Of a stretch of DNA of 64,000 bases, positions 1 through 64,000 are shown piece by piece; within the stretch, counting starts at the first letter, position 1; each line of letters starts with the position of its first letter. This DNA comes from an uncultured Actinomycetota bacterium. GTDB taxonomy: Bacteria; Actinomycetota; Aquicultoria; SKW223; CALKMS01. Position numbers and translations under genes: made by a program. The notes below the pieces were generated by a model that searched no databases, was not told the DNA's origin, and worked only from the letters and a program-made list of their open reading frames with translations. The DNA lies in contig CAYRQL010000004.1 of NCBI GenBank assembly GCA_964426525.1, positions 4,720 through 68,719 on the forward strand, written 5' to 3'.

Positions 1-32
1 TTGAGGATGAGTTAGGTAAAACTGAAAGTCTT

Positions 33-587
33 TTGAAAGAAGTTGCTAAGAAAAAAAGCCTTTCAAAGTTAAAGATTAAGAAATATCAGGAGAGTTTTCT
101 TTTACTGTCTGAAGTTGCCAGGGAAGTTGACTCGTTTTTAAGCTTTCAGTTGAGCTCAGAAGAAGAAAGTAAAATTTTAGCTGATCTTAGCTGGAGTTTG
201 ACTCTTTTGAGTGGCAAACTTGCTGGAAGTTATAACTTGATTTCTATTGGAAAGTTCAAAGAAGCAAAAGAGGGAATTCAACAAGCGAAAACTGAACTAA
301 GTGCCTGCCGAGAGCTAATTAACCAGCTTAAGAGGAGGGTTTCCCTTGGTCTTGAGGAACTAAATAACCACCTTGACAAACTGGGATTTTTGATAAATAT
401 GGCTGAAAGTTTGACAGATAAAAAGGAAATAACCAAAGAGGAAAAAGTAAAGATGGCCAAAATAATGGAGGAAACCCTGGGGCCTTCATTTGATGTTCTC
501 TCTCTTAGCGAATTAAACCGTGATGAGTTGGTTAAGCAGTTGAGTTCGAAACTCAAAGAGGTCGCTCAAAACCTGAACATCCGTTAG
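33..587 (+). CDS. hypothetical alpha-helical / coiled-coil protein, TTG start
   Basis: ORF of 184 aa opening after an in-frame stop at 24-26. It has charged heptad-like composition and I recognise no catalytic motifs. Confidence 0.4.
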   Translation: MKEVAKKKSLSKLKIKKYQESFLLLSEVAREVDSFLSFQLSSEEESKILADLSWSLTLLSGKLAGSYNLISIGKFKEAKEGIQQAKTELSACRELINQLKRRVSLGLEELNNHLDKLGFLINMAESLTDKKEITKEEKVKMAKIMEETLGPSFDVLSLSELNRDELVKQLSSKLKEVAQNLNIR

Positions 588-790
588 CTTCTGAATTTAT
601 CTTCAGCATATTTAGAAGTTCCAGGCCCAACGAGCGAGCTGAATAAATAGGTAAAACAGCTGAAAAGACGCGATAATTATAGTTGACTTCCAAATAAGTT
701 CTTCTTTCATATTTAGAATTTTAAGGGTGGGGTGTGACAAAAAAGGAATTTTTTCGAAATTTTTGAGTTTTAATTTTATAAGTTTTGTTT

Positions 791-1306
791 TTATGTCTTC
801 TTTTTCTTTTTTTCCGGCAGGAGGTATCTTTCCGGATTTAAGTCAAGATCGTAAAATAGCTCAGCTTCTTCTTTTAATTTGTTAGAGGTTGAGCGACCAA
901 AAGCCATAACTTCTACCAGGTGGCCATGGTTTTTCAAATACTCTATCAAATCAACAAAGTCGCCATCGCCTGAGATTAAGACTACAACGTCGAGTTTGGG
1001 AGCCATTTTAATAATGTCCATAGCAATGCCGAGATCCCAATTGGCTTTTCGAGTGCCATCAGGGAAAATTTGAAGGTCTTTAGTTCTTACCTGAAACCCT
1101 GCTCGCAAAAGAGCCTCAAAAAAAGCCTTTTCCTCTTCGAAATCTGTTTTAACTACATAGGCGATAGCTCGTATAAGCTGGCGCTCGGAAACAGCATCTT
1201 CCAATAGACTAGAAAAGTTTACCTTTGAATTATAGAGAGCTCGGGCACTGTAGTATAAATTTTGAACATCAACAAAAACGCCAACTCGCTGGTATGGGTG
1301 TTTCAT
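791..1306 (-). CDS. NYN-domain (LabA-like, PIN-fold) protein
   Basis: 171 aa. The N-terminal 'RVGVFVDVQNLYY' and the 'VVLISGDGDF' aspartate cluster are typical of LabA/NYN RNase-like domains. Confidence 0.7.
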   Translation of the reverse strand: MKHPYQRVGVFVDVQNLYYSARALYNSKVNFSSLLEDAVSERQLIRAIAYVVKTDFEEEKAFFEALLRAGFQVRTKDLQIFPDGTRKANWDLGIAMDIIKMAPKLDVVVLISGDGDFVDLIEYLKNHGHLVEVMAFGRSTSNKLKEEAELFYDLDLNPERYLLPEKKKKKT

Positions 1307-1397
1307 TAGCCTATTTTATCAGATGTTTCTGGTAAGAAGAAGTGTATTGTAAATGTCACCTAAAAATGTTAAAATAGTTACAAGGTGGTGAAGCGGA

Positions 1398-1748
1398 TTG
1401 AAAAAGCTTGTGATAGGCGTCTTTATAGTCTTGGCACTCTTTTCATTCTTTATTTTTATTAGAAAAGGCACGAACAGAGCGGCTGACTTTGAAATAACCA
1501 AAAAGGCTATAGTCACATCTTCTACTAATCGTGCCATTGTAGAAGGTGTGGTTACCAACAAAGGCAAAAATGCCCAGATAGTAATAGTTAAGGCGAGATT
1601 TGAAGATGAAAGCGGTGCAGTTCTCGATGAGCCTTTTGTTTCTCTCAACAACTTTAAAGCCGGAGAAGAAAGAAAATTTAGAATTGAATCGCAGATTGAC
1701 TACTATAAAGTGACTTCTTTTGAAGTTTTTATTGACGCGGCTCAGTAA
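1398..1748 (+). CDS. small membrane-anchored or exported hypothetical protein
   Basis: 116 aa with a TTG start. An N-terminal hydrophobic segment (LVIGVFIVLALFSFFIF) is followed by a beta-rich soluble domain. Confidence 0.45.
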   Translation: MKKLVIGVFIVLALFSFFIFIRKGTNRAADFEITKKAIVTSSTNRAIVEGVVTNKGKNAQIVIVKARFEDESGAVLDEPFVSLNNFKAGEERKFRIESQIDYYKVTSFEVFIDAAQ

Positions 1749-1754
1749 ATTAAG

Positions 1755-1782
1755 CGATATTTTATAGTCGATATTTTATAGT
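1755..1782. repeat. perfect 14-bp tandem duplication (cgatattttatagt x2)
   Basis: Read directly: 1755-1768 and 1769-1782 are identical. Each unit contains a TATAGT -10-like hexamer, and the pair lies about 60 nt upstream of tRNA-Gly. Confidence 0.6.
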
Positions 1783-1841
1783 CTAAAGATTTCTTTGAAG
1801 TTGAATTAAGGCTCGTTCTTTTTTAAAATTTTAAGTTGCGA

Positions 1842-1917
1842 GCGGATGTGGCTCAGTTGGTAGAGCGTCACCTTGCCAAGGTGAAGGCCGCGGGTTCAAG
1901 TCCCGTCATCCGCTCCA
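1842..1917 (+). tRNA. tRNA-Gly (anticodon GCC)
   Basis: Manual cloverleaf: acceptor GCGGATG/CATCCGC, D-arm GCTC..GAGC, anticodon loop TTGCCAA, T-loop TTCAAGT, encoded CCA. Length 76 nt. Confidence 0.85.
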
Positions 1918-2283
1918 TTTTTTTGAAGCTTTCTATTTAGCGTTTTTTTGGGAGAAATAGCTATTATCAGTAGAGAAAGATCAGTTAGAGAAAAAATATT
2001 TTTTTTCGGGAAAATTCAGCATTTCTTTTGCAGGAAAGCTCAGTATTTGCAATCACAAACTATTTATTCTCGTATTATCGATAATATGAGGAAATATGTT
2101 TTTAGTTTTTAATTCCAACACGTTCTTACTAAAATGAAAGAAAACTTTTTGCTTTCAGGTTAACTGGTGAAGCAAAGTTTTGATGGCAAAGGGAATTAAG
2201 ATTTGGTTTAATATCAGAACCGATAATTTTATAATTATTTAAAATAAAATTAATTATTTAATGGCTCCTGATTTATTTTAAAA

Positions 2284-2359
2284 GGCGGCGTAGCCAAGAG
2301 GTTAAGGCAGGGGTCTGCAAAATCCCGATTCGGCGGTTCAAATCCGCCCGCCGCCTCCA
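2284..2359 (+). tRNA. tRNA-Cys (anticodon GCA)
   Basis: Acceptor GGCGGCG/CGCCGCC, anticodon stem GGGGT/ATCCC with loop CTGCAAA, T-arm GGCGG-TTCAAAT-CCGCC, encoded CCA. Length 76 nt. Confidence 0.85.
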
Positions 2360-2370
2360 GCGAGGCTAAT

Positions 2371-3549
2371 TTGGATAAAACAGTGGTTTCAAAAAGCAGA
2401 GGTTATCGGAATATTTTGTTGCTTGGCTTGACCAGTTTCTTTACTGATGTCTCAACCGAAATGGTTTATCCTATTATTCCTCTTTACCTGGTTACCAAAC
2501 TTGGAGCTACTCCGGCTATTGTTGGACTCATTGAAGGAATAGCAGAAAGCATTGCTAGCTTACTAAAGGTTTTTAGCGGAGCAATTTCGGACCGATTAGG
2601 TCGAAGGAAGCCTTTGGCTGTTTTGGGTTACTCTTTTTCTTTGCTGGGCAAAGTTTTCATTTATTTGGCTTCCAGCTGGGGATTGGTAGGTTTGGGTCGG
2701 TTTGTTGATCGTTTTGGCAAGGGGGTTAGAACTGCTCCAAGAGATGCTTTAATTGCTGATAGTTCCGACCATAGGGAGAGGGGAAAAGCTTATGGTTTGC
2801 ATCGGGCAATGGACACCGCCGGCGCCTTAATTGGAGTTTTATTAGCTTATTTCCTTGTGATTCGCTTGAAAAATGGTTATGAGCCGGTAATTTTGTTTTC
2901 TTTAATTCCAGCTTTTCTTGGTGTAATGGCTTTGCTTTTAGTTAAAGAGATAAATAAACATCGGCATGAGCGTTCAGGGGAAAAGCTCAAAATCAGTTGG
3001 AAAAACTTCTTGCTTCTTGACCGCCGCCTTCAAGCTTTTTTGTTAGTCAGTGCAGTTTTCACTCTTGGCAACTCCTCTAATCAATTTTTAATTTTGCGAG
3101 CTCAGAACTTAAAATTTTCGGTAGCTAATATTCTTTTGCTTTACTTGCTCTTTAATTTTAGTTACGCTTTTTCTTGCTATCCAGCTGGCATTTTGTCTGA
3201 CAAGATTGGACGAAAAGGAATTATCGTTTTTGGCTATTTTTTCTATGGCCTGGTTTATTTAGGTTTTGCTCTTGCTCCTTCAACAGCCTGGATTATTGTT
3301 CTCTTCCTTTTTTACGGTTTTTATATGGGTTTAACCGAAGGGGTGGAGAAAGCTTTTGTTTCTGATTTAGCCCCAGTCTCCCAGAGAGCGACCTTGCTTG
3401 GCTTTCATGCAACCATTGTTGGCCTGGGTCTTTTTCCGGCTTCTTTAATTGCTGGGCTTCTATGGAATTTCATAGGTCCAGCTACTCCTTTCTACTTTGG
3501 TTCGCTGGCTGGTTTCCTTGCTGCAGTTCTTTTTTTAATTTTTATTTAG
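2371..3549 (+). CDS. MFS transporter
   Basis: 392 aa with 12 predicted TM segments. The MFS signature 'GAISDRLGRRKP' lies between TM2 and TM3. The gene starts 12 nt after tRNA-Cys. Confidence 0.8.
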   Translation: MDKTVVSKSRGYRNILLLGLTSFFTDVSTEMVYPIIPLYLVTKLGATPAIVGLIEGIAESIASLLKVFSGAISDRLGRRKPLAVLGYSFSLLGKVFIYLASSWGLVGLGRFVDRFGKGVRTAPRDALIADSSDHRERGKAYGLHRAMDTAGALIGVLLAYFLVIRLKNGYEPVILFSLIPAFLGVMALLLVKEINKHRHERSGEKLKISWKNFLLLDRRLQAFLLVSAVFTLGNSSNQFLILRAQNLKFSVANILLLYLLFNFSYAFSCYPAGILSDKIGRKGIIVFGYFFYGLVYLGFALAPSTAWIIVLFLFYGFYMGLTEGVEKAFVSDLAPVSQRATLLGFHATIVGLGLFPASLIAGLLWNFIGPATPFYFGSLAGFLAAVLFLIFI

Positions 3550-3622
3550 CTTTTTGTTAAAAAGGTTAAGCGATAACAATAGGTAATTTAATTTTTTTCC
3601 TTGTTAAAGTAGAATAATAGCG

Positions 3623-4252
3623 GTGGTTGCAGGAAAGACCATAAAGAGACTAGGAATTATGGGGGGTACTTTTAACCCCATCCATTATGGGCATCTGGTT
3701 ACTGCTGAAGAGTCTTATTATGATTTCTCGCTTGATATAGTGATATTTATGCCTTCTGGCCATCCACCTCATAAAAAAGATGGAGAAATTGCTTTGGCTG
3801 AGGACCGCTACTTAATGACAGTCATCGCTACTGCTTCTAATCCGCATTTTTTTGTTTCACGCCTGGAAATTGAAAGACCCGGTCCTTCATATGCCATTGA
3901 CACTTTGAGGGAGTTGCATCAGATTTATGGAAAGGATATAGAGTACTTTTTTATAACCGGAGCCGATGCCATTCTGGAGATTTTAACCTGGAAAGATTCG
4001 GAAAAAATCTACGAGATGTGTTCTTTTATTGCTGCTACTCGCCCAGGCTATTCACTAGAAAAATTTAAAGAACTCTCTCTGACTTCGCCTGAGAAAAATG
4101 CCAAATTGCCGAAAGTTTATTTTTTGGAAGTCCCGGCTCTGGCTATATCTTCAACCGATATCAGGCAAAGAATTAAAGCCGGTGAACCTATAAGGTATTT
4201 GGTTCCGGATGAGGTGGCAAACTATATTTATAAGAATGGACTTTATCGTTGA
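3623..4252 (+). CDS. nadD: nicotinate-nucleotide adenylyltransferase
   Basis: 'GIMGGTFNPIHYGHL' (H/T-x-G-H nucleotidyltransferase motif) and 'ISSTDIRQRI'. Confidence 0.85.
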   Translation: MVAGKTIKRLGIMGGTFNPIHYGHLVTAEESYYDFSLDIVIFMPSGHPPHKKDGEIALAEDRYLMTVIATASNPHFFVSRLEIERPGPSYAIDTLRELHQIYGKDIEYFFITGADAILEILTWKDSEKIYEMCSFIAATRPGYSLEKFKELSLTSPEKNAKLPKVYFLEVPALAISSTDIRQRIKAGEPIRYLVPDEVANYIYKNGLYR

Positions 4253-4262
4253 GGAAGATTAA

Positions 4263-5261
4263 TTGAAAGTACCTTATTCATCTCGTCGGCGGGTTAGAAA
4301 GTATTTTGGCTCAAGAATTGCCAAAAGGCGAAAAAGAAAAATTGCCCAGCTTGCCACCTTTCTTGTTTTGTTGTTATTAATTGGGTTTTTGTTTACTTTT
4401 ATCAGATTGCCAAAGAAAAAAACGGCTGGTTCAGTTAGCGTGTCTGGCCAAAAGGAAAAAAGCAAAACTTTTTTGGTTATTGGCTCGGAAAAAAAAGAGA
4501 AAATTAAGGAGCGATGTAACGGGCTGATTATCGCTTTGTATAATCCTACAAGTCAGGAAATAAACTCTTTCTACATTCCCCCAGAGCTGATACTGGAAAC
4601 TGGTTCTTTTGGTATTGACAGAGTAGAGTCAGTTTTAACTGGTGGGGTGCCGCTGGCAATTTTGAGTGTCAGGAATCTTTTGGGAATTAAAATCGACCAC
4701 TATTTTAAGATTCCAGCAAAAAAGCTCGAAGCCATCATCGCTTCCAGTGAATTTAGTCCTATAAAAGACTCAATCCAAAGTGATTTGACTTTGCGAGAGC
4801 GGAAAGCGTTTGTGGCCAAACTTTCTCGGGTTAAGCTGGAAAATAGCAAACTTCTTTCTCTCCCTTCACAAGAAGTGCGGATAGGCGATGAAAGGTTTTA
4901 CCAACCAGATAGAGATGAGATTGAGCGATTAGTTGTACTTTACTGGGGGCGAGAATTTTCAGTTATTTCTCAGGCACCAAAGGTGATTATTTTAAATGGT
5001 TGTGGTCAGCCTGGGATTGGAGCTAAAGCAGCCGAAAAATTAATAAATGCTGGCTTTAGGGTAATGGATGTGAAAAACGCTAACTCGTTTGATTACCAAA
5101 ACACCATAATTTCGGCTGGGGTAGAAAAGCAAAAATTAGCTGAGGAAGTTAATGAATTATTGGGTGTTGGATTGGTTAAACTTGAAGAAGGCGGGGGAAC
5201 AGTGGTTGACTTGACATTGATTTTAGGCTGGGATTTCGCAAAGGCAGTAAAAGAGAAGTGA
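4263..5261 (+). CDS. LCP/LytR_C-domain membrane-anchored protein
   Basis: N-terminal basic tail plus a TM segment, and a C-terminal 'KVIILNGCGQPGIGAKAAEKLINAGFRV' LytR_C-like domain. It sits between nadD and rsfS, where the HD protein YqeK is usually found. Confidence 0.5.
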   Translation: MKVPYSSRRRVRKYFGSRIAKRRKRKIAQLATFLVLLLLIGFLFTFIRLPKKKTAGSVSVSGQKEKSKTFLVIGSEKKEKIKERCNGLIIALYNPTSQEINSFYIPPELILETGSFGIDRVESVLTGGVPLAILSVRNLLGIKIDHYFKIPAKKLEAIIASSEFSPIKDSIQSDLTLRERKAFVAKLSRVKLENSKLLSLPSQEVRIGDERFYQPDRDEIERLVVLYWGREFSVISQAPKVIILNGCGQPGIGAKAAEKLINAGFRVMDVKNANSFDYQNTIISAGVEKQKLAEEVNELLGVGLVKLEEGGGTVVDLTLILGWDFAKAVKEK

Positions 5262-5277
5262 GGAAGGAGGCGTTTTT

Positions 5278-5634
5278 CTGGGAAGCAAAGAACTTGCTTT
5301 AAAGCTTGCTGAAGAAGTTGAAAGAAAAAAAGCCAAAGACATTGTATTAATAAAAGTTAAAGATTTTCTGTACTTAACTGATTATTTTTTGATTGCTTCG
5401 GTTGGAAGTTCACGTCAAATGCGCTCGATTGTTGAGGCAGTTAGAGGTCAAGCAAAAAATTCGAAAGCACCTTTTGTTAAAGTTGAAGGGAGTGAAAAAT
5501 CAGGCTGGGTTCTTATTGATCTTGGTGAGGTGGTGGTTCATCTTTTTGAGGCTAAGCTTCGAGACTATTATCAACTAGAACGCTTATGGAAAGATGCACC
5601 AACAATTGTTTTTAAGAGGAAAAACGAAGATTGA
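5278..5634 (+). CDS. rsfS: ribosome silencing factor RsfS, apparent CUG start
   Basis: The first canonical start (TTG at 5389) gives only 81 aa. The frame is open from 5251, and upstream in-frame codons encode 'GSKELALKLAEEVERKKAKDIVLIKVKDFLYLTDYFLIAS', which aligns with RsfS N-termini. GGAGG at 5266-5270 lies 7 nt before CTG 5278. The frame has no ATG, GTG or TTG before 5389. Confidence 0.7.
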   Translation: MGSKELALKLAEEVERKKAKDIVLIKVKDFLYLTDYFLIASVGSSRQMRSIVEAVRGQAKNSKAPFVKVEGSEKSGWVLIDLGEVVVHLFEAKLRDYYQLERLWKDAPTIVFKRKNED

Positions 5635-5703
5635 GGAAGTAATGAGGACAAAAGAGGGTAATGTTGTTTTGTTATTAATTTTTCCCAAGAAAGGGGATTT
5701 TTT

Positions 5704-6396
5704 ATGGAGGGAAAGTTAGAACACTTTGATCTTACGGAAGTAATCGCAGCTTTATCAAAAGCTGGTCGTCGAGGCTGTATAAAAATTTCCTATTCTGAAG
5801 GAGAAGGCGAAGTTTATTTTAAAAAAGATTGGTTAACTAAGATAGCAATCAGTCCTAACCCGGTTCCCTTCGGGAATAGACTGGTGAGAAAGAAGGTTAT
5901 AACTCGAGAACAATTAGATGATTTACTAGATGAAAAAACAATAAATGAACTTCCTGAACCATTAGGAGTATTGATGGTTAGAAAGGGCTGGGTTGAAGGA
6001 GAAAAATTAAAAGAATATCTTAAAGAACATGTAAAAGAGTGTTTTTTTCTTCTTTCAACCAAAAAGGATGGAGAATTTGAGGTTTTAGAGAAAGCGGCTG
6101 AACCAGAGGAAGAGCTAATTCAAATTGATGAGCTGGTAGCAGCGATGCAGGAAATGACTGGTAAGATTAAAGAAATTAAAAAAGAAATTTCTTCTATTAG
6201 GACAATTGTAAAAAAGAACTCATTTGCAAAAGCAAGTGACTTATCAGACGATGAAGAAAAACTTTTCTTTTCCTTTCTTGACGGCGAAAAAAGCCTGGAG
6301 GACATTCAGCGGCAAGGAGGTTTTACTGAATACGAAACCTTTGTCTTGGCTTACGAACTTTTAGAAAAAGGGTTTATTGAAGTGGTTAATGATTAA
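5704..6396 (+). CDS. DUF4388-like domain protein
   Basis: The N-terminal 'LEHFDLTEVIAALSKAGRRGCIKI' resembles the DUF4388 (PatA-N-like) signature. The rest is acidic and coiled-coil. Confidence 0.45.
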   Translation: MEGKLEHFDLTEVIAALSKAGRRGCIKISYSEGEGEVYFKKDWLTKIAISPNPVPFGNRLVRKKVITREQLDDLLDEKTINELPEPLGVLMVRKGWVEGEKLKEYLKEHVKECFFLLSTKKDGEFEVLEKAAEPEEELIQIDELVAAMQEMTGKIKEIKKEISSIRTIVKKNSFAKASDLSDDEEKLFFSFLDGEKSLEDIQRQGGFTEYETFVLAYELLEKGFIEVVND

Positions 6397-6496
6397 GTGT
6401 GTAATTTCTTTAAACTTATAGCCTGAATTGACTCGAAAGTGACTTCAACTTATAATTTTATTTCATTCTAAAGGTTAGTTTGAGCTTTAACAGTGT

Positions 6497-6573
6497 GGGG
6501 ACGTAGCTCAGTCTGGGAGAGCGCATCCTTGGCGTGGATGAGGTCGTGGGTTCGAGTCCCATCGTCTCCACCA
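6497..6573 (+). tRNA. tRNA-Ala (anticodon GGC)
   Basis: Acceptor GGGGACG/CGTCTCC with a G3:U70 pair (the Ala identity element), anticodon loop TTGGCGT, T-loop TTCGAGT, encoded CCA. Length 77 nt. Confidence 0.85.
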
Positions 6574-6800
6574 AATTTAACTTTAACGGAATTTGGGGAA
6601 GCGGGGTTAAACTAACCGTGGTATTTGGACTGCTAAACAAAACTTTTCACCAGGCCTAAAATGAAAAATACTTTTTAAGTTTTGTTTATATAGCTCTATG
6701 GAACTTAAAAAGATACTAAAAAGCTTTTTGGTAATTGGGGTTAGATTTAGTTTTTAAGTCTTATTGGGCAATGTTTTAATATTTGGCGAAATTGTCTTAA

Positions 6801-6820
6801 TGTATTAGTATATTAATACA
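6801..6820. promoter_or_regulatory. candidate GntR operator: inverted repeat TGTATTA-N6-TAATACA
   Basis: Perfect 7-bp arms (tgtattagtatattaataca) immediately upstream of the GntR ORF. This is a typical autoregulatory geometry. Confidence 0.4.
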
Positions 6821-7210
6821 GTGTTGATTTTAAAGTCCTTGAGGTTAAGGGTAAATGCAAATTCAGGAGTACCCGTTTACTGGCAGGTGAAAGAGGAGAT
6901 AAATCGCCTGGTGAGCCTGGGGTTGTTAAAAAAAGGAGAGAAGTTGCCTTCGGTGCGAGAATTGGCGGTAGCTTTGCGAGTGAATCCAAACACCATTGCT
7001 AAAGCTTATCAAATTCTAGAAAAAGAAAAGGTAGTGGCCACTCAAAAAGGGAAAGGGACTTTTGTCAGAAAAACTTCGGTTTTAAATAGAAAGAAAAAGA
7101 TTAAAAAACTATTAGAGAAGTTTTTTTTGGAAGTCGAGATGGCTGGTTTCAGCCGTGAGGAGGTGTTAGTTTTGATAAATGAAGAGTTAAAGAAGGGAGG
7201 AAAAAAGTGA
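6821..7210 (+). CDS. GntR-family transcriptional regulator (YtrA-like, short effector domain)
   Basis: Winged HTH: 'VPVYWQVKEEINRLVSLGLLKKGEKLPSVRELAVALRVNPNTIAKAYQILEKEKVV...GKGTFV'. The start could be GTG 6821 or TTG 6839. Confidence 0.75.
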   Translation: MLILKSLRLRVNANSGVPVYWQVKEEINRLVSLGLLKKGEKLPSVRELAVALRVNPNTIAKAYQILEKEKVVATQKGKGTFVRKTSVLNRKKKIKKLLEKFFLEVEMAGFSREEVLVLINEELKKGGKK

Positions 7211-8127
7211 ATGCAATAGTAACAAACAACTTGACCAAAGATTACCCTTCAATTCGTGCTTTAAACTCTCTGAATCTGGAAGTTCCTCGTGGCTCTATAT
7301 TTGGTTTTTTAGGTCCAAATGGGGCTGGCAAAACTACAACTATTAGGCTTTTGTTAGGCTTAATTTTTCCGACTTCGGGGGAAGCAGAGGTGCTGGGAGA
7401 AAATCCGTTTACTTCTTATCAGTACAAGGAAAAAGTTGGTTATGTTTCGGAAAATCGGGTTTTTTATGAGAACTTTAAGGTAGATGAGTTAATTTCTTTT
7501 ACTCAGGGTTGCTATCAAAGCTGGAGTAAGGAAAGAGAAGAGAAGTTGATTAAACTTTTTGATCTACCACTCAATCAGAGAGTTAGGAATCTCTCAAAGG
7601 GAATGAAGTCACAACTGGCTTTTGTTCTTGCTTTTTGTCATCAACCTGAACTTTTAATTCTTGATGAACCAACCGAAGGGATGGACCCTTTAACCCGGCG
7701 AGATTTTTTAACCACCTTATTGAGTGCGGAAGCAATTGAAGAAACCACAGTGTTTATCTCCAGTCATCTCTTAAATGAAGTGGAGAGAGTAGCAGATTGG
7801 GTGGGCTTGCTTCATAAGGGAAAACTTATTCTCAATACAGCTCTGGATGAGCTTAAAGAAACCGAGTTTGAAGTTGAAGTAGCGTTCGCCAAACCCCCCG
7901 TTATAGAAGAAATTAAAAACATTTCCGGGGTAATCTCGGCTGAAAAACAGGGCGAACAGTGGGTATTAGGTTATCAAGGGAAGAAAGAAAAACTCCAATC
8001 TCAGCTTTCTCTTTATGAACCAACTTATTTGAATTTTAACCCATTAAACCTTGAAGAGATTTTCTTTCGTTATGTTGGAGAGGAAAGAGTGGATACAAAG
8101 AGAGGAGGAATTGAAAATGAGGCTTAA
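7207..8127 (+). CDS. ABC transporter ATP-binding protein
   Basis: Walker A 'GPNGAGKTTT', signature 'LSKGMKSQLAF', Walker B 'LLILDEPTEGMD'. The GTG start overlaps the GntR stop (GTGA). Confidence 0.85.
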   Translation: MNAIVTNNLTKDYPSIRALNSLNLEVPRGSIFGFLGPNGAGKTTTIRLLLGLIFPTSGEAEVLGENPFTSYQYKEKVGYVSENRVFYENFKVDELISFTQGCYQSWSKEREEKLIKLFDLPLNQRVRNLSKGMKSQLAFVLAFCHQPELLILDEPTEGMDPLTRRDFLTTLLSAEAIEETTVFISSHLLNEVERVADWVGLLHKGKLILNTALDELKETEFEVEVAFAKPPVIEEIKNISGVISAEKQGEQWVLGYQGKKEKLQSQLSLYEPTYLNFNPLNLEEIFFRYVGEERVDTKRGGIENEA

Positions 8128-8899
8128 CTTGATAAAAAAAGAACTAAAAGAAGTTAAACTGGTTATTCTTGTTTCTCTGGCTTTTCTTATATTAACCGCT
8201 TTTTTGATTCATTTTACTTACCCCTTGATGAAAGAGCTAACTAAACAACCTATTCCTGAAACCCCTTTTTTACCTGAGGACCTATCTCAACAACTTTCGA
8301 TGCTCGCAAATTACCGGGTTTACATCTGGTCGCAGTGGTTTCCCAAAAATCTCCTTCAGGTGCTAATGATAGTGGCTCTAATTTTAGGTGCTTCTGCTTT
8401 AGCTGGAGAGAAATCTCGTAAAACCTGGGAGTTTTTGCTCACCAAACCTTTTAGCCGTAGGGAAATATTCTGGTACAAGATTAAAACGCGCCTGGCAATA
8501 ATTTTTTCTTTAAGTTTTCTTTCATCCGCTTTTTACCTTTTAATTTTGGGTGTTTTTAAGTCTTCAGTTTTTTCTCTCTGGCGAGGTTTTTTTCTGGCAA
8601 GTCTGGCTGTTTTTGGTCTGGTCGCTTTAGTTTTTTCCTTGGCTGTTCTTTTTTCAGCTTTCTCCAGTCGCCCGCTTTACGCTGGGGGTTTTGCATTTTT
8701 TGTTGTTCTTTTGTTTTCCATTATCAGCCCATTAATAGAGAAAAAAATCCCTGACTATTTACGAATTTCTTCACTCACCACTTACCAGGTTTTTTTAAGC
8801 TCCGACTTTCCCCTTCGGGTGTTTTTGATAGTTTTGCTGATAGCAATGATTTTTCAAATAGCTGCGATGTTTTTTTGGGAGAAGCAAGACCTGATTTAA
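8117..8899 (+). CDS. ABC-2 type transporter permease
   Basis: Six hydrophobic segments. ATG at 8117 is preceded by AGAGGAGGA at 8101-8109 and overlaps the ATPase 3' end by 11 nt. Confidence 0.65.
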   Translation: MRLNLIKKELKEVKLVILVSLAFLILTAFLIHFTYPLMKELTKQPIPETPFLPEDLSQQLSMLANYRVYIWSQWFPKNLLQVLMIVALILGASALAGEKSRKTWEFLLTKPFSRREIFWYKIKTRLAIIFSLSFLSSAFYLLILGVFKSSVFSLWRGFFLASLAVFGLVALVFSLAVLFSAFSSRPLYAGGFAFFVVLLFSIISPLIEKKIPDYLRISSLTTYQVFLSSDFPLRVFLIVLLIAMIFQIAAMFFWEKQDLI

Positions 8900-8925
8900 T
8901 ATTCTGATAAGAACCAGTTTTTTGA

Positions 8926-10074
<1,149 letters not shown>

Positions 10075-10097
10075 ACGTTTTTATTTTGGGAGGTTAA

Positions 10098-10370
10098 ATG
10101 GAAGATTTTATTTCTTTAGTATTGCCAATATTTATTGTTACCTTAGCTTATTTTCTTTTTCTCTATCCCCAGCGAAAAAGAATGAAAGAGCATCAGAAAC
10201 TACTTTCTCAACTTCAAGTTGGTGATTTAGTTGTAACGGCTGGCGGAGTAATTGGCCGGGTTTTAAGTGTTTCAGCCCGAACTTTAGTTCTTGAGTCAGC
10301 AGGTGTAAAACTAAAACTACTTAAAGAAGCAGTGATTCAGAAAATTGACGATAACAATGACCTCATTTAG
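10098..10370 (+). CDS. yajC: preprotein translocase subunit YajC
   Basis: 90 aa with a single TM segment, followed by 'QLQVGDLVVTAGGVIGRV'. Confidence 0.85.
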   Translation: MEDFISLVLPIFIVTLAYFLFLYPQRKRMKEHQKLLSQLQVGDLVVTAGGVIGRVLSVSARTLVLESAGVKLKLLKEAVIQKIDDNNDLI

Positions 10371-11034
10371 CAATTTTTCTTTTTTTCAGAAAGTAAAAAA
10401 TGATTTAGAAGTCAAAACCTTAATTGAACAGGCTGACCAGTTTTTAAAAACCATTGGCTATACTGACCATGGTTTTAATCACGCTGAAATCGTGGCTGAA
10501 AGAGCAGCTGAAATTTTTTCTCAACTTGGCTATCAATCCAAATACCAGGAGCTGGCACTTGTAGCTGGCTTTCTTCATGATATTGGTAATGTGGTGGGTC
10601 GAGCTCCTCACGCTCCATCGGGAGCCATTTTAGCCTATCAAATCTTAAGAAGACTGGGGATGGAAGTTGAAGATGCTTCCCTGGTAATGCAAGCTATTGC
10701 TAATCACGATGACGATAACGGAGACATTTCTCATCCTTTAACCGCTGCTTTAGCTTTGGCTGATAAGTCTCATGTTCATCGCAACCGGGTTAGAAACCCG
10801 GATAATCTGGCTTTTGACATTCACGATCGAGTTAATTTTGCAGCTTGCAGCTCATCATTGGAGGTAGATAAAAAAAACAAAAAAATTACTTTAAAGATTA
10901 AAATAGACACCAGGATAAGCAGCGTAATGGAGTATTTCGAAATCTTTCTTTCTCGAATGACTCTTTGTCGGGAAGCAGCCGAAGTATTGGGATGTAAATT
11001 CAGCCTGGTTATTAACGAGACAGAATTGCTATAA
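10345..11034 (+). CDS. HD-domain phosphohydrolase
   Basis: 'GFNHAE' ... 'FLHDIGN' ... 'ANHDDD' form an H..HD..D metal-binding pattern. The start could be TTG 10345 or ATG 10357. Confidence 0.6.
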   Translation: MTITMTSFSNFSFFQKVKNDLEVKTLIEQADQFLKTIGYTDHGFNHAEIVAERAAEIFSQLGYQSKYQELALVAGFLHDIGNVVGRAPHAPSGAILAYQILRRLGMEVEDASLVMQAIANHDDDNGDISHPLTAALALADKSHVHRNRVRNPDNLAFDIHDRVNFAACSSSLEVDKKNKKITLKIKIDTRISSVMEYFEIFLSRMTLCREAAEVLGCKFSLVINETELL

Positions 11035-11065
11035 TAAGCGTTAATTTTTTCTTGAAGGAGGCAAG

Positions 11066-12364
11066 TTGAACAAGCGCCAAAAGTATTTGTTATCGGTTTT
11101 TTTTGTTCTGGGCTTAGTTCTTACTTCGGTTTACCTGATTTATCCTCCAGCTAAATCTACTCGTCTGGGTCTGGATTTAAAAGGAGGTCTTCATATTGTT
11201 TTAACCGCTAAGCCTTCTGCGAAAGCACCAGTAACCGAAGAGACAATGGAGCGAGCTAAAGTAGTAATTCAGGAAAGAATTAACAAATTAGGAGTGAGCG
11301 AACCAGAGATTTCCCGTCAGGGCTCAAACAATATCCTGGTTCAACTTCCTGGAGTGAAAAACCCACAGGAGGCTCTGGATATTATTGGAAAAACAGCTTT
11401 GCTTGAATTTCGACCGGTAACTACTTCAACTGCTGAAGGGTTGGTTTTAGGTGAGACCTTGTTGACTGGCCAATATGTGAAGGATGCAGCAGTTGGGTTT
11501 GATGACTTTGGAAAGCCTAAGGTGGAGATGGAGTTTACACCAGAAGGGGCTAAAAAGTTTGACCAGATAACTGCAGCAATGGTTGGAGAGCGTTTGGCAA
11601 TAGTTCTTGATTACAACCCAAAGGGGAAGACTGACGAGGAAAAAGGGATAATTTCGGCTCCCCGAGTCAATGAAAGAATAAGTGGAGGACGAGCTGAAAT
11701 AACTGGTGATTTTACAGTTGACTTTGCTAAAAAGTTGGCCCTTGTTCTGCAGACCGGGGCTTTGCCAGTTAAACTTGATGTGTCTGAAAGTCGAACTGTT
11801 GGCCCCACTCTGGGAAGCGACTCGCTTCGAGCAGCTTTAATAGCTGGCATAGCTGGCTTAATCGCAGTAGTTATTTATATGATTTCCTTTTATCGGCTCC
11901 TTGGGCTTATAACGGCTGGCGCTCTTACAGTTTTTACAACTCTTTTTTGGGGAGTGATAGTGGCAACCAATAAGTTCACTCCTTTAGGCTGGACGCTAAC
12001 ATTACCCGGCATAGCTGGTATCATCCTTTCCATTGGTGTAGCCGCTGATTCCAGCGTTGTTATATTTGAAAGAGTTAAGGAAGAGATAAGGTTAGGAAAA
12101 ACTTTTAAGCAAGCTGCTGACAAGGGATTTACCTTTGGTTTTAAAACGATGGTTGTTGCTGATATTGTTACTTTAATAGCAGCTTTAATTCTAATCTGGC
12201 AAGGGGTAGGCGCAGTCAGAGGCTTTGCTATTTCTCTTTCAGTTGGAATAGGAATTGATTTGTTTACCACCTTTTTCTTCACTCGCCCCCTCCTAGCACT
12301 TTTTTCTTCAAGTGAAGCTTTAAATAAGTCACTTCTCTTAGGAGCTCAAAAGGAGGTGGCTTAA
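11066..12364 (+). CDS. secD: protein translocase subunit SecD
   Basis: 'LGLDLKGGLHIVL' and a C-terminal 6-TM bundle. The RBS GGAGG lies 5 nt before TTG. Confidence 0.9.
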   Translation: MNKRQKYLLSVFFVLGLVLTSVYLIYPPAKSTRLGLDLKGGLHIVLTAKPSAKAPVTEETMERAKVVIQERINKLGVSEPEISRQGSNNILVQLPGVKNPQEALDIIGKTALLEFRPVTTSTAEGLVLGETLLTGQYVKDAAVGFDDFGKPKVEMEFTPEGAKKFDQITAAMVGERLAIVLDYNPKGKTDEEKGIISAPRVNERISGGRAEITGDFTVDFAKKLALVLQTGALPVKLDVSESRTVGPTLGSDSLRAALIAGIAGLIAVVIYMISFYRLLGLITAGALTVFTTLFWGVIVATNKFTPLGWTLTLPGIAGIILSIGVAADSSVVIFERVKEEIRLGKTFKQAADKGFTFGFKTMVVADIVTLIAALILIWQGVGAVRGFAISLSVGIGIDLFTTFFFTRPLLALFSSSEALNKSLLLGAQKEVA

Positions 12365-12365
12365 A

Positions 12366-13262
12366 TTGAAATTCGAGTTTATAGAAAAAAAGAACTATTG
12401 GTTTATTCTTTCCGGAATAATAATTCTGGCTGGTATTGTTTCTCTTTTCTTGCGGGGATTGAACTATGGTTTAGAGTTTAAAGGCGGCGTCTTTTTTGAC
12501 CTGGCTTTTAAGGAAGAAGTAAAGATTGAGGAAATTAGAAAATCACTTGACCAGCTTGATTTAGGTTCCAGCGTGATTCAGTTGGTAAACAAAAAAGAAG
12601 TTTTAATTCGAACTCGTCCTCTAACCAAAAGTTTACAAGATAAGGCAATTAAGAAGCTTCAAAGTGACCTTGGAGAGCTCGAGATACGTGATTTAAAAAA
12701 TGTCAGCGCTTCTTGGGGCAAAGAAATCACCCGCGCTTCAATTATTGCTCTTCTCCTTTCTCTGGCTGGGATTTTAATCTATGTCAGCTTTAAATTCGAG
12801 TTTAAAATGGCGATTTCTGCCATTATTGCTTTGATCCACGACTTACTGGTGGTAATAGGGGTTTACTCAATAGCTGGCAAAGAGGTCTCTCCAGCTACAG
12901 TCGCGGCGGTTCTTACCATTCTGGGTTACTCCCTTTATGACACTATTGTTATTTTTCATCGAATTCAGGAAAACTCCCGGAATATTGGGAGGAGAACTTA
13001 TGGAATGATGGTCAACGACTCTGTTAATCAAGTGCTGGTAAGGTCAATAAATACTTCTCTGACTTCAATTTTACCGGTAGTTTCCATACTTATTTTTGGA
13101 GGAGAAACTCTCAAAGACTTTGCTTTTGCTCTTTTTGTTGGGCTGTTAAGCGGAGCTTATTCTTCAATCTTTACTGCCAGCCCGATACTGGTAATTCTTA
13201 AAGAAACTGAACCTTTATATAGGAATTTAAAGAAAAAATATGGTAAAAATATGGTAAAATAG
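12366..13262 (+). CDS. secF: protein translocase subunit SecF
   Basis: 'GLEFKGG' and 'ALIHDLLVVIGVYS'. Sits directly after secD. Confidence 0.9.
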   Translation: MKFEFIEKKNYWFILSGIIILAGIVSLFLRGLNYGLEFKGGVFFDLAFKEEVKIEEIRKSLDQLDLGSSVIQLVNKKEVLIRTRPLTKSLQDKAIKKLQSDLGELEIRDLKNVSASWGKEITRASIIALLLSLAGILIYVSFKFEFKMAISAIIALIHDLLVVIGVYSIAGKEVSPATVAAVLTILGYSLYDTIVIFHRIQENSRNIGRRTYGMMVNDSVNQVLVRSINTSLTSILPVVSILIFGGETLKDFAFALFVGLLSGAYSSIFTASPILVILKETEPLYRNLKKKYGKNMVK

Positions 13263-13282
13263 CCTCGTAGGAGGTGAAAAAA

Positions 13283-13615
13283 ATGAAAAATCTCTTCGAG
13301 AAAGGGCTATATGCTTCTTTGGGTTTCTGGCTTTTAATTCATGAAAAGGCTGATGAGCTAATTAGAGAAATGATTAAGAAGGGAGAAATGGCTCCTGAGC
13401 AAGGAAGAAAGTTTCTTGATGAGTTAAGTGCTCGAGTCAATCAAGAAAAGGAGTCTCTTAAAGACCGGGTTGTAGATTTAGTGCAAACTTCACTAAAAGA
13501 TGTTTTCGTTACCAGAGAAGAATTTGATAGACTTTTAAAGAAAGTTAGCGATCTGGAAAAGAGTCAGGGGACGAAGAGTCAAGCTTCGGCCAGTCGCAGA
13601 GCCTCAAAAAAATAG
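13283..13615 (+). CDS. small helical protein, phasin-like family
   Basis: Amphipathic helices ('ELIREMIKKGEMAPEQGRKFLDELSARV...'). ATG 13283 is 9 nt after AGGAGG. The upstream GTG at 13274 abuts the RBS, so I reject it as the start. Confidence 0.4.
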   Translation: MKNLFEKGLYASLGFWLLIHEKADELIREMIKKGEMAPEQGRKFLDELSARVNQEKESLKDRVVDLVQTSLKDVFVTREEFDRLLKKVSDLEKSQGTKSQASASRRASKK

Positions 13616-13717
13616 CAAATGGCGGTTTAACGGGGGCGAAAAAACATCGTTTTTCCAGCTAGAAGACGAAACATTGTAAGGCTTCGCAAAATAACTCAAA
13701 TAGCTATAAAAAATGGT

Positions 13718-15268
13718 TTGGGTTTTTTTGTTGAAAGCCTGGGGCTTCAACCTAAAGCTTTTCGCGAGCAAGAAGGATTAACTGACCAGCAAATAATTGG
13801 CCGCCGTTTACGCCGTTTTTTAGAGGAGTTGGGTCCAACTTTTATCAAAGTTGGGCAGCTTTTAAGCGTTCGTCCTGACCTTGTGCCACCGGATGTTTTA
13901 TTTGAACTTGAGAAGCTACAGGACAGAGTGGAGCCTTTTTCTTTTGAACGGGTAGAAAAGATTTTTAAAGAAGAGTTTGAAACCAACATTTCTCAAGTTT
14001 TTAAGAAGTTTGATCCAGAACCCATTGCTTCTGCCTCCATTGGCCAGGTTCATGTAGCATATTTGCAAGATGGGTCGAAAGTAGCAGTTAAAGTTCAGCG
14101 CCCGGAGGCTAAAGAAATAATTGAGGCTGACATAGACTGGCTTTTTTTTGCTGCTGATCGACTTCAAAAAAGAATTCCCCATCTTGATTTGCGTGGTTTA
14201 ATTTCGGAGTTTTCGGATTCTTTCCAAAGGGAGCTTGACTATCGAGTTGAGGCTCGCCATATTGACCGCTTTCGACACAATTTTCGGGAAAACGGTGTTT
14301 TAAAAATACCGCTTGTTTACTGGAAATACACTTCAAGAAGAGTTTTAACAATGGAGTTTATCGAAGGAACCAAGGTTGATGATTTAGCCACGCCAGAGAA
14401 AATGGGAATCGACACTTATTACCTGGCGATTGAGGGAGCCAAAGCTTTTATGAAACAGGTTCTGGAAGATGGTTTTTTTCACGGCGACCTTCACCCGGCT
14501 AATATTTTAATTACTCCTGAAGGGAAAATTGCTTATCTTGATTTTGGCATTGTTGGCTGGCTTTCTGATGAAGAAAAAGAAATAATAGCCCGTCTTTTAA
14601 TGGGTATCATCAGGCAGGATGTTGAGATGATAATTAATGAAGCAAAAAATCTCGGGGTTACCATTCCTACTGAAAACCTGCCTTCAATGCGCCGTGACTT
14701 AAAAGAAATTGTTGATGCGTACTATGGTAGAACTTTAGGGGAGATGTCGATTGATATCATCGGAAGGGAGTTTTTGAACCTAATTTATCGTTACAAAATC
14801 AGGATTCCTCAGCAATACGCTTTGTTGGCTAAAGCTCTGATTACGGTGGAGGGGGTGGCTAAAAAACTATATCCACAAATTAATATAATTGAAGTTGCAA
14901 AACCTTATGTTACTGAGTTAATGCGGCAAAAGTTTGGTCCAGAAAAAATGGCTGAGCGTCTTTTAGAAGAGGGGAAAAGTTACGCCTGGCAGCTGCTTGA
15001 TTTTCCCCGGCAACTTTACTTTTTGGTTTCCAATTTAAAAAGAGGTGATTTTCAAATTCGGTATCGGCAGGACGAGCTAAAAGAGGTTTCTCGCAGCATC
15101 AAGCTCAGTTTTGATCGCTTAATAATTGCTTTGTATTTAGCCTCTTTTTTGCTTTTATTTCCAATTGTAGCTTTTCTTTTTCCGGGTAAAACATTATTTT
15201 TAGTTTTTTATACCTTCCTCTACTTTTTGTTTTTTTTGATTTTATTATTTTTTCTCCGACGGGAATAA
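13718..15268 (+). CDS. UbiB/ABC1-family atypical protein kinase
   Basis: 'FIKVGQLLSVRPDLVPP', 'ASASIGQVHVA', 'FHGDLHPANILI', and a C-terminal TM tail. Confidence 0.8.
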   Translation: MGFFVESLGLQPKAFREQEGLTDQQIIGRRLRRFLEELGPTFIKVGQLLSVRPDLVPPDVLFELEKLQDRVEPFSFERVEKIFKEEFETNISQVFKKFDPEPIASASIGQVHVAYLQDGSKVAVKVQRPEAKEIIEADIDWLFFAADRLQKRIPHLDLRGLISEFSDSFQRELDYRVEARHIDRFRHNFRENGVLKIPLVYWKYTSRRVLTMEFIEGTKVDDLATPEKMGIDTYYLAIEGAKAFMKQVLEDGFFHGDLHPANILITPEGKIAYLDFGIVGWLSDEEKEIIARLLMGIIRQDVEMIINEAKNLGVTIPTENLPSMRRDLKEIVDAYYGRTLGEMSIDIIGREFLNLIYRYKIRIPQQYALLAKALITVEGVAKKLYPQINIIEVAKPYVTELMRQKFGPEKMAERLLEEGKSYAWQLLDFPRQLYFLVSNLKRGDFQIRYRQDELKEVSRSIKLSFDRLIIALYLASFLLLFPIVAFLFPGKTLFLVFYTFLYFLFFLILLFFLRRE

Positions 15269-15304
15269 AGTTTTATCGCTTTTCTTTCTTGGTAAAATTA
15301 TTCT

Positions 15305-17449
15305 ATGAAAAGTAAAGCTGGTAAGTTTTTTCAATTTTTAAAAGAACAGGAGGGCAATGTTGATATTGCGCTCCTTGAAAGAGCCTTTGCCTTTGCTCAA
15401 GAAGCTCATGGAGAACAGCAAAGAAAATCAGGAGAGGCATTTCTTTCTCATCCACTGGAGGTAGCCAAAATTTGCTCCACTTTAACTTTAGATACCCCAA
15501 CTTTAGCTGCTGCTTTGTTGCATGATGTGGTTGAAGATACAAATGTTGGAATTGAAGCAGTTAGAAAGGATTTTGGCGAAGAAATAGCAAGTTTGGTGGA
15601 TGGAGTTACCCGTTTGGAAATAGTTCAATTAAGAGATGAATCACAGGCAGAAAATTTGCGAAAAGTCGTTTTGGCAATGGCGGCTGACGTTCGAGTTATT
15701 TTTATAAAGCTAGCTGATCGGCTTCACAATATGAGAACAATTGAACATTTACCTCCTGAAAGACAAAAAGAAAAGGCTCGAGAAACTCTAGAAATCTATG
15801 CTCCTTTAGCTCACCGGTTGGGTATTTCGAGTATAAAAGTTGAGCTTGAAGACTTGGCTTTTAAGGTTCTTGAGCCAAAGAGATATGAGCTGGTTGTAAA
15901 ACTGGTAGCTGAAACCAAATCCCAGCGGGAAAAATTCATCGAGGAAGCAAGGAATACGCTGGCTGAAGAATTGGAAAAAATTGGCATTAAAGCTAAAACT
16001 GAGGGACGCCTTAAGCACCTTTACAGCATCTATAAAAAAATGAAAGAGAAAGGTAAAGAGTTCAGCGAGATTTATGACCTCTCAGCTATCAGGGTAATAG
16101 TAGATTCATTAAAAGATTGTTACGCTGCATTAGGAGTGGTTCATTCTTTATGGAAACCGATTCCGGGTCGCTTTAAAGACTACATAGCAATGCCCAAGTT
16201 TAATATGTACCAGTCTCTTCACACCTCAGTTATGGGGCCTGAAGGAAAACCTCTTGAGGTTCAGATTCGCACTCAGGAAATGCACGAGATTGCTGAGTTT
16301 GGTATAGCTGCTCACTGGCGCTACAAAGAAAAAATTAGGACTGCTGATGAATTTGAAAAACGATTGAGCTGGTTGCGTCAGGTTTTTGAGTTAGGGAGTG
16401 AACTGAAGGACCCAAGAGAGTTTTTGCGTTCGCTCAAACTTGACCTTTTACCCGAGGAAGTTTATGTTTTTACTCCTCGGGGCGATGTTGTTTCCTTACC
16501 TCAGGGATCAACCCCTCTTGATTTTGCTTACCAAATCCATACTGAAGTTGGCCATTCCTGTGTGGGAGCTAAAGTAAACAAGCGAATAGTTCCTCTTGAT
16601 TATCAGCTACAGACAGGTGATGTTGTGGAAATTTTATCTTCTAAATCCTCGCTGGGTCCTAGTCGGGACTGGTTAAAAATCGCCAAAACTTCGCGAGCAC
16701 GGAGTAAAATCCGGCAGTGGTTCAGTCGGGAAGAAAGAGAGGACCACACTCAGGTTGGCAAAGAAGCTTTGCAAAAAGTTCTCAAAAAACAAGGGCTTTT
16801 AAACACTGTTTCTTTTGAATCAGCTGAGTTTGAAAGTCTGGCTAAGAGTTTTAATTATAAAAAAATCGGAGACTTTTTAGCCGGAATTGGCTCTGGACAG
16901 ATTTCCCCTAAACAAGTTGTAACTCGCCTCATTCAATACCGTTCAAAACAGGCAGCTGAGCAAGTGGTGTCTGCAGCGGTCAAAAAAGTTAAAGTGAGAG
17001 GGGTTACCGAGAGCGGAATTATTGTAAAAGGGGTGAGCGATGTGTTGGTAAGATTAGCAAGTTGCTGCAATCCAGTGCCAGGCGATGAAATTATTGGTTA
17101 TGTTACTCGGGGGAGAGGAGTTACTGTACACCGTTCAAGCTGTCCGAACTTAAGAGATTTAATGAAAGATGAACAAAGATTAATTGAGGTAAGTTGGAGC
17201 CGCAAACTAAAAGGCCCCTTTAAAACTGAGATTCGAGTTCAAGCCTTGGATCGAACTCATCTTTTGCGAGATGTAAGCACAGTTTTGAGTGATTCTGGTG
17301 TCAATATTTTGTCAGCTACTGTAACCACTACAAAAGACGGGTTAGCTATTCTTGACTTCATTTTTGAATTAGGAAACCTGGAGTTGTTAAAGACTATTTT
17401 AGCGAATGTTAGAAGAGTTGACTCAGTATTTGATGTTCAGAGAGTTTAA
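15305..17449 (+). CDS. relA: bifunctional (p)ppGpp synthetase/hydrolase
   Basis: HD hydrolase ('LLHDVVEDT'), synthetase ('YRSLHTSV'-like region), TGS and ACT domains. Confidence 0.9.
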   Translation: MKSKAGKFFQFLKEQEGNVDIALLERAFAFAQEAHGEQQRKSGEAFLSHPLEVAKICSTLTLDTPTLAAALLHDVVEDTNVGIEAVRKDFGEEIASLVDGVTRLEIVQLRDESQAENLRKVVLAMAADVRVIFIKLADRLHNMRTIEHLPPERQKEKARETLEIYAPLAHRLGISSIKVELEDLAFKVLEPKRYELVVKLVAETKSQREKFIEEARNTLAEELEKIGIKAKTEGRLKHLYSIYKKMKEKGKEFSEIYDLSAIRVIVDSLKDCYAALGVVHSLWKPIPGRFKDYIAMPKFNMYQSLHTSVMGPEGKPLEVQIRTQEMHEIAEFGIAAHWRYKEKIRTADEFEKRLSWLRQVFELGSELKDPREFLRSLKLDLLPEEVYVFTPRGDVVSLPQGSTPLDFAYQIHTEVGHSCVGAKVNKRIVPLDYQLQTGDVVEILSSKSSLGPSRDWLKIAKTSRARSKIRQWFSREEREDHTQVGKEALQKVLKKQGLLNTVSFESAEFESLAKSFNYKKIGDFLAGIGSGQISPKQVVTRLIQYRSKQAAEQVVSAAVKKVKVRGVTESGIIVKGVSDVLVRLASCCNPVPGDEIIGYVTRGRGVTVHRSSCPNLRDLMKDEQRLIEVSWSRKLKGPFKTEIRVQALDRTHLLRDVSTVLSDSGVNILSATVTTTKDGLAILDFIFELGNLELLKTILANVRRVDSVFDVQRV

Positions 17450-17487
17450 TAAGCAGTTTTTTTAATGTGGTAAAATTGCCCGATGAA

Positions 17488-17952
17488 ATGAGAGCGATTG
17501 TTCAAAGAGTTAAATTGGGTGTGGTAAAAGTTGGCAATAATGAGGCAGCAAGAATTGGTGAGGGATTGGTAGTTTTTCTAGCAGTTGGAAAAGAGGATGA
17601 CGAGAGAGATGCTCAATATATGGCGGAAAAGATTGCCAATTTAAGGATTTTTGATAATGAAGCTGGTTTGCCTGATAAGTCAGTCCTGGATTTAAAACGG
17701 GAAATTTTGTTGGTTTCTCAGTTTACTTTATATGGAGATACAAGTAGAGGGCGTCGCCCTTCATTTGAAAGGGCGGCTTCGGGAAAAGTAGCTGAAAAAC
17801 TCTTTAATCAGACTGTTAAGTTATTTGAGCAAAAGGGGGTTGCAGTGAAAACCGGTCAGTTTGGTAAAAAAATGCTGGTAGAAATTCAAAACGATGGCCC
17901 TTTTACTATAATCATTGATTCTAAGAGGAAAAATTTACTACAGGGTAAATAA
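17488..17952 (+). CDS. dtd: D-aminoacyl-tRNA deacylase
   Basis: 'MRAIVQRV' N-terminus and the 'SQFTLYGD' motif. The in-frame upstream GTG at 17467 would add 7 residues with no homology support. Confidence 0.85.
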   Translation: MRAIVQRVKLGVVKVGNNEAARIGEGLVVFLAVGKEDDERDAQYMAEKIANLRIFDNEAGLPDKSVLDLKREILLVSQFTLYGDTSRGRRPSFERAASGKVAEKLFNQTVKLFEQKGVAVKTGQFGKKMLVEIQNDGPFTIIIDSKRKNLLQGK

Positions 17953-18593
17953 TGGAAGATCTGGAAATAATAAAATTTGTAGTGGGGGAGCTATCAACCA
18001 ACTGTTACTTGCTCAAATCTGGCGAAGAAGGAGTGATAATTGACCCTGGAGCTGAAGGTGAGCGGATTTTTAAAAGGGTTGAGGATTTAGAGTTGAGACT
18101 AAAGTATGTTTTAAACACACATGGTCATTTTGACCACATTGCTGCCAACGATTTTATTCGAGAAAGGACTACTGCTAAAGTGGCTATCCATAGGCTTGAC
18201 GCTGAAAGTTTAGGGAGTTCGTTGAAGAATTCTTCACTTTTGCTTGGCTGGGATTTAAAGCAGAGTTCGGCCGATATTTTCCTTGAAGAGGGGGATATTT
18301 TAAGTTTTGGCTTTCATTCTCTTACTGTTCTTCATACACCGGGGCATACGCCGGGAAGTGTGAGTTTTTCAATTAATGACCGAATTTTCACTGGAGACTT
18401 GATTTTTGCCGGTTCGATTGGTCGCACCGACTTGCCTGGGGGTTCTTCAAAGGCAATGGTGGAGAGCTTAAAGAGACTAAGAGAGCTTCCTGAGGAAACG
18501 ATCATTTATCCCGGTCACGGACCTGAGACAAGCGTTAGACGTGAGATTGAAAGCAATCCTTTTTTAAGCGAGGATTGGGTTTATGAAAAGTAA
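17952..18593 (+). CDS. MBL-fold metallo-hydrolase
   Basis: 'NTHGHFDHIAAN' and 'HTPGHTPGS' metal-binding motifs. Confidence 0.75.
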   Translation: MEDLEIIKFVVGELSTNCYLLKSGEEGVIIDPGAEGERIFKRVEDLELRLKYVLNTHGHFDHIAANDFIRERTTAKVAIHRLDAESLGSSLKNSSLLLGWDLKQSSADIFLEEGDILSFGFHSLTVLHTPGHTPGSVSFSINDRIFTGDLIFAGSIGRTDLPGGSSKAMVESLKRLRELPEETIIYPGHGPETSVRREIESNPFLSEDWVYEK

Positions 18594-19863
18594 GTTAACA
18601 GCCCCTAAGGGAACAAAAGACCTTCTTCCTGAAGAAGCAGCGAAAAAGCGATGGCTGGAGGAGAAAGCCTATGCTATTTTTTCTCGTTACAATTACAAAC
18701 CCATTATTACTCCAGTCTTTGAATTTACTGAGGTCTTTGAAAGAGGCGTAGGCGAATCAACCGAAATTGTTCAGAAAGAAATGTATACTTTTATTGACCG
18801 CGGTGGACGCAGTTTAACCTTGCGACCAGAAGGAACAGCTCCGGTCGTCCGAGCTTATCTTGAGCACTCCTTAGACAAAAAATATTCGTTACCGCTAAAA
18901 CTTTTTTATTCAGGACCAATGTATCGATTCGAAAGACCACAGTCAGGTAGGCAAAGAGAGTTTTGGCAGTTGGGAGCAGAGATATTAGGAGTTGATTCTC
19001 CGGTAGCTGACGCCGAAATAATCCTTTTACTAGTTGAGTTTTTAAAAGAGTTAGGAGCAACCCATTTTGATTTGATGATTAGCAGCATGGGCTGCCCTCA
19101 ATGTCGAGCACCTTATTTGAAAAAGCTTAAAGATTTTCTAAAAAGCAAAAAAGATTCTCTTTGTTCTGATTGTCAACGTCGTTACGAGTTGAATCCTTTA
19201 AGGGTTTTCGATTGCAAAAATCAGGCTTGCGCTCAACTAATTACAAAAGCCCCAAAACTTTTGTCCGGGTTGTGTTCTGATTGTACTGAACACTTTGAAG
19301 AAGTTCAGCGCTTGCTTGATTCAGTTGGCTTGAAATTTGTTATCACCCCTTACTTGGTTCGAGGTCTCGACTATTATCGGAGGACCACGTTTGAAATTGT
19401 CAGCCCTTACCTGGGAGCGCAAAATGCTTTAGGCGGCGGCGGTCGTTACGATGGACTGGCTGAAGACCTTGGCGGAGAGCCAACACCAGGCATTGGATTT
19501 GCGGCCGGGGTGGAAAGAATTCTGCTTCATCTGGAGAAGGAAAGGGTAATTTTACCAGGACTAAACTCTCCTGAGGTTTTTCTGATTGCTACTGATCCTT
19601 CTTTTCAATCTGAAGCTTTTTATTTAGCCTGGAATTTAAGGAAACAAGGCTTTTCGGTTGATTTTGACTTTCGCTTTCGCAAGGTTGGAAATCAGTTAAA
19701 GTTAGCTGATAAGCTTAAAGCCAGGTACGCGCTTTTTTTGGGGGAGAGGGAAAAGTCTAAAGGAGCTTATAAGGTGAAAGAGATGATTAGCGGAGAAGAA
19801 AAAGAAATACCTGAGAGTAAAATAGTTTTATTTTTCAAAGAGAAATTGCGGGAGGAAATGTGA
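18583..19863 (+). CDS. hisS: histidine--tRNA ligase
   Basis: Class II motifs: 'LTLRPEGTAPVVRAY', 'FQLGAEILG', 'GGGGRYDGL'. Confidence 0.9.
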   Translation: MKSKLTAPKGTKDLLPEEAAKKRWLEEKAYAIFSRYNYKPIITPVFEFTEVFERGVGESTEIVQKEMYTFIDRGGRSLTLRPEGTAPVVRAYLEHSLDKKYSLPLKLFYSGPMYRFERPQSGRQREFWQLGAEILGVDSPVADAEIILLLVEFLKELGATHFDLMISSMGCPQCRAPYLKKLKDFLKSKKDSLCSDCQRRYELNPLRVFDCKNQACAQLITKAPKLLSGLCSDCTEHFEEVQRLLDSVGLKFVITPYLVRGLDYYRRTTFEIVSPYLGAQNALGGGGRYDGLAEDLGGEPTPGIGFAAGVERILLHLEKERVILPGLNSPEVFLIATDPSFQSEAFYLAWNLRKQGFSVDFDFRFRKVGNQLKLADKLKARYALFLGEREKSKGAYKVKEMISGEEKEIPESKIVLFFKEKLREEM

Positions 19864-21626
19864 GAGAAAAGAAAGTTTTACTTACTGAAAGAACCCACTT
19901 CTGTAACGATTTGCGAGCTTCTGATGCAGGTAAAGAAGTTAAAATTTACGGCTGGGTTCATCGCCGCCGCGATCACGGAGGAGTGATTTTTTTGGACCTC
20001 AGGGATCGCTCTGGCTTGGTTCAAGTTGTTGTGGATAGAGAAAAAAACCAGAGTGAGTTTATCAAGGCAGAAAGGATAAGGCCTGAATTTGTTTTAGAAG
20101 TAGAAGGATTGGTGAGAAAAAGACCAGCTGGAACTGAAAATCCCAATTTGCCTACGGGCGAAATCGAGGTGGAAATTGAAAAACTAACTATACTTTCAGT
20201 TTCTAAAACGCCGCCTTTCGAAATAGAGGAAGATATAAATGTTGATGAAGTAATTCGTCTTAAATATCGCTATCTTGACCTACGGAGGCCTTCAATGACA
20301 GCCAACCTGGTTTTGCGTCACCAGGTAACTACTGAAATTCGAGATTATCTCAATCGTTATCAATTCATCGAAGTTGAAACTCCTTATCTTACTAAGAGCA
20401 CTCCTGAAGGAGCGCGGGACTACCTTGTTCCGGCGCGCCTTAATCCTGGACATTTTTACGCTTTAGCGCAATCTCCTCAGCTTTTCAAGCAAATACTGAT
20501 GGTAGCTGGGATAGAAAGATATTATCAGCTGGCAAGGTGTTTTCGCGACGAAGATTTACGAAAAGACCGTCAGCCGGAACATACCCAGGTGGATATCGAA
20601 ATGTCTTTTGCTAGCAAAGAAGATATTTTTGAACTGATTGAAGGCTTAATGGAGCGAGTCTTTTCGCTTTCCGGGCATAAGATAAGAATTCCTTTCAAAC
20701 GTTTAAGTTTTGAAGAAGCAATGCTGCGTTATGGGACTGACAAGCCAGACCTTCGTTATGGATTAGAAATTTCTGACTTAACCGAAGTTTTTTTTGAAAG
20801 TGATTTTAAAGTTTTTCGTGACATTGCCAATTCAGGCGGGGTTATTCGAGGGTTGAAAGTGGAAGCAAGCTTTTCGCGTAGTCAACTTGATGAGCTGACC
20901 GAGTGGGCAAAAGTTCAAGGTTCGAAGGGGCTAGTTTGGTTGGTCCAGGGGGATGAGCTCAAATCGCCGGTCGCAAAGTTTTTTTCAGAAGTTGAAAAAG
21001 AGGGACTAAAGGAACGACTGGATTTAAAAAAGGGACAGACCGCTTTTTTGATGGCAGGAAATGAACCTGAAGTTGCAAACCTGATGGGTCTTTTGCGGAA
21101 TAAATTAGCCAATGAGCTTGGTTTGGTGAGACCTAACGAATATCAACTGCTATGGGTGACTGATTTTCCATTGCTGGGATATGATGAAGAAAATAAAACT
21201 TATTTTTCTTACCATCATCCTTTTACCCGTCCGAGTGCCGAAACGATGCCATTACTCGATGAGGACCCCCTAAAAGTGAAAGCAGAAGCCTATGACTTAG
21301 TAGTTAACGGAGTTGAGGTTGCTGGTGGAAGTTTGAGGATTTACCAGCCTGAAGTACAAAGAAAGGTTTTTTCTTTGCTTGGTTTAAGTGATGAAGAATC
21401 TCGAAAAAAATTTGGTTTTTTGCTTGAAGCTTTTGAGTATGGGGTGCCGCCACATGGAGGGATTGCTATTGGTCTTGATCGTTTAGTTATGATTTTAGCT
21501 GGTCGAAAAACAATTCGAGACGTGATTGCTTTTCCTAAAACTCAATCAGCCTTCTGCCCTTTAACTGAAGCCCCTGATGAAGTTGATGATACTCAGCTTA
21601 AAGAGCTTCATTTAAAAAAAAGATAA
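19860..21626 (+). CDS. aspS: aspartate--tRNA ligase
   Basis: OB-fold N-terminus, 'QSPQLFKQILM', 'FRDEDLRKDRQPEHTQVDIEMSF', 'GGSLRI', 'HGGIAIGLDR'. Confidence 0.9.
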   Translation: MREKKVLLTERTHFCNDLRASDAGKEVKIYGWVHRRRDHGGVIFLDLRDRSGLVQVVVDREKNQSEFIKAERIRPEFVLEVEGLVRKRPAGTENPNLPTGEIEVEIEKLTILSVSKTPPFEIEEDINVDEVIRLKYRYLDLRRPSMTANLVLRHQVTTEIRDYLNRYQFIEVETPYLTKSTPEGARDYLVPARLNPGHFYALAQSPQLFKQILMVAGIERYYQLARCFRDEDLRKDRQPEHTQVDIEMSFASKEDIFELIEGLMERVFSLSGHKIRIPFKRLSFEEAMLRYGTDKPDLRYGLEISDLTEVFFESDFKVFRDIANSGGVIRGLKVEASFSRSQLDELTEWAKVQGSKGLVWLVQGDELKSPVAKFFSEVEKEGLKERLDLKKGQTAFLMAGNEPEVANLMGLLRNKLANELGLVRPNEYQLLWVTDFPLLGYDEENKTYFSYHHPFTRPSAETMPLLDEDPLKVKAEAYDLVVNGVEVAGGSLRIYQPEVQRKVFSLLGLSDEESRKKFGFLLEAFEYGVPPHGGIAIGLDRLVMILAGRKTIRDVIAFPKTQSAFCPLTEAPDEVDDTQLKELHLKKR

Positions 21627-21811
21627 TTAATTCTGAATAATTCAAGATAAAATTTTTGAGCTCCCTTATTTTATTTTTAGCTTGTTTTTTATAGAGAAAT
21701 TAGTTAGCTGTCAAACACCTTATTAGGTTCGACTACCAACTATCTGCTCTAAGAAACAAGAGCTCGAACCGCCTATTAATAAGAAGTTAAGCCGTCAGTG
21801 TTGATATTTGC

Positions 21812-21840
21812 TTCAAACTACTAAAAAAAAGTGCTAAAAT
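21812..21840 (+). promoter_or_regulatory. sigma-A-like promoter (TTCAAA -17- gTGcTAAAAT, extended -10)
   Basis: Read directly: -35 at 21812-21817, a 17-nt spacer ending in TGc, and -10 TAAAAT at 21835-21840. The predicted TSS is near 21847. Confidence 0.4.
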
Positions 21841-21846
21841 AACAAT

Positions 21847-22050
21847 GATGAAAATTGAATATAGGGCTCTGCCTTGTTCGTGAGATGGAATTTTTACTCG
21901 CTTGAGCCAACAAATCGAGCGAGGGAGCCTGGTCTCCAGTTGCGGAATGAAGCCTCATTTAGAGGAATCAGGAAGTAATTGGGAGGGCACCCACTTATGT
22001 GGGAACGGGTTCAGCTGAGTATTCCGGACACGGCAAGGCGGAGCTCAGAA
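21847..22050 (+). ncRNA. structured 5' leader / candidate cis-regulatory RNA of unknown class
   Basis: A 15-bp long-range helix (21864-21878 with 22032-22046, including 3 G-U pairs) encloses about 150 nt containing at least four local hairpins: ctcgct..agcgag, ggag-cctggt-ctcc, cctc-attta-gagg, cccac-ttat-gtggg. The 3' strand of the helix ends 2 nt before the SD AAGGAGGG (22049-22056) of the downstream lipoprotein gene. No ORF is needed to explain the region. Confidence 0.45.
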
Positions 22051-22059
22051 GGAGGGATA

Positions 22060-22578
22060 GTGAAAGAAAAAGCACTATTAATGGTAGTTTTAATTGGTCT
22101 AGTTATCTTAGCTGGCTGTGGAGGTGGTGGTGCAACTGCTCCAACTGGTACTCCAGCTGTTCCACCTGGAGGAGCAGTAAGTAAAGCGACGGCTACTCCA
22201 GCAGCTATACCTCGACTTGAAGTCCCTCGCGAATATAAAGTTACCGAAAAGACCCCTCAATTTTTTAAGGAGGCAATTGAGAAGAAAACTCCAATTGCGG
22301 TCCTTTTTTACACCTTAGACGATGCCGCTTCCAATTTAGTTCGGACTGAGCTAAAAGAAGCAATTAGCGATCCAAACTATGTTGATAAGATTGTCTATAT
22401 TGCTTTAGATATAAAAGACTATGAGAAGTCAGCAAGGCTGGCAGAAGAGTTTGGTGTTGGTCTCATACCTCATCTTTCTTTTATAAATGCTGAAGGCAAG
22501 GTAGTAAAAGAGTATCGCGGTTACGTTGATAGCTCGGTGATAAAGCAGAATTTATATAATTTATTACAGGAGCAGTAA
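22060..22578 (+). CDS. thioredoxin-fold-like lipoprotein (no CxxC)
   Basis: The GTG start is 4 nt after GGAGGG. The signal peptide 'MKEKALLMVVLIGLVILAGC' carries an LAGC lipobox, followed by a Gly/Pro/Thr linker and a Trx-like alpha/beta domain. The longer ATG-21979 extension reads through the structured leader and I reject it. Confidence 0.6.
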   Translation: MKEKALLMVVLIGLVILAGCGGGGATAPTGTPAVPPGGAVSKATATPAAIPRLEVPREYKVTEKTPQFFKEAIEKKTPIAVLFYTLDDAASNLVRTELKEAISDPNYVDKIVYIALDIKDYEKSARLAEEFGVGLIPHLSFINAEGKVVKEYRGYVDSSVIKQNLYNLLQEQ

Positions 22579-22593
22579 AAGCACCAGAAAAAA

Positions 22594-23415
22594 ATGAAAT
22601 GTGAAAGTTGCGGGTTTCAAAACCCGGAGGATTTTGTTTTTTGCGGGCAATGCGGCAAGCTGATTTCCCCTGGGGAAAAGGGAGATTGGCGAAAATATTG
22701 TATTTACTGTCAGTTTAAAAACAAGTCTAAGCCTGACGGGACAAGCTATTGTGATGGTTGCGAAGGCGAGCCTTTAGAGGCAGCTTCACTCCAGATTAGA
22801 GATCCCTTGAGTCTTGATAGCTCTTCAATTAAAGGGTCAAATAAAACTAGAAAAAAAATTTTTTCAGCTCAAATACGCTGGCCTTTAATATTTTTCTTTT
22901 TTACCCTGTTAGTTTTCGCTATTGCCGTTCTTTCTTTTCGCTGGCTTTCTTTTTCTCAGACGCCGAGCGCGAAGGAAAAGGAGTATTTAAACTTCGCCGA
23001 TCGTTGTATAGATGACTACGATGTAATCGTAAGGCGAATGGGAGAGATAGGTAACCAGGTTTTCCGCCCTGAAGAAGCCGGTTTTGAAGAAAGGAAAACA
23101 AATGCTTTAAGAGAGCTTGAAAAATTAAACAGCGAAGTGGAGAAGGTTTATCGGGAACTGAGATCTCGCTCGGCTCCAGCCGGTTTCGGTGATTTTAAGG
23201 AAAAATTGTTATGGGTATACAAAATTATTTATACAAAAGAGCTACCTGAACTTAAAGAGTTTGTAACCGTTGTTGACCATTCAATTGTGGTTTCTATGAT
23301 GAAAGGAGATTTAAATCGAAGCCCTTTTGAAAAAGCAGTTTTGGTGGGGGAAGACGTTTCTAAAAAAATGGACGAGGTAATAAGATTAAGATATTTAAAA
23401 GGAGTCACCGAGTAG
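22594..23415 (+). CDS. double zinc-ribbon membrane protein (N-terminal Cys4 x2, one TM, extracytoplasmic helical domain)
   Basis: 'CESCGFQNPEDFVFCGQCG' and 'CIYCQ...CDGCEG', then the TM segment 'WPLIFFFFTLLVFAIAVLSF'. This topology resembles anti-sigma / signalling proteins. Confidence 0.5.
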   Translation: MKCESCGFQNPEDFVFCGQCGKLISPGEKGDWRKYCIYCQFKNKSKPDGTSYCDGCEGEPLEAASLQIRDPLSLDSSSIKGSNKTRKKIFSAQIRWPLIFFFFTLLVFAIAVLSFRWLSFSQTPSAKEKEYLNFADRCIDDYDVIVRRMGEIGNQVFRPEEAGFEERKTNALRELEKLNSEVEKVYRELRSRSAPAGFGDFKEKLLWVYKIIYTKELPELKEFVTVVDHSIVVSMMKGDLNRSPFEKAVLVGEDVSKKMDEVIRLRYLKGVTE

Positions 23416-23483
23416 TGAAAAATTTTGCTAAAAAGTTAAAAAAATATTAAAATAAGACGATAGTTTTGGGAGGAGGAGCAAAA

Positions 23484-25607
23484 GTGAAAAAATTGAAGAA
23501 GTTAGTCGCAGTATTAGCAACAATAGCATTGCTAGCCATTATAGCTGGTTGTGCTGCGCCTCAAGTTGAAAAGAAAACACCTCCAGCGGTGACCGAGGAG
23601 CCTGCTAAAGAGTTTTCTCTCTCAGAAATACAAAAGTTTTCCGAAGAGGCTTTAGCTTTAGCTTATGGCGATCCATTCCGGGGTGACCCTTATTTAGCTG
23701 CTCTTGAGCTTATGAAGGCACGCGAAGTTGCAACAGAAGGCCTAAGGGTACAGATAATAACTCCTGAGGACGGTGAAGCGGTAAGTGGTAAGGTAACAGT
23801 TCGTTCAGTTGTGGCAATTGATGGCCCACCTGTTCAAAGTGTTAGTTTTTATGTTGATGGTTATCTTCGAGATACAGTCAACAAACCACCTTATGAATTT
23901 GAATGGGATACGGCTAAAGAGGCTTTTACTTCTCACACCTTAAGGGTAGTGGCATTTGATGGAAAGAGTGAAGCTAGCGATGAAATTACTGTTTATTGTG
24001 CTGTCGATGGAGGAATTGCCCTAGAGGGTGCTGACTATAGCAAAAAGCAAGGATACATTTCTTCAGTAAAATATCTTGACCCCGAAGACAACCGATATGT
24101 GCGGGCGGTGATGGCTAAAGGTAGTTCAGCTACTTCTCTTACTTATGTGTTTTCTCCGCCTCATCCTTTTTCTTATATTCAGGGAAGGCTAACTATAAAT
24201 GGGAAAGTTTTAGCTGGTGATGCTCCTGAAATTTATATTTATAATTGGGGTACTCAAAGGTATGAGCAAGAGATTATTGATTATCGAAGCGGAGAGGAGA
24301 TTGGCTCTGCAGAGGGGAGCGATTTTGGTTTTCCTTATTTTCAACCAGGAAGCAATCAGGTAATAGTAAAAATAGTTGTTCCGGGAGGGTCAACCTATCA
24401 AGTTGAAAGTTTGAATTTAGTCTATAAATATGTAATAGATAAAGTTAAGCCCAATATTGGTGCCACCTTTACTCATGCTTATTTAGATTCAAGCGGTACC
24501 AAAACAAAAGCTCGTTTCATCTTTAACTTATCAGAAGATGCTTTTGTTACTCTCAATCTTTACAAATCAAGCGGAGCAAAGATTGCTTCTTATCGGAAAG
24601 CTTTTGGCTCCGGTTATAACTGGTTTAACTGGGAAGTTCCTCGTGGCTTTTCTGTTTCCAATATAAAGTATCGTTTAACTGCTCAGGATTCAGCTGGCAA
24701 TACCAGTTCCACTTCTCTTAAATCATTTAAACCGCTGGTTCCTGACCCCTATCAGTTTCTTCCCAAAACTACTCCTTTTGGTGTTGAAGGCAAACCGATT
24801 GTTTTGCCTTACAGCAGCGAAACAACAGATACTACTGTTTCAGTTTGGAATTTCATTGCTCATAGCGGTAATGTTCAAAAAGTTACGTACTACGGAGATC
24901 CTGATTACCGAGCAGTTTTAGTTGGGCCATACGAAACCTGGTCTTCAGTTATTTATGCTTTTAAAGCTAAAAAGGTTACGCCATTTAAATATGCTAGCTT
25001 TAAGGCATCTTTCGATATTGAAGAGATATATATGGCTGGCGGCCAGAAACCAATTTTTAAGATTTACAACTATATTACTGGAAAGTATGATTCTGATCTT
25101 TATAACCCAATTTTAGCTCGCGATGCTTTTTCGCCTTTAGCTTCCAGTATTTATGGTGATGCTTGGGCTTCAGGCGGCGAAATACCCTGGTATTATACTG
25201 AACCAGGTACCGGTATAGTAAGAATTAAGTATGAAGTCCCACCGCGTTCAATCGTCTTGATAAAGGATGAATTGAGTTTAAGCTATCGCTGTGTAGCTGA
25301 TAGTGGTGACCCCGGGATCGAGTCGGGCAGTTTGCAAATGAAAGATGCTAAGTCGGGTGATGGTAAGGTTGAATTCCGCTATCACCTTGATGAAGATGCC
25401 TTCGTTACCATCAGAGTAGAGACTGGCTCTGGTAAGTTGATAAAGTCGACCAAGTGGGGTGATAATAAAGGATTTTTCTATCATTACTTCTGGGTTCCCC
25501 CTGAATATTACGGTAAAAAAGGTCGAGTTAAACTTCGTCTCCAGGACCCGGCTGGAAATACTGCTTCAACTGGCTATCGTTACTTTACTTTTCCCAGCAC
25601 ACCATAG
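23484..25607 (+). CDS. large surface lipoprotein with a Big-like Ig domain and two FlgD-Ig-like C-terminal repeats
   Basis: The GTG start is 7 nt after GGGAGGAGG. Lipobox 'LLAIIAGC'. Ig-like domain 'VSFYVDGYLRDTVNKPPYEFEWDT...HTLRVVAFDG'. Two homologous modules: about 24461-24735 and 25327-25604. Confidence 0.6.
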   Translation: MKKLKKLVAVLATIALLAIIAGCAAPQVEKKTPPAVTEEPAKEFSLSEIQKFSEEALALAYGDPFRGDPYLAALELMKAREVATEGLRVQIITPEDGEAVSGKVTVRSVVAIDGPPVQSVSFYVDGYLRDTVNKPPYEFEWDTAKEAFTSHTLRVVAFDGKSEASDEITVYCAVDGGIALEGADYSKKQGYISSVKYLDPEDNRYVRAVMAKGSSATSLTYVFSPPHPFSYIQGRLTINGKVLAGDAPEIYIYNWGTQRYEQEIIDYRSGEEIGSAEGSDFGFPYFQPGSNQVIVKIVVPGGSTYQVESLNLVYKYVIDKVKPNIGATFTHAYLDSSGTKTKARFIFNLSEDAFVTLNLYKSSGAKIASYRKAFGSGYNWFNWEVPRGFSVSNIKYRLTAQDSAGNTSSTSLKSFKPLVPDPYQFLPKTTPFGVEGKPIVLPYSSETTDTTVSVWNFIAHSGNVQKVTYYGDPDYRAVLVGPYETWSSVIYAFKAKKVTPFKYASFKASFDIEEIYMAGGQKPIFKIYNYITGKYDSDLYNPILARDAFSPLASSIYGDAWASGGEIPWYYTEPGTGIVRIKYEVPPRSIVLIKDELSLSYRCVADSGDPGIESGSLQMKDAKSGDGKVEFRYHLDEDAFVTIRVETGSGKLIKSTKWGDNKGFFYHYFWVPPEYYGKKGRVKLRLQDPAGNTASTGYRYFTFPSTP

Positions 25608-25609
25608 TT

Positions 25610-26977
25610 TTGAACCTTTTTGAAGAAGAAAAAAAGAAAGAAAAAGAACTTGAGCCATTAGCTTATCGAATGAGACCTAAGGATTTGGGGGAGTTTTATG
25701 GGCAGGAGGAGGCAGTGGGAGAAGGCTCTCTTTTGCGTCAGGCGATTGAAGATGACAAAATACCTTCTCTTATTTTGTTTGGCCCTCCCGGTTCCGGGAA
25801 AAGTAGTTTAGCTCAAATAATTGCTAAGCAGAGCAAAAAAGCTTGGGAAAGCCTGTCAGCAGTTACTTCTGGTGTTTCAGAAGTAAGAAAGGTTATTGCT
25901 AGAGCCCAACAAAGACTACAAAAGAGCGGTCAACAAACCATTCTGTTTATTGACGAAATTCATCGTTTTAATAAAGCTCAGCAAGCTGCCTTATTGCCAG
26001 CTGTAGAAGATGGAACTATTGTTTTTATTGGATCAACAACTGAAAACCCCTTTTTTGAAGTTATTCCACCGCTTCTTTCGCGCTCCAAGTTAATAGTTTT
26101 CAAGCCTTTAAATGAGGAGGAAATAGGAATGATTATTGATAGAGCATTGGCTGATAAAGAGCGGGGGCTTGGCAGCGCTGAACAAAAAATTACTACTGAA
26201 GCCAAGGAGGCAATAATAAAGCAATCAGGCGGGGATGCCCGGGTGGCTTTAAACACTCTGGAGCTTTCTTTTTTTCTAGCTAAAAAGGCAGGTAAAAAAG
26301 AGGTAGGGCTGGAAGAAGTTAGAAAAGCTCAGCAAGAAAGAGTTTTTTACTTTAGCCGCCAAGGGGATGCTCACTACGATTTGGCATCGGCTTTTATCAA
26401 AAGTATGAGAGGTTCCGACCCTGATGCTGCTTTGTATTATTTAGCTCGAATGATAAAGGCTGGTGAGGACCCAAAGTTTATTGCTCGAAGAATGGTGATT
26501 TTTGCTTCCGAAGATATTGGAAATGCCCAACCTGAAGCACTGGCTATTGCGCTAAGTGCTTTTCAAGCCGTTGAAGTAGTTGGTCTTCCTGAGGCTGCTT
26601 TAAACTTAGCTCAGGCTTGTATTTATCTTACTTGCTCGCCAAAAAGCAACGCTGTTAAAAAAGCTATTGATGCTGCTTTTAAAGCAGTTGAAGATGAAGG
26701 GGAACCGCCGGTTCCTAATCATTTGCGAAGTAGCAGCTATTATGGAGCAAAAAAACTGGGTTTAGGGGCTGGCTACAAATATCCTCACAATTACGAACGA
26801 CACTATGTTGAGCAAGATTATCTTCCGAAGAAAATTCGGTCTCTTCGATTATACCAACCATCTGATATTGGTTTTGAAAAAAAACTAAATGAGTTTTTAT
26901 TTTTTTTGAAGGGGGGTGGCAAAGGTGAGAGTGGAAGAGGTAATGAAAAGACAGGTAGTAACGATTGCTCCCGATGA
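25610..26977 (+). CDS. rarA: replication-associated recombination protein A (AAA+)
   Basis: Walker A 'GPPGSGKSS', '[15 protein letters not shown]', sensor-2 and the MgsA C-terminal domain. The last roughly 25 codons overlap the next gene. Confidence 0.85.
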   Translation: MNLFEEEKKKEKELEPLAYRMRPKDLGEFYGQEEAVGEGSLLRQAIEDDKIPSLILFGPPGSGKSSLAQIIAKQSKKAWESLSAVTSGVSEVRKVIARAQQRLQKSGQQTILFIDEIHRFNKAQQAALLPAVEDGTIVFIGSTTENPFFEVIPPLLSRSKLIVFKPLNEEEIGMIIDRALADKERGLGSAEQKITTEAKEAIIKQSGGDARVALNTLELSFFLAKKAGKKEVGLEEVRKAQQERVFYFSRQGDAHYDLASAFIKSMRGSDPDAALYYLARMIKAGEDPKFIARRMVIFASEDIGNAQPEALAIALSAFQAVEVVGLPEAALNLAQACIYLTCSPKSNAVKKAIDAAFKAVEDEGEPPVPNHLRSSSYYGAKKLGLGAGYKYPHNYERHYVEQDYLPKKIRSLRLYQPSDIGFEKKLNEFLFFLKGGGKGESGRGNEKTGSNDCSR

Positions 26978-27320
26978 AACTTTAGAGAAAGCCTCTGAAC
27001 TTATGAAATCCAATGGAATTCGCTCTTTGGTGGTTATAAATGAAGCACGGGGAGTTATTGGAATCATTACTGATAGTGACTTGGTGCTACGAGGAATGGC
27101 TAAGGGAGATTTTCGGGAAGTAAAGGTCAAAGATGTTATGAGTGCCAATCCAGTAGTTGTGAACTATGACGATGACCTCTTTTATGTGGTTAACCGGATG
27201 AGGCAGGGCAAGTTCCGGCGGCTTCCGGTGGTGAAACAAGGCGAGCTGATTGGCATTGTTTCAATTACCGATATTGCTCCTTTTATGGTAGATTATGTAA
27301 AAAAGTTGACGAGTTATTAA
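26916..27320 (+). CDS. CBS-pair domain protein
   Basis: Two CBS motifs ('VMKRQVVTIAPDETL...', 'VMSANPVVVNYDDDL...GIVSITDI'). Confidence 0.75.
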   Translation: MAKVRVEEVMKRQVVTIAPDETLEKASELMKSNGIRSLVVINEARGVIGIITDSDLVLRGMAKGDFREVKVKDVMSANPVVVNYDDDLFYVVNRMRQGKFRRLPVVKQGELIGIVSITDIAPFMVDYVKKLTSY

Positions 27321-27415
27321 AGCAAAAACCTGAACTTAACAACTTTAAAATCCTGAATTATACTTTATAGGCTTGTTTTACTTTTGGTAATTTTTAATTT
27401 TAGTTTAAAAAAATA

Positions 27416-28894
27416 TTGGGACAAAAGACATTGGAAAAAGAAAGTTATGAGGCAGTAATTGGCTTGGAAATACATGTTGAACTTTCAACGGAAAGTAAAA
27501 TGTTTTGTGCCTGTTCAGCCCGGAGTTTTGGCGCAAAACCCAATACTTATACTTGCCCGGTTTGCCTTGGAATGCCAGGCGTACTTCCAGTTATTAATAA
27601 GCGAGCAGTTGAATATGCGATTTTAATTGCTATTTCTTTAAACTGTTCAATTCCTGAGTTTTGCCAGTTCCATCGTAAGAACTACTTTTATCCCGACATG
27701 CCAAAGAACTACCAAATTTCTCAATATGATTATCCTTTAGGAGTGAGAGGTTGGGTAGAAATTGAAGTAGGTGGAAGGCGGAAAAAGATTGGAATTACCC
27801 GGGTTCATATGGAGGAAGACACAGGAAAGTTGATTCATATAGGAGAAACTGGTCGGATAAGCGAGGCTAATTATAGCCTGGTGGATTTTAATCGAGCGGG
27901 GATACCTTTAATTGAAATTGTTACCGAGCCTGATTTGAGGACGCCAGAAGAAGCCAAGGAGTTTATGAAGTCTTTGCGCAATATCCTGCTTTGCCTTGGT
28001 GTTTCTGACTGCAATATGGAAGAAGGTTCTTTACGCTGCGACGCTAATGTTTCAGTCAGGAAAAAAGGAGAAAATTCGCTGGGAGTAAAGACTGAGATAA
28101 AAAACTTGAACTCTTTTAGGGCTTTACAGAGAGGACTGGAATTTGAGATTGGCAGGCAGATTGAGCTTTTAGAAATGGGAGATGAAGTTGTTCAAGAAAC
28201 TCGTCATTTCGATGCCAATCGCAATATTACTACAACTTTAAGAACTAAAGAAGAAGCACACGATTATCGTTATTTTCCAGACCCGGATCTTGTCCCTTTA
28301 GAAATTGAAGCCGAATGGGTAGAAAAGCTTCGGGCTAACCTTCCTGAACTTCCTTTAGAGAAAAAGGAAAGATTTCAAAAGGATTACGGTTTAGGTCCGC
28401 TTGAAGCTAAGCTTTTAACTGAGGAAAAAGCCTGGGCCGATTATTTTGAGGAAACACACCATCTTTTTCCTCAGCCTAAAGCTATTGCTAATTGGATGCT
28501 TACTGAATTAGCAGCTCTTTTAAACCAGAGCGGTTTGGAAATAGAACAAAGCGCCTTTACCCCTCGTCATTTAGCTGACCTTTTGAGATTGATAGATAAA
28601 AAGGTTATTAGTGGTAAGTTAGCCAAAATGATAATTGAAGAAAGCTTTGAAAGAGGGGTTCTGCCTTCCGTTATCGTGCAAGAAAAAGGATTGGTTCAAA
28701 TAAGTGATGAGACAGAATTAAAAAATTTAGTAGAACAAGTGATAGTTGAAAATTCTCAGGCAGTGGCTGATTATAAAGCGGGAAAGAAGCAAGCTGTTGG
28801 TTTTTTAATTGGGCAGGTAATGAAACTAACTCAAGGGAAAGCAAATCCTCAAGTAGTAATTCGTTTGCTTGAAGAAAGACTAAAGCAGTTTTAG
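27416..28894 (+). CDS. gatB: Asp/Glu-tRNA amidotransferase subunit B
   Basis: '[13 protein letters not shown]', '[12 protein letters not shown]', and the C-terminal YqeY-like domain. Confidence 0.9.
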
Positions 28895-29015
28895 ATGGTT
28901 TAATTTCTAGTTGAGGCTTAATTTCCTGTTTTGCCCAATGATAGTTTTAGGTGCTCTTAAATGGTGTTGTCCTTGACTGTTTGATATGTTAACATAAATT
29001 AGTTTGTTTTTGTTT

Positions 29016-29042
29016 AAAAGTGGGTAAAACCCACTTTTTTTA
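29016..29042 (+). terminator. intrinsic terminator (aaaagtggg-taaaa-cccactttttttt)
   Basis: A 9-bp stem with a 5-nt loop followed by a U-run, after gatB and just upstream of rimP. Confidence 0.6.
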
Positions 29043-29069
29043 TTCAAAAGTTTGGTTTATTTGATTAAA

Positions 29070-29534
29070 ATGAATAGGGAAATTGAAGAGAAAGTGGAAA
29101 AAATTATTGAGCCTTATATTAAGGAAATGGGGGTGGAACTTTACGGAGTGAAGTTCTTTTCCACTCAGGCTGGTCGAGTTTTACGGGTATATATTGACCG
29201 CCAGGGTGGAGTTGACCTTGAAGCTTGTGAAAAGGTTAGCTTGAGAGTAAGTCCTCTTCTTGACCTTGAAGATCCCATACCTTACTCTTACTACCTTGAG
29301 GTTTCTTCTCCTGGCATTGAAAGACCTCTCTTTAAGAGAGAACATTTTTATCGCTACCAAGGGAAAAGAATTTTCTTAAAAACATTTGAGCCAATTGAAG
29401 ATCGGCGCAGTTTCGCAGGAGAGATTAAAGAGGCTCAGCCCGGTTTTTTTGTTATTAACTGTAACGAAAAAGAATACAAAATTGAATATAAGAATGTTCA
29501 AAAAGCAAACCTGGTTGTCGAGATAAAATTTTAG
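29070..29534 (+). CDS. rimP: ribosome maturation factor RimP
   Basis: 'VELYGVKF...RVLRVYIDRQGGVDLEACEKVS...YLEVSSPGIERPL'. The start could be ATG 29070 or TTG 29052. Confidence 0.8.
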   Translation: MNREIEEKVEKIIEPYIKEMGVELYGVKFFSTQAGRVLRVYIDRQGGVDLEACEKVSLRVSPLLDLEDPIPYSYYLEVSSPGIERPLFKREHFYRYQGKRIFLKTFEPIEDRRSFAGEIKEAQPGFFVINCNEKEYKIEYKNVQKANLVVEIKF

Positions 29535-29542
29535 GAGGAAAA

Positions 29543-30706
29543 ATGAGTAAAGAGCTTATTGAAGCTATTAAACAGTTAGAAGTGGAAAGAGGGCTTAACT
29601 ACGCTACGGTTATTGAGGCTCTTAAAAGTGCTCTTCTTTCTGCTTATCGGAAATATTTTAAAGATGAAGAAGCTAATGTGAGAATTGATATTGATGAAGA
29701 GAGCGGCGATATAAAGGTAATTGCTGGTCGGGAAAAAGTCGTGGAAGGGAAAAAAGAAATAGTTGAAGAAGAGGTAACTCCGAAGGATTTTGGTCGGATA
29801 GCAGCTCAGACAGCTAAACAGGTGGTTCTTCAAAAAATTAGAGAGGCAGAAAGAGAAAAACTTTTCCAGGAATTTGTTGGCAAAGAAGGAGAGTTAGTGA
29901 CTGGTATTGTTCAGCAAAGCGATTATCGTTTTACCCTTTTAGATTTAGGAAATACTGAGGCTTTGCTTCCTCCTTCAGAACAAGTTTCTAGTGAGCGTTA
30001 TAAACACGGGATGAGGCTTAAAGCCTATATTGTTGAGGTAAGAAAATCGACAAAGGAACCTCAGGTTATCGTTTCCCGTACCCATCCTGGTTTAGTTAAG
30101 CGGCTTTTTGAGCTGGAAGTACCAGAGATCCAACAAGGTATTGTGGAAATAAGAGTGGTGGCTCGGGAACCTGGCTATCGAACAAAAATTGCTGTTTACT
30201 CAAGAGATAAAAATGTTGACCCGGTTGGTGCTTGTGTCGGCCCTAAGGGCAGCCGGGTAAAAATGGTAGTTCATGAATTAAAAGGGGAGAAAATTGATGT
30301 TATACCCTGGAATGAAAACCCAGCTCAGTTGATTGCTAATGCTTTAAGTCCTGCAAAAGTTAGCAAGGTAAGGATAAATGAAGCGGAGAAAACCGCTTTA
30401 GTTATTGTTCCCGATGATCAACTCTCTTTAGCTATCGGTAAAGAGGGGCAAAACGCCCGTTTGGCAGCTAAGCTTACTGGTTGGAAGGTGGATATAAAGA
30501 GCGAGTCCCAGCTGGCAGAAGAAGAAAAAGAGGAAAAGATAGGAAAGAAGGAGAAGCAAAGCCAGACCGAAAAGAAAACGTCAACTGATGAAAAAATTGC
30601 GATTTGCCAAGCTCTAACTGCTAAGGGAACTACCTGCAAAAATAAAGCGGTCATGGGAAGTAATTTTTGTAAGCGGCATCAGGGTTACGCTGACGAAAAA
30701 AATTAA
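29543..30706 (+). CDS. nusA: transcription termination/antitermination factor NusA with a Cys-rich C-terminal tail
   Basis: N-terminal domain, S1 and KH ('GACVGPKGSRVK') domains. The tail is 'CQALTAKGTTCKNKAVMGSNFCKRH'. Confidence 0.9.
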   Translation: MSKELIEAIKQLEVERGLNYATVIEALKSALLSAYRKYFKDEEANVRIDIDEESGDIKVIAGREKVVEGKKEIVEEEVTPKDFGRIAAQTAKQVVLQKIREAEREKLFQEFVGKEGELVTGIVQQSDYRFTLLDLGNTEALLPPSEQVSSERYKHGMRLKAYIVEVRKSTKEPQVIVSRTHPGLVKRLFELEVPEIQQGIVEIRVVAREPGYRTKIAVYSRDKNVDPVGACVGPKGSRVKMVVHELKGEKIDVIPWNENPAQLIANALSPAKVSKVRINEAEKTALVIVPDDQLSLAIGKEGQNARLAAKLTGWKVDIKSESQLAEEEKEEKIGKKEKQSQTEKKTSTDEKIAICQALTAKGTTCKNKAVMGSNFCKRHQGYADEKN

Positions 30707-30707
30707 A

Positions 30708-30998
30708 ATGAAGAGCGCACCAGTTCGGTTTTGCCTTGGCTGTGGTCGTCGCAAACCAAAGAGAGAGCTGGTAAGGTTGGTAAAGTTAAAAGAAGGGAAA
30801 GTCGAGATTGATTTGACAGGCAAACTGGCTGGAAGAGGGGGATATTTCTGCCCCAACTCTGATTGTTTAAAGAAAGGAAGAAAGCGATTAAGCAAAGCTC
30901 TAAGGGTGAATGAGGAAAACCTGAGTTGGGAAGAGATAAAAATAAAATTTGAGAAAGTGGTAAAAGAGGAGATTAATGGGGAAAAAGCGCCTTTTTGA
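30708..30998 (+). CDS. ylxR: YlxR/RnpM-family RNA-binding protein (DUF448)
   Basis: 'RFCLGCGRRKPKRELVRLV...GRGGYFCPNSDCLKK'. Confidence 0.75.
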   Translation: MKSAPVRFCLGCGRRKPKRELVRLVKLKEGKVEIDLTGKLAGRGGYFCPNSDCLKKGRKRLSKALRVNEENLSWEEIKIKFEKVVKEEINGEKAPF

Positions 30999-32943
30999 GC
31001 TGGCTAAAGAACTGAATATAAAAGCTAAGGATTTGCAAGAAATCCTGGCTTCTAAAGGGATTAAGGTAAAGTCTCATATGGCTCAAGTGGAAGAAGAAGA
31101 AGTCAGGAAGGCTTTAAGCCAGGAAAAGAGCGAAACCTCTATTGAATCTGTAGAAACAAAAGACCTGGCTGAAGAGAAACAATCTTCCAAAAGTCTATCT
31201 CCTTCACCAATAATAAAAATACCTGAGGGAGTGACTGTAAGGGAGTTTGCCGAAAAAGCTAAAAAGTCGCCAACAGAGATTTTAAAAATATTGATGGAAT
31301 TAGGTGAATTCTTGACTATTAATCAGTCGATGAGTAGAGAAGCAACAGAGTTGGTTGCTGAACATCTTGGGTTAGAAGTTGAGTTTGTCTCTCCTCTTGA
31401 TGAAATTCCTTTTGAGACTGAAGAGGAGCTCGAAGTTGAACAGGTTTCACGCCCTCCCGTGGTAACAATTATGGGTCATGTTGACCATGGAAAAACGACT
31501 TTACTTGATGCTATCAGGCAAACTGATGTTGCTCTCAGGGAGTTTGGGGGAATAACTCAGCACATTGGAGCTTATCAGATTGACCATAATGGTAAAAAGA
31601 TTACTTTTATTGATACACCTGGTCACGAAGCTTTTACGGCTATGCGAGCTCGGGGGGCAAAAGTTACGGATATTGCTGTACTGGTTGTGGCTGCTGATGA
31701 CGGGGTCATGCCCCAGACTATAGAGGCCATAAACCATGCTAAAGCTGCTGGTGTACCAATTTTAGTGGCTGTAAATAAGATAGATAAAGAGGGAGCAAAT
31801 CCTGATAAGGTGAAACAGCAATTAACTGAGTATGGACTGGTGGCCGAAGAGTGGGGTGGCGACACTATTTTTGTACCGGTTTCCGCTAAACAAAAAACTA
31901 ACCTTGATGAGCTTCTGGAAATGATTTTACTTCTAGCTGAAGTTCAGGAACTAAAATCAAGGATCACTGGTCCAGCTAGAGCAGTGGTGATTGAGTCAAA
32001 ACTTGACCGAGGCAGAGGACCGGTGGCAACAGTCTTGGTTGAGAAAGGAATTTTGAAAGTTGGGGATATAGTGGTTGCTGGATTAGCTTATGGAAAAATA
32101 AGAGCTTTGTTTGACGATAAAGGTCGATCGGTTGAAAAAGCTTACCCTGCTCAGCCAGTCGAAGTTCTCGGTCTGTCAGCAGTTCCTGAGTCGGGAGTGG
32201 AAATGATAGTGTTAGATGAAGAAAAGAAAGCAAGACAGATAGCCGAGGAAAGAGCCCTAAAAGCCAGGATATTAGCTGCTCAAAAAGGACATGTTAGCCT
32301 GGAAGATCTTTTTGCTCGTCAGAAGGAAGAAGAAGTAGTTTTGAATTTAATTGTTAAAGCCGATACTCATGGTTCGCTTGAGGCAGTTAAGGAAGCTTTG
32401 GAAAAAATTAGAACAGATGGAGCAAGGATAAAAATTCTTCATACAGGAGTTGGTGGCATAACTGAAGCTGATGTTATGCTGGCAAGCGCTTCGGACGCAG
32501 TCATAGTTGGTTTTAATGTTAGGCCAGATGGGAAAACTCGAAATCTTGCTCAAAGTGAAAAAATAGAAATACGGACTTATCGGGTTATTTATGAATTGAC
32601 TCAAGAAATTGAGGCAGCTTTAAGAGGTAAGCTTAAGCCGGAGTTTGTTGAGGAGACAGTAGGTTTAGCTACAGTGAGAGCTACTTTTAAAATTTCTCGG
32701 GTGGGGGTTGTTGCCGGTTGCTATGTTACTGAAGGTAGAGTCTCTAAAGATTCAAAAGTTCGCCTTTTGAGAGAAGGTTCCATTGTTTACGAGGGAGAAA
32801 TCAGTTCATTGAAGCGTTTCAAGGAAGATGTAAATGAAGTAAAGGCTGGTTTTGAATGTGGTATCTTGTTGGACGGCTTTAATGATGTTAAAGTCGGAGA
32901 TTTAATCGAATCTTATCAGATAGTCGAGAAAAAGCCGGTTTAA
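30976..32943 (+). CDS. infB: translation initiation factor IF-2
   Basis: G-domain 'GHVDHGKTTLLD', 'DTPGHEAF', 'NKIDK'. Confidence 0.9.
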   Translation: MGKKRLFELAKELNIKAKDLQEILASKGIKVKSHMAQVEEEEVRKALSQEKSETSIESVETKDLAEEKQSSKSLSPSPIIKIPEGVTVREFAEKAKKSPTEILKILMELGEFLTINQSMSREATELVAEHLGLEVEFVSPLDEIPFETEEELEVEQVSRPPVVTIMGHVDHGKTTLLDAIRQTDVALREFGGITQHIGAYQIDHNGKKITFIDTPGHEAFTAMRARGAKVTDIAVLVVAADDGVMPQTIEAINHAKAAGVPILVAVNKIDKEGANPDKVKQQLTEYGLVAEEWGGDTIFVPVSAKQKTNLDELLEMILLLAEVQELKSRITGPARAVVIESKLDRGRGPVATVLVEKGILKVGDIVVAGLAYGKIRALFDDKGRSVEKAYPAQPVEVLGLSAVPESGVEMIVLDEEKKARQIAEERALKARILAAQKGHVSLEDLFARQKEEEVVLNLIVKADTHGSLEAVKEALEKIRTDGARIKILHTGVGGITEADVMLASASDAVIVGFNVRPDGKTRNLAQSEKIEIRTYRVIYELTQEIEAALRGKLKPEFVEETVGLATVRATFKISRVGVVAGCYVTEGRVSKDSKVRLLREGSIVYEGEISSLKRFKEDVNEVKAGFECGILLDGFNDVKVGDLIESYQIVEKKPV

Positions 32944-32957
32944 AAAGAGGAGGAACA

Positions 32958-33332
32958 TTGTTGATTTTGCTTTCCTTCTGGCAAATGTACTTTTCCAATT
33001 GCCATTCTTTAAAAGATAGAAGAAGGCTTATAAGCAGTCTTACTGATCGTTTAAAGAAAAAGTTTTCAGTTTCTTGTCGGATAGAAACGGGTGCAGGAGA
33101 GAAGAAAAAGGGTGTGTTAGGGGTGACTTCGATAGTGTTGTCTAAATCGGAAGCCGATAGACTTATTCAGCAAATTGAAAAGGAAATCTTACTAACCCCT
33201 GAGATAGTTTTGGTTGGGGTTAGAAAATGTTTGTTGGGAAGTGAGGTAATCGAAAATGAGCTGGAAGATGGAGCGTTTGAGTCATATGATAAAGGAGGAG
33301 ATTGGCAGAATGATGGAAAGCGAACTGGCTGA
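32958..33332 (+). CDS. ylxP: DUF503 (YlxP-like) protein
   Basis: 'CHSLKDRRRLISSLTDRLKKKF'. It sits between infB and rbfA, the conserved position for YlxP. GGAGG lies 5 nt before TTG. Confidence 0.6.
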   Translation: MLILLSFWQMYFSNCHSLKDRRRLISSLTDRLKKKFSVSCRIETGAGEKKKGVLGVTSIVLSKSEADRLIQQIEKEILLTPEIVLVGVRKCLLGSEVIENELEDGAFESYDKGGDWQNDGKRTG

Positions 33333-33606
33333 TCCTCGTTTGGGATTTGTGACTGTTACTGGAGTTAAGCTAAGCGGGGATTTAAGGCAGGCAGTAGTTT
33401 ACTTTTCTGTTCTGGGAAATGAAGAATCCTGGCAAGAGTCTTTGCGGGCACTGGAAAGCGCCCGTGGATATCTAAAAACCGGTTTAGCGCGTAATTTAAA
33501 ATTGCGCTCAGTTCCGGAGTTGATATTTAAAGAAGATGACACTTTAGTAAAAGGGGCTCGAGTAATTGAGCTTATCGAAAAAGAAAGAAAAAAAAGAACT
33601 AAGTGA
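33256..33606 (+). CDS. rbfA: ribosome-binding factor A
   Basis: 'DPRLGFVTVTGVKLSGDLRQAVVYFSVLG' and 'VPELIFKED'. Confidence 0.8.
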   Translation: MSWKMERLSHMIKEEIGRMMESELADPRLGFVTVTGVKLSGDLRQAVVYFSVLGNEESWQESLRALESARGYLKTGLARNLKLRSVPELIFKEDDTLVKGARVIELIEKERKKRTK

Positions 33607-34540
33607 CATAAAGAAACTTTTTTTGGAAAAAAAACGCTTTTTTCTTTCAACCCACCTTTACCCTGATGGTGACGCTTTGGGTTCTTTAGTTGGGTTGGCG
33701 ATTGTTTTAAAAAATCAAGGCAAATTAGTAAAAATGGGTCTGGGTGAAAAAGAGCCACTACCTCCACATTATCTTTTTTTGCCTGAATTAGATGAGATTG
33801 TTTACCCTGATAGTCAGGTATTTGGAGAAGAAGTTTTTGTGGCTCTCGACTGTGCCTCAATGGCGAGACTCGGAGGTTGGGCAGAAAAAGCAAAAAAGGC
33901 AGAGCACCTAATTAATCTCGACCACCACATGAGCAATGAAAAGTTTGGTAGCTTAAATTTGGTTGAAGTGAAATCTTCTTCGACCAGCGAGTTAGTTTTC
34001 GGAATTTTAAAGGAATTGGGTTTTAAGTTAAATAAAAAAGCTGCCCTGGCTTTTTATGTTGGCATTTTAACAGACACTGGTCGATTTCAATATGCAAATA
34101 CTTCAGAAAGGACATTCGAAGTTGCTCGCGAGCTAATTGGTTACGGGCTGGATACATTTCAGATTTTTCAAAATGTTTACGAAAACTATTCTTTTGGCTG
34201 CTTGAAGCTTTTGGGTTTGATGCTTAAAAGAGCCCAGATGGAGGGGAGCCTGATTTTCTCATATCTCACCCAAAAAGACCTGGGGAAATTTAATGTTCGA
34301 TTGTCGGAGACAGAAAACTATATTGATTTTTTAAGGTTAAATCGCGATTCAAAACTGGTGGTCCTTTTCAAGGAGCTGCCTGATGGAAGATGGAAAGTTA
34401 GCTTGCGCAGCAAGAAAGGTGTTTATTCTCATCTCATTGCTTCACGATTTGGTGGGGGTGGGCATCCAGGAGCAGCTGGATTTACTGCCACTCTTTCCAA
34501 AAGAAAGGTTTTAGATTTAATAAAAGAGGATTTAATTTGA
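33566..34540 (+). CDS. nrnA: DHH/DHHA1 bifunctional oligoribonuclease / pAp phosphatase
   Basis: 'HLYPDGDALGS', 'DHH' and the 'GGGHPGAAG' DHHA1 motif. The start is uncertain because it overlaps the rbfA 3' end. Confidence 0.8.
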   Translation: MSLSKKKEKKELSDIKKLFLEKKRFFLSTHLYPDGDALGSLVGLAIVLKNQGKLVKMGLGEKEPLPPHYLFLPELDEIVYPDSQVFGEEVFVALDCASMARLGGWAEKAKKAEHLINLDHHMSNEKFGSLNLVEVKSSSTSELVFGILKELGFKLNKKAALAFYVGILTDTGRFQYANTSERTFEVARELIGYGLDTFQIFQNVYENYSFGCLKLLGLMLKRAQMEGSLIFSYLTQKDLGKFNVRLSETENYIDFLRLNRDSKLVVLFKELPDGRWKVSLRSKKGVYSHLIASRFGGGGHPGAAGFTATLSKRKVLDLIKEDLI

Positions 34541-34541
34541 T

Positions 34542-35468
34542 ATGGATGGCTTTTTGGTAGTCGACAAACCCCCTTTTATTACCTCCCACGATGTAGTCGA
34601 GCGAGTGAGAAGATTTTTTAAAGAGAAAAAAGTAGGCCATACTGGCACTCTTGATCCGATGGCAACTGGAGTTCTTGTTCTTTGCCTCGGGAAAGCAACC
34701 AGGCTTGGTCGATTTCTCCAGCTTGAGCCCAAAACCTACCTAGCAGAAGTAACTTTTGGCTTGGAAACAGATACCTTAGATTCTACAGGAAAAGTGATTA
34801 GCGAAAAGGAAGCAGACTTGGATAAAGAAAGAGTTAAGGAAGAACTAAGAAATTTTTTAGGCAAAGTAAGACAAATTCCCCCGATGACTTCAGCAATTAA
34901 GAAAAATGGCGTTCCTCTTTATGTTTTGGCCCGGAAAGGGCTGGAAGTTGAAAGGTCTCCAAGGGAAGTCTTTTTTTATCAGCTGGAACTTTTGAAGTAT
35001 GAAAAAGGATCAAGACCTAAAGCTACGATTAAAGTGGTAAGCTCTAAGGGAGCCTATATTCGGGTTTTAGCTGCTGATTTAGGTAAAGCTCTTGGAACAG
35101 GGGCTCATCTTTCTGGTTTAAGACGATTGAGTTGTGGCAGTTTTACTTTAGAGCAAGCCTTTATTTTAAAGGAGCTTAAGGTATTAAGAGACGAAGGAAA
35201 ATTAAATGAGACATTAATACCTTTAAGCGAGGGTTTAAGCCATTGCCCAAAAGTAATTTTAAAGAAAGCGCTTTCCTATAAAATAAAAAGAGGACAACCG
35301 CCAAATTTAGCAATGATTTCCAAAAAACCATTTAATTTAAAAAATGGTGTTTTGGTAAGATTAACTGAATTTTCGGGCGAGCTTTTGGCGGTTGCTCGCT
35401 GGCAGGGCGAGTCTATTTTTGACCTCCGCCAACCAGTCGCTAAATTAGAGGTGGTTTTGGCAGATTGA
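34542..35468 (+). CDS. truB: tRNA pseudouridine(55) synthase
   Basis: 'VGHTGTLDPMATGVLVLCLG' with a catalytic Asp, and a PUA-like C-terminus. Confidence 0.9.
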   Translation: MDGFLVVDKPPFITSHDVVERVRRFFKEKKVGHTGTLDPMATGVLVLCLGKATRLGRFLQLEPKTYLAEVTFGLETDTLDSTGKVISEKEADLDKERVKEELRNFLGKVRQIPPMTSAIKKNGVPLYVLARKGLEVERSPREVFFYQLELLKYEKGSRPKATIKVVSSKGAYIRVLAADLGKALGTGAHLSGLRRLSCGSFTLEQAFILKELKVLRDEGKLNETLIPLSEGLSHCPKVILKKALSYKIKRGQPPNLAMISKKPFNLKNGVLVRLTEFSGELLAVARWQGESIFDLRQPVAKLEVVLAD

Positions 35469-36379
35469 GAAAAGTTAAATTTATACTGGACGGCTTGCGC
35501 AAAGGAAGTGTTTTAGCCATTGGCGTTTTCGATGGCGTTCATTTAGGCCACCAGTTGCTTTTGCGTAAAGCCAGGGAGCTAGCTAGTAATCAAGGAACAA
35601 TTTTAGCAGTTTTAACTTTCTCTCCTCATCCCGAAGAGATTATAAAAGAAAAAAAAGGCTTTTTAATTTTGAGCGAGAAAGAACGGAAAAATAAACTTCT
35701 CGAATTTGGAGCTGATGTAGTGATAGTTCAAAAGATAGATGCCTCTTTTCTTTCTCTTGAACCAGTTGATTTTGCTGAAGAATTAGCTGCTTTTAATCCA
35801 GGCTGGGTAGTGATTGGCGAGGATTTTCATTTTGGTCGAGAAAGAAAAGGTGACTCCAATATAATGCTTGAATTGGGGGAAAAATATAGCTTTAAAGTAT
35901 GTTCGGTTCCTCTTTATAAAGTTGGTGACCTGAAAGTAAGTAGCAGTTTGATTCGCAAATCTTTGGCGAAGGGTGATTTTAAATTAGCAGAATCACTTCT
36001 GGGTTTTCCCTATTATCTGGTGAATAAGGTTGAGAAGAGAAAAGGCTTGGCTTCAAAAGTTTTGGGTTATCCTACGGCAAATCTTCTAGTTGATGAGAGA
36101 CTTTTTAGTTTACCAGCGGGTGTCTATCTTGGTCGAGCAATTGCTCAGGGCAAGGAGTGGAAAGCTTTAGTTTATAACGGCACTAGTCCCACTTTAAGGC
36201 TTAATCAGAAATCTTTGGAGGTTCATTTTTTGGATTTTAAAGGAGAAGTGCCAGTTGGGTCGGAAGTGAAAGTTGAGTTTTTTAAAAAGCTTCGAGGGGA
36301 GATTCATTTTCCTAGTCTTGAGGAGTTGAAAATTCAGGTCGAGAAAGACGTAGAAGAGGCGAGAAAATCGACTTTTTAA
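35465..36379 (+). CDS. ribF: bifunctional riboflavin kinase / FMN adenylyltransferase
   Basis: 'GVFDGVHLGHQ', 'GYPTANL', 'LEVHFLDF'. Confidence 0.9.
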   Translation: MRKVKFILDGLRKGSVLAIGVFDGVHLGHQLLLRKARELASNQGTILAVLTFSPHPEEIIKEKKGFLILSEKERKNKLLEFGADVVIVQKIDASFLSLEPVDFAEELAAFNPGWVVIGEDFHFGRERKGDSNIMLELGEKYSFKVCSVPLYKVGDLKVSSSLIRKSLAKGDFKLAESLLGFPYYLVNKVEKRKGLASKVLGYPTANLLVDERLFSLPAGVYLGRAIAQGKEWKALVYNGTSPTLRLNQKSLEVHFLDFKGEVPVGSEVKVEFFKKLRGEIHFPSLEELKIQVEKDVEEARKSTF

Positions 36380-36389
36380 AACAAAATTA

Positions 36390-36418
36390 TTGAGTTAGGT
36401 ATTATGGAAAGTTAGAAT
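36390..36418 (+). promoter_or_regulatory. promoter TTGAGT -17- TAGAAT
   Basis: Read directly. It is followed by GGAGG 8 nt before ATG 36440. Confidence 0.4.
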
Positions 36419-36439
36419 CTTTATAAGGAGGTTGAGGTA

Positions 36440-37186
36440 ATGAAAGAGAAAAAGAGTTCTTGGTGGAAGGAAAACTCAACTTTTGTCATTCCCGCATTTA
36501 TCTTATTTTTGCTTTTAGTTTACGCTATCATTTCTTCACAGCAGGGGGCAGTGGTTTTAGCTACGCCTTCTACTGCTGGGTGCGCCAAGGCTTTAATTTC
36601 TCAGGCAGAAAACATTGGTGGCGGAAAGAAATTTCGTCTGGAGATAGTAGATGAAGGAACTCTGGAGGCAATGAACAAGAAAAAAGCTGTTGCCTTAATT
36701 GCTCCTTTTTCACAGGAGCTTTTTTCTTCTGGCGCCATGCCAGTGGCCATAGATGCTCTGGTTGTTGTTTCTAATGAAGGACGAGGTCTAAACCAAGATG
36801 AAATTCCTGGCCTTGAGAAGGCAGGAAAGTTTTTTTATCCTACCAAAGACCTCTGGTCCTTTTTTAATTATCGAATAGCTCCAGTTTCCAAAAATCCCCG
36901 TATTTTTATTCCTGGGGGTACAATTGGTAAAGATGCTGTTACTTTAGCTCCCTGGTCTCAGATTCAAAAAACAAGTTTAAAAGTTGGTGCTTTTAATGGA
37001 ATGTTTCCGACAGAAAAAAACATTTCAGTTTTTCAGTATCCACTTTGGTACCAGGTCTTTTTATTCTTATCAGGTGATGAGGTAGCTAAAAAAGCTGGAG
37101 TCGATTTACTGTTAAAAGCAGCGAAACAAGGGAGTTATAAAAAATCCCTGCGTGAGTTGGGTTTTTACCCCTGGCCAGAAAAATAA
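36440..37186 (+). CDS. membrane-anchored periplasmic-binding-protein-like hypothetical
   Basis: An N-terminal TM segment followed by an alpha/beta domain ('VALIAPFSQELFSSGAMPVAIDALVVVSNEG') that resembles type-2 PBP folds. It has its own promoter. Confidence 0.4.
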   Translation: MKEKKSSWWKENSTFVIPAFILFLLLVYAIISSQQGAVVLATPSTAGCAKALISQAENIGGGKKFRLEIVDEGTLEAMNKKKAVALIAPFSQELFSSGAMPVAIDALVVVSNEGRGLNQDEIPGLEKAGKFFYPTKDLWSFFNYRIAPVSKNPRIFIPGGTIGKDAVTLAPWSQIQKTSLKVGAFNGMFPTEKNISVFQYPLWYQVFLFLSGDEVAKKAGVDLLLKAAKQGSYKKSLRELGFYPWPEK

Positions 37187-37213
37187 AAGTTGGGAAAATA
37201 AGCTGGGGAAAGC

Positions 37214-37861
37214 TTGGAAGTTAAGGATAGAGTGAAAGAAGTAATCGGGCGTTTGCTTGAAGTTTATCCCGAGGCAAAAATTGCTTTGAAATTTACTAAT
37301 CCCTTTGAGCTTCTGATTGCTACAATCCTTTCAGCTCAAACGACAGATAAAAAAGTAAATGAGGTTACTGCTTGCCTTTTTAAAAAATATCAAAAACCTG
37401 AGGACTATGCTCTGACTGACCTAAAAGATTTGGAAAGCGATATTAGGGAACTTGGTTTTTTTCGAAATAAGGCTCGAAATATTAAATCGGCTGCTGAAAT
37501 CATTTTGAAAGAGTTTAAAGGTGAAGTCCCTCGGACAATGGAGGAGTTAATTAGGTTGCCTGGTGTGGCTCGGAAGACTGCCAATATAGTTTTAGCCAAT
37601 GCTTACGGGGTGGTTGTTGGCATACCTGTTGATACTCATGTTTTTCGTTTGAGTCATCGCTTAGGTTTTTCTCAAGAAAAAGACCCAGTTAAAGTTGAAA
37701 GAGACTTAATGGCACTGGTTCCTAAAGAGTACTGGTTTAAGTTTCCTTATCTTTTAATCGAACATGGTCGAGCTATTTGTCAAGCCAAGAAGCCCGCTTG
37801 TAGTCAGTGTGTTTTAAGTAACCTTTGTCCTTCAGCTGGAAAACTTCCAAACTCAGTTTGA
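37214..37861 (+). CDS. nth: endonuclease III
   Basis: HhH-GPD 'LPGVARKTANIVL', catalytic K/D, and the 4Fe-4S 'CQAKKPACSQCVLSNLC'. Confidence 0.85.
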   Translation: MEVKDRVKEVIGRLLEVYPEAKIALKFTNPFELLIATILSAQTTDKKVNEVTACLFKKYQKPEDYALTDLKDLESDIRELGFFRNKARNIKSAAEIILKEFKGEVPRTMEELIRLPGVARKTANIVLANAYGVVVGIPVDTHVFRLSHRLGFSQEKDPVKVERDLMALVPKEYWFKFPYLLIEHGRAICQAKKPACSQCVLSNLCPSAGKLPNSV

Positions 37862-37920
37862 GTGCTATTTTCGTTTCGAAAGTTCTAACTTCTTTGTGTT
37901 AAACTTATGCTTTAAAGCCA

Positions 37921-39246
37921 ATGGAGTTAGCTAAAGTTTTGCCCTATACGGCCAGAGTAAACGAAAAGAACCACCTTGTTGTTGGTGGTTGTGACCTGAT
38001 TGAGCTTGCTCAAGAATTTGGTACACCACTTTTTGTTTACGATGAAGAGACTATCAGAGAAAACATCCGTCGATATATAGAAGCCTTTGCTTCTCACACT
38101 GACGATTTTGAAGTTGTTTATGCCGGCAAAGCTTTCCTATGTCAGGCAATTTGCCAGCTTATAGCTGAAGAAGGGCTTAGTATTGATGTTTCCTCAGGAG
38201 GAGAATTGTACACGGCTATGAAAGCCAGTTTTCCTCCAGAAAAAATTTATTTCCATGGTAATAATAAAACTGAGGAAGAAATTGACCTGGCTTTAAGCTA
38301 TTCAGCTGGAGGGATTATTATTGACAATTTTGATGAGATTGAACTTTTAGAAGAAAAAGCTAAAAACAGGGAAGAAAAAGTGCGAGTTTTTTTGCGGGTT
38401 ACACCTGGTGTTATTCCTTCTACCCACTCTTTTATCCAAACTGGCCAGGTTGATTCAAAGTTTGGTTTTGGTTTAGCTGGCGGGTTGGCTCTAAAGGCGA
38501 CTAAAAGGGTTCTTGAAAGCTCGATTCTGGAGTTGAGAGGATTTCATATTCATATCGGTTCTCAAATTTTTGTTCTCCATTCTTACACGCGAGCGGTAGA
38601 GGTTATAATGGAGTTTATAAATCAAGTTAAGGCTGAGTGTGGTTTTGTAACTTTAGAGCTAAACCTTGGTGGTGGTCTTGGTATTTCCTATCGTACGACT
38701 GATGAGCCTTCGACCATTGAAGAATTTGCTGAGGTTTTATTTGAGGGCGTAAGAAGAGAAGTGGAAAAGTATAAGTTGGAAATGCCGAAAATTATTGTTG
38801 AGCCAGGCCGTTCGATTGTTGGCCAGGCAGCAGTGACTGTCTATCGAGTCGGGACAGTAAAAGAAATTCCTGGAATAAGGACTTACGTTTCGGTTGATGG
38901 AGGGATGTCAGACAATCTTAGACCAATGCTTTATGGCGCGGTTTACGAGGCTGTCCTTGCTAATCGGGTAAATGAAAAGCAAAAAGTGAAAGTGACTGTT
39001 GCTGGTAAACATTGCGAGTCAGGCGACATCTTAATTAAAGAAGCTTACTTACCTATGCCTCGCCGGGGAGATTATCTATGTACGCCTTCAACAGGTGCTT
39101 ACGGCTACGCTATGGCTAATAACTATAATCGCCAGCCAAAACCGGCAGTGGTAATGGTGCGAGCAGGAAAGGCAAAAGTGATTATTGAAAGAGAAAACCT
39201 GGAGGATTTGGTTCGTCTGGATCGACCGTATTTTTTAGAAAGCTAA
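37921..39246 (+). CDS. lysA: diaminopimelate decarboxylase
   Basis: PLP-lysine region 'YAGKAF', 'HIHIGSQ', 'EPGRSIVG', 'CESGD'. Confidence 0.9.
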   Translation: MELAKVLPYTARVNEKNHLVVGGCDLIELAQEFGTPLFVYDEETIRENIRRYIEAFASHTDDFEVVYAGKAFLCQAICQLIAEEGLSIDVSSGGELYTAMKASFPPEKIYFHGNNKTEEEIDLALSYSAGGIIIDNFDEIELLEEKAKNREEKVRVFLRVTPGVIPSTHSFIQTGQVDSKFGFGLAGGLALKATKRVLESSILELRGFHIHIGSQIFVLHSYTRAVEVIMEFINQVKAECGFVTLELNLGGGLGISYRTTDEPSTIEEFAEVLFEGVRREVEKYKLEMPKIIVEPGRSIVGQAAVTVYRVGTVKEIPGIRTYVSVDGGMSDNLRPMLYGAVYEAVLANRVNEKQKVKVTVAGKHCESGDILIKEAYLPMPRRGDYLCTPSTGAYGYAMANNYNRQPKPAVVMVRAGKAKVIIERENLEDLVRLDRPYFLES

Positions 39247-39261
39247 AGGAGGTAAGTTTTT

Positions 39262-40548
39262 TTGGAAGTTGGAGTTGGAATAATTGGCTTGGGAACGGTT
39301 GGCAGTTCAGTTTATAGAGTCTTAGGACAAAATTGGGAAAAAATTGAGAAGGAAGTTGGACAGCTGGTAAGGGTGAAAAAAGTTTTTGATGTAAATCAAA
39401 AAAAATATGATGAGCTTTCAATCCCCAAAGAACAGCGCGCTCTTTCAGTGGATGAAATTATAAATCAGGAAGAAATCTCAATTATTGTTGAGCTGATTGG
39501 CAATATTGAGCCGGCTCGCACCATAATACTTGATAGTTTGAGGCGAGGGAAAAGTGTGGTCACCGCCAATAAAGAACTATTAGCTTTGTATGGAAAAGAA
39601 CTCTTATCGACTGCAGCTGAAAACCGGGTTGATTTGCTCTTTGAAGCCAGCGTAGGCGGGGGTATACCTATAATTAAGCCTTTAAAAGAATCACTGGCCG
39701 GAAATAGTGTGCAGGAAGTAATGGGAATAGTCAACGGCACAACGAACTATATCTTGAGCCGTATGAGTGAAGAAGGTTGCAGTTTTAATGAGGCCTTAAA
39801 AGAAGCTCAAGAAAAAGGATATGCTGAGGCTGACCCTTCAGCTGACATTGAAGGCCGAGACGCTGCCTCAAAAATTGCTATTTTGGCTTCTATCGCTTTT
39901 AATTCTCGAGTTTTGTCTACTCAGGTTTTCTGTGAGGGAATTAGCAAGATAACTGCTCAAGATATTAAATATGCGAGAGAACTTGGTTTTGTTATTAAAC
40001 TCTTGGCAGTCGGAAAAGAAGAAAATGGCTTAATTGATGTGCGGGTGCACCCAGCTTTAATACCTCTTTCACATCCCTTAGCTTCGGTTGAGAAAGTTTA
40101 TAATGCTATTTATGTCAGGGGTAATGTGGTCGGAGAGGTGATGTTCTTTGGTCCGGGCGCTGGTGGTATGGCGGCTGCCAGTTCAGTGGTGGGAGACATA
40201 ATTGACATTGCTCGCAACTTAAAGTTTAAATGTTTGGGTAAGGTAGGCTGTACTTGTTTTGAGTCTAAAGTTGTAAGGCCTATTGAAGAGCTTGTAACCC
40301 GTTATTATGTATTAATGGAAGTTCTTGATCGGCCTGGTGTTTTAGCCTCTATTGCGGGGGAGTTTGGTAAAGCTCAAGTTAGCTTAGCCAGTGTTATTCA
40401 GAAAGAAACCTTTGAAGAGCAGGCAGAACTGGTGTTTATGACTCATAAGACCACTGAACGCTCTTTAAGGCAAGCTATTAAAGCGATAAAAGCTCTACCG
40501 GTGGTTAGCGAAGTTAAAAATGTAATCAGAGTTGAAGGGGAAGAATGA
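39262..40548 (+). CDS. hom: homoserine dehydrogenase (with C-terminal ACT domain)
   Basis: '[10 protein letters not shown]', '[11 protein letters not shown]', 'NGTTNYIL', and an ACT tail. Confidence 0.9.
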
Positions 40549-41603
40549 GCTGGCCGGGAGTAATAGAAAAATACCGCCCTTACCTTCCGGTGGCTTCTTC
40601 AACTCCTGTCATTACTTTACTTGAAGGTGGGACCCCTTTAATTCCTGCCAGAGCTTTAAGTCGAGAATTAAATTTAGAAGTTTATTATAAGTTTGAAGGT
40701 CTTAACCCCACCGGCTCGTTTAAAGACCGAGGTATGACTATGGCTATAAGCAAAGCAGTGGAAGAAGGAGCAAAAGCAGTAATCTGCGCTTCTACGGGAA
40801 ACACCTCGGCTTCGGCTGCTGCTTATGCAGCTAGGGCCGGCCTTAAGTGTTTTGTTTTTATTCCGGAAGGTAAGATTGCTTTGGGGAAGTTAGTTCAGGC
40901 TTTAATGCACCAGGCAGTGGTGGTAGGAGTAAAAGGTAATTTTGATCAAGCTTTAACTCTGGTTCGCCAGCTTTCTGCTGATTATCCCCTTTGTTTAGTT
41001 AACTCATTAAATCCTTACCGAATTGAGGGTCAAAAAACAGCTGCTTTTGAAGTTTGCGATGTGCTTGGTGAGTCTCCGGATTATTTGTTTATACCAGTTG
41101 GCAATGCTGGCAACATTACTGCTTACTGGAAAGGGTTTAGAGAATATTACGAAAGAGGAATTGTTAAAAAGCGACCTCGACTTTTCGGTTTTCAAGCTGC
41201 GGGAGCTGCACCTTTAGTCTTAGGACATCCAGTGGAAAAGCCAGAAACAGTGGCGACGGCGATAAGAATAGGTAAGCCAGCCAGGGGGGAAGAAGCACTT
41301 CAGGCAGCTCGGGAGTCAGGAGGGGAAATTGATATGGTAACGGATGAGGAAATACTTGATGCTTATCGTCTTTTAGCCGGGAGAGAAGGCCTATTTGTTG
41401 AGCCTGCTTCAGCTGCTTCAGTCGCTGGATTGCTCAAGAAAACTTCTCAAGGTGTAGTTTCTAAGGGAGCGCGAGTTGTTTGTGTGTTGACTGGCCACGG
41501 TCTAAAAGACCCTGATACTGCTTTAAAAGTTGAGAGAGAAATGAATATTGTTAAGAGCGATGAGGAAACAAAAAAATTGATTTTTAAAGAAATGAAATGG
41601 TAA
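40545..41603 (+). CDS. thrC: threonine synthase
   Basis: '[11 protein letters not shown]' (PLP-binding Lys). The ATG overlaps the hom stop. Confidence 0.9.
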
Positions 41604-42499
41604 GAGTTGTTGTTCCCGCTTCTACTTCTAATCTTGGCTCAGGTTTTGATGCGTTCGGTCTCGCCTTGCCTTTATTTTTAAATCTTGAGTTTAGAACAAG
41701 CTCTAAATTTAAGATTGAAGTCGAAGGAGAAGGTGAAGGCCTCTTGCCTTTAGATAGTCGAAATCTAATTTTCCGCACATTCGATTTTTTTTCCATGCAA
41801 TCAGGGAAAAAACCAGTTCCAATTCGGATAAAAGTTAAAAACGAGATTCCTTTAAAACGTGGTTTAGGCAGTAGCGCAGCTGCTATTGTCGGTTCGCTAA
41901 TTGCTGCTAACAGGCTTTACCAGACCAATCTTAGTGTTAAAGAAATTTTTCAAATGGCAGTTGAGTACGAAGGGCATCCCGATAATATAAGTGCCAGCTT
42001 GTTTGGGGGTTTTACTCTTTCTTATCAGGTAGGAAATACTTTTGAAACACGATCTTACCAACCACATCCTGATTTACGAGTTTTTTTGTTGATTCCGCCA
42101 TTTCAGCTTTCAACCCGTGAAGCTCGTCGAGTTTTGCCAGACCAGGTTAGCCTTAATGACGCAGTTTACAACCTTTCGAGAGCTGCCTTGTTTGCCCTTT
42201 CTCTTATCAGAGGCGATTGGGAAAACATTAAAGAAGCAATGAAAGACAAACTTCATCAACCTTACCGTGAAAAGTTAATGCCTGAACTTTCTACTTTATT
42301 AGCGAAACTTAATAACCTTCCAGCGGTTCTTGGTGCTTCTTTAAGCGGGGCCGGACCGAGTCTGGTTGGGCTTTACAAGCAGACAGATGAGGTAAGTTTA
42401 AAAGAAAGTTTAGAAAACCTTCTATTTCAGGAAAAGCTTGATTTCGAACTCAGGCTTTTTAAAGTGGAAAACAAAGGCGCGAGTCTGATAGAGGAATAA
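41597..42499 (+). CDS. thrB: homoserine kinase
   Basis: '[13 protein letters not shown]' and '[12 protein letters not shown]' GHMP motifs. Confidence 0.85.
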
Positions 42500-44730
42500 T
42501 GGAGCAACCAGAAATCAAGGACCGAAAAGTTATTTCCCCGGAAGGGGAAGAATTTGAAATCGATTACGAGACAACATTCCGCTTTTTAAATCAGGGCGTT
42601 TCCTTAGCCTTAGGCGAGGTTAAAGAAGGCCGCTTAAGTATTAAGGAAGGCGATTGCTTTCTCTATACCAATCTCGAAGGTGATATTCCTATCTTGAACC
42701 GGGGGGGTTTTGGTTTCTATTATCGGGATACCCGGTTTTTAAGCGCTTATGAACTTCAGATAGCTGGCGGTCATCCGGTTTTGCTTCACTCAACAGCTGA
42801 AAGAAATTATCTTGGTCATGTTGAAGGGACTAATGTTGAAATTAAATACAACGGCAGATTAATTCCTCAGCATACTCTTAATCTGCGGCGTCTTAGAGCA
42901 ATACGGAGAGTTTTGTACGAGCGGTTGAGATTAAAAAACTACAATTCTTTTTCAGTTAAAGTGCCTCTCGAATTTGAGTTTGGAGCTGATTTTGCTGACA
43001 TTTTTGAAGTCAGGGGTTTAAGGAGAAAAAAAAGAGGAACTTACTTGAAGCCAAAAGTATGTCCAGGGGGGGTAATTTTTGCCTACATTGGCGAGGACGA
43101 GGTTTTTCGACAACTCAGAATTAAATGGGGCCAGGAACCAAAAAGTATAATTTTTACGTCGGAAACGGTAAAGGTTTTTTTTGAAATTGAGATAGGACCT
43201 CAGGGGCGTTTTTTACTTGATTTTTCTTTTGAGCCCTTAGTTGGATGTGTTCGAAGAAAAACCAGGTCTTTTAATGAAGTGGTGGCTCATTTAAGAAAAT
43301 CTTATCTGGAGTGGGAAAGAAGTTCGGTTCAAGTGACCACTGACAATCAGCTTTTTAATATTGTCTTAGAAAAGGCCAGCAATGATTTGCGTCAGCTTTA
43401 CACTCCAACTCGTTTAGGAGAAGTTATTTACGCTGGTATACCCTGGTTTTCTGCTCCCTTCGGCCGCGATGCCTTAATTTCAGCTCTTCAGGCTTTACCC
43501 TTCAAGCCTTCTTTAGCCAAGGGAACCCTTTCTTTTTGCGCTCGCCTTCAGGGAAAAGAGTTTAATCCTGAAAGAGATGAAGAACCAGGCAAAATTTTTC
43601 ATGAGGTTAGACAAGGAGAGCTGGCAAATTTGCGTCAAATTCCTCAGACCCCTTATTACGGCTCGGTCGACGCCACCCCGCTTTTTCTGATTTTAGCCAG
43701 CGAATATCTTAACTGGACTGGTGATGAAAACTTTATTGCCAACATAAAGAAAAACATCTTGCTGGCTTTTGAATGGTTAGAAAAATTTGGTGACATGGAT
43801 AAAGATGGGTTCATTGAGTATCAATGCCGTTCAAAAAGAGGTCTTTTTAATCAAGGCTGGAAGGATTCATGGGACGCCATTTTGGTAGATGGGAAACAGC
43901 CAGTTCCACCAATTGCTCTAGTTGAAGTTCAAGGTTACGCCTACAAGGCTTATTTGAGCTGGTCATCCTGGTTTAAACGTTGGGGTGATATGGAGAAAGC
44001 TCAGGAATTAGAGAGTAAAGCTGAGGAAATCAGGCAAAAGTTTGAAGATTTTTTCTGGCAGGAAGAAAAAAATTTTTATGCTATAGCTTTAGATGGTAAC
44101 AAGAAACCAATTAAGATTATCAGTTCAAATCCTGGACATTGTTTGTGGACTGAAATAGTTTCCCAAGAAAGGGCTTTCTTAGTAGCTCGAAGACTTCTTT
44201 TGCCGGATATGTTTTCTGGCTGGGGCATAAGAACTTTAAGCAAGTCCGAAAAGCTATACAACCCTATGGGTTATCATACTGGAACAGTCTGGCCGCACGA
44301 TAACTCTTTGGTAATTTCTGGGCTAAAAAAATATGGTTTTGATGAAGAAGCCACAGTGGTAGCTACTGGTTTGTACGAAATGGTTTCTCGGCATCCCCAG
44401 CTTCGCTTTCCAGAACTATTTTGCGGCTTTACTCGCCGGGGCAATAACTATCCAGTAGCTTATCCAGTTGCTTGCTTACCTCAAGCATGGGCTGGTGGTA
44501 GTGTTTTTATGATTTTGTTTTCTCTTCTTGGTCTGGAAGCATTTGCTCCGAAAAATCTTCTGGTTATAAGGCCAACTTTGCCTCCCTGGTTGAACTGGAT
44601 TAAGATATCTAATTTAGGAGTGGGTGAAAGCAAAGTGGATTTATTGGTTAGACGGGAAGGGAGGTCAATAAAGGTGGAAGAGTTAGAAATAGAAGGAAGC
44701 TTGTTTATAATTAAGGAAGTAAAGGAGTAA
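42499..44730 (+). CDS. amylo-alpha-1,6-glucosidase family glycoside hydrolase (GDE_N + GDE_C)
   Basis: 'GYHTGTVWPHDN' and a six-hairpin glycosidase C-terminal region. The ATG overlaps the thrB TAA. Confidence 0.65.
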   Translation: MEQPEIKDRKVISPEGEEFEIDYETTFRFLNQGVSLALGEVKEGRLSIKEGDCFLYTNLEGDIPILNRGGFGFYYRDTRFLSAYELQIAGGHPVLLHSTAERNYLGHVEGTNVEIKYNGRLIPQHTLNLRRLRAIRRVLYERLRLKNYNSFSVKVPLEFEFGADFADIFEVRGLRRKKRGTYLKPKVCPGGVIFAYIGEDEVFRQLRIKWGQEPKSIIFTSETVKVFFEIEIGPQGRFLLDFSFEPLVGCVRRKTRSFNEVVAHLRKSYLEWERSSVQVTTDNQLFNIVLEKASNDLRQLYTPTRLGEVIYAGIPWFSAPFGRDALISALQALPFKPSLAKGTLSFCARLQGKEFNPERDEEPGKIFHEVRQGELANLRQIPQTPYYGSVDATPLFLILASEYLNWTGDENFIANIKKNILLAFEWLEKFGDMDKDGFIEYQCRSKRGLFNQGWKDSWDAILVDGKQPVPPIALVEVQGYAYKAYLSWSSWFKRWGDMEKAQELESKAEEIRQKFEDFFWQEEKNFYAIALDGNKKPIKIISSNPGHCLWTEIVSQERAFLVARRLLLPDMFSGWGIRTLSKSEKLYNPMGYHTGTVWPHDNSLVISGLKKYGFDEEATVVATGLYEMVSRHPQLRFPELFCGFTRRGNNYPVAYPVACLPQAWAGGSVFMILFSLLGLEAFAPKNLLVIRPTLPPWLNWIKISNLGVGESKVDLLVRREGRSIKVEELEIEGSLFIIKEVKE

Positions 44731-44737
44731 GTAAAAA

Positions 44738-45658
44738 GTGGAGAAGAAAAAGAAGTGGTGGATAATAGGTTGCTCGCTGGCTTTAATACTATTTCTTTTG
44801 TTTATTTTTTTGCCTCTTTACTTCTTTTTTTCTCTTTTTGAGGGGCCTGATTTTTCTCGTAAACTGACTGCAGAAGGTTCAATAGCTTTAATTAGAATTG
44901 AAGGTGAAATTTCTGCTTCTCAAGAAAGCATAAGGGGAGTGGCACCTGAAAGAATAATTAAGCAACTGCGTTGGGCGGAAGAAAATGATAATGTTAAAGC
45001 TATTCTTTTGCGAATTAATAGCCCTGGAGGAACAGCCGCTGCTTCTCAGGAGATATTTACTGAGCTTAGAAGAGCAAAAAAACCAGTGGTAGCTTCTATT
45101 GCCGACATTGGAGCTTCCGGTGCGTACTGGATTGCTTGTGGAGCCGATAGAATTATTGCTTCGCCATCTTCGGCTGTTGGAAGCATTGGAGTTATAATAA
45201 CCCTTCCAAACCTGAAAGGTTTGCTTGACAAATTGGGGGTGACTTACATAGTTATCACTAAAGGAAAATATAAGGACATTGGTAACCCAGCTCGGCCGCT
45301 AACGGAAGAAGAAAAAAAAGTCCTTGATGAGCAAGCTGGGATGATTTATCGAGATTTTATAGAGAATGTAGCGGAAAGCCGCAATTTATCTTTGGACGAA
45401 GCTGAAAGATATGCTACCGGATTAACCTATCTTGGTAGTCAAGCGAAAGAAATGGGTCTTGTTGACCAGCTTGGCAACTACACTGATGCTGTAAAGTTAG
45501 CGGCAAAGATGGGGAAGATTAAGGGAGAACCGGAAATTGAAGAATACGAAGAACCATTTGATTTGAGATATCTTAGAGATATCTTCACTTTAATGAAATC
45601 AGGGATTGATTTCAGAAGATTTTTACCAGATTCTCGCCAGCCAGTCTTTTCGCCTTAA
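44738..45658 (+). CDS. sppA: signal peptide peptidase SppA (36K type)
   Basis: 'LRINSPGGTAAAS' and 'ASGAYWIACGADRIIA'. Confidence 0.85.
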   Translation: MEKKKKWWIIGCSLALILFLLFIFLPLYFFFSLFEGPDFSRKLTAEGSIALIRIEGEISASQESIRGVAPERIIKQLRWAEENDNVKAILLRINSPGGTAAASQEIFTELRRAKKPVVASIADIGASGAYWIACGADRIIASPSSAVGSIGVIITLPNLKGLLDKLGVTYIVITKGKYKDIGNPARPLTEEEKKVLDEQAGMIYRDFIENVAESRNLSLDEAERYATGLTYLGSQAKEMGLVDQLGNYTDAVKLAAKMGKIKGEPEIEEYEEPFDLRYLRDIFTLMKSGIDFRRFLPDSRQPVFSP

Positions 45659-45741
45659 CACTTAATTGTTTTTTTGCTTCGTCGTATAATTATTATGTTA
45701 GGGCTGTTTAAGACAGTTAGTAATCAAGGAGGCATATAGAA

Positions 45742-46623
45742 ATGGAAAAGGGAAGTTACCGGCTAAAAACAGGGCTGGCTGAAATGCTAAAAGGCGGTGT
45801 CATAATGGATGTTACCAATGCTGAGCAAGCAAAGATTGCCGAAGATGCTGGTGCGGTTTCTGTTATGGCTTTAGAAAGAGTACCCGCCGATATTCGAGCA
45901 GCTGGCGGAGTGGCAAGAATGGCTGACCCATCAATCATTGAAGAGATTATGGAAGCTGTTTCTATTCCTGTAATGGCAAAAGTGCGGATAGGTCATTTTG
46001 TTGAAGCGCAAATTTTAGAAGCTCTGGGAGTTGATTTTATAGACGAGAGCGAAGTTTTAACTCCGGCTGACGAAGAGCACCACATTGATAAACACAAATT
46101 CAGTATCCCTTTTGTTTGTGGCTGTCGTAATTTAGGAGAGGCGTTAAGGAGAATTGGCGAAGGAGCGGCAATGATAAGAACAAAAGGAGAAGCTGGTACA
46201 GGTAATGTGGTTGAAGCGGTCAGGCATATGCGGGCAGTAATGGGGGAAATCCGACGAATTAATTCTCTTTCTGACGATGAGTTAATGAAGGTAGCTAAGG
46301 AAATCCAGGCTCCTTATGAGTTAGTGAAAAAGGTTAAAGAGCTTGGTCGGCTGCCTGTAGTTAATTTTGCCGCTGGCGGAGTGGCAACTCCAGCTGATGC
46401 TGCTTTAATGATGCAACTTGGGGCTGATGGTGTTTTTGTCGGTTCGGGAATTTTTAAGTCAGAGAATCCTCCACTTTATGCGAAAGCAATTGTCGAAGCA
46501 GTTGCTCACTATGACGATCCTGATGTTTTAGCTCGAATTTCTCGAAGGCTTGGCCAGCCCATGAAGGGCTTAGATGTAAAGGTTTTATCTCAAGAAGAGC
46601 TTTTACAGGTGCGTGGTTGGTAA
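45742..46623 (+). CDS. pdxS: pyridoxal 5'-phosphate synthase subunit PdxS
   Basis: 'GGVIMDV', '[12 protein letters not shown]', 'AKVRIGH'. Confidence 0.9.
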
Positions 46624-47201
46624 TGAGAATAGGTGTTTTGTCTTTTCAGGGTGATGTTCGAGAGCATATACAAGCAGTAGAAAGAGCAGGCGGAAAGGCT
46701 TTTCCCGTTAAGCGAGCTGTTGAAATAAGCAAGTTAGATGGCTTGATTATTCCTGGTGGAGAAAGCACTACTATCTCAAAGTTTATTCAAGAAGAGGGGA
46801 TGGCTGAACCTATTAGAGCTCAAGTAGCTAAAGGTATGCCTCTTTATGGCACCTGCGCGGGTCTGATTATCTTGGCTCGTAGGGTTTTAAATAACACAGT
46901 CTTTTCTCTGAACATTCTTGATGTAGAGGTAAAGAGAAACGCTTACGGTCGGCAAAAGGATAGTTTTGAAGAAGAAATACAAGTCGAAGGCTTTGAAACC
47001 CTCTATCGGGGAGTTTTTATTCGTGCTCCTTGGATAACCAGGGTTGGTCCTCAGGTAAAAGTATTAGCTCGTTACCAGGGAAAGCCGGTTTTGGTTTTAG
47101 AAAAGAAGGTGCTGGCAAGTACTTTTCATCCTGAATTAACTTCTGATGACCGCATTCATCGTCTTTTTTTGGGTTTAGTTGAGGGGAGCAAAAAAGGCTA
47201 A
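46623..47201 (+). CDS. pdxT: PLP synthase glutaminase subunit PdxT
   Basis: '[11 protein letters not shown]', 'GTCAG', 'FHPE'. The ATG overlaps the pdxS TAA. An alternative TTG start is at 46617. Confidence 0.85.
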   Translation: MRIGVLSFQGDVREHIQAVERAGGKAFPVKRAVEISKLDGLIIPGGESTTISKFIQEEGMAEPIRAQVAKGMPLYGTCAGLIILARRVLNNTVFSLNILDVEVKRNAYGRQKDSFEEEIQVEGFETLYRGVFIRAPWITRVGPQVKVLARYQGKPVLVLEKKVLASTFHPELTSDDRIHRLFLGLVEGSKKG

Positions 47202-47950
47202 TGTCTGGTCACTCGAAATGGGCTCAAATTAAAAGAAAAAAATCCAGAGAAGATGCTAAAAGAGGTCAGCTTTTTTCCAAACTGATTCGGGCAGTGATAA
47301 TTGCCGCCAAGAAAAACTCAAATCCTGAGACCAACCCACAGTTAGCTCAAGCAATTGAGCGGGCACGCTCTTTTCATGTTCCTCAAGACAATATTGAGCG
47401 AGCAATCAAAAGAGCAGCTGGCGAAGGTGAAACCATCAGCTATGAACACGTTTTTTACGAAGGATACGGACCTGGAGGGGTAGCTTATTTAGTTGAAGTA
47501 ATGACTGATAACCGCAATCGCACAGCTGCTGAGATTCGAAATATTTTTTCTTCAGCCGGAGGAAGCTTAGCTGAAAGCGGCAGTGTTAGTTGGTTGTTTG
47601 AGAGGAAGGGTGTGATTGTAATTAGGATTAATTCAACTGAGGAAGAAGAAAGTTTGTTAGAGGTTGCTCTAGAAGAGGGTGCGGATGATATAGTCACTCG
47701 GGAAAACGAGGTTGAAATTATAACTTCCTTTGAGAATTTTCGCCGGCTAAAAGAATCTTTGGAAAAAAATTTTACGCTGATTTCAGCCGAAATTACTATG
47801 TTTCCACAACGCACGGTGCGAGTAGAAGGTAATGAAGCCAGGAAAGTTTTAAAACTTTTAGATGCTTTAGAAGAACACGATGATGTTCAGGAAGTTTATA
47901 CTAACTTCGACATCCCTGAAGGCATTCTCGAGGAAATAGCCGCTTTGTAA
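47201..47950 (+). CDS. yebC: YebC/PmpR-family DNA-binding regulator
   Basis: 'MSGHSKWAQIKRKK'. Confidence 0.9.
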   Translation: MSGHSKWAQIKRKKSREDAKRGQLFSKLIRAVIIAAKKNSNPETNPQLAQAIERARSFHVPQDNIERAIKRAAGEGETISYEHVFYEGYGPGGVAYLVEVMTDNRNRTAAEIRNIFSSAGGSLAESGSVSWLFERKGVIVIRINSTEEEESLLEVALEEGADDIVTRENEVEIITSFENFRRLKESLEKNFTLISAEITMFPQRTVRVEGNEARKVLKLLDALEEHDDVQEVYTNFDIPEGILEEIAAL

Positions 47951-48460
47951 ATGATTATTTTTGGAGTTGACCCGGGAACAGCAACTACCGGGTATGGAAT
48001 TGTTGAGGTAAGCAATAATCAATTAATTAGCGTTGGTTACGGTTGTATTAGAACCTCGCCTGAACTTGACCATCATTTCAGGCTCCTGAAGATTTATCGG
48101 AAACTGCTTGATTTAATTGAACTTTATAAACCGGATGATATAGCGGTGGAGAAAGTTTTTTTTAGTTTAAACTCGAAAACGGCGATGCTGGTTGGTGAAG
48201 CTCGGGGAGTGGTTATGTTAGCTGCTGCTACTTGTGGCTTAAGAGTTTTTGAATACACGCCTTTGCAGATTAAGATGTCTTTAGTTGGTTTTGGTCGAGC
48301 TGACAAAAGACAGGTTCAAACAATGGTAAAAGAAGTTTTAAGTCTTGATAGACTTCCTTTTCCAGATGATGCTGCCGATGCTTTAGCGGCTGCTGTTTGT
48401 CATGCCCATTCGCTACAATTTTTAGAAAAGGTGGAAAAAGCTGATGATTTCTTATCTTGA
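47951..48460 (+). CDS. ruvC: Holliday junction resolvase RuvC
   Basis: 'IIFGVDPGTATTGYG' and 'PDDAADALA'. Confidence 0.9.
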   Translation: MIIFGVDPGTATTGYGIVEVSNNQLISVGYGCIRTSPELDHHFRLLKIYRKLLDLIELYKPDDIAVEKVFFSLNSKTAMLVGEARGVVMLAAATCGLRVFEYTPLQIKMSLVGFGRADKRQVQTMVKEVLSLDRLPFPDDAADALAAAVCHAHSLQFLEKVEKADDFLS

Positions 48461-49046
48461 AGGTGAAGTTCTAAAAATTTTACCCGAATCAGCTGTTGTT
48501 TTAGTGGGAGGGGTTGGTTATCAGATTTACCTTCCTCAAAAAGAACTGCTTTCTTTAAAAGAGAGAGAAAAAAAAGCTTTTTATACTTTTTTACATTTGA
48601 AACCTAACGGAATTGAGCTTTATGGATTTACTCGAGCAGAAGAAAAAGACCTTTTTAAGGAACTACTTTCTTTAGCTCAAGTAGGTCCAAAGACGGCCTT
48701 AGCTATTTTGTCAGTTTTTTCTTTAGCTGAACTGAGCAAGGTAGTGGCTAATGGAGACTTCTCTGCTTTGGCTCGCGTTCCTGGTCTGGGTCCCAAAACT
48801 GCTCGTCGCCTTTTAAGCGAGTTGAAAGAAAAGTTTGAAGGCTTAAATTTGCCGGTTGTGCTAGGAGAAGAATTGGGAGGCGAAAAAAGACTTCTGGTGA
48901 TAGAAGCACTGGCAAGTTTAGGTTACCCGATTTCTCAAGCTCGAGAAGTAGCTCAAAACCTAGAGGTAGATTTTCAAGAGCTTTCAGTAGAAGAAATTGT
49001 TCGCGTGGCTTTAAGTAAAATGTCTAAGGAGGCAAAGGTTGACTGA
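48444..49046 (+). CDS. ruvA: Holliday junction DNA helicase RuvA
   Basis: 'MISYLEGEV' and the HhH '[13 protein letters not shown]'. Confidence 0.9.
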
Positions 49047-50049
49047 CGAAGCCTTACTTTCTTCTTTTCCTCTAGATGAAGATAGAGAAGTTGAGGCTAG
49101 CTTACGCCCTTGCTTTTTAAAGGAGTTTATTGGGCAAGAAAAGATAAAGGAAACACTTTCTATTATCCTTAGAGCTGCCCAGGGAAGGTCTGAGTGCCTG
49201 GATCATCTTCTTTTTTGTGGTCCACCGGGTCTTGGTAAAACTACGATGGCGACCATTATTGCTAATGAGTTGAGCGCCAAAGTTAAAATTACTTCAGGTC
49301 CAGCTCTCGAAAGAGCAGGGGATTTAGCAGCCATTTTGACTTCTTTAGAGGAAGGTGACGTTCTTTTTATTGATGAAATTCATCGTCTTTCGCGAACAGT
49401 GGAGGAAATTCTTTATCCAGCTCTTGAAGATTACAAGCTTGACATTATTATTGGTAGGGGCCCTTCAGCGCGAACCTTGCGCCTTTTTTTATCGCCATTT
49501 ACTTTGATTGGCGCAACAACCCGACCTGGACTCTTAACAGCTCCTTTAAGAGATAGGTTTGGTCAGACAATCCGATTTGATTTTTATTCTCCTGAGGAAC
49601 TAAAGGAAGTAGTCCTTCGTTCAGCTAAAATTTTAAAGATTGTTATTACTGAAGAAGGAGCCGTCGAGATTGCTCGACGCTCTCGGGGCACACCTCGCGT
49701 TGCTAACCGACTATTAAGAAGAGTCAGAGATTATGCTCAAGTTAAGAAAGATGGTTTGATCGATGAGCAAGTAGCCCGCGAAGCTTTGGATTTTTACGAG
49801 GTTGATGAAAAAGGTTTAGACGCTCTTGACCGCAAAATACTTTCAACCTTAATCGAAAAGTTTCAGAGTAAACCGGTTGGTTTAAACACCCTGGCTGTTT
49901 CGGTTGGTGAAGACCCGCATACTATTGAAGATGTTTATGAACCCTACCTTTTGCAATTAGGCCTAGTTCAGAGAACTCCTCGAGGGCGAGTTCCGACTGA
50001 GCATGCTTTCGAACATTTAGGGATAAAGAAAAAAGGGACTCTTTTTTGA
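49039..50049 (+). CDS. ruvB: Holliday junction DNA helicase RuvB
   Basis: 'GPPGLGKTT', 'LFIDEIHRL', 'GATTRPG'. Confidence 0.9.
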
Positions 50050-50080
50050 ATTGGCTGAAAAACTCCGTTAAAATTATCTT

Positions 50081-50452
50081 ATGAATAAATCAATAGGGTT
50101 AATTTTAATTGCCGTTGTATTTTCAGTTAGCGGCCAGCTTTTGTTGAAAGCCGGAGCAAATAAAGTAGGCCGAATTGAAGCTTCTGCTCTCAAGAACCCA
50201 TTGCAAATAGTTTTTTCTTTTTTCAAATCTCCATTAATCATATTTGGGCTTTTACTTTTCTTAATCAGTGCTTTTCTCTGGATTATTGCTTTGACCCGCG
50301 TTGACTTGAGCTTTGCTTATCCATTAGTTGGAACAAGCTATGTTTTAATTCTTCTATTTTCCCGAATATTTCTTGGCGAGGATGTCAATATTCTTCGTTG
50401 GTTTGGGGCTTTGCTGGTTGCCTTAGGCGTAGTTCTAATTAGTCGGGGGTAG
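50081..50452 (+). CDS. half-size EamA/DMT-like 4-TM membrane protein
   Basis: 123 aa with four hydrophobic helices and an ArnE/ArnF-like pattern ('SGQLLLKAG'). Confidence 0.5.
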   Translation: MNKSIGLILIAVVFSVSGQLLLKAGANKVGRIEASALKNPLQIVFSFFKSPLIIFGLLLFLISAFLWIIALTRVDLSFAYPLVGTSYVLILLFSRIFLGEDVNILRWFGALLVALGVVLISRG

Positions 50453-50454
50453 TT

Positions 50455-51003
50455 TTGAGTCTGGTTTTGCACGTTTGTTGTTCTCCTTGTGCCATTTATC
50501 CTATTAAAACCTTAAAAGAAGCAGATGACTTATTGCTTTATTATTTCAATCCGAATATACATCCTTATCAGGAATACCAGAAAAGATTGGAAGCTTTTAA
50601 GTTTTTAGCGGAAGAGCTTAGTTTATCCAGCGAAGTTGGTGAATATCGTCCAGAATTGTATTTTCAATCAATTGGGGAAACGACGGAGAAACCAGAAAGA
50701 TGTCGACAGTGCTATTCTTTGAGACTCAAAGATACCGCCCGATTAGCTAAAAACCGAGGGATAAAGAGAATTACTACTACTTTACTGGTTAGTCCTTACC
50801 AGGAACATAAGTTGGTTTGCGAGGAAGGAGAAAGGGCAGCTCAAGAGTTTGGGCTGGAGTTTGTTTGCTTTGATTTTCGTTCAGGTTATTACCAGGGGAT
50901 AAACGAAGCAAGGGAGAAGGGAATTTACCGTCAGTGGTATTGCGGGTGTCTGTTTAGCGAAATAGAGCGAGTGAAAGAAAAAGAGGCCAAGAAAAATGCG
51001 TGA
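50455..51003 (+). CDS. queH: epoxyqueuosine reductase QueH (DUF208)
   Basis: The hallmark 'LHVCCSPCA', then 'YFNPNIHP', 'CRQCY' and 'YCGCLFS' Cys clusters. Confidence 0.8.
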   Translation: MSLVLHVCCSPCAIYPIKTLKEADDLLLYYFNPNIHPYQEYQKRLEAFKFLAEELSLSSEVGEYRPELYFQSIGETTEKPERCRQCYSLRLKDTARLAKNRGIKRITTTLLVSPYQEHKLVCEEGERAAQEFGLEFVCFDFRSGYYQGINEAREKGIYRQWYCGCLFSEIERVKEKEAKKNA

Positions 51004-51241
51004 GCTTGATTATCTTGGTAAAATGCTTATTATTCTCGGGGTTTTAATGCTACTCGCTGGTTTGCTTTTAATGATTCTTTCTCGGTTTTTCAAAAGCGGG
51101 GGTTTTGGGCTCTTGCCAGGCGATATTTTAATTAAAAAAGGGAACTTTACTTTCTTTTTTCCGATAGTTACTGGCTTGGTTTTGAGTCTTGTTTTAACAG
51201 TCGTTTTAAATCTTGTGTTTTGGTTTTTAAGTCGAAAATGA
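50996..51241 (+). CDS. DUF2905 small membrane protein
   Basis: 81 aa with two TM segments and 'LPGDILIKKGNFTFFFP'. This is the conserved position before queA. Confidence 0.7.
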   Translation: MRELDYLGKMLIILGVLMLLAGLLLMILSRFFKSGGFGLLPGDILIKKGNFTFFFPIVTGLVLSLVLTVVLNLVFWFLSRK

Positions 51242-52251
51242 AAACTGAGTTTTTTGACTTTCGCATTCCTCCTGAACTTATAGCACAGGAACCTGCATCT
51301 TCACCTGAGAGTTGCCGCTTGATGGTTTTGGAAAAAAACGAAGGCAAGATTAGACATTGCTACTTTCACCAAATTGTTGACTATTTTAACCCTGATGATT
51401 GCTTGGTTCTTAATGATACTCGCGTTATTAAAGTTCGTTTGCATGGTAAGAGGGGAACTGGGGGTAAGGTAGAGGTTTTGCTTTTGCGTAAAATCAAGAG
51501 TAGCCTTTGGGAAGCGCTGGTTAAGCCAGGAAGGAAAGTTAGGTTTGGGGAAGTTATTTTTTTTAAGGCTGGCCTCCAGGGGAAAATAATTGGCGAGGGT
51601 GAAGGCGGAGTGAAATTAGTTGAGTTTAACACCTCGGCACTTAAGAAAATTGAGATGGCAGGGGAAATTCCATTGCCTCCTTATATCAAAGCTCCTCTAA
51701 AAGACGAAAGGAATTATCAAACGGTGTATGCCCGGGTTCCAGGTTCCGCTGCTGCCCCAACTGCTGGTCTTCACTTCACGCCACATTTACTAGAAAAAAT
51801 AAAAGAAAAAGGTGTTAAAATTGGCTGGGTGACCCTTCATATTGGTTTAGATACCTTTCGTCCAATACATGAAGATGAGGTAGAAAAACATTTAATTCAT
51901 AAAGAATACCTTAAAATTCCTAAGAAAACGGTTGAGATTGTGAATGAAACTCGAGAAAGAGGTGGTCGTGTTTTTGCGTGCGGAACAACAGTGGTAAGAG
52001 CATTAGAAACAGGAGCTCTGGAGAATGGAGAGCTACAACCTTACGAAGGTAATACTTCTCTTTATATTTATCCTGGATTTAAATTTAAAGCTGTTGATGC
52101 TCTGATAACCAACTTCCATTTTCCCCGCTCAACTTTGATAGTGTTGGTTTCAGCTTTTGCTGGCCGTAGTAAAATTATTAAAGCTTATGAGCAAGCAGTA
52201 AGGCTTAAATATCGTTTTTTTTCCTTTGGCGACGCTATGCTAATAATTTGA
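51238..52251 (+). CDS. queA: S-adenosylmethionine:tRNA ribosyltransferase-isomerase
   Basis: 'FDFRIPPELIAQEP' and 'TAGLHFT'. The ATG overlaps the DUF2905 TGA (ATGA). Confidence 0.9.
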   Translation: MKTEFFDFRIPPELIAQEPASSPESCRLMVLEKNEGKIRHCYFHQIVDYFNPDDCLVLNDTRVIKVRLHGKRGTGGKVEVLLLRKIKSSLWEALVKPGRKVRFGEVIFFKAGLQGKIIGEGEGGVKLVEFNTSALKKIEMAGEIPLPPYIKAPLKDERNYQTVYARVPGSAAAPTAGLHFTPHLLEKIKEKGVKIGWVTLHIGLDTFRPIHEDEVEKHLIHKEYLKIPKKTVEIVNETRERGGRVFACGTTVVRALETGALENGELQPYEGNTSLYIYPGFKFKAVDALITNFHFPRSTLIVLVSAFAGRSKIIKAYEQAVRLKYRFFSFGDAMLII

Positions 52252-52255
52252 TTAA

Positions 52256-54295
<2,040 letters not shown>

Positions 54296-54384
54296 AGCTG
54301 GATATACAATTTTCAACTCACAAATCCTGGCTATCTTCTCCTTTTTTTACTTTATTTCTCTGGCTTGTCTGGGGAGCTTTTCTG

Positions 54385-54990
54385 TTGACATTTACTTTGC
54401 TTTTACAAAAAGTCGGCTTGATTAAGAGCTATTTTGCTTCAATTGTGGTGATTATGTTCTTTTTTTATTTAGGAGGACTTTTTTTGGTCTGGTGTTTTAG
54501 AGCTCGAAAAAGTGGTTGGTCATCAATTGGCTTTTCCAATTTTACTTTATCTGCTTTAATCTGGGGGACTTTTGCTTTTTTTCTTTTTTTCTCATTCTCT
54601 ACTATTTATGGATATCTGCTGGCTATTTTTGGCTACGATTTAAATAAAGCATATGATCTCTCTCGCTTTTTCTCGAAAGTTGAAGGTTGGTGGTTGCTTC
54701 CAACTTTTTTAGTGGTTGGCTTTTTGGGCCCTTTGACGGAAGAGTTGTTTTTCCGTGGCTACCTTTATCTTTACTTGCGAGAAAAGAAAGGACTTTTAAC
54801 AGCCTTATTTCTTTCAAGTTTTACCTTTTCGCTTTTACACTTGTCATTTTTATTTGTCCTTCCGTTTTTATTTTTTGGAATTCTCTCTGCTTTGATGGTT
54901 GAAAAAAGAAGCTCTCTTGACGCCAGCTTGATTTTTCATATACTCAATAATGTTCTTGCACTTGTTGTTTATATTTTTGTACGAGTTTAG
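54385..54990 (+). CDS. CPBP-family intramembrane metalloprotease
   Basis: 'EELFFRGY', 'FSLLH', 'HILNN'. The start is uncertain. Confidence 0.7.
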   Translation: MTFTLLLQKVGLIKSYFASIVVIMFFFYLGGLFLVWCFRARKSGWSSIGFSNFTLSALIWGTFAFFLFFSFSTIYGYLLAIFGYDLNKAYDLSRFFSKVEGWWLLPTFLVVGFLGPLTEELFFRGYLYLYLREKKGLLTALFLSSFTFSLLHLSFLFVLPFLFFGILSALMVEKRSSLDASLIFHILNNVLALVVYIFVRV

Positions 54991-55008
54991 TTTAGAAGGA
55001 GTTAAAAA

Positions 55009-55290
55009 ATGATTTCTAAAGAGGACGTTAAACACATTGCCTGGTTAGCTCGGCTTGAAATCACTGAAAAAGAGATTGAAAAATTTACTCAGCAGCTTGG
55101 CCAAATTCTCCAGCATGCTAGCAAAATCAAAGAAGTTAATACTCAGAATATTAAGCCAACAGCTCATCCTCAACCCTTGAAGAATGTTTTTCGTGAAGAT
55201 GTAGCTAAAGAGTCAATTACATTAGAGAAAGCTTTAAAGAACGCACCTAAAAAGGAATCAGGAGCCTTTACTGTGCCCAGGATTAGCTAA
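55009..55290 (+). CDS. gatC: Asp/Glu-tRNA amidotransferase subunit C
   Basis: 'VKHIAWLARLEITEKE'. Confidence 0.85.
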   Translation: MISKEDVKHIAWLARLEITEKEIEKFTQQLGQILQHASKIKEVNTQNIKPTAHPQPLKNVFREDVAKESITLEKALKNAPKKESGAFTVPRIS

Positions 55291-55296
55291 AAGAGA

Positions 55297-56748
55297 ATGA
55301 ATACGAAACGCCATCCCTTAGCTCAAAAAGTTATTAAAGGAGAGGTAAAACCTACTGAAGCTTTAGAGCATTGTCTGGGAAGAATTGAGAGACTTAACCC
55401 TTCCCTGAATGCTTTTTTAACAATTTGCGCCGAAGAAGCTTTAACTCAAGCAAAAAAAATAGAGGAGAAGATAATAAAAGGTGAAAGTTTAGGTGTTTTA
55501 GCTGGTGTTCCGGTGGCGGTTAAAGACAATATTTGCACGAAAGGAGTTCGTACTACTTGTGCATCGAAAATTTTAGAAAACTTCATTCCAATTTATGATG
55601 CAACAATTGTCGAAAAGCTCAAAGCTCAAGATGCCGTGATTATTGGCAAAACTAATATGGATGAGTTTGCTATGGGCTCATCCACTGAAAACTCAGCCTT
55701 TGGCCCTTCTAAAAATCCCTGGGATTTAGAGCGAGCCCCTGGTGGTTCTTCCGGTGGCTCAGCGGTAGCGGTCGCTTCTGGTCTTGCTCCTTTAGCTTTA
55801 GGTTCTGATACAGGAGGGTCAATTCGCCAGCCAGCAGCTTTTTGTGGTTTAGTAGGACTCAAGCCAACTTATGGTTTAGTGTCACGCTATGGTTTGGTAG
55901 CATTTGCCTCTTCTCTTGATCAGATTGGCCCAATGGCTGGGAATGTTGCTGAATGTGCTTTATTGCTTCAAGTGATAGCTGGTCATGACTCTAAAGATTC
56001 AACTTCATTTCCCTATGTGGTGCCTGATTATTTAGCTTCCTTAAGAGAAATGCCTAAAAAGATAAAAGTTGGAGTTGTTAAAGAGCTTTCTGGTGAGGGG
56101 ATAGAGAAAGGGGTTAAAGAAGTATTAAATGAGGCTTTAAACAAGTTAGCGAATACAGGGATAGTCATTGAAGAAGTTTCCTTGCCCTCCTTTGATTACG
56201 CATTATCAGCTTATTATCTTATTGCACCAGCTGAGGCCAGCTCGAATTTAGCGCGTTATGATGGCGTTCGTTATGGGTTTCGCGATTTTGAAGCAAAAGA
56301 TATTTGGGAGATGTATGCTAAGACAAGGGCTAAAGGTTTTGGAGCGGAAGTAAAAAGAAGAATAATGCTGGGAACTTATGCTTTATCTGCTGGCTATTAT
56401 GAAGCCTATTATGGCCAGGCTCAAAAAATTAGAACCTTAATCATTCAGGATTTTAACCGCGCTTTTGAGAAATACGATCTATTAGTGTCGCCGACTGCTC
56501 CATCAGTTCCATTTAAATTAGGCGAGAAAGTTGACGACCCTTTGCAAATGTATCTTTCAGATATTTGCACTATTCCGGTTAACTTAGCCGGTTTGCCGGC
56601 AATTTCTCTTCCAGCTGGTCTTTCCAGTGGCTTACCGGTGGGTTTTCAGATAATAGGTCCTTCTTTCAGTGAACCTTTGATTTTTCAACTTGCACTTCTA
56701 GCTGAAGAAACCTTTCTTTTTCAGTCAAGGCCTTCATTGTTAGATTGA
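55297..56748 (+). CDS. gatA: Asp/Glu-tRNA amidotransferase subunit A
   Basis: Amidase signature 'GGSSGGSAVAVASG' and 'KDNICTKG'. Confidence 0.9.
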   Translation: MNTKRHPLAQKVIKGEVKPTEALEHCLGRIERLNPSLNAFLTICAEEALTQAKKIEEKIIKGESLGVLAGVPVAVKDNICTKGVRTTCASKILENFIPIYDATIVEKLKAQDAVIIGKTNMDEFAMGSSTENSAFGPSKNPWDLERAPGGSSGGSAVAVASGLAPLALGSDTGGSIRQPAAFCGLVGLKPTYGLVSRYGLVAFASSLDQIGPMAGNVAECALLLQVIAGHDSKDSTSFPYVVPDYLASLREMPKKIKVGVVKELSGEGIEKGVKEVLNEALNKLANTGIVIEEVSLPSFDYALSAYYLIAPAEASSNLARYDGVRYGFRDFEAKDIWEMYAKTRAKGFGAEVKRRIMLGTYALSAGYYEAYYGQAQKIRTLIIQDFNRAFEKYDLLVSPTAPSVPFKLGEKVDDPLQMYLSDICTIPVNLAGLPAISLPAGLSSGLPVGFQIIGPSFSEPLIFQLALLAEETFLFQSRPSLLD

Positions 56749-56868
56749 CAGGTTTGTGTCTATTGTAATTTGCTTTTAATTGCATCCCCTGGCACTCAAC
56801 CACAAATTACAAAAAATTGCTGCGAATTAACACTAAAGAAAACTCGTTAATTAAACTTTACTTAAATA

Positions 56869-57720
56869 TTACTGCGATTTTTTCACCAATGCTTTGTAAG
56901 CTTGGTGAATTTTTTGGTAAACAGAGCCAGGTCGCCCGTTGCCAATTTTTTTGCCTTCCACTTCAACTACTGGCATTACTTCTCTTAGTGTACTGGTGAT
57001 AAAAATCTCTTCTGCTTCGAAAATCTCTTCCTTATTAACGGTTTTTTCTTGAATCTCAAATCCAAGAAAAGGAGCAATTTCCAGAATTATTTCTCGGGTT
57101 ATTCCGGGGAGTAGACCAGCTTCAATTGGAGGGGTAATTATTTCTTTATTTTTAACCAAGAATATATTGGAGAAAATTGCTTCAGTGAGTTCATTGTTAA
57201 AATTAAGATAAAAACCTTCGTCTAATCCTTTCTCTTTAAGTTCGTTCAATGCCAATAAGCGATTGATAAAGCAAGTTGTTTTTAGCTGTGGCAAAATTGA
57301 GCTCTGATTGACCCTTTCTTCCAAAAAGGTAACTTTAAGGCCACTGCGGTAAAAGCTTAAAGGATAGCTTTTGAAAGGTTGAGTAAAGATAAAAACTGTT
57401 GGAGAAGTTGCCTCTTTTAAGCCAGGTGTACCATCGCTTATTCCTTGAGTAACAGTGATTCTCATTTTAGCGTCTTTTGAGTTGTTGATTTTTATCAGTT
57501 TTTCGCTGGCTTTTTTTAATTCTTTGATAGGAGGTAAAGTAATTTTTAAAATCCCGGCTGATTTTGCTAAGCGGTTGAGATGGCGACCTAAAGCAAAAGG
57601 GAAACCGTTGTAAACTCGAATGGTTTCAAAGAGACCATATCCGTAAAGGAAACCAAAGTCAAAAGGATTGACTGAAGCTTTTTGAGTTTTGACATACTCT
57701 CCATTTAAATAAACAAACAT
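56869..57720 (-). CDS. pabC: class IV aminotransferase, probable aminodeoxychorismate lyase
   Basis: 'FLYGYGLFETIRV'. It lies downstream of pabB and is coupled to it. Confidence 0.7.
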   Translation of the reverse strand: MFVYLNGEYVKTQKASVNPFDFGFLYGYGLFETIRVYNGFPFALGRHLNRLAKSAGILKITLPPIKELKKASEKLIKINNSKDAKMRITVTQGISDGTPGLKEATSPTVFIFTQPFKSYPLSFYRSGLKVTFLEERVNQSSILPQLKTTCFINRLLALNELKEKGLDEGFYLNFNNELTEAIFSNIFLVKNKEIITPPIEAGLLPGITREIILEIAPFLGFEIQEKTVNKEEIFEAEEIFITSTLREVMPVVEVEGKKIGNGRPGSVYQKIHQAYKALVKKSQ

Positions 57721-59105
57721 TATTCCTCCAATGCTTTAAAAAGTGCCTTGCCTTTATGTAAGGTTTCTTCATACTCTAATTCGGGCTGGGAGTCAGCCAC
57801 AATTCCTCCGCCTACTTGAAAAAAAGCTTGGTTTTCCTTAACTACCAATGTTCTAATAACAATATTTAAATCCATTTGACCATTAAAAGAAAGGTAGCCT
57901 AAAGCTCCAGTGTAAGGCCCTCTCTTGGTTGGTTCGAGTTCTTCAATTATTTCCATTGCTCGCACTTTTGGGGCGCCAGTGATTGATCCGCCAGGGAAAG
58001 TTGCTTGTAAAAGGTCAAACTGGTCAAGTTCTTCTCTTAAGTTGGCTTTTATAATTGAGACTAAATGATGTACAGTAGCATAGTTTTCTACTTTAAAAAG
58101 CTTTTCTACTTTTACCGAGCCGGTTTTGGCGACTTTTCCGAGGTCATTGCGTTCGAGATCAACAATCATCAGGTTTTCGGCTTTTTCTTTTGAACTCGTA
58201 ACAAGTTCATCAGCTAACTTTTGGTCTCTGATTCGGTTTTTGCTTCTTGGTCTGGTGCCTTTTATTGGCCGCGTTTCTACTAAGCCGTTAGGTTTCAAAA
58301 GAAGAAATCTTTCTGGTGAGGAAGAAATCAGAGAAAGTTCAGAAAAGTTCAGATAAGCAGCAAAAGGGGCAGGATTAATTTCTTGCAAGCGTGAAAAAAT
58401 TTGAAATGGGTTGGAAATTAAATCAGTTTGAAAACGTTGAGAAAGATTTACCTGAAAAATGTCGCCAGCATAGATGTAATCAATAGCTTTTTTGACCGCC
58501 TCAAGATATTTCTTCTTGGTGAAGTTCGATTTAAAATATTTACCAGCCTTTACTTCAATTTTTTTTGAAGGTAAATGAGGTGATCTATTTTTTAAAGTTT
58601 TGATTATTTCTTCCAAACTTAGGCTAGATTTTTCAGTGACGACAAGAAAAGTTTTTTCGTTGAAGTGGTCAGTGATGATTGACCAGCCGTAGAATCCCAA
58701 ATAAAGAAGCGGCGCTTTTAGGTCATTCACCGCTAGAGATGGCAGTTCTTCAATGTAGTCTTTAAGATCGTAAGAAAAATATCCAATAGCACCCCCAATA
58801 AAAGGGAGCTCAGAGTTTTCATTTCCCTTTGGAGTTGAGGCTAACCAGATATTTTTTAAGATTTTTAAGGGATTTCCGCTTAAAAGTTTTTTTTCTTTAC
58901 TTGTTTTGACTGTAACTTTGTCAGCTTCCGCTTTAAAGATGAGATAGGGTTCAGCACTTAGAATCGAGTAGCGCCCAATTTCTGGATGAAAATAGCTACT
59001 TTCGAGCAGAACAGGATGTGAAAGGTGAGAAAACCGAGGGAAAATATTTCTTAAGGGAGAAAGCTTCTCCTTTGGTATGATTTGGTTCAGATTTATAACT
59101 TCCAC
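57720..59105 (-). CDS. pabB: aminodeoxychorismate synthase component I
   Basis: Chorismate-binding 'FPGGSITGAPKVRAMEIIEELE' and 'RGPYTGALGY'. Confidence 0.8.
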   Translation of the reverse strand: MEVINLNQIIPKEKLSPLRNIFPRFSHLSHPVLLESSYFHPEIGRYSILSAEPYLIFKAEADKVTVKTSKEKKLLSGNPLKILKNIWLASTPKGNENSELPFIGGAIGYFSYDLKDYIEELPSLAVNDLKAPLLYLGFYGWSIITDHFNEKTFLVVTEKSSLSLEEIIKTLKNRSPHLPSKKIEVKAGKYFKSNFTKKKYLEAVKKAIDYIYAGDIFQVNLSQRFQTDLISNPFQIFSRLQEINPAPFAAYLNFSELSLISSSPERFLLLKPNGLVETRPIKGTRPRSKNRIRDQKLADELVTSSKEKAENLMIVDLERNDLGKVAKTGSVKVEKLFKVENYATVHHLVSIIKANLREELDQFDLLQATFPGGSITGAPKVRAMEIIEELEPTKRGPYTGALGYLSFNGQMDLNIVIRTLVVKENQAFFQVGGGIVADSQPELEYEETLHKGKALFKALEE

Positions 59106-59144
59106 AGGTTAAATGTTAGCTGAAATCAAAAAAGGAAAAAATAG

Positions 59145-59173
59145 TTGCCGTTGGTCTTTAGCTTTGCTATGAT
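59145..59173 (+). promoter_or_regulatory. rpsT promoter TTGCCG -17- TATGAT
   Basis: Read directly. GGAGG at 59186-59190 lies 4 nt before ATG 59195. Confidence 0.45.
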
Positions 59174-59194
59174 ATGGCATCTCGAGGAGGTAAG

Positions 59195-59497
59195 ATGCCA
59201 AATATTAAGTCAAAAGCGAAAAGGATGAGACAAGCTGAAAAAAGGCGATTAAGGAATAAGGCAGTCAAGACTAGAGTTAAAAGTGTGATCAAAGAGTTTC
59301 AGGAAGCTTTTGAGGCTGGGAAAAGAGAGGAAGTTGCAAGCTGCCTTCCCCTTGTTTATAAAACTTTAGACAAAGCGGCATCCAAAGGAGTAATCCATAA
59401 ACGGAGGGCGGCAGCTTTCAAATCAAAAATGGCAAGAAAGCTCAACCAGCTTTCGCTCGAGTCTTCGAAAGCTGAAAAATCTTCTCCAAAAAAATAA
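59195..59497 (+). CDS. rpsT: 30S ribosomal protein S20
   Basis: 'MPNIKSKAKRMRQAEKRRLRNKAVKT'. The in-frame upstream extension from 59174 overlaps the promoter. Confidence 0.85.
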   Translation: MPNIKSKAKRMRQAEKRRLRNKAVKTRVKSVIKEFQEAFEAGKREEVASCLPLVYKTLDKAASKGVIHKRRAAAFKSKMARKLNQLSLESSKAEKSSPKK

Positions 59498-60407
59498 CCG
59501 GCACTACTGAAGGCCCCATTTTTCCTGTCTTAATGAGATAATCGAGCCTTAAACCTTCAAAGAGTGCTTTCTCCAATTCTTGAAAAGAAAAGTTGCTTGA
59601 TTCGTTTATTAAGTGGCGAATGTAGAATGGATTCAAGTTGAGTTTTTTTGCAATTATTTGGTAATTATTGACTCCTTCAACTGCAAAAGCTTTGACTTTC
59701 AACCATAGTCGTAATCGACTTAGAATTCGTGAGAGAAAAGCGGGAACTTCTGAAGGGTGAAAAACTGTTTTGGATAAAACTCTCAATACTTGTTGCTTAT
59801 CTTTTTTGGCCAAGGCTTTAAAAAGCTTAAAATTTAGGTCTTCAGTGCCTTCACTAAGTAAAAGTTTTAACTCTTGACTGCTTATCTTATTTTGGTTAGC
59901 AAAATAAAGAGCGATTTTTTTAATTTCTTGTTTAATTAAGCTGAAGTTGCTGCCGTATAAATTAATCAGGGCTTGGGAGAGCTTGTCGGAAACTTGCTTT
60001 CCTTGTTTGCCAAACTCAGCTTGAATTTTTTTTCTCAACAAGTTTTCATTAAAAACTATTTTTTTTACTTCTTTAAATCCTTTTAAAAATTCTGGTTTTA
60101 ATAAAGGATGCTGAGACTTTAGCTCTTCGGCTAAAATTATCAGGTGTTTTTCTTTTGATTGCTGATATATCTGGATTAAATTTTCTATTTCTTTTTTATT
60201 CAGTTTTTCACCCTGAAAAAGCAGGATCACCTCTCGGTTTTCAAAAAAGGGTATAACTGGTTGGGAAAGAAAGTTATCAATTTTTTCTTCTTCCAGATTA
60301 ATCTTTCGAATTTCAAATTGGCCAGGATTTTTCTTCTCAAATTTTTCGATTATTTCTTCAGCTTCAAAGTTAGCTAAATCTAAATCACCGTAAAAAAGGT
60401 AGATCAC
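59442..60407 (-). CDS. holA: DNA polymerase III delta subunit
   Basis: 'MIYLFYGDLDLANFEAEEI'. This is the conserved comEC-holA / rpsT neighbourhood. The GTG start overlaps the stop of the upstream response regulator. Confidence 0.8.
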   Translation of the reverse strand: MIYLFYGDLDLANFEAEEIIEKFEKKNPGQFEIRKINLEEEKIDNFLSQPVIPFFENREVILLFQGEKLNKKEIENLIQIYQQSKEKHLIILAEELKSQHPLLKPEFLKGFKEVKKIVFNENLLRKKIQAEFGKQGKQVSDKLSQALINLYGSNFSLIKQEIKKIALYFANQNKISSQELKLLLSEGTEDLNFKLFKALAKKDKQQVLRVLSKTVFHPSEVPAFLSRILSRLRLWLKVKAFAVEGVNNYQIIAKKLNLNPFYIRHLINESSNFSFQELEKALFEGLRLDYLIKTGKMGPSVVPVIFLEKIFQLSKTRAKAG

Positions 60408-61012
60408 TCTAACTCCAGATAACCTTTTTCGATTGCTCTGCTTACTGCTTGAGCTCGGTTTGCGACTCTCAATTTTTGGTAAATTGAGCGAAGATGAGTT
60501 TTAATTGTACTTTCGGAAAGAAAAAGCCTTCTAGAGGCTTCCTTAACTGTCAGCCCATCTTTCATCAGTTTAAGAATTTCTCTATCTCGAGGAGTGAGCA
60601 TTTCCTTTTCTGCTTCAGCCATAGCTTTTTCAAGTAAAGGGGAAATAAAAAACCCCTCTTTTTCAGCGGATTTAAGAGCTTTTATTATATCTTCAGTGGG
60701 TTCGTCTTTTAAAACGCAACCATCAAAGTAAGTTTTAACTTCAGGAGCCAGACTAACATCTCTAAGAAAACCGCTAAATAAGATAATTTTAATTACTGGC
60801 CACCTTTTCTTTATTTTTTTTCCGAGCTCTAATCCACTTTGACAGCCAAGTCTAAAGTCAATTATTATGAAGCGAGGAGGATTTTTTTCAATGAACTTGA
60901 GGGCTTTATCAGGCGAAGAAAAACTTCCAATTACTTGGTAGCCGTTAGATTCAAGAATCTCTTTAACTCCTATGCGGGAAACTTCGTGATCATCAATGAT
61001 GACTACTTTCAT
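60404..61012 (-). CDS. NarL/LuxR-family response regulator
   Basis: REC domain 'KVVIIDDHEVSRIG...IIIDFRLG', and HTH 'LTPRDREILKLMKDGLTVKEASRRLFLSESTIKTHLRSIYQKL'. The ATG overlaps the HK stop (ATGA). Confidence 0.85.
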   Translation of the reverse strand: MKVVIIDDHEVSRIGVKEILESNGYQVIGSFSSPDKALKFIEKNPPRFIIIDFRLGCQSGLELGKKIKKRWPVIKIILFSGFLRDVSLAPEVKTYFDGCVLKDEPTEDIIKALKSAEKEGFFISPLLEKAMAEAEKEMLTPRDREILKLMKDGLTVKEASRRLFLSESTIKTHLRSIYQKLRVANRAQAVSRAIEKGYLELE

Positions 61013-62772
61013 CTTTTTTTCAAAGCCCAAGGAAGATCGATTTTGATTTCACAACCCTGACTCGGCTTGCTTTTTACGCTTAAGGTTGCTTTTATTTCTC
61101 GGGCTCTTTCTTTAAGGTTTTTTAACCCTCTAGCCTCAGCTTTTTTCTTGGTTTCACGCACGTTGAATCCCACTCCATCATCCTTGATTTTTATATAAAA
61201 ATGTTTCTTGTTTTTATGATAACCCATTGTTACAACAATTTGCTTGGCTTGAGCGTGTTTAAAGATATTATGATAAGACTCCTGAATCATTCGGAATAGA
61301 TGCCTTTGAACTAAAGATGATAGTTTGGGAGGCTGGCGGTCAATCTTAAGTTTAACTTCAATGCCAGTATTTTTCTCAAAGCTAGCTGTGTACTTTTTTA
61401 CTAAATTGAAAAGGTCTTCTTGCCATTTAAGGCTTTCCCAATCAATAACAGCTAAACGAAGGTTTTTTAAGCTTCTCTTAACTATCTCTTTAGCTAACTC
61501 AACTTTTTTTTCTAAATCAGCTCTTTTTTTGGTATCCAAAGAGCTGAGAAGGCAATTTAAGCCATAAAGTTCTTGGACTACTGAATCGTGTAACTCAATG
61601 GACATTTTGTTTCTCTCTTCAGCAATGGTAGTTTTTTTAATTTTTTCATAGGATAAAGCGTGAAAAAAAGCCAGAGAAATTTGTTCAGCCAAAGTTTTTA
61701 AAAGTTCGCACTGTTCAGGAGAGAAGGTTTTGTTTTCTGGGGCTTCCACTAACAAAGCTCCTTGTACTTCGTTTTCGAAAATTAAAGGAAGAAAAGCAAA
61801 AGCTGAACGCGCAGGATAGCCTATTAATTCTTGAACTTCAGCAGCGAGAGGGTGCAGAGAAGTAACAACAACCATTTCTTTTTTTTGCAGAGCTAATCCA
61901 AGAGCGGTTTGATTTCCGATTTCGATTAAAGGGATTTTTTTATTAAACTTTTTGAACCTTCCTGATTGAGACCAGTGAAAAATGCTTTCTCCTTCAACTA
62001 AGCCCAGAGCAGCTTTAGGAAATCCCAGGTTTTCTAAGAAAGATAAAGTAATGCCTACTATTTCTTCTACCTCAGTTTGAGCTAAGATGCTCCGGGTGAT
62101 TTTTTGAATAGTTGTAATCTGGGCTAGAGTCTGACGCGTTTTTTCAAAAGCTTTTTTAACTTGATTTTCTTCCCTTTTTAGGGCTTCTCGCTGACTATCT
62201 GTTTGGTCGAGTACTTTTGAAAGAATAGTGATTATAAAAATTACGCCAAAAAAGTCAAAAAAATGAGCAACGAAAATATCTAACTGTTCAAGCTTGTTAA
62301 TGGTAGCGGGGGTAAAACCATTTACAACTAATGAAAGATAATAAAGGACTGACCAGAGCGAAAAGATGAGGGAGGAAACTTTCCAGCTGGAGTAGCGGGC
62401 AAAGATTATCAAAACCGAAAGAGTGTAGACAAAAAAAGGACTCCCCCAGCCTTTAGTTAAGGCAAGTAGGCCTGCGCTGAAAAAAAGGTCAGCTAGCCAG
62501 AAGAGATAAGCTCGGTGAAAAACTTTAGCCAGATATTTAATTTTTATAAGTAATATTAAGTTATAGATAAGTGTGGTGTACCAAAGTAGATCAAAAAGTG
62601 GAATTCGATCAAAAGGGGATATTGCTAAACTCATTATCAAGTAAGCTAAAATCAGTGAGAAGAAACGAAATATGAGTATAGCTAAAAGAAATTTTCGGTT
62701 AGTCTCCGGGAAATTGTGAGCTGACCGTAAGGCGCTTTCCTTCTTTTTTAATTCTAATCCAGCCGTTTTCAT
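61009..62772 (-). CDS. sensor histidine kinase: polytopic membrane domain + GAF + HisKA_3 + HATPase_c
   Basis: About six TM helices, a GAF-like core ('GALLVEAPEN'), the H-box 'IELHDSVVQELYGL', and ATPase 'DDGVGF'. Confidence 0.8.
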   Translation of the reverse strand: MKTAGLELKKKESALRSAHNFPETNRKFLLAILIFRFFSLILAYLIMSLAISPFDRIPLFDLLWYTTLIYNLILLIKIKYLAKVFHRAYLFWLADLFFSAGLLALTKGWGSPFFVYTLSVLIIFARYSSWKVSSLIFSLWSVLYYLSLVVNGFTPATINKLEQLDIFVAHFFDFFGVIFIITILSKVLDQTDSQREALKREENQVKKAFEKTRQTLAQITTIQKITRSILAQTEVEEIVGITLSFLENLGFPKAALGLVEGESIFHWSQSGRFKKFNKKIPLIEIGNQTALGLALQKKEMVVVTSLHPLAAEVQELIGYPARSAFAFLPLIFENEVQGALLVEAPENKTFSPEQCELLKTLAEQISLAFFHALSYEKIKKTTIAEERNKMSIELHDSVVQELYGLNCLLSSLDTKKRADLEKKVELAKEIVKRSLKNLRLAVIDWESLKWQEDLFNLVKKYTASFEKNTGIEVKLKIDRQPPKLSSLVQRHLFRMIQESYHNIFKHAQAKQIVVTMGYHKNKKHFYIKIKDDGVGFNVRETKKKAEARGLKNLKERAREIKATLSVKSKPSQGCEIKIDLPWALKKR

Positions 62773-64000
62773 CGGTTCGATAAACTCTGACCCTTTTCCT
62801 TCTCAATAGGGAGATAACTTCTTTTTTAGGATGACCGTATTGGTTGTTTTTTTTCAAGCAAATTATACCAATTTTTGGTTTAACTTTATTTAGAAATTCG
62901 GGTAAAAGAAAGCTACCGTGGTGAGGAAGTTTTAAAACCGTTGCTAGCTTTAATTTTTTGGTCAGCCAGGTTTGGCTTTTTTTCTCGGCATCGCCTGGAA
63001 ATAAAAAAGAAAACTTGCCAGTTTTAAAAACTGCTGTTAGAGGAGAGTCATTGAGGTCGCCGTCAAGATAAAATGGTATTAATTCAATAGTTCCGTCGGT
63101 AAGTTGAAAGGCAGTAATGTTTTTTGTAAGGTGAATTTTTACTTTGGCTTGCCGGTATTTCGAAATCAATTTCTGGAATTCTTCAGATTGAGGATAAGGT
63201 TGAGAGTATAATTCCCCAATTTTTAATTTATCAGGCAAGCTGTAAAGACTGCCGATATGGTCGTAGTGCGGATGAGAAAGAATGACAGCATCAATTTTCT
63301 GAATGGGCAAGGAGTGCAAACTTTTAAATAGTAGAGAGCTTGAGGGTCCTCCGTCGATTAATAAATTTTGCCCTCGTGGTAGCTGGATAAGGCAGGCATC
63401 TCCCTGCCCAACATTTAAGAAAGTAACAGTTGGCGGATGAAAATAAGTACATAAGGAGTAATGCCAGAGCACAAAAGAGAAAATTAGTAGATAATAAGTT
63501 AAAAAGCTAAAAAGATTAATTTTTAATTTTTGTTTTAATATGATTTTAGAGGAAAAGACTGAAAGAAGGGAGAAAAAGGTTAAAATTGTCATAACCGGAC
63601 TCAGCGGAGGAAATAAAGATAAAGTTTTAACAGTTAAAATTATTATTCTGGCAGCAAGAAAGAGTAAAGGCATAAGTGGTAGGGTTAAAAATGAGGCAAG
63701 AAGGCTTAAAGCAAATGCAAAGAAAGCAAATGAGATAACCAAGCTAAAAAGAGGAATAATTAAAAGGTTGGACAGAATAGAAATTAAGGGAAAGTTTCCA
63801 AAAACATATAGCACCAGAGGTAGGGTGCCTAGTTGAGCAGAGAGAGTTATGTTAATAAGACTTTTTAAGCTTTCAGGATAAATCGAGACAAATTGGTCGA
63901 GTAGAGGTTTGAAAAATCCGATGCCAGCTACAGCCAGAGCTGAAAGTTGGAAGCTTAAGTTATGGAGCAAAAAAGGGTTAAAAAAAAGCATTATAAAACA
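62699..64000 (-). CDS. comEC: DNA internalisation competence protein ComEC/Rec2, C-terminal part (gene continues beyond the window end)
   Basis: Competence-domain TM helices and the C-terminal MBL domain ('NVGQGDA', 'LSHPHYDHIG'). Confidence 0.8.
   Translation of the reverse strand, partial: CFIMLFFNPFLLHNLSFQLSALAVAGIGFFKPLLDQFVSIYPESLKSLINITLSAQLGTLPLVLYVFGNFPLISILSNLLIIPLFSLVISFAFFAFALSLLASFLTLPLMPLLFLAARIIILTVKTLSLFPPLSPVMTILTFFSLLSVFSSKIILKQKLKINLFSFLTYYLLIFSFVLWHYSLCTYFHPPTVTFLNVGQGDACLIQLPRGQNLLIDGGPSSSLLFKSLHSLPIQKIDAVILSHPHYDHIGSLYSLPDKLKIGELYSQPYPQSEEFQKLISKYRQAKVKIHLTKNITAFQLTDGTIELIPFYLDGDLNDSPLTAVFKTGKFSFLFPGDAEKKSQTWLTKKLKLATVLKLPHHGSFLLPEFLNKVKPKIGIICLKKNNQYGHPKKEVISLLRRKRVRVYRTDENGWIRIKKEGKRLTVSSQFPGD

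Follow-up and report, generated by a model that had tools for sequence, protein, structure and literature searches.

In a stretch of 64,000 nucleotides from an uncultured bacterium (hereafter the window), a membrane histidine kinase and a NarL-type response regulator are encoded between comEC, the gene for the DNA-uptake channel, and holA, the gene for the DNA polymerase III delta subunit. Comparison of gene neighbourhoods indicates that this placement of the pair is old and inherited within a small group of uncultured bacteria. The previously unannotated membrane domain of the kinase appears, from a link at the profile level, to be remotely related to the domain with which PilS senses pilin. 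We judge it moderately probable that the pair is a vertically inherited, clade-specific two-component system housed in a housekeeping block, where it would report on DNA uptake.

The genes run along the minus strand in the order comEC, histidine kinase (62772-61009), NarL-type response regulator (61012-60404) and holA (60407-59442), as checked in the sequence. The features of the region are the following.

62699-64000, minus strand: 3' part of comEC, DNA-uptake channel (Pfam Competence and Lactamase_B), running past the window end
62699-62772, minus strand: two-frame coding stretch of 74 nt, comEC 3' end and kinase 5' end (ORF coordinates; synonymous-site conservation)
61009-62772, minus strand: sensor histidine kinase, 587 aa, with six-helix membrane domain, GAF, HisKA_3 and HATPase_c (Pfam; alignments)
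62203-62700, minus strand: N-terminal six-helix transmembrane sensor domain, about aa 25-190 (hydropathy; model; hhalign to PilS)
61669-62076, minus strand: GAF domain, aa 233-368 (Pfam GAF_2, E 1.1e-12)
61447-61617, minus strand: HisKA_3 dimerisation/phospho-acceptor domain, aa 386-442 (PF07730, 36.4 bits against a cut-off of 24)
61027-61308, minus strand: HATPase_c, aa 489-582 (PF02518; VraS catalytic domain E 5.4e-14, TM-score 0.87)
61009-61012, minus strand: ATGA junction, kinase stop and regulator start (sequence)
60404-61012, minus strand: NarL-type response regulator, 202 aa (Pfam Response_reg, PF00072, and GerE, PF00196)
60674-61006, minus strand: regulator receiver domain, with the Asp52 codon at 60859-60857
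60437-60601, minus strand: regulator GerE/LuxR helix-turn-helix (Pfam)
60404-60407, minus strand: GTGA junction, regulator stop and holA start (sequence)
59442-60407, minus strand: holA, DNA polymerase III delta subunit, 321 aa (TIGR01128; Pfam DNA_pol3_delta_C)
59195-59497, plus strand: rpsT, ribosomal protein S20 (Pfam Ribosomal_S20p; gene call on locus L001)

The comEC stop codon lies at 62701-62699. A complete comEC (720 aa) and comEA are present on L001, which differs from the window by 1 mismatch in 4559 nt, and this full-length comEC passes the ComEC/Rec2 model TIGR00361 with 210.9 bits (cut-off 190.05), while holA scores 132.7 bits against TIGR01128 (cut-off 80). In the window's clade the five genes comEA-comEC-kinase-regulator-holA leave zero intergenic bases between them and overlap by 4, 74, 4 and 4 nt; in the window itself the comEC/kinase (74 nt), kinase/regulator (4 nt, ATGA) and regulator/holA (4 nt, GTGA) overlaps are seen. 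The preliminary description of this DNA named the genes correctly, rightly called the pair NarL-type and had the order, the shared strand and the overlaps at the junctions right; its coordinates were verified in the sequence. It described holA as normally following comEC in Firmicutes; in the window two genes (2.4 kb) intervene. Measured against L176, dN/dS is 0.14 for the kinase, 0.16 for the regulator, 0.17 for comEC and 0.12 for holA; both signalling genes are under purifying selection. The convergent rpsT and holA overlap at their 3' ends by 56 nt (59442-59497), and synonymous conservation in holA codons 308-320 is 0.97.

Both signalling proteins are intact. The kinase, read from ATG 62772 to TGA 61011-61009, is a polytopic membrane protein whose six-helix sensor has no large external loop; a GAF domain in the cytoplasm and a complete HisKA_3/HATPase_c core follow. 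Its phospho-acceptor His395 (codon 61590-61588) is invariant across 33 homologues, as are the N/G box residues Asn502, Asp531, Gly533 and Gly535 (DxGxG motif) in the homologue alignment. The AlphaFold model has a mean pLDDT of 81, and the kinase core resembles VraS and DesK. The regulator (ATG 61012-61010, TGA 60406-60404) is an intact protein of a NarL-type receiver and a helix-turn-helix; it conserves Asp8, Asp52, Ser/Thr80 (Ser80 in the window) and Lys102, and among relatives of solved structure E. coli NarL matches it best (E 3.8e-25). The pair thus has what defines the NarL/HisKA_3 class, namely HisKA_3 with its His, HATPase_c with N/G boxes, and a receiver plus GerE regulator.

Within this class the pair stands apart from the systems that have names. 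It shares the HisKA_3 plus HATPase_c core and the receiver plus GerE regulator with NarX/NarL-class systems such as VraS-VraR, DesK-DesR, LiaS-LiaR and MadS-MadR, several of which sense signals within the membrane, but it differs from them in its membrane domain, in its extra GAF domain and in its genomic context. Orthology to NarX-NarL, MadS-MadR, LiaS and MctS-MctR was considered and rejected, all NCBIfam equivalog scores being far below their cut-offs (at best 93.9 against 578 for the kinase, with NarX, and 108.8 against 300 for the regulator, with MadR). DevS and DosT of mycobacteria are soluble kinases with two haem-binding GAF domains. The DevS/DosT-DevR system is similar in pairing an actinobacterial GAF and HisKA_3 kinase with a NarL-type regulator, and DevR is among the solved relatives of the regulator studied here, whereas the window kinase has one GAF domain and six membrane helices and is not a soluble tandem-GAF protein. 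In Bacillus subtilis, quorum control of competence runs through ComP-ComA, in which a polytopic kinase of the HisKA_3 type is paired with a NarL-type regulator. The window pair has the same general build and is likewise tied to competence genes; however, its kinase is preceded by comEC with no comQ or comX, ComP has no GAF domain, and no likeness was seen at the sequence level. The combination of a six-helix membrane domain, GAF and HisKA_3 with a NarL-type partner is unmatched by any named family.

Hydropathy and modelling predict five to six membrane helices in the kinase, and the model of the sensor domain has a pLDDT of 88.9 and a pTM of 0.80. A PDB fold search with this domain returned no match, and Pfam returned none for the window's domain alone, even at E values up to 10. 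A profile of the family, however, aligned with a PilS membrane domain over 172 columns (hhalign probability 94.6%, E 7e-8; negative controls, 0.3% and 0.05%). The Pfam model PF25323 (6TM_PilS) is matched directly by five of 21 family members (best E 9.3e-8), with no direct match for the window's domain or for three distant operon-embedded kinases. Arg36, Asp95 and Pro112 are invariant in the sensor domain, and the family-invariant Arg of helix 1 and Asp of helix 3 align with an Arg and an Asp of the PilS sequence. The six membrane segments of PilS interact directly with pilin (PMC6058289). PilS of the PilS-PilR system, found in Pseudomonas aeruginosa and many pilus-bearing bacteria, resembles the window kinase in spanning the membrane with six helices and lacking a large external loop. 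In the window kinase, GAF and HisKA_3 replace the PAS and HisKA of PilS; the partner regulator is of the NarL type, not a sigma-54 activator, and no pilin gene lies nearby. No prepilin motif was detected in the window or in 11 loci, and no prepilin-type gene at any locus that carries the pair.

The preliminary description suggested a lineage-specific insertion, and comparison of neighbourhoods bears out the clade specificity while speaking against a recent event. The pair lies between comEC and holA in nine distinct lineages on independent contigs, six close and three distant, and comEC is the gene upstream of the kinase in 9/9. Since these lineages share the gene order, even where kinase identity has fallen to 27-34% in the distant ones, the insertion is not recent; the pair is ancestral to a deep clade, an outcome that the preliminary description had itself named as counting against its insertion reading. 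Word-indexed protein searches recovered seven kinase clusters, and an exhaustive HMMER search added P0043, P0044 and the wider family. A metagenome scan for comEC reached at best 32-41% identity among the matches listed; with no close relatives among these matches, it serves as an outgroup census only. Among the matches listed, none of the 58 assessable metagenome loci has the pair, and in 18 of them holA follows comEC at a distance of up to about 1.2 kb, with neither a kinase nor a regulator gene between. To that extent direct comEC-holA adjacency is usual elsewhere, as the preliminary description held. The Bacillus region comEA-comEB-comEC/(yqzM)/holA/rpsT has the same backbone order with a convergent rpsT (PMC4634765); the window differs in lacking comEB and yqzM and in carrying the pair between comEC and holA, and in its clade all junctions overlap. 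We found no paper on a two-component system between comEC and holA in a literature search of incomplete coverage.

The host is probably an uncultured low-GC lineage of basal Actinomycetota (Ca. Aquicultoria and relatives). Of the labelled relatives the nearest, with a kinase 69% identical and the same gene order, is a Candidatus Geothermocultoraceae MAG (Actinomycetota, Ca. Aquicultoria). The window also carries a pdxS-pdxT-yebC-ruvC-ruvA-ruvB cluster, an order that we take to be the actinobacterial arrangement. The WhiB motif, an actinobacterial marker, is absent from the window, an absence that decides nothing either way. The earlier framing of the locus against Firmicutes is, on the evidence of that relative and of the pdxS-to-ruvB cluster, probably wrong.

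Upstream of comEA there is a conserved sigma-70-like promoter (TTGATT-17-TAnnTT) with a strong ribosome-binding site (GGAGGGG). In an alignment of five upstream regions, these and the promoter of a neighbouring tRNA-Pro gene are all that is conserved, and no conserved operator or inverted repeat was found. No terminator-like site was found on the coding strand from the comEC 3' end to holA (62772-59442). The best coding-strand matches to a promoter consensus, at 62258-62231 in the kinase and at 60891-60864 and 60713-60684 in the regulator, were rejected as internal promoters: they show no conservation beyond amino-acid demands and lie away from the peaks of synonymous constraint. Judged from this gene geometry, the comEA promoter would drive joint transcription of all five genes, and the regulator, which lacks its own Shine-Dalgarno sequence, would be translated by re-initiation at the ATGA. 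holA would be translated from its own GGAG beside the regulator stop. A normal phosphorelay from His395 to Asp52 would carry a signal that the kinase detects within the membrane. Most probably the pair would serve as a reporter for the DNA-uptake apparatus, on its membrane or pilus side, and would change the transcription of target genes; this is suggested because the sensor appears remotely related to the PilS domain, whose binding partner in the membrane is pilin. Co-expression of holA would probably be a by-product of a constitutively expressed block and not a means of replication control.

A neutral origin of the arrangement is a serious competitor, to which we give somewhat less than an even chance. 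On this view the pair entered a frozen constitutive block once, and neither its signal nor its regulon concerns DNA uptake or replication; what keeps it there would be the difficulty of parting genes that overlap and the steady low expression that the site affords. The comEC-holA-rpsT block is conserved in many unrelated loci (Bacillus being an example; PMC4634765). Because the comEC-holA block is conserved in many bacteria for no known functional reason, a long-lasting insert need not imply a functional tie. Overlapping junctions are normal in the window's genome, the comEA promoter has no detectable operator, and the distant lineages do not conserve the spacing to holA. Locus L092 falls inside the same comEC cluster yet is without the pair, and its comEC-holA gap holds no remnants of it. 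In L011 the regulator looks degenerate, as it carries a deletion and a frameshift, while the adjoining holA is intact. Farther kinase homologues (P0046, and P0045 with a tandem copy) occur in other gene contexts. Against a neutral origin, the position has been kept while the kinase diverged to about 30% identity, and the sensor domain is akin to one that senses pilin, pili and pseudopili being partners of ComEA and ComEC. Two-component genes have also come to lie in or beside com genes independently elsewhere. At least eight metagenome loci (L126 and seven alike) carry an OmpR-type system between comEA and comEC; as in the window, the signalling genes lie on the same strand within the comE-holA block, but they encode a HisKA kinase and a winged-helix regulator, come with a GerM-domain gene and are placed before comEC, and they represent an independent event. 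At the metagenome locus L101 a true PilS-PilR pair adjoins comEC.

The uptake-reporting role can be taken one step further, to a reading that we regard as unlikely: the PilS-like domain would measure how much of a competence pseudopilin, or of a type IV/Tad pilin, the membrane contains, the NarL-type regulator would tune pilus and com genes, and the placement would tie the dosage of the sensor to that of the channel and of a replisome subunit.

It is in our view quite improbable that, through obligatory co-transcription and translational coupling, the pair puts the clamp-loader delta subunit and with it replication under the control of a signal. The regulator stop does overlap the holA start (GTG 60407-60405; ATG at the same position in relatives) as GTGA, the window's clade leaves no intergenic room for a holA promoter, and there is no terminator-like site. 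There is also precedent for pilin sensing that feeds into cell-cycle control, as Caulobacter PilA signals through PleC-PleD (PMC7196804). However, holA has its own conserved Shine-Dalgarno sequence (GGAG, 60416-60413), and synonymous conservation is raised (0.81) in regulator codons 189-202. Between regulator and holA the window's clade has an overlap of 4 nt and L006 one of 11 nt, whereas L172 has a gap of 15 nt and L173 one of 269 nt; the L173 spacer has promoter matches at chance level only and no terminator. Because distant lineages vary in this way, coupling to holA is not a conserved feature. The kinase/regulator overlap of 4 nt recurs in L003, L176, L177 and L178, and distant lineages have gaps of 9-46 nt. 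Elsewhere in the window at least four same-strand junctions have 4-nt overlaps and another four have 1-nt overlaps, so that such overlaps are routine in this compact genome and not beyond chance; the recurring gene order is beyond chance. The broken regulator of L011 beside its intact holA also argues against control of replication by the pair. The clamp-loader delta subunit is the product of an essential housekeeping gene, which makes conditional expression of holA unlikely. Of the translational coupling described earlier, the overlaps and the lack of a coding-strand terminator are borne out, but a tight link to holA is not kept across lineages; the further suggestion of signal-dependent coupling of uptake or replication finds no support, holA being essential and comEA having no conserved operator.

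The comEC/kinase overlap hinges on the chosen kinase start. Public gene calls on L001, L002 and L176 begin at Met47 (62634), giving 541 aa, no overlap and a 64-nt gap that could house a promoter, and ATG 62772 has no preceding Shine-Dalgarno sequence; but Met47 has none either, its codon is missing from L178 and L003, and that start would cost the protein its conserved first membrane helix, so that an annotation artefact is most improbable. In 6/6 close relatives and two distant ones an ATG in the kinase frame precedes the comEC stop by 38-77 nt (the L173 kinase has a TTG start overlapping comEC by 4 nt), and synonymous-site conservation in kinase codons 1-12 is 0.95 against a gene mean of 0.55, as expected where a stretch codes in two frames. 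Together these favour the long start, and the public calls would then truncate the first membrane helix.

The regulation of natural competence in Actinomycetota is largely unknown (PMC8467076); in the actinobacterium Micrococcus luteus a regulator mutation cuts transformation at least 1000-fold (PMC8467076). Were the pair a neutral passenger, the finding would be a mere gene-order curiosity. The locus is also a clean example of a two-gene insert long carried inside a gene block that is among the most conserved in Gram-positive-type bacteria. It provides a concrete candidate competence regulator in a basal uncultured class, marked by its conserved position in a DNA-uptake operon, its PilS-related sensor domain and its unmatched domain combination. 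The PilS-like domain provides a testable link to the uptake machinery, and, if it does gauge pilin, competence in basal Actinomycetota would have a checkpoint that senses pilin.

The minus strand of the window holds four genes between 59442 and 64000, running from comEC to holA, with rpsT facing them:

62699 to window end, minus strand: 3' part of comEC, with Competence and Lactamase_B domains
62772 (ATG) to 61009 (end of TGA), minus strand: histidine kinase of 587 aa, with GAF, HisKA_3 and HATPase_c domains
61012 (ATG) to 60404 (end of TGA), minus strand: response regulator of 202 aa, with Response_reg and GerE domains
60407 (GTG) to 59442 (end of stop codon), minus strand: holA, with a DNA_pol3_delta_C domain
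plus strand, convergent to holA: rpsT

Domain searches back the gene names used in the preliminary description, and the overlaps ATGA (61012-61009) and GTGA (60407-60404) are present in the sequence exactly as it gave them. The NCBI equivalog models TIGR01128 and TIGR00361 are passed by holA and by full-length comEC, respectively; no named equivalog is passed by the kinase or the regulator.

In the public gene calls the kinase starts at Met47 and is 541 aa long. We favour the ATG at 62772 over Met47 as the kinase start. All six of the close relatives, and two distant relatives as well, have an in-frame ATG 38-77 nt upstream of the comEC stop, and a Met is absent from the short-start position in two relatives. 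The first membrane helix of the kinase is conserved and lies upstream of Met47. Among identical amino-acid pairs, the share of identical codons is 0.95 in kinase codons 1-12 versus 0.55 in the whole gene, which is a signature of two-frame coding. The share is 0.81 in the final regulator codons, which bear the ribosome-binding site of holA. Late starts recur in public automatic calls, which set the kinase start 46-92 codons downstream (window 62634-62772; L001, L002, L176 and L177 among related contigs) and so lose the first membrane helix, with a larger loss in L177.

The related contig L001 differs from the window by 1 mismatch in 4559 nt and runs past its end, where comEA is seen to overlap comEC by 4 nt. 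Together with the other overlaps, this leaves comEA-comEC-kinase-regulator-holA without an intergenic base in the window's clade. Upstream of comEA, a promoter-like element (TTGATT-17-TAnnTT) and a ribosome-binding site (GGAGGGG) recur in five relatives. Next to them a tRNA-Pro(GGG) gene (L001 4646-4722, outside the window) diverges from comEA; it shows perfect conservation among relatives and is served by a promoter of its own, TTGAAT-17-TATAAT. Comparison of the five revealed no other conserved element in this upstream region. The preliminary description had named an internal terminator or promoter that uncouples the genes as evidence against its reading. The coding strand of the in-window part of the block, from the comEC 3' end to holA, has no terminator-like site, and promoter-like hexamers inside the genes are conserved no better than the encoded amino acids. 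At the far end, the convergent 3' ends of holA and rpsT overlap by 56 nt (59442-59497), and relatives have overlaps of 4-65 nt. The identical-codon share in the window's overlap is 0.97 by the test used for the kinase start, so that synonymous sites are nearly frozen. Since no terminator can fit between genes that overlap in this way, antisense read-through is likely.

The order comEC-kinase-regulator-holA is present in six of six close lineages, whose holA products are 62-100% identical. Relatives number only a handful among 5.8 billion proteins. An exhaustive HMMER search provided more distant full-length kinase homologues. One of these, P0014, is encoded in the context leuS-comEA-comEC-kinase-regulator-holA-rpsT-lepA-hemN-hrcA, and P0043 and P0044 are embedded in the same way; these three kinases have 27-34% identity to that of the window. 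Of the still more distant homologues, P0046 does not adjoin comEC, and P0045 is a tandem pair that has a PAS-domain protein, not holA, behind it. On L174 (32-4026), from a high-GC (68%) relative, two tandem kinase copies precede a regulator and a PAS-domain protein; there is no comEC-holA context downstream, and the contig begins at the first kinase.

A comEC census covered 80 metagenome loci among the matches listed, 58 of them with enough downstream sequence to assess. Neither a kinase nor a regulator separates comEC from holA in any of these 58, and in 18 holA lies within about 1.2 kb of comEC. The order shared by close and distant lineages and its absence elsewhere among the matches listed indicate that the pair goes back to the ancestor of a deep clade and is confined to that clade. 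The proposal of a lineage-specific insertion thus stands as to clade specificity, and the pair is not a recent insertion. Pair-bearing loci group together in a neighbour-joining tree of comEC. Within this cluster is L092, the nearest comEC relative without the pair, which may reflect later loss or poor tree resolution. In L092, 330 nt of non-coding DNA (11722-12051) separate comEC from holA, and a search of this gap detected no trace of a kinase or a regulator; between its holA and rpsT lies a DUF4349 gene.

Other signalling genes occur near the block in other lineages. Locus L126 (5688-13394) carries comEA, an OmpR-type regulator, a HisKA kinase, a GerM-domain protein, comEC, holA and convergent rpsT, and a similar order is seen in L127, L130, L147, L148, L154, L166 and L170. 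These belong to a different lineage, in which a two-component system entered this block independently. In L090 (73-1500) and L091 (1082-2509), a stand-alone 121-aa receiver-domain protein is encoded directly 5' of a distant holA (27% identical), with rpsT again convergent.

Coupling of the pair to holA is not conserved, as junction geometry varies among lineages.

Spacing at the junctions of the pair (negative values, overlap)
Window's clade: kinase-regulator -4 nt; regulator-holA -4 nt
L006: kinase-regulator +9 nt; regulator-holA -11 nt
L172: kinase-regulator +27 nt; regulator-holA +15 nt
L173: kinase-regulator +46 nt; regulator-holA +269 nt

Overlaps of 4 nt and 1 nt are also common at other junctions of the window. 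Given this frequency and the variable spacing, the overlaps reflect a compact genome and are no special arrangement for translating holA together with the signalling pair.

The Firmicutes framing of the operon is probably wrong as well, in view of one taxonomic label and one gene cluster. The only labelled relative is L010, whose gene order matches and whose kinase is 69% identical; it belongs to a Candidatus Geothermocultoraceae MAG of the Actinomycetota, class Ca. Aquicultoria, a basal branch of actinobacteria (PMC10746217). As the label comes from a 6-kb binned contig, the phylum Actinomycetota is probable, not proven. The window has a GC content of 39.6% and contains housekeeping genes. 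Its pdxS-pdxT-yebC-ruvC-ruvA-ruvB cluster (45742-50049) has the actinobacterial arrangement, as in Mycobacterium and Streptomyces maps, and RuvC is atypical of Bacilli; both fit Actinomycetota better than Bacilli. The comEC-holA-rpsT block is common to Firmicutes and Actinomycetota. Elsewhere the window carries a 6S RNA gene (21863-22048, plus strand; Rfam RF00013, 86.8 bits), three tRNA genes (1842-1914, 2284-2356 and 6497-6570) and a gene (23466-25607, plus strand) for a 713-aa protein whose sole recognisable domain is bacterial Ig-like Big_7, the remainder being unannotated.

The system is a member of the NarL/HisKA_3 class with an unusual sensor architecture. E. coli NarL is the best solved relative of the regulator, which bears out the NarL-type label, and the kinase core is like those of VraS and DesK. 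Kinase His395, the N box and the G box are conserved, as are Asp8, Asp52, Ser/Thr80 and Lys102 of the regulator. Measured against the closest relative, the kinase has a dN/dS of 0.14 and the regulator one of 0.16, values similar to those of comEC (0.17) and holA (0.12). In L011 (MAG CALKMS01, 9121-9704), the regulator has a frameshift and lacks 7 aa of its receiver domain through a deletion, either from gene decay or from MAG assembly error; the kinase and holA are intact.

Kinase residues 25-190 form five to six hydrophobic helices with short loops between them. This region has no Pfam match and is predicted as a helical bundle (pLDDT 88.9, pTM 0.80), and a PDB fold search with the model gave no significant match. 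Unexpectedly, a profile of 21 family members matched the membrane domain of a bona fide PilS on L101 (hhalign probability 94.6%, E 7e-8, 172 columns). An Arg in helix 1 and an Asp in helix 3, both invariant in the family, are aligned with PilS Arg and Asp. Control alignments gave 0.3% for an MFS transporter and 0.05% for the ComEC membrane region. PF25323 was matched directly by 5 of the 21 members (best E 9.3e-8), and by neither the window's kinase nor the three distant embedded kinases. L101 is an unrelated metagenome contig on which PilS (6TM_PilS, PAS, HisKA) and PilR (sigma-54 activator) are divergent and adjoin comEC (1601-7264). The six membrane segments of PilS interact with pilin and thereby control pilin expression (PMC6058289). 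With a PilS-like domain on a kinase of a DNA-uptake operon, it is a reasonable idea that the kinase may sense pilin or pseudopilin. A prepilin gene was not found in the window or in the examined loci with the pair.

The best supported mechanism would be an ordinary His-to-Asp phosphorelay, in which the pair would share a transcript, begun at the comEA promoter, with comEA, comEC and holA, and the signal would be sensed within the membrane. The chief competing reading takes the pair for a hitch-hiker in a block that is frozen and constitutively expressed; the degenerate regulator of L011, the lack of the pair in L092 and the variable spacing to holA all favour this reading. Signal-dependent replication, as first proposed, finds little support, although pilin sensing in Caulobacter does feed into cell-cycle control (PMC7196804). 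The preliminary observation is thus sound and its interpretation partly supported. Actinobacteria offer a precedent of two-component control of competence (PMC8467076). The place of the pair in this operon is unusual and has been conserved since ancient times, and its position together with the PilS-like domain suggests a tie to the DNA-uptake apparatus.
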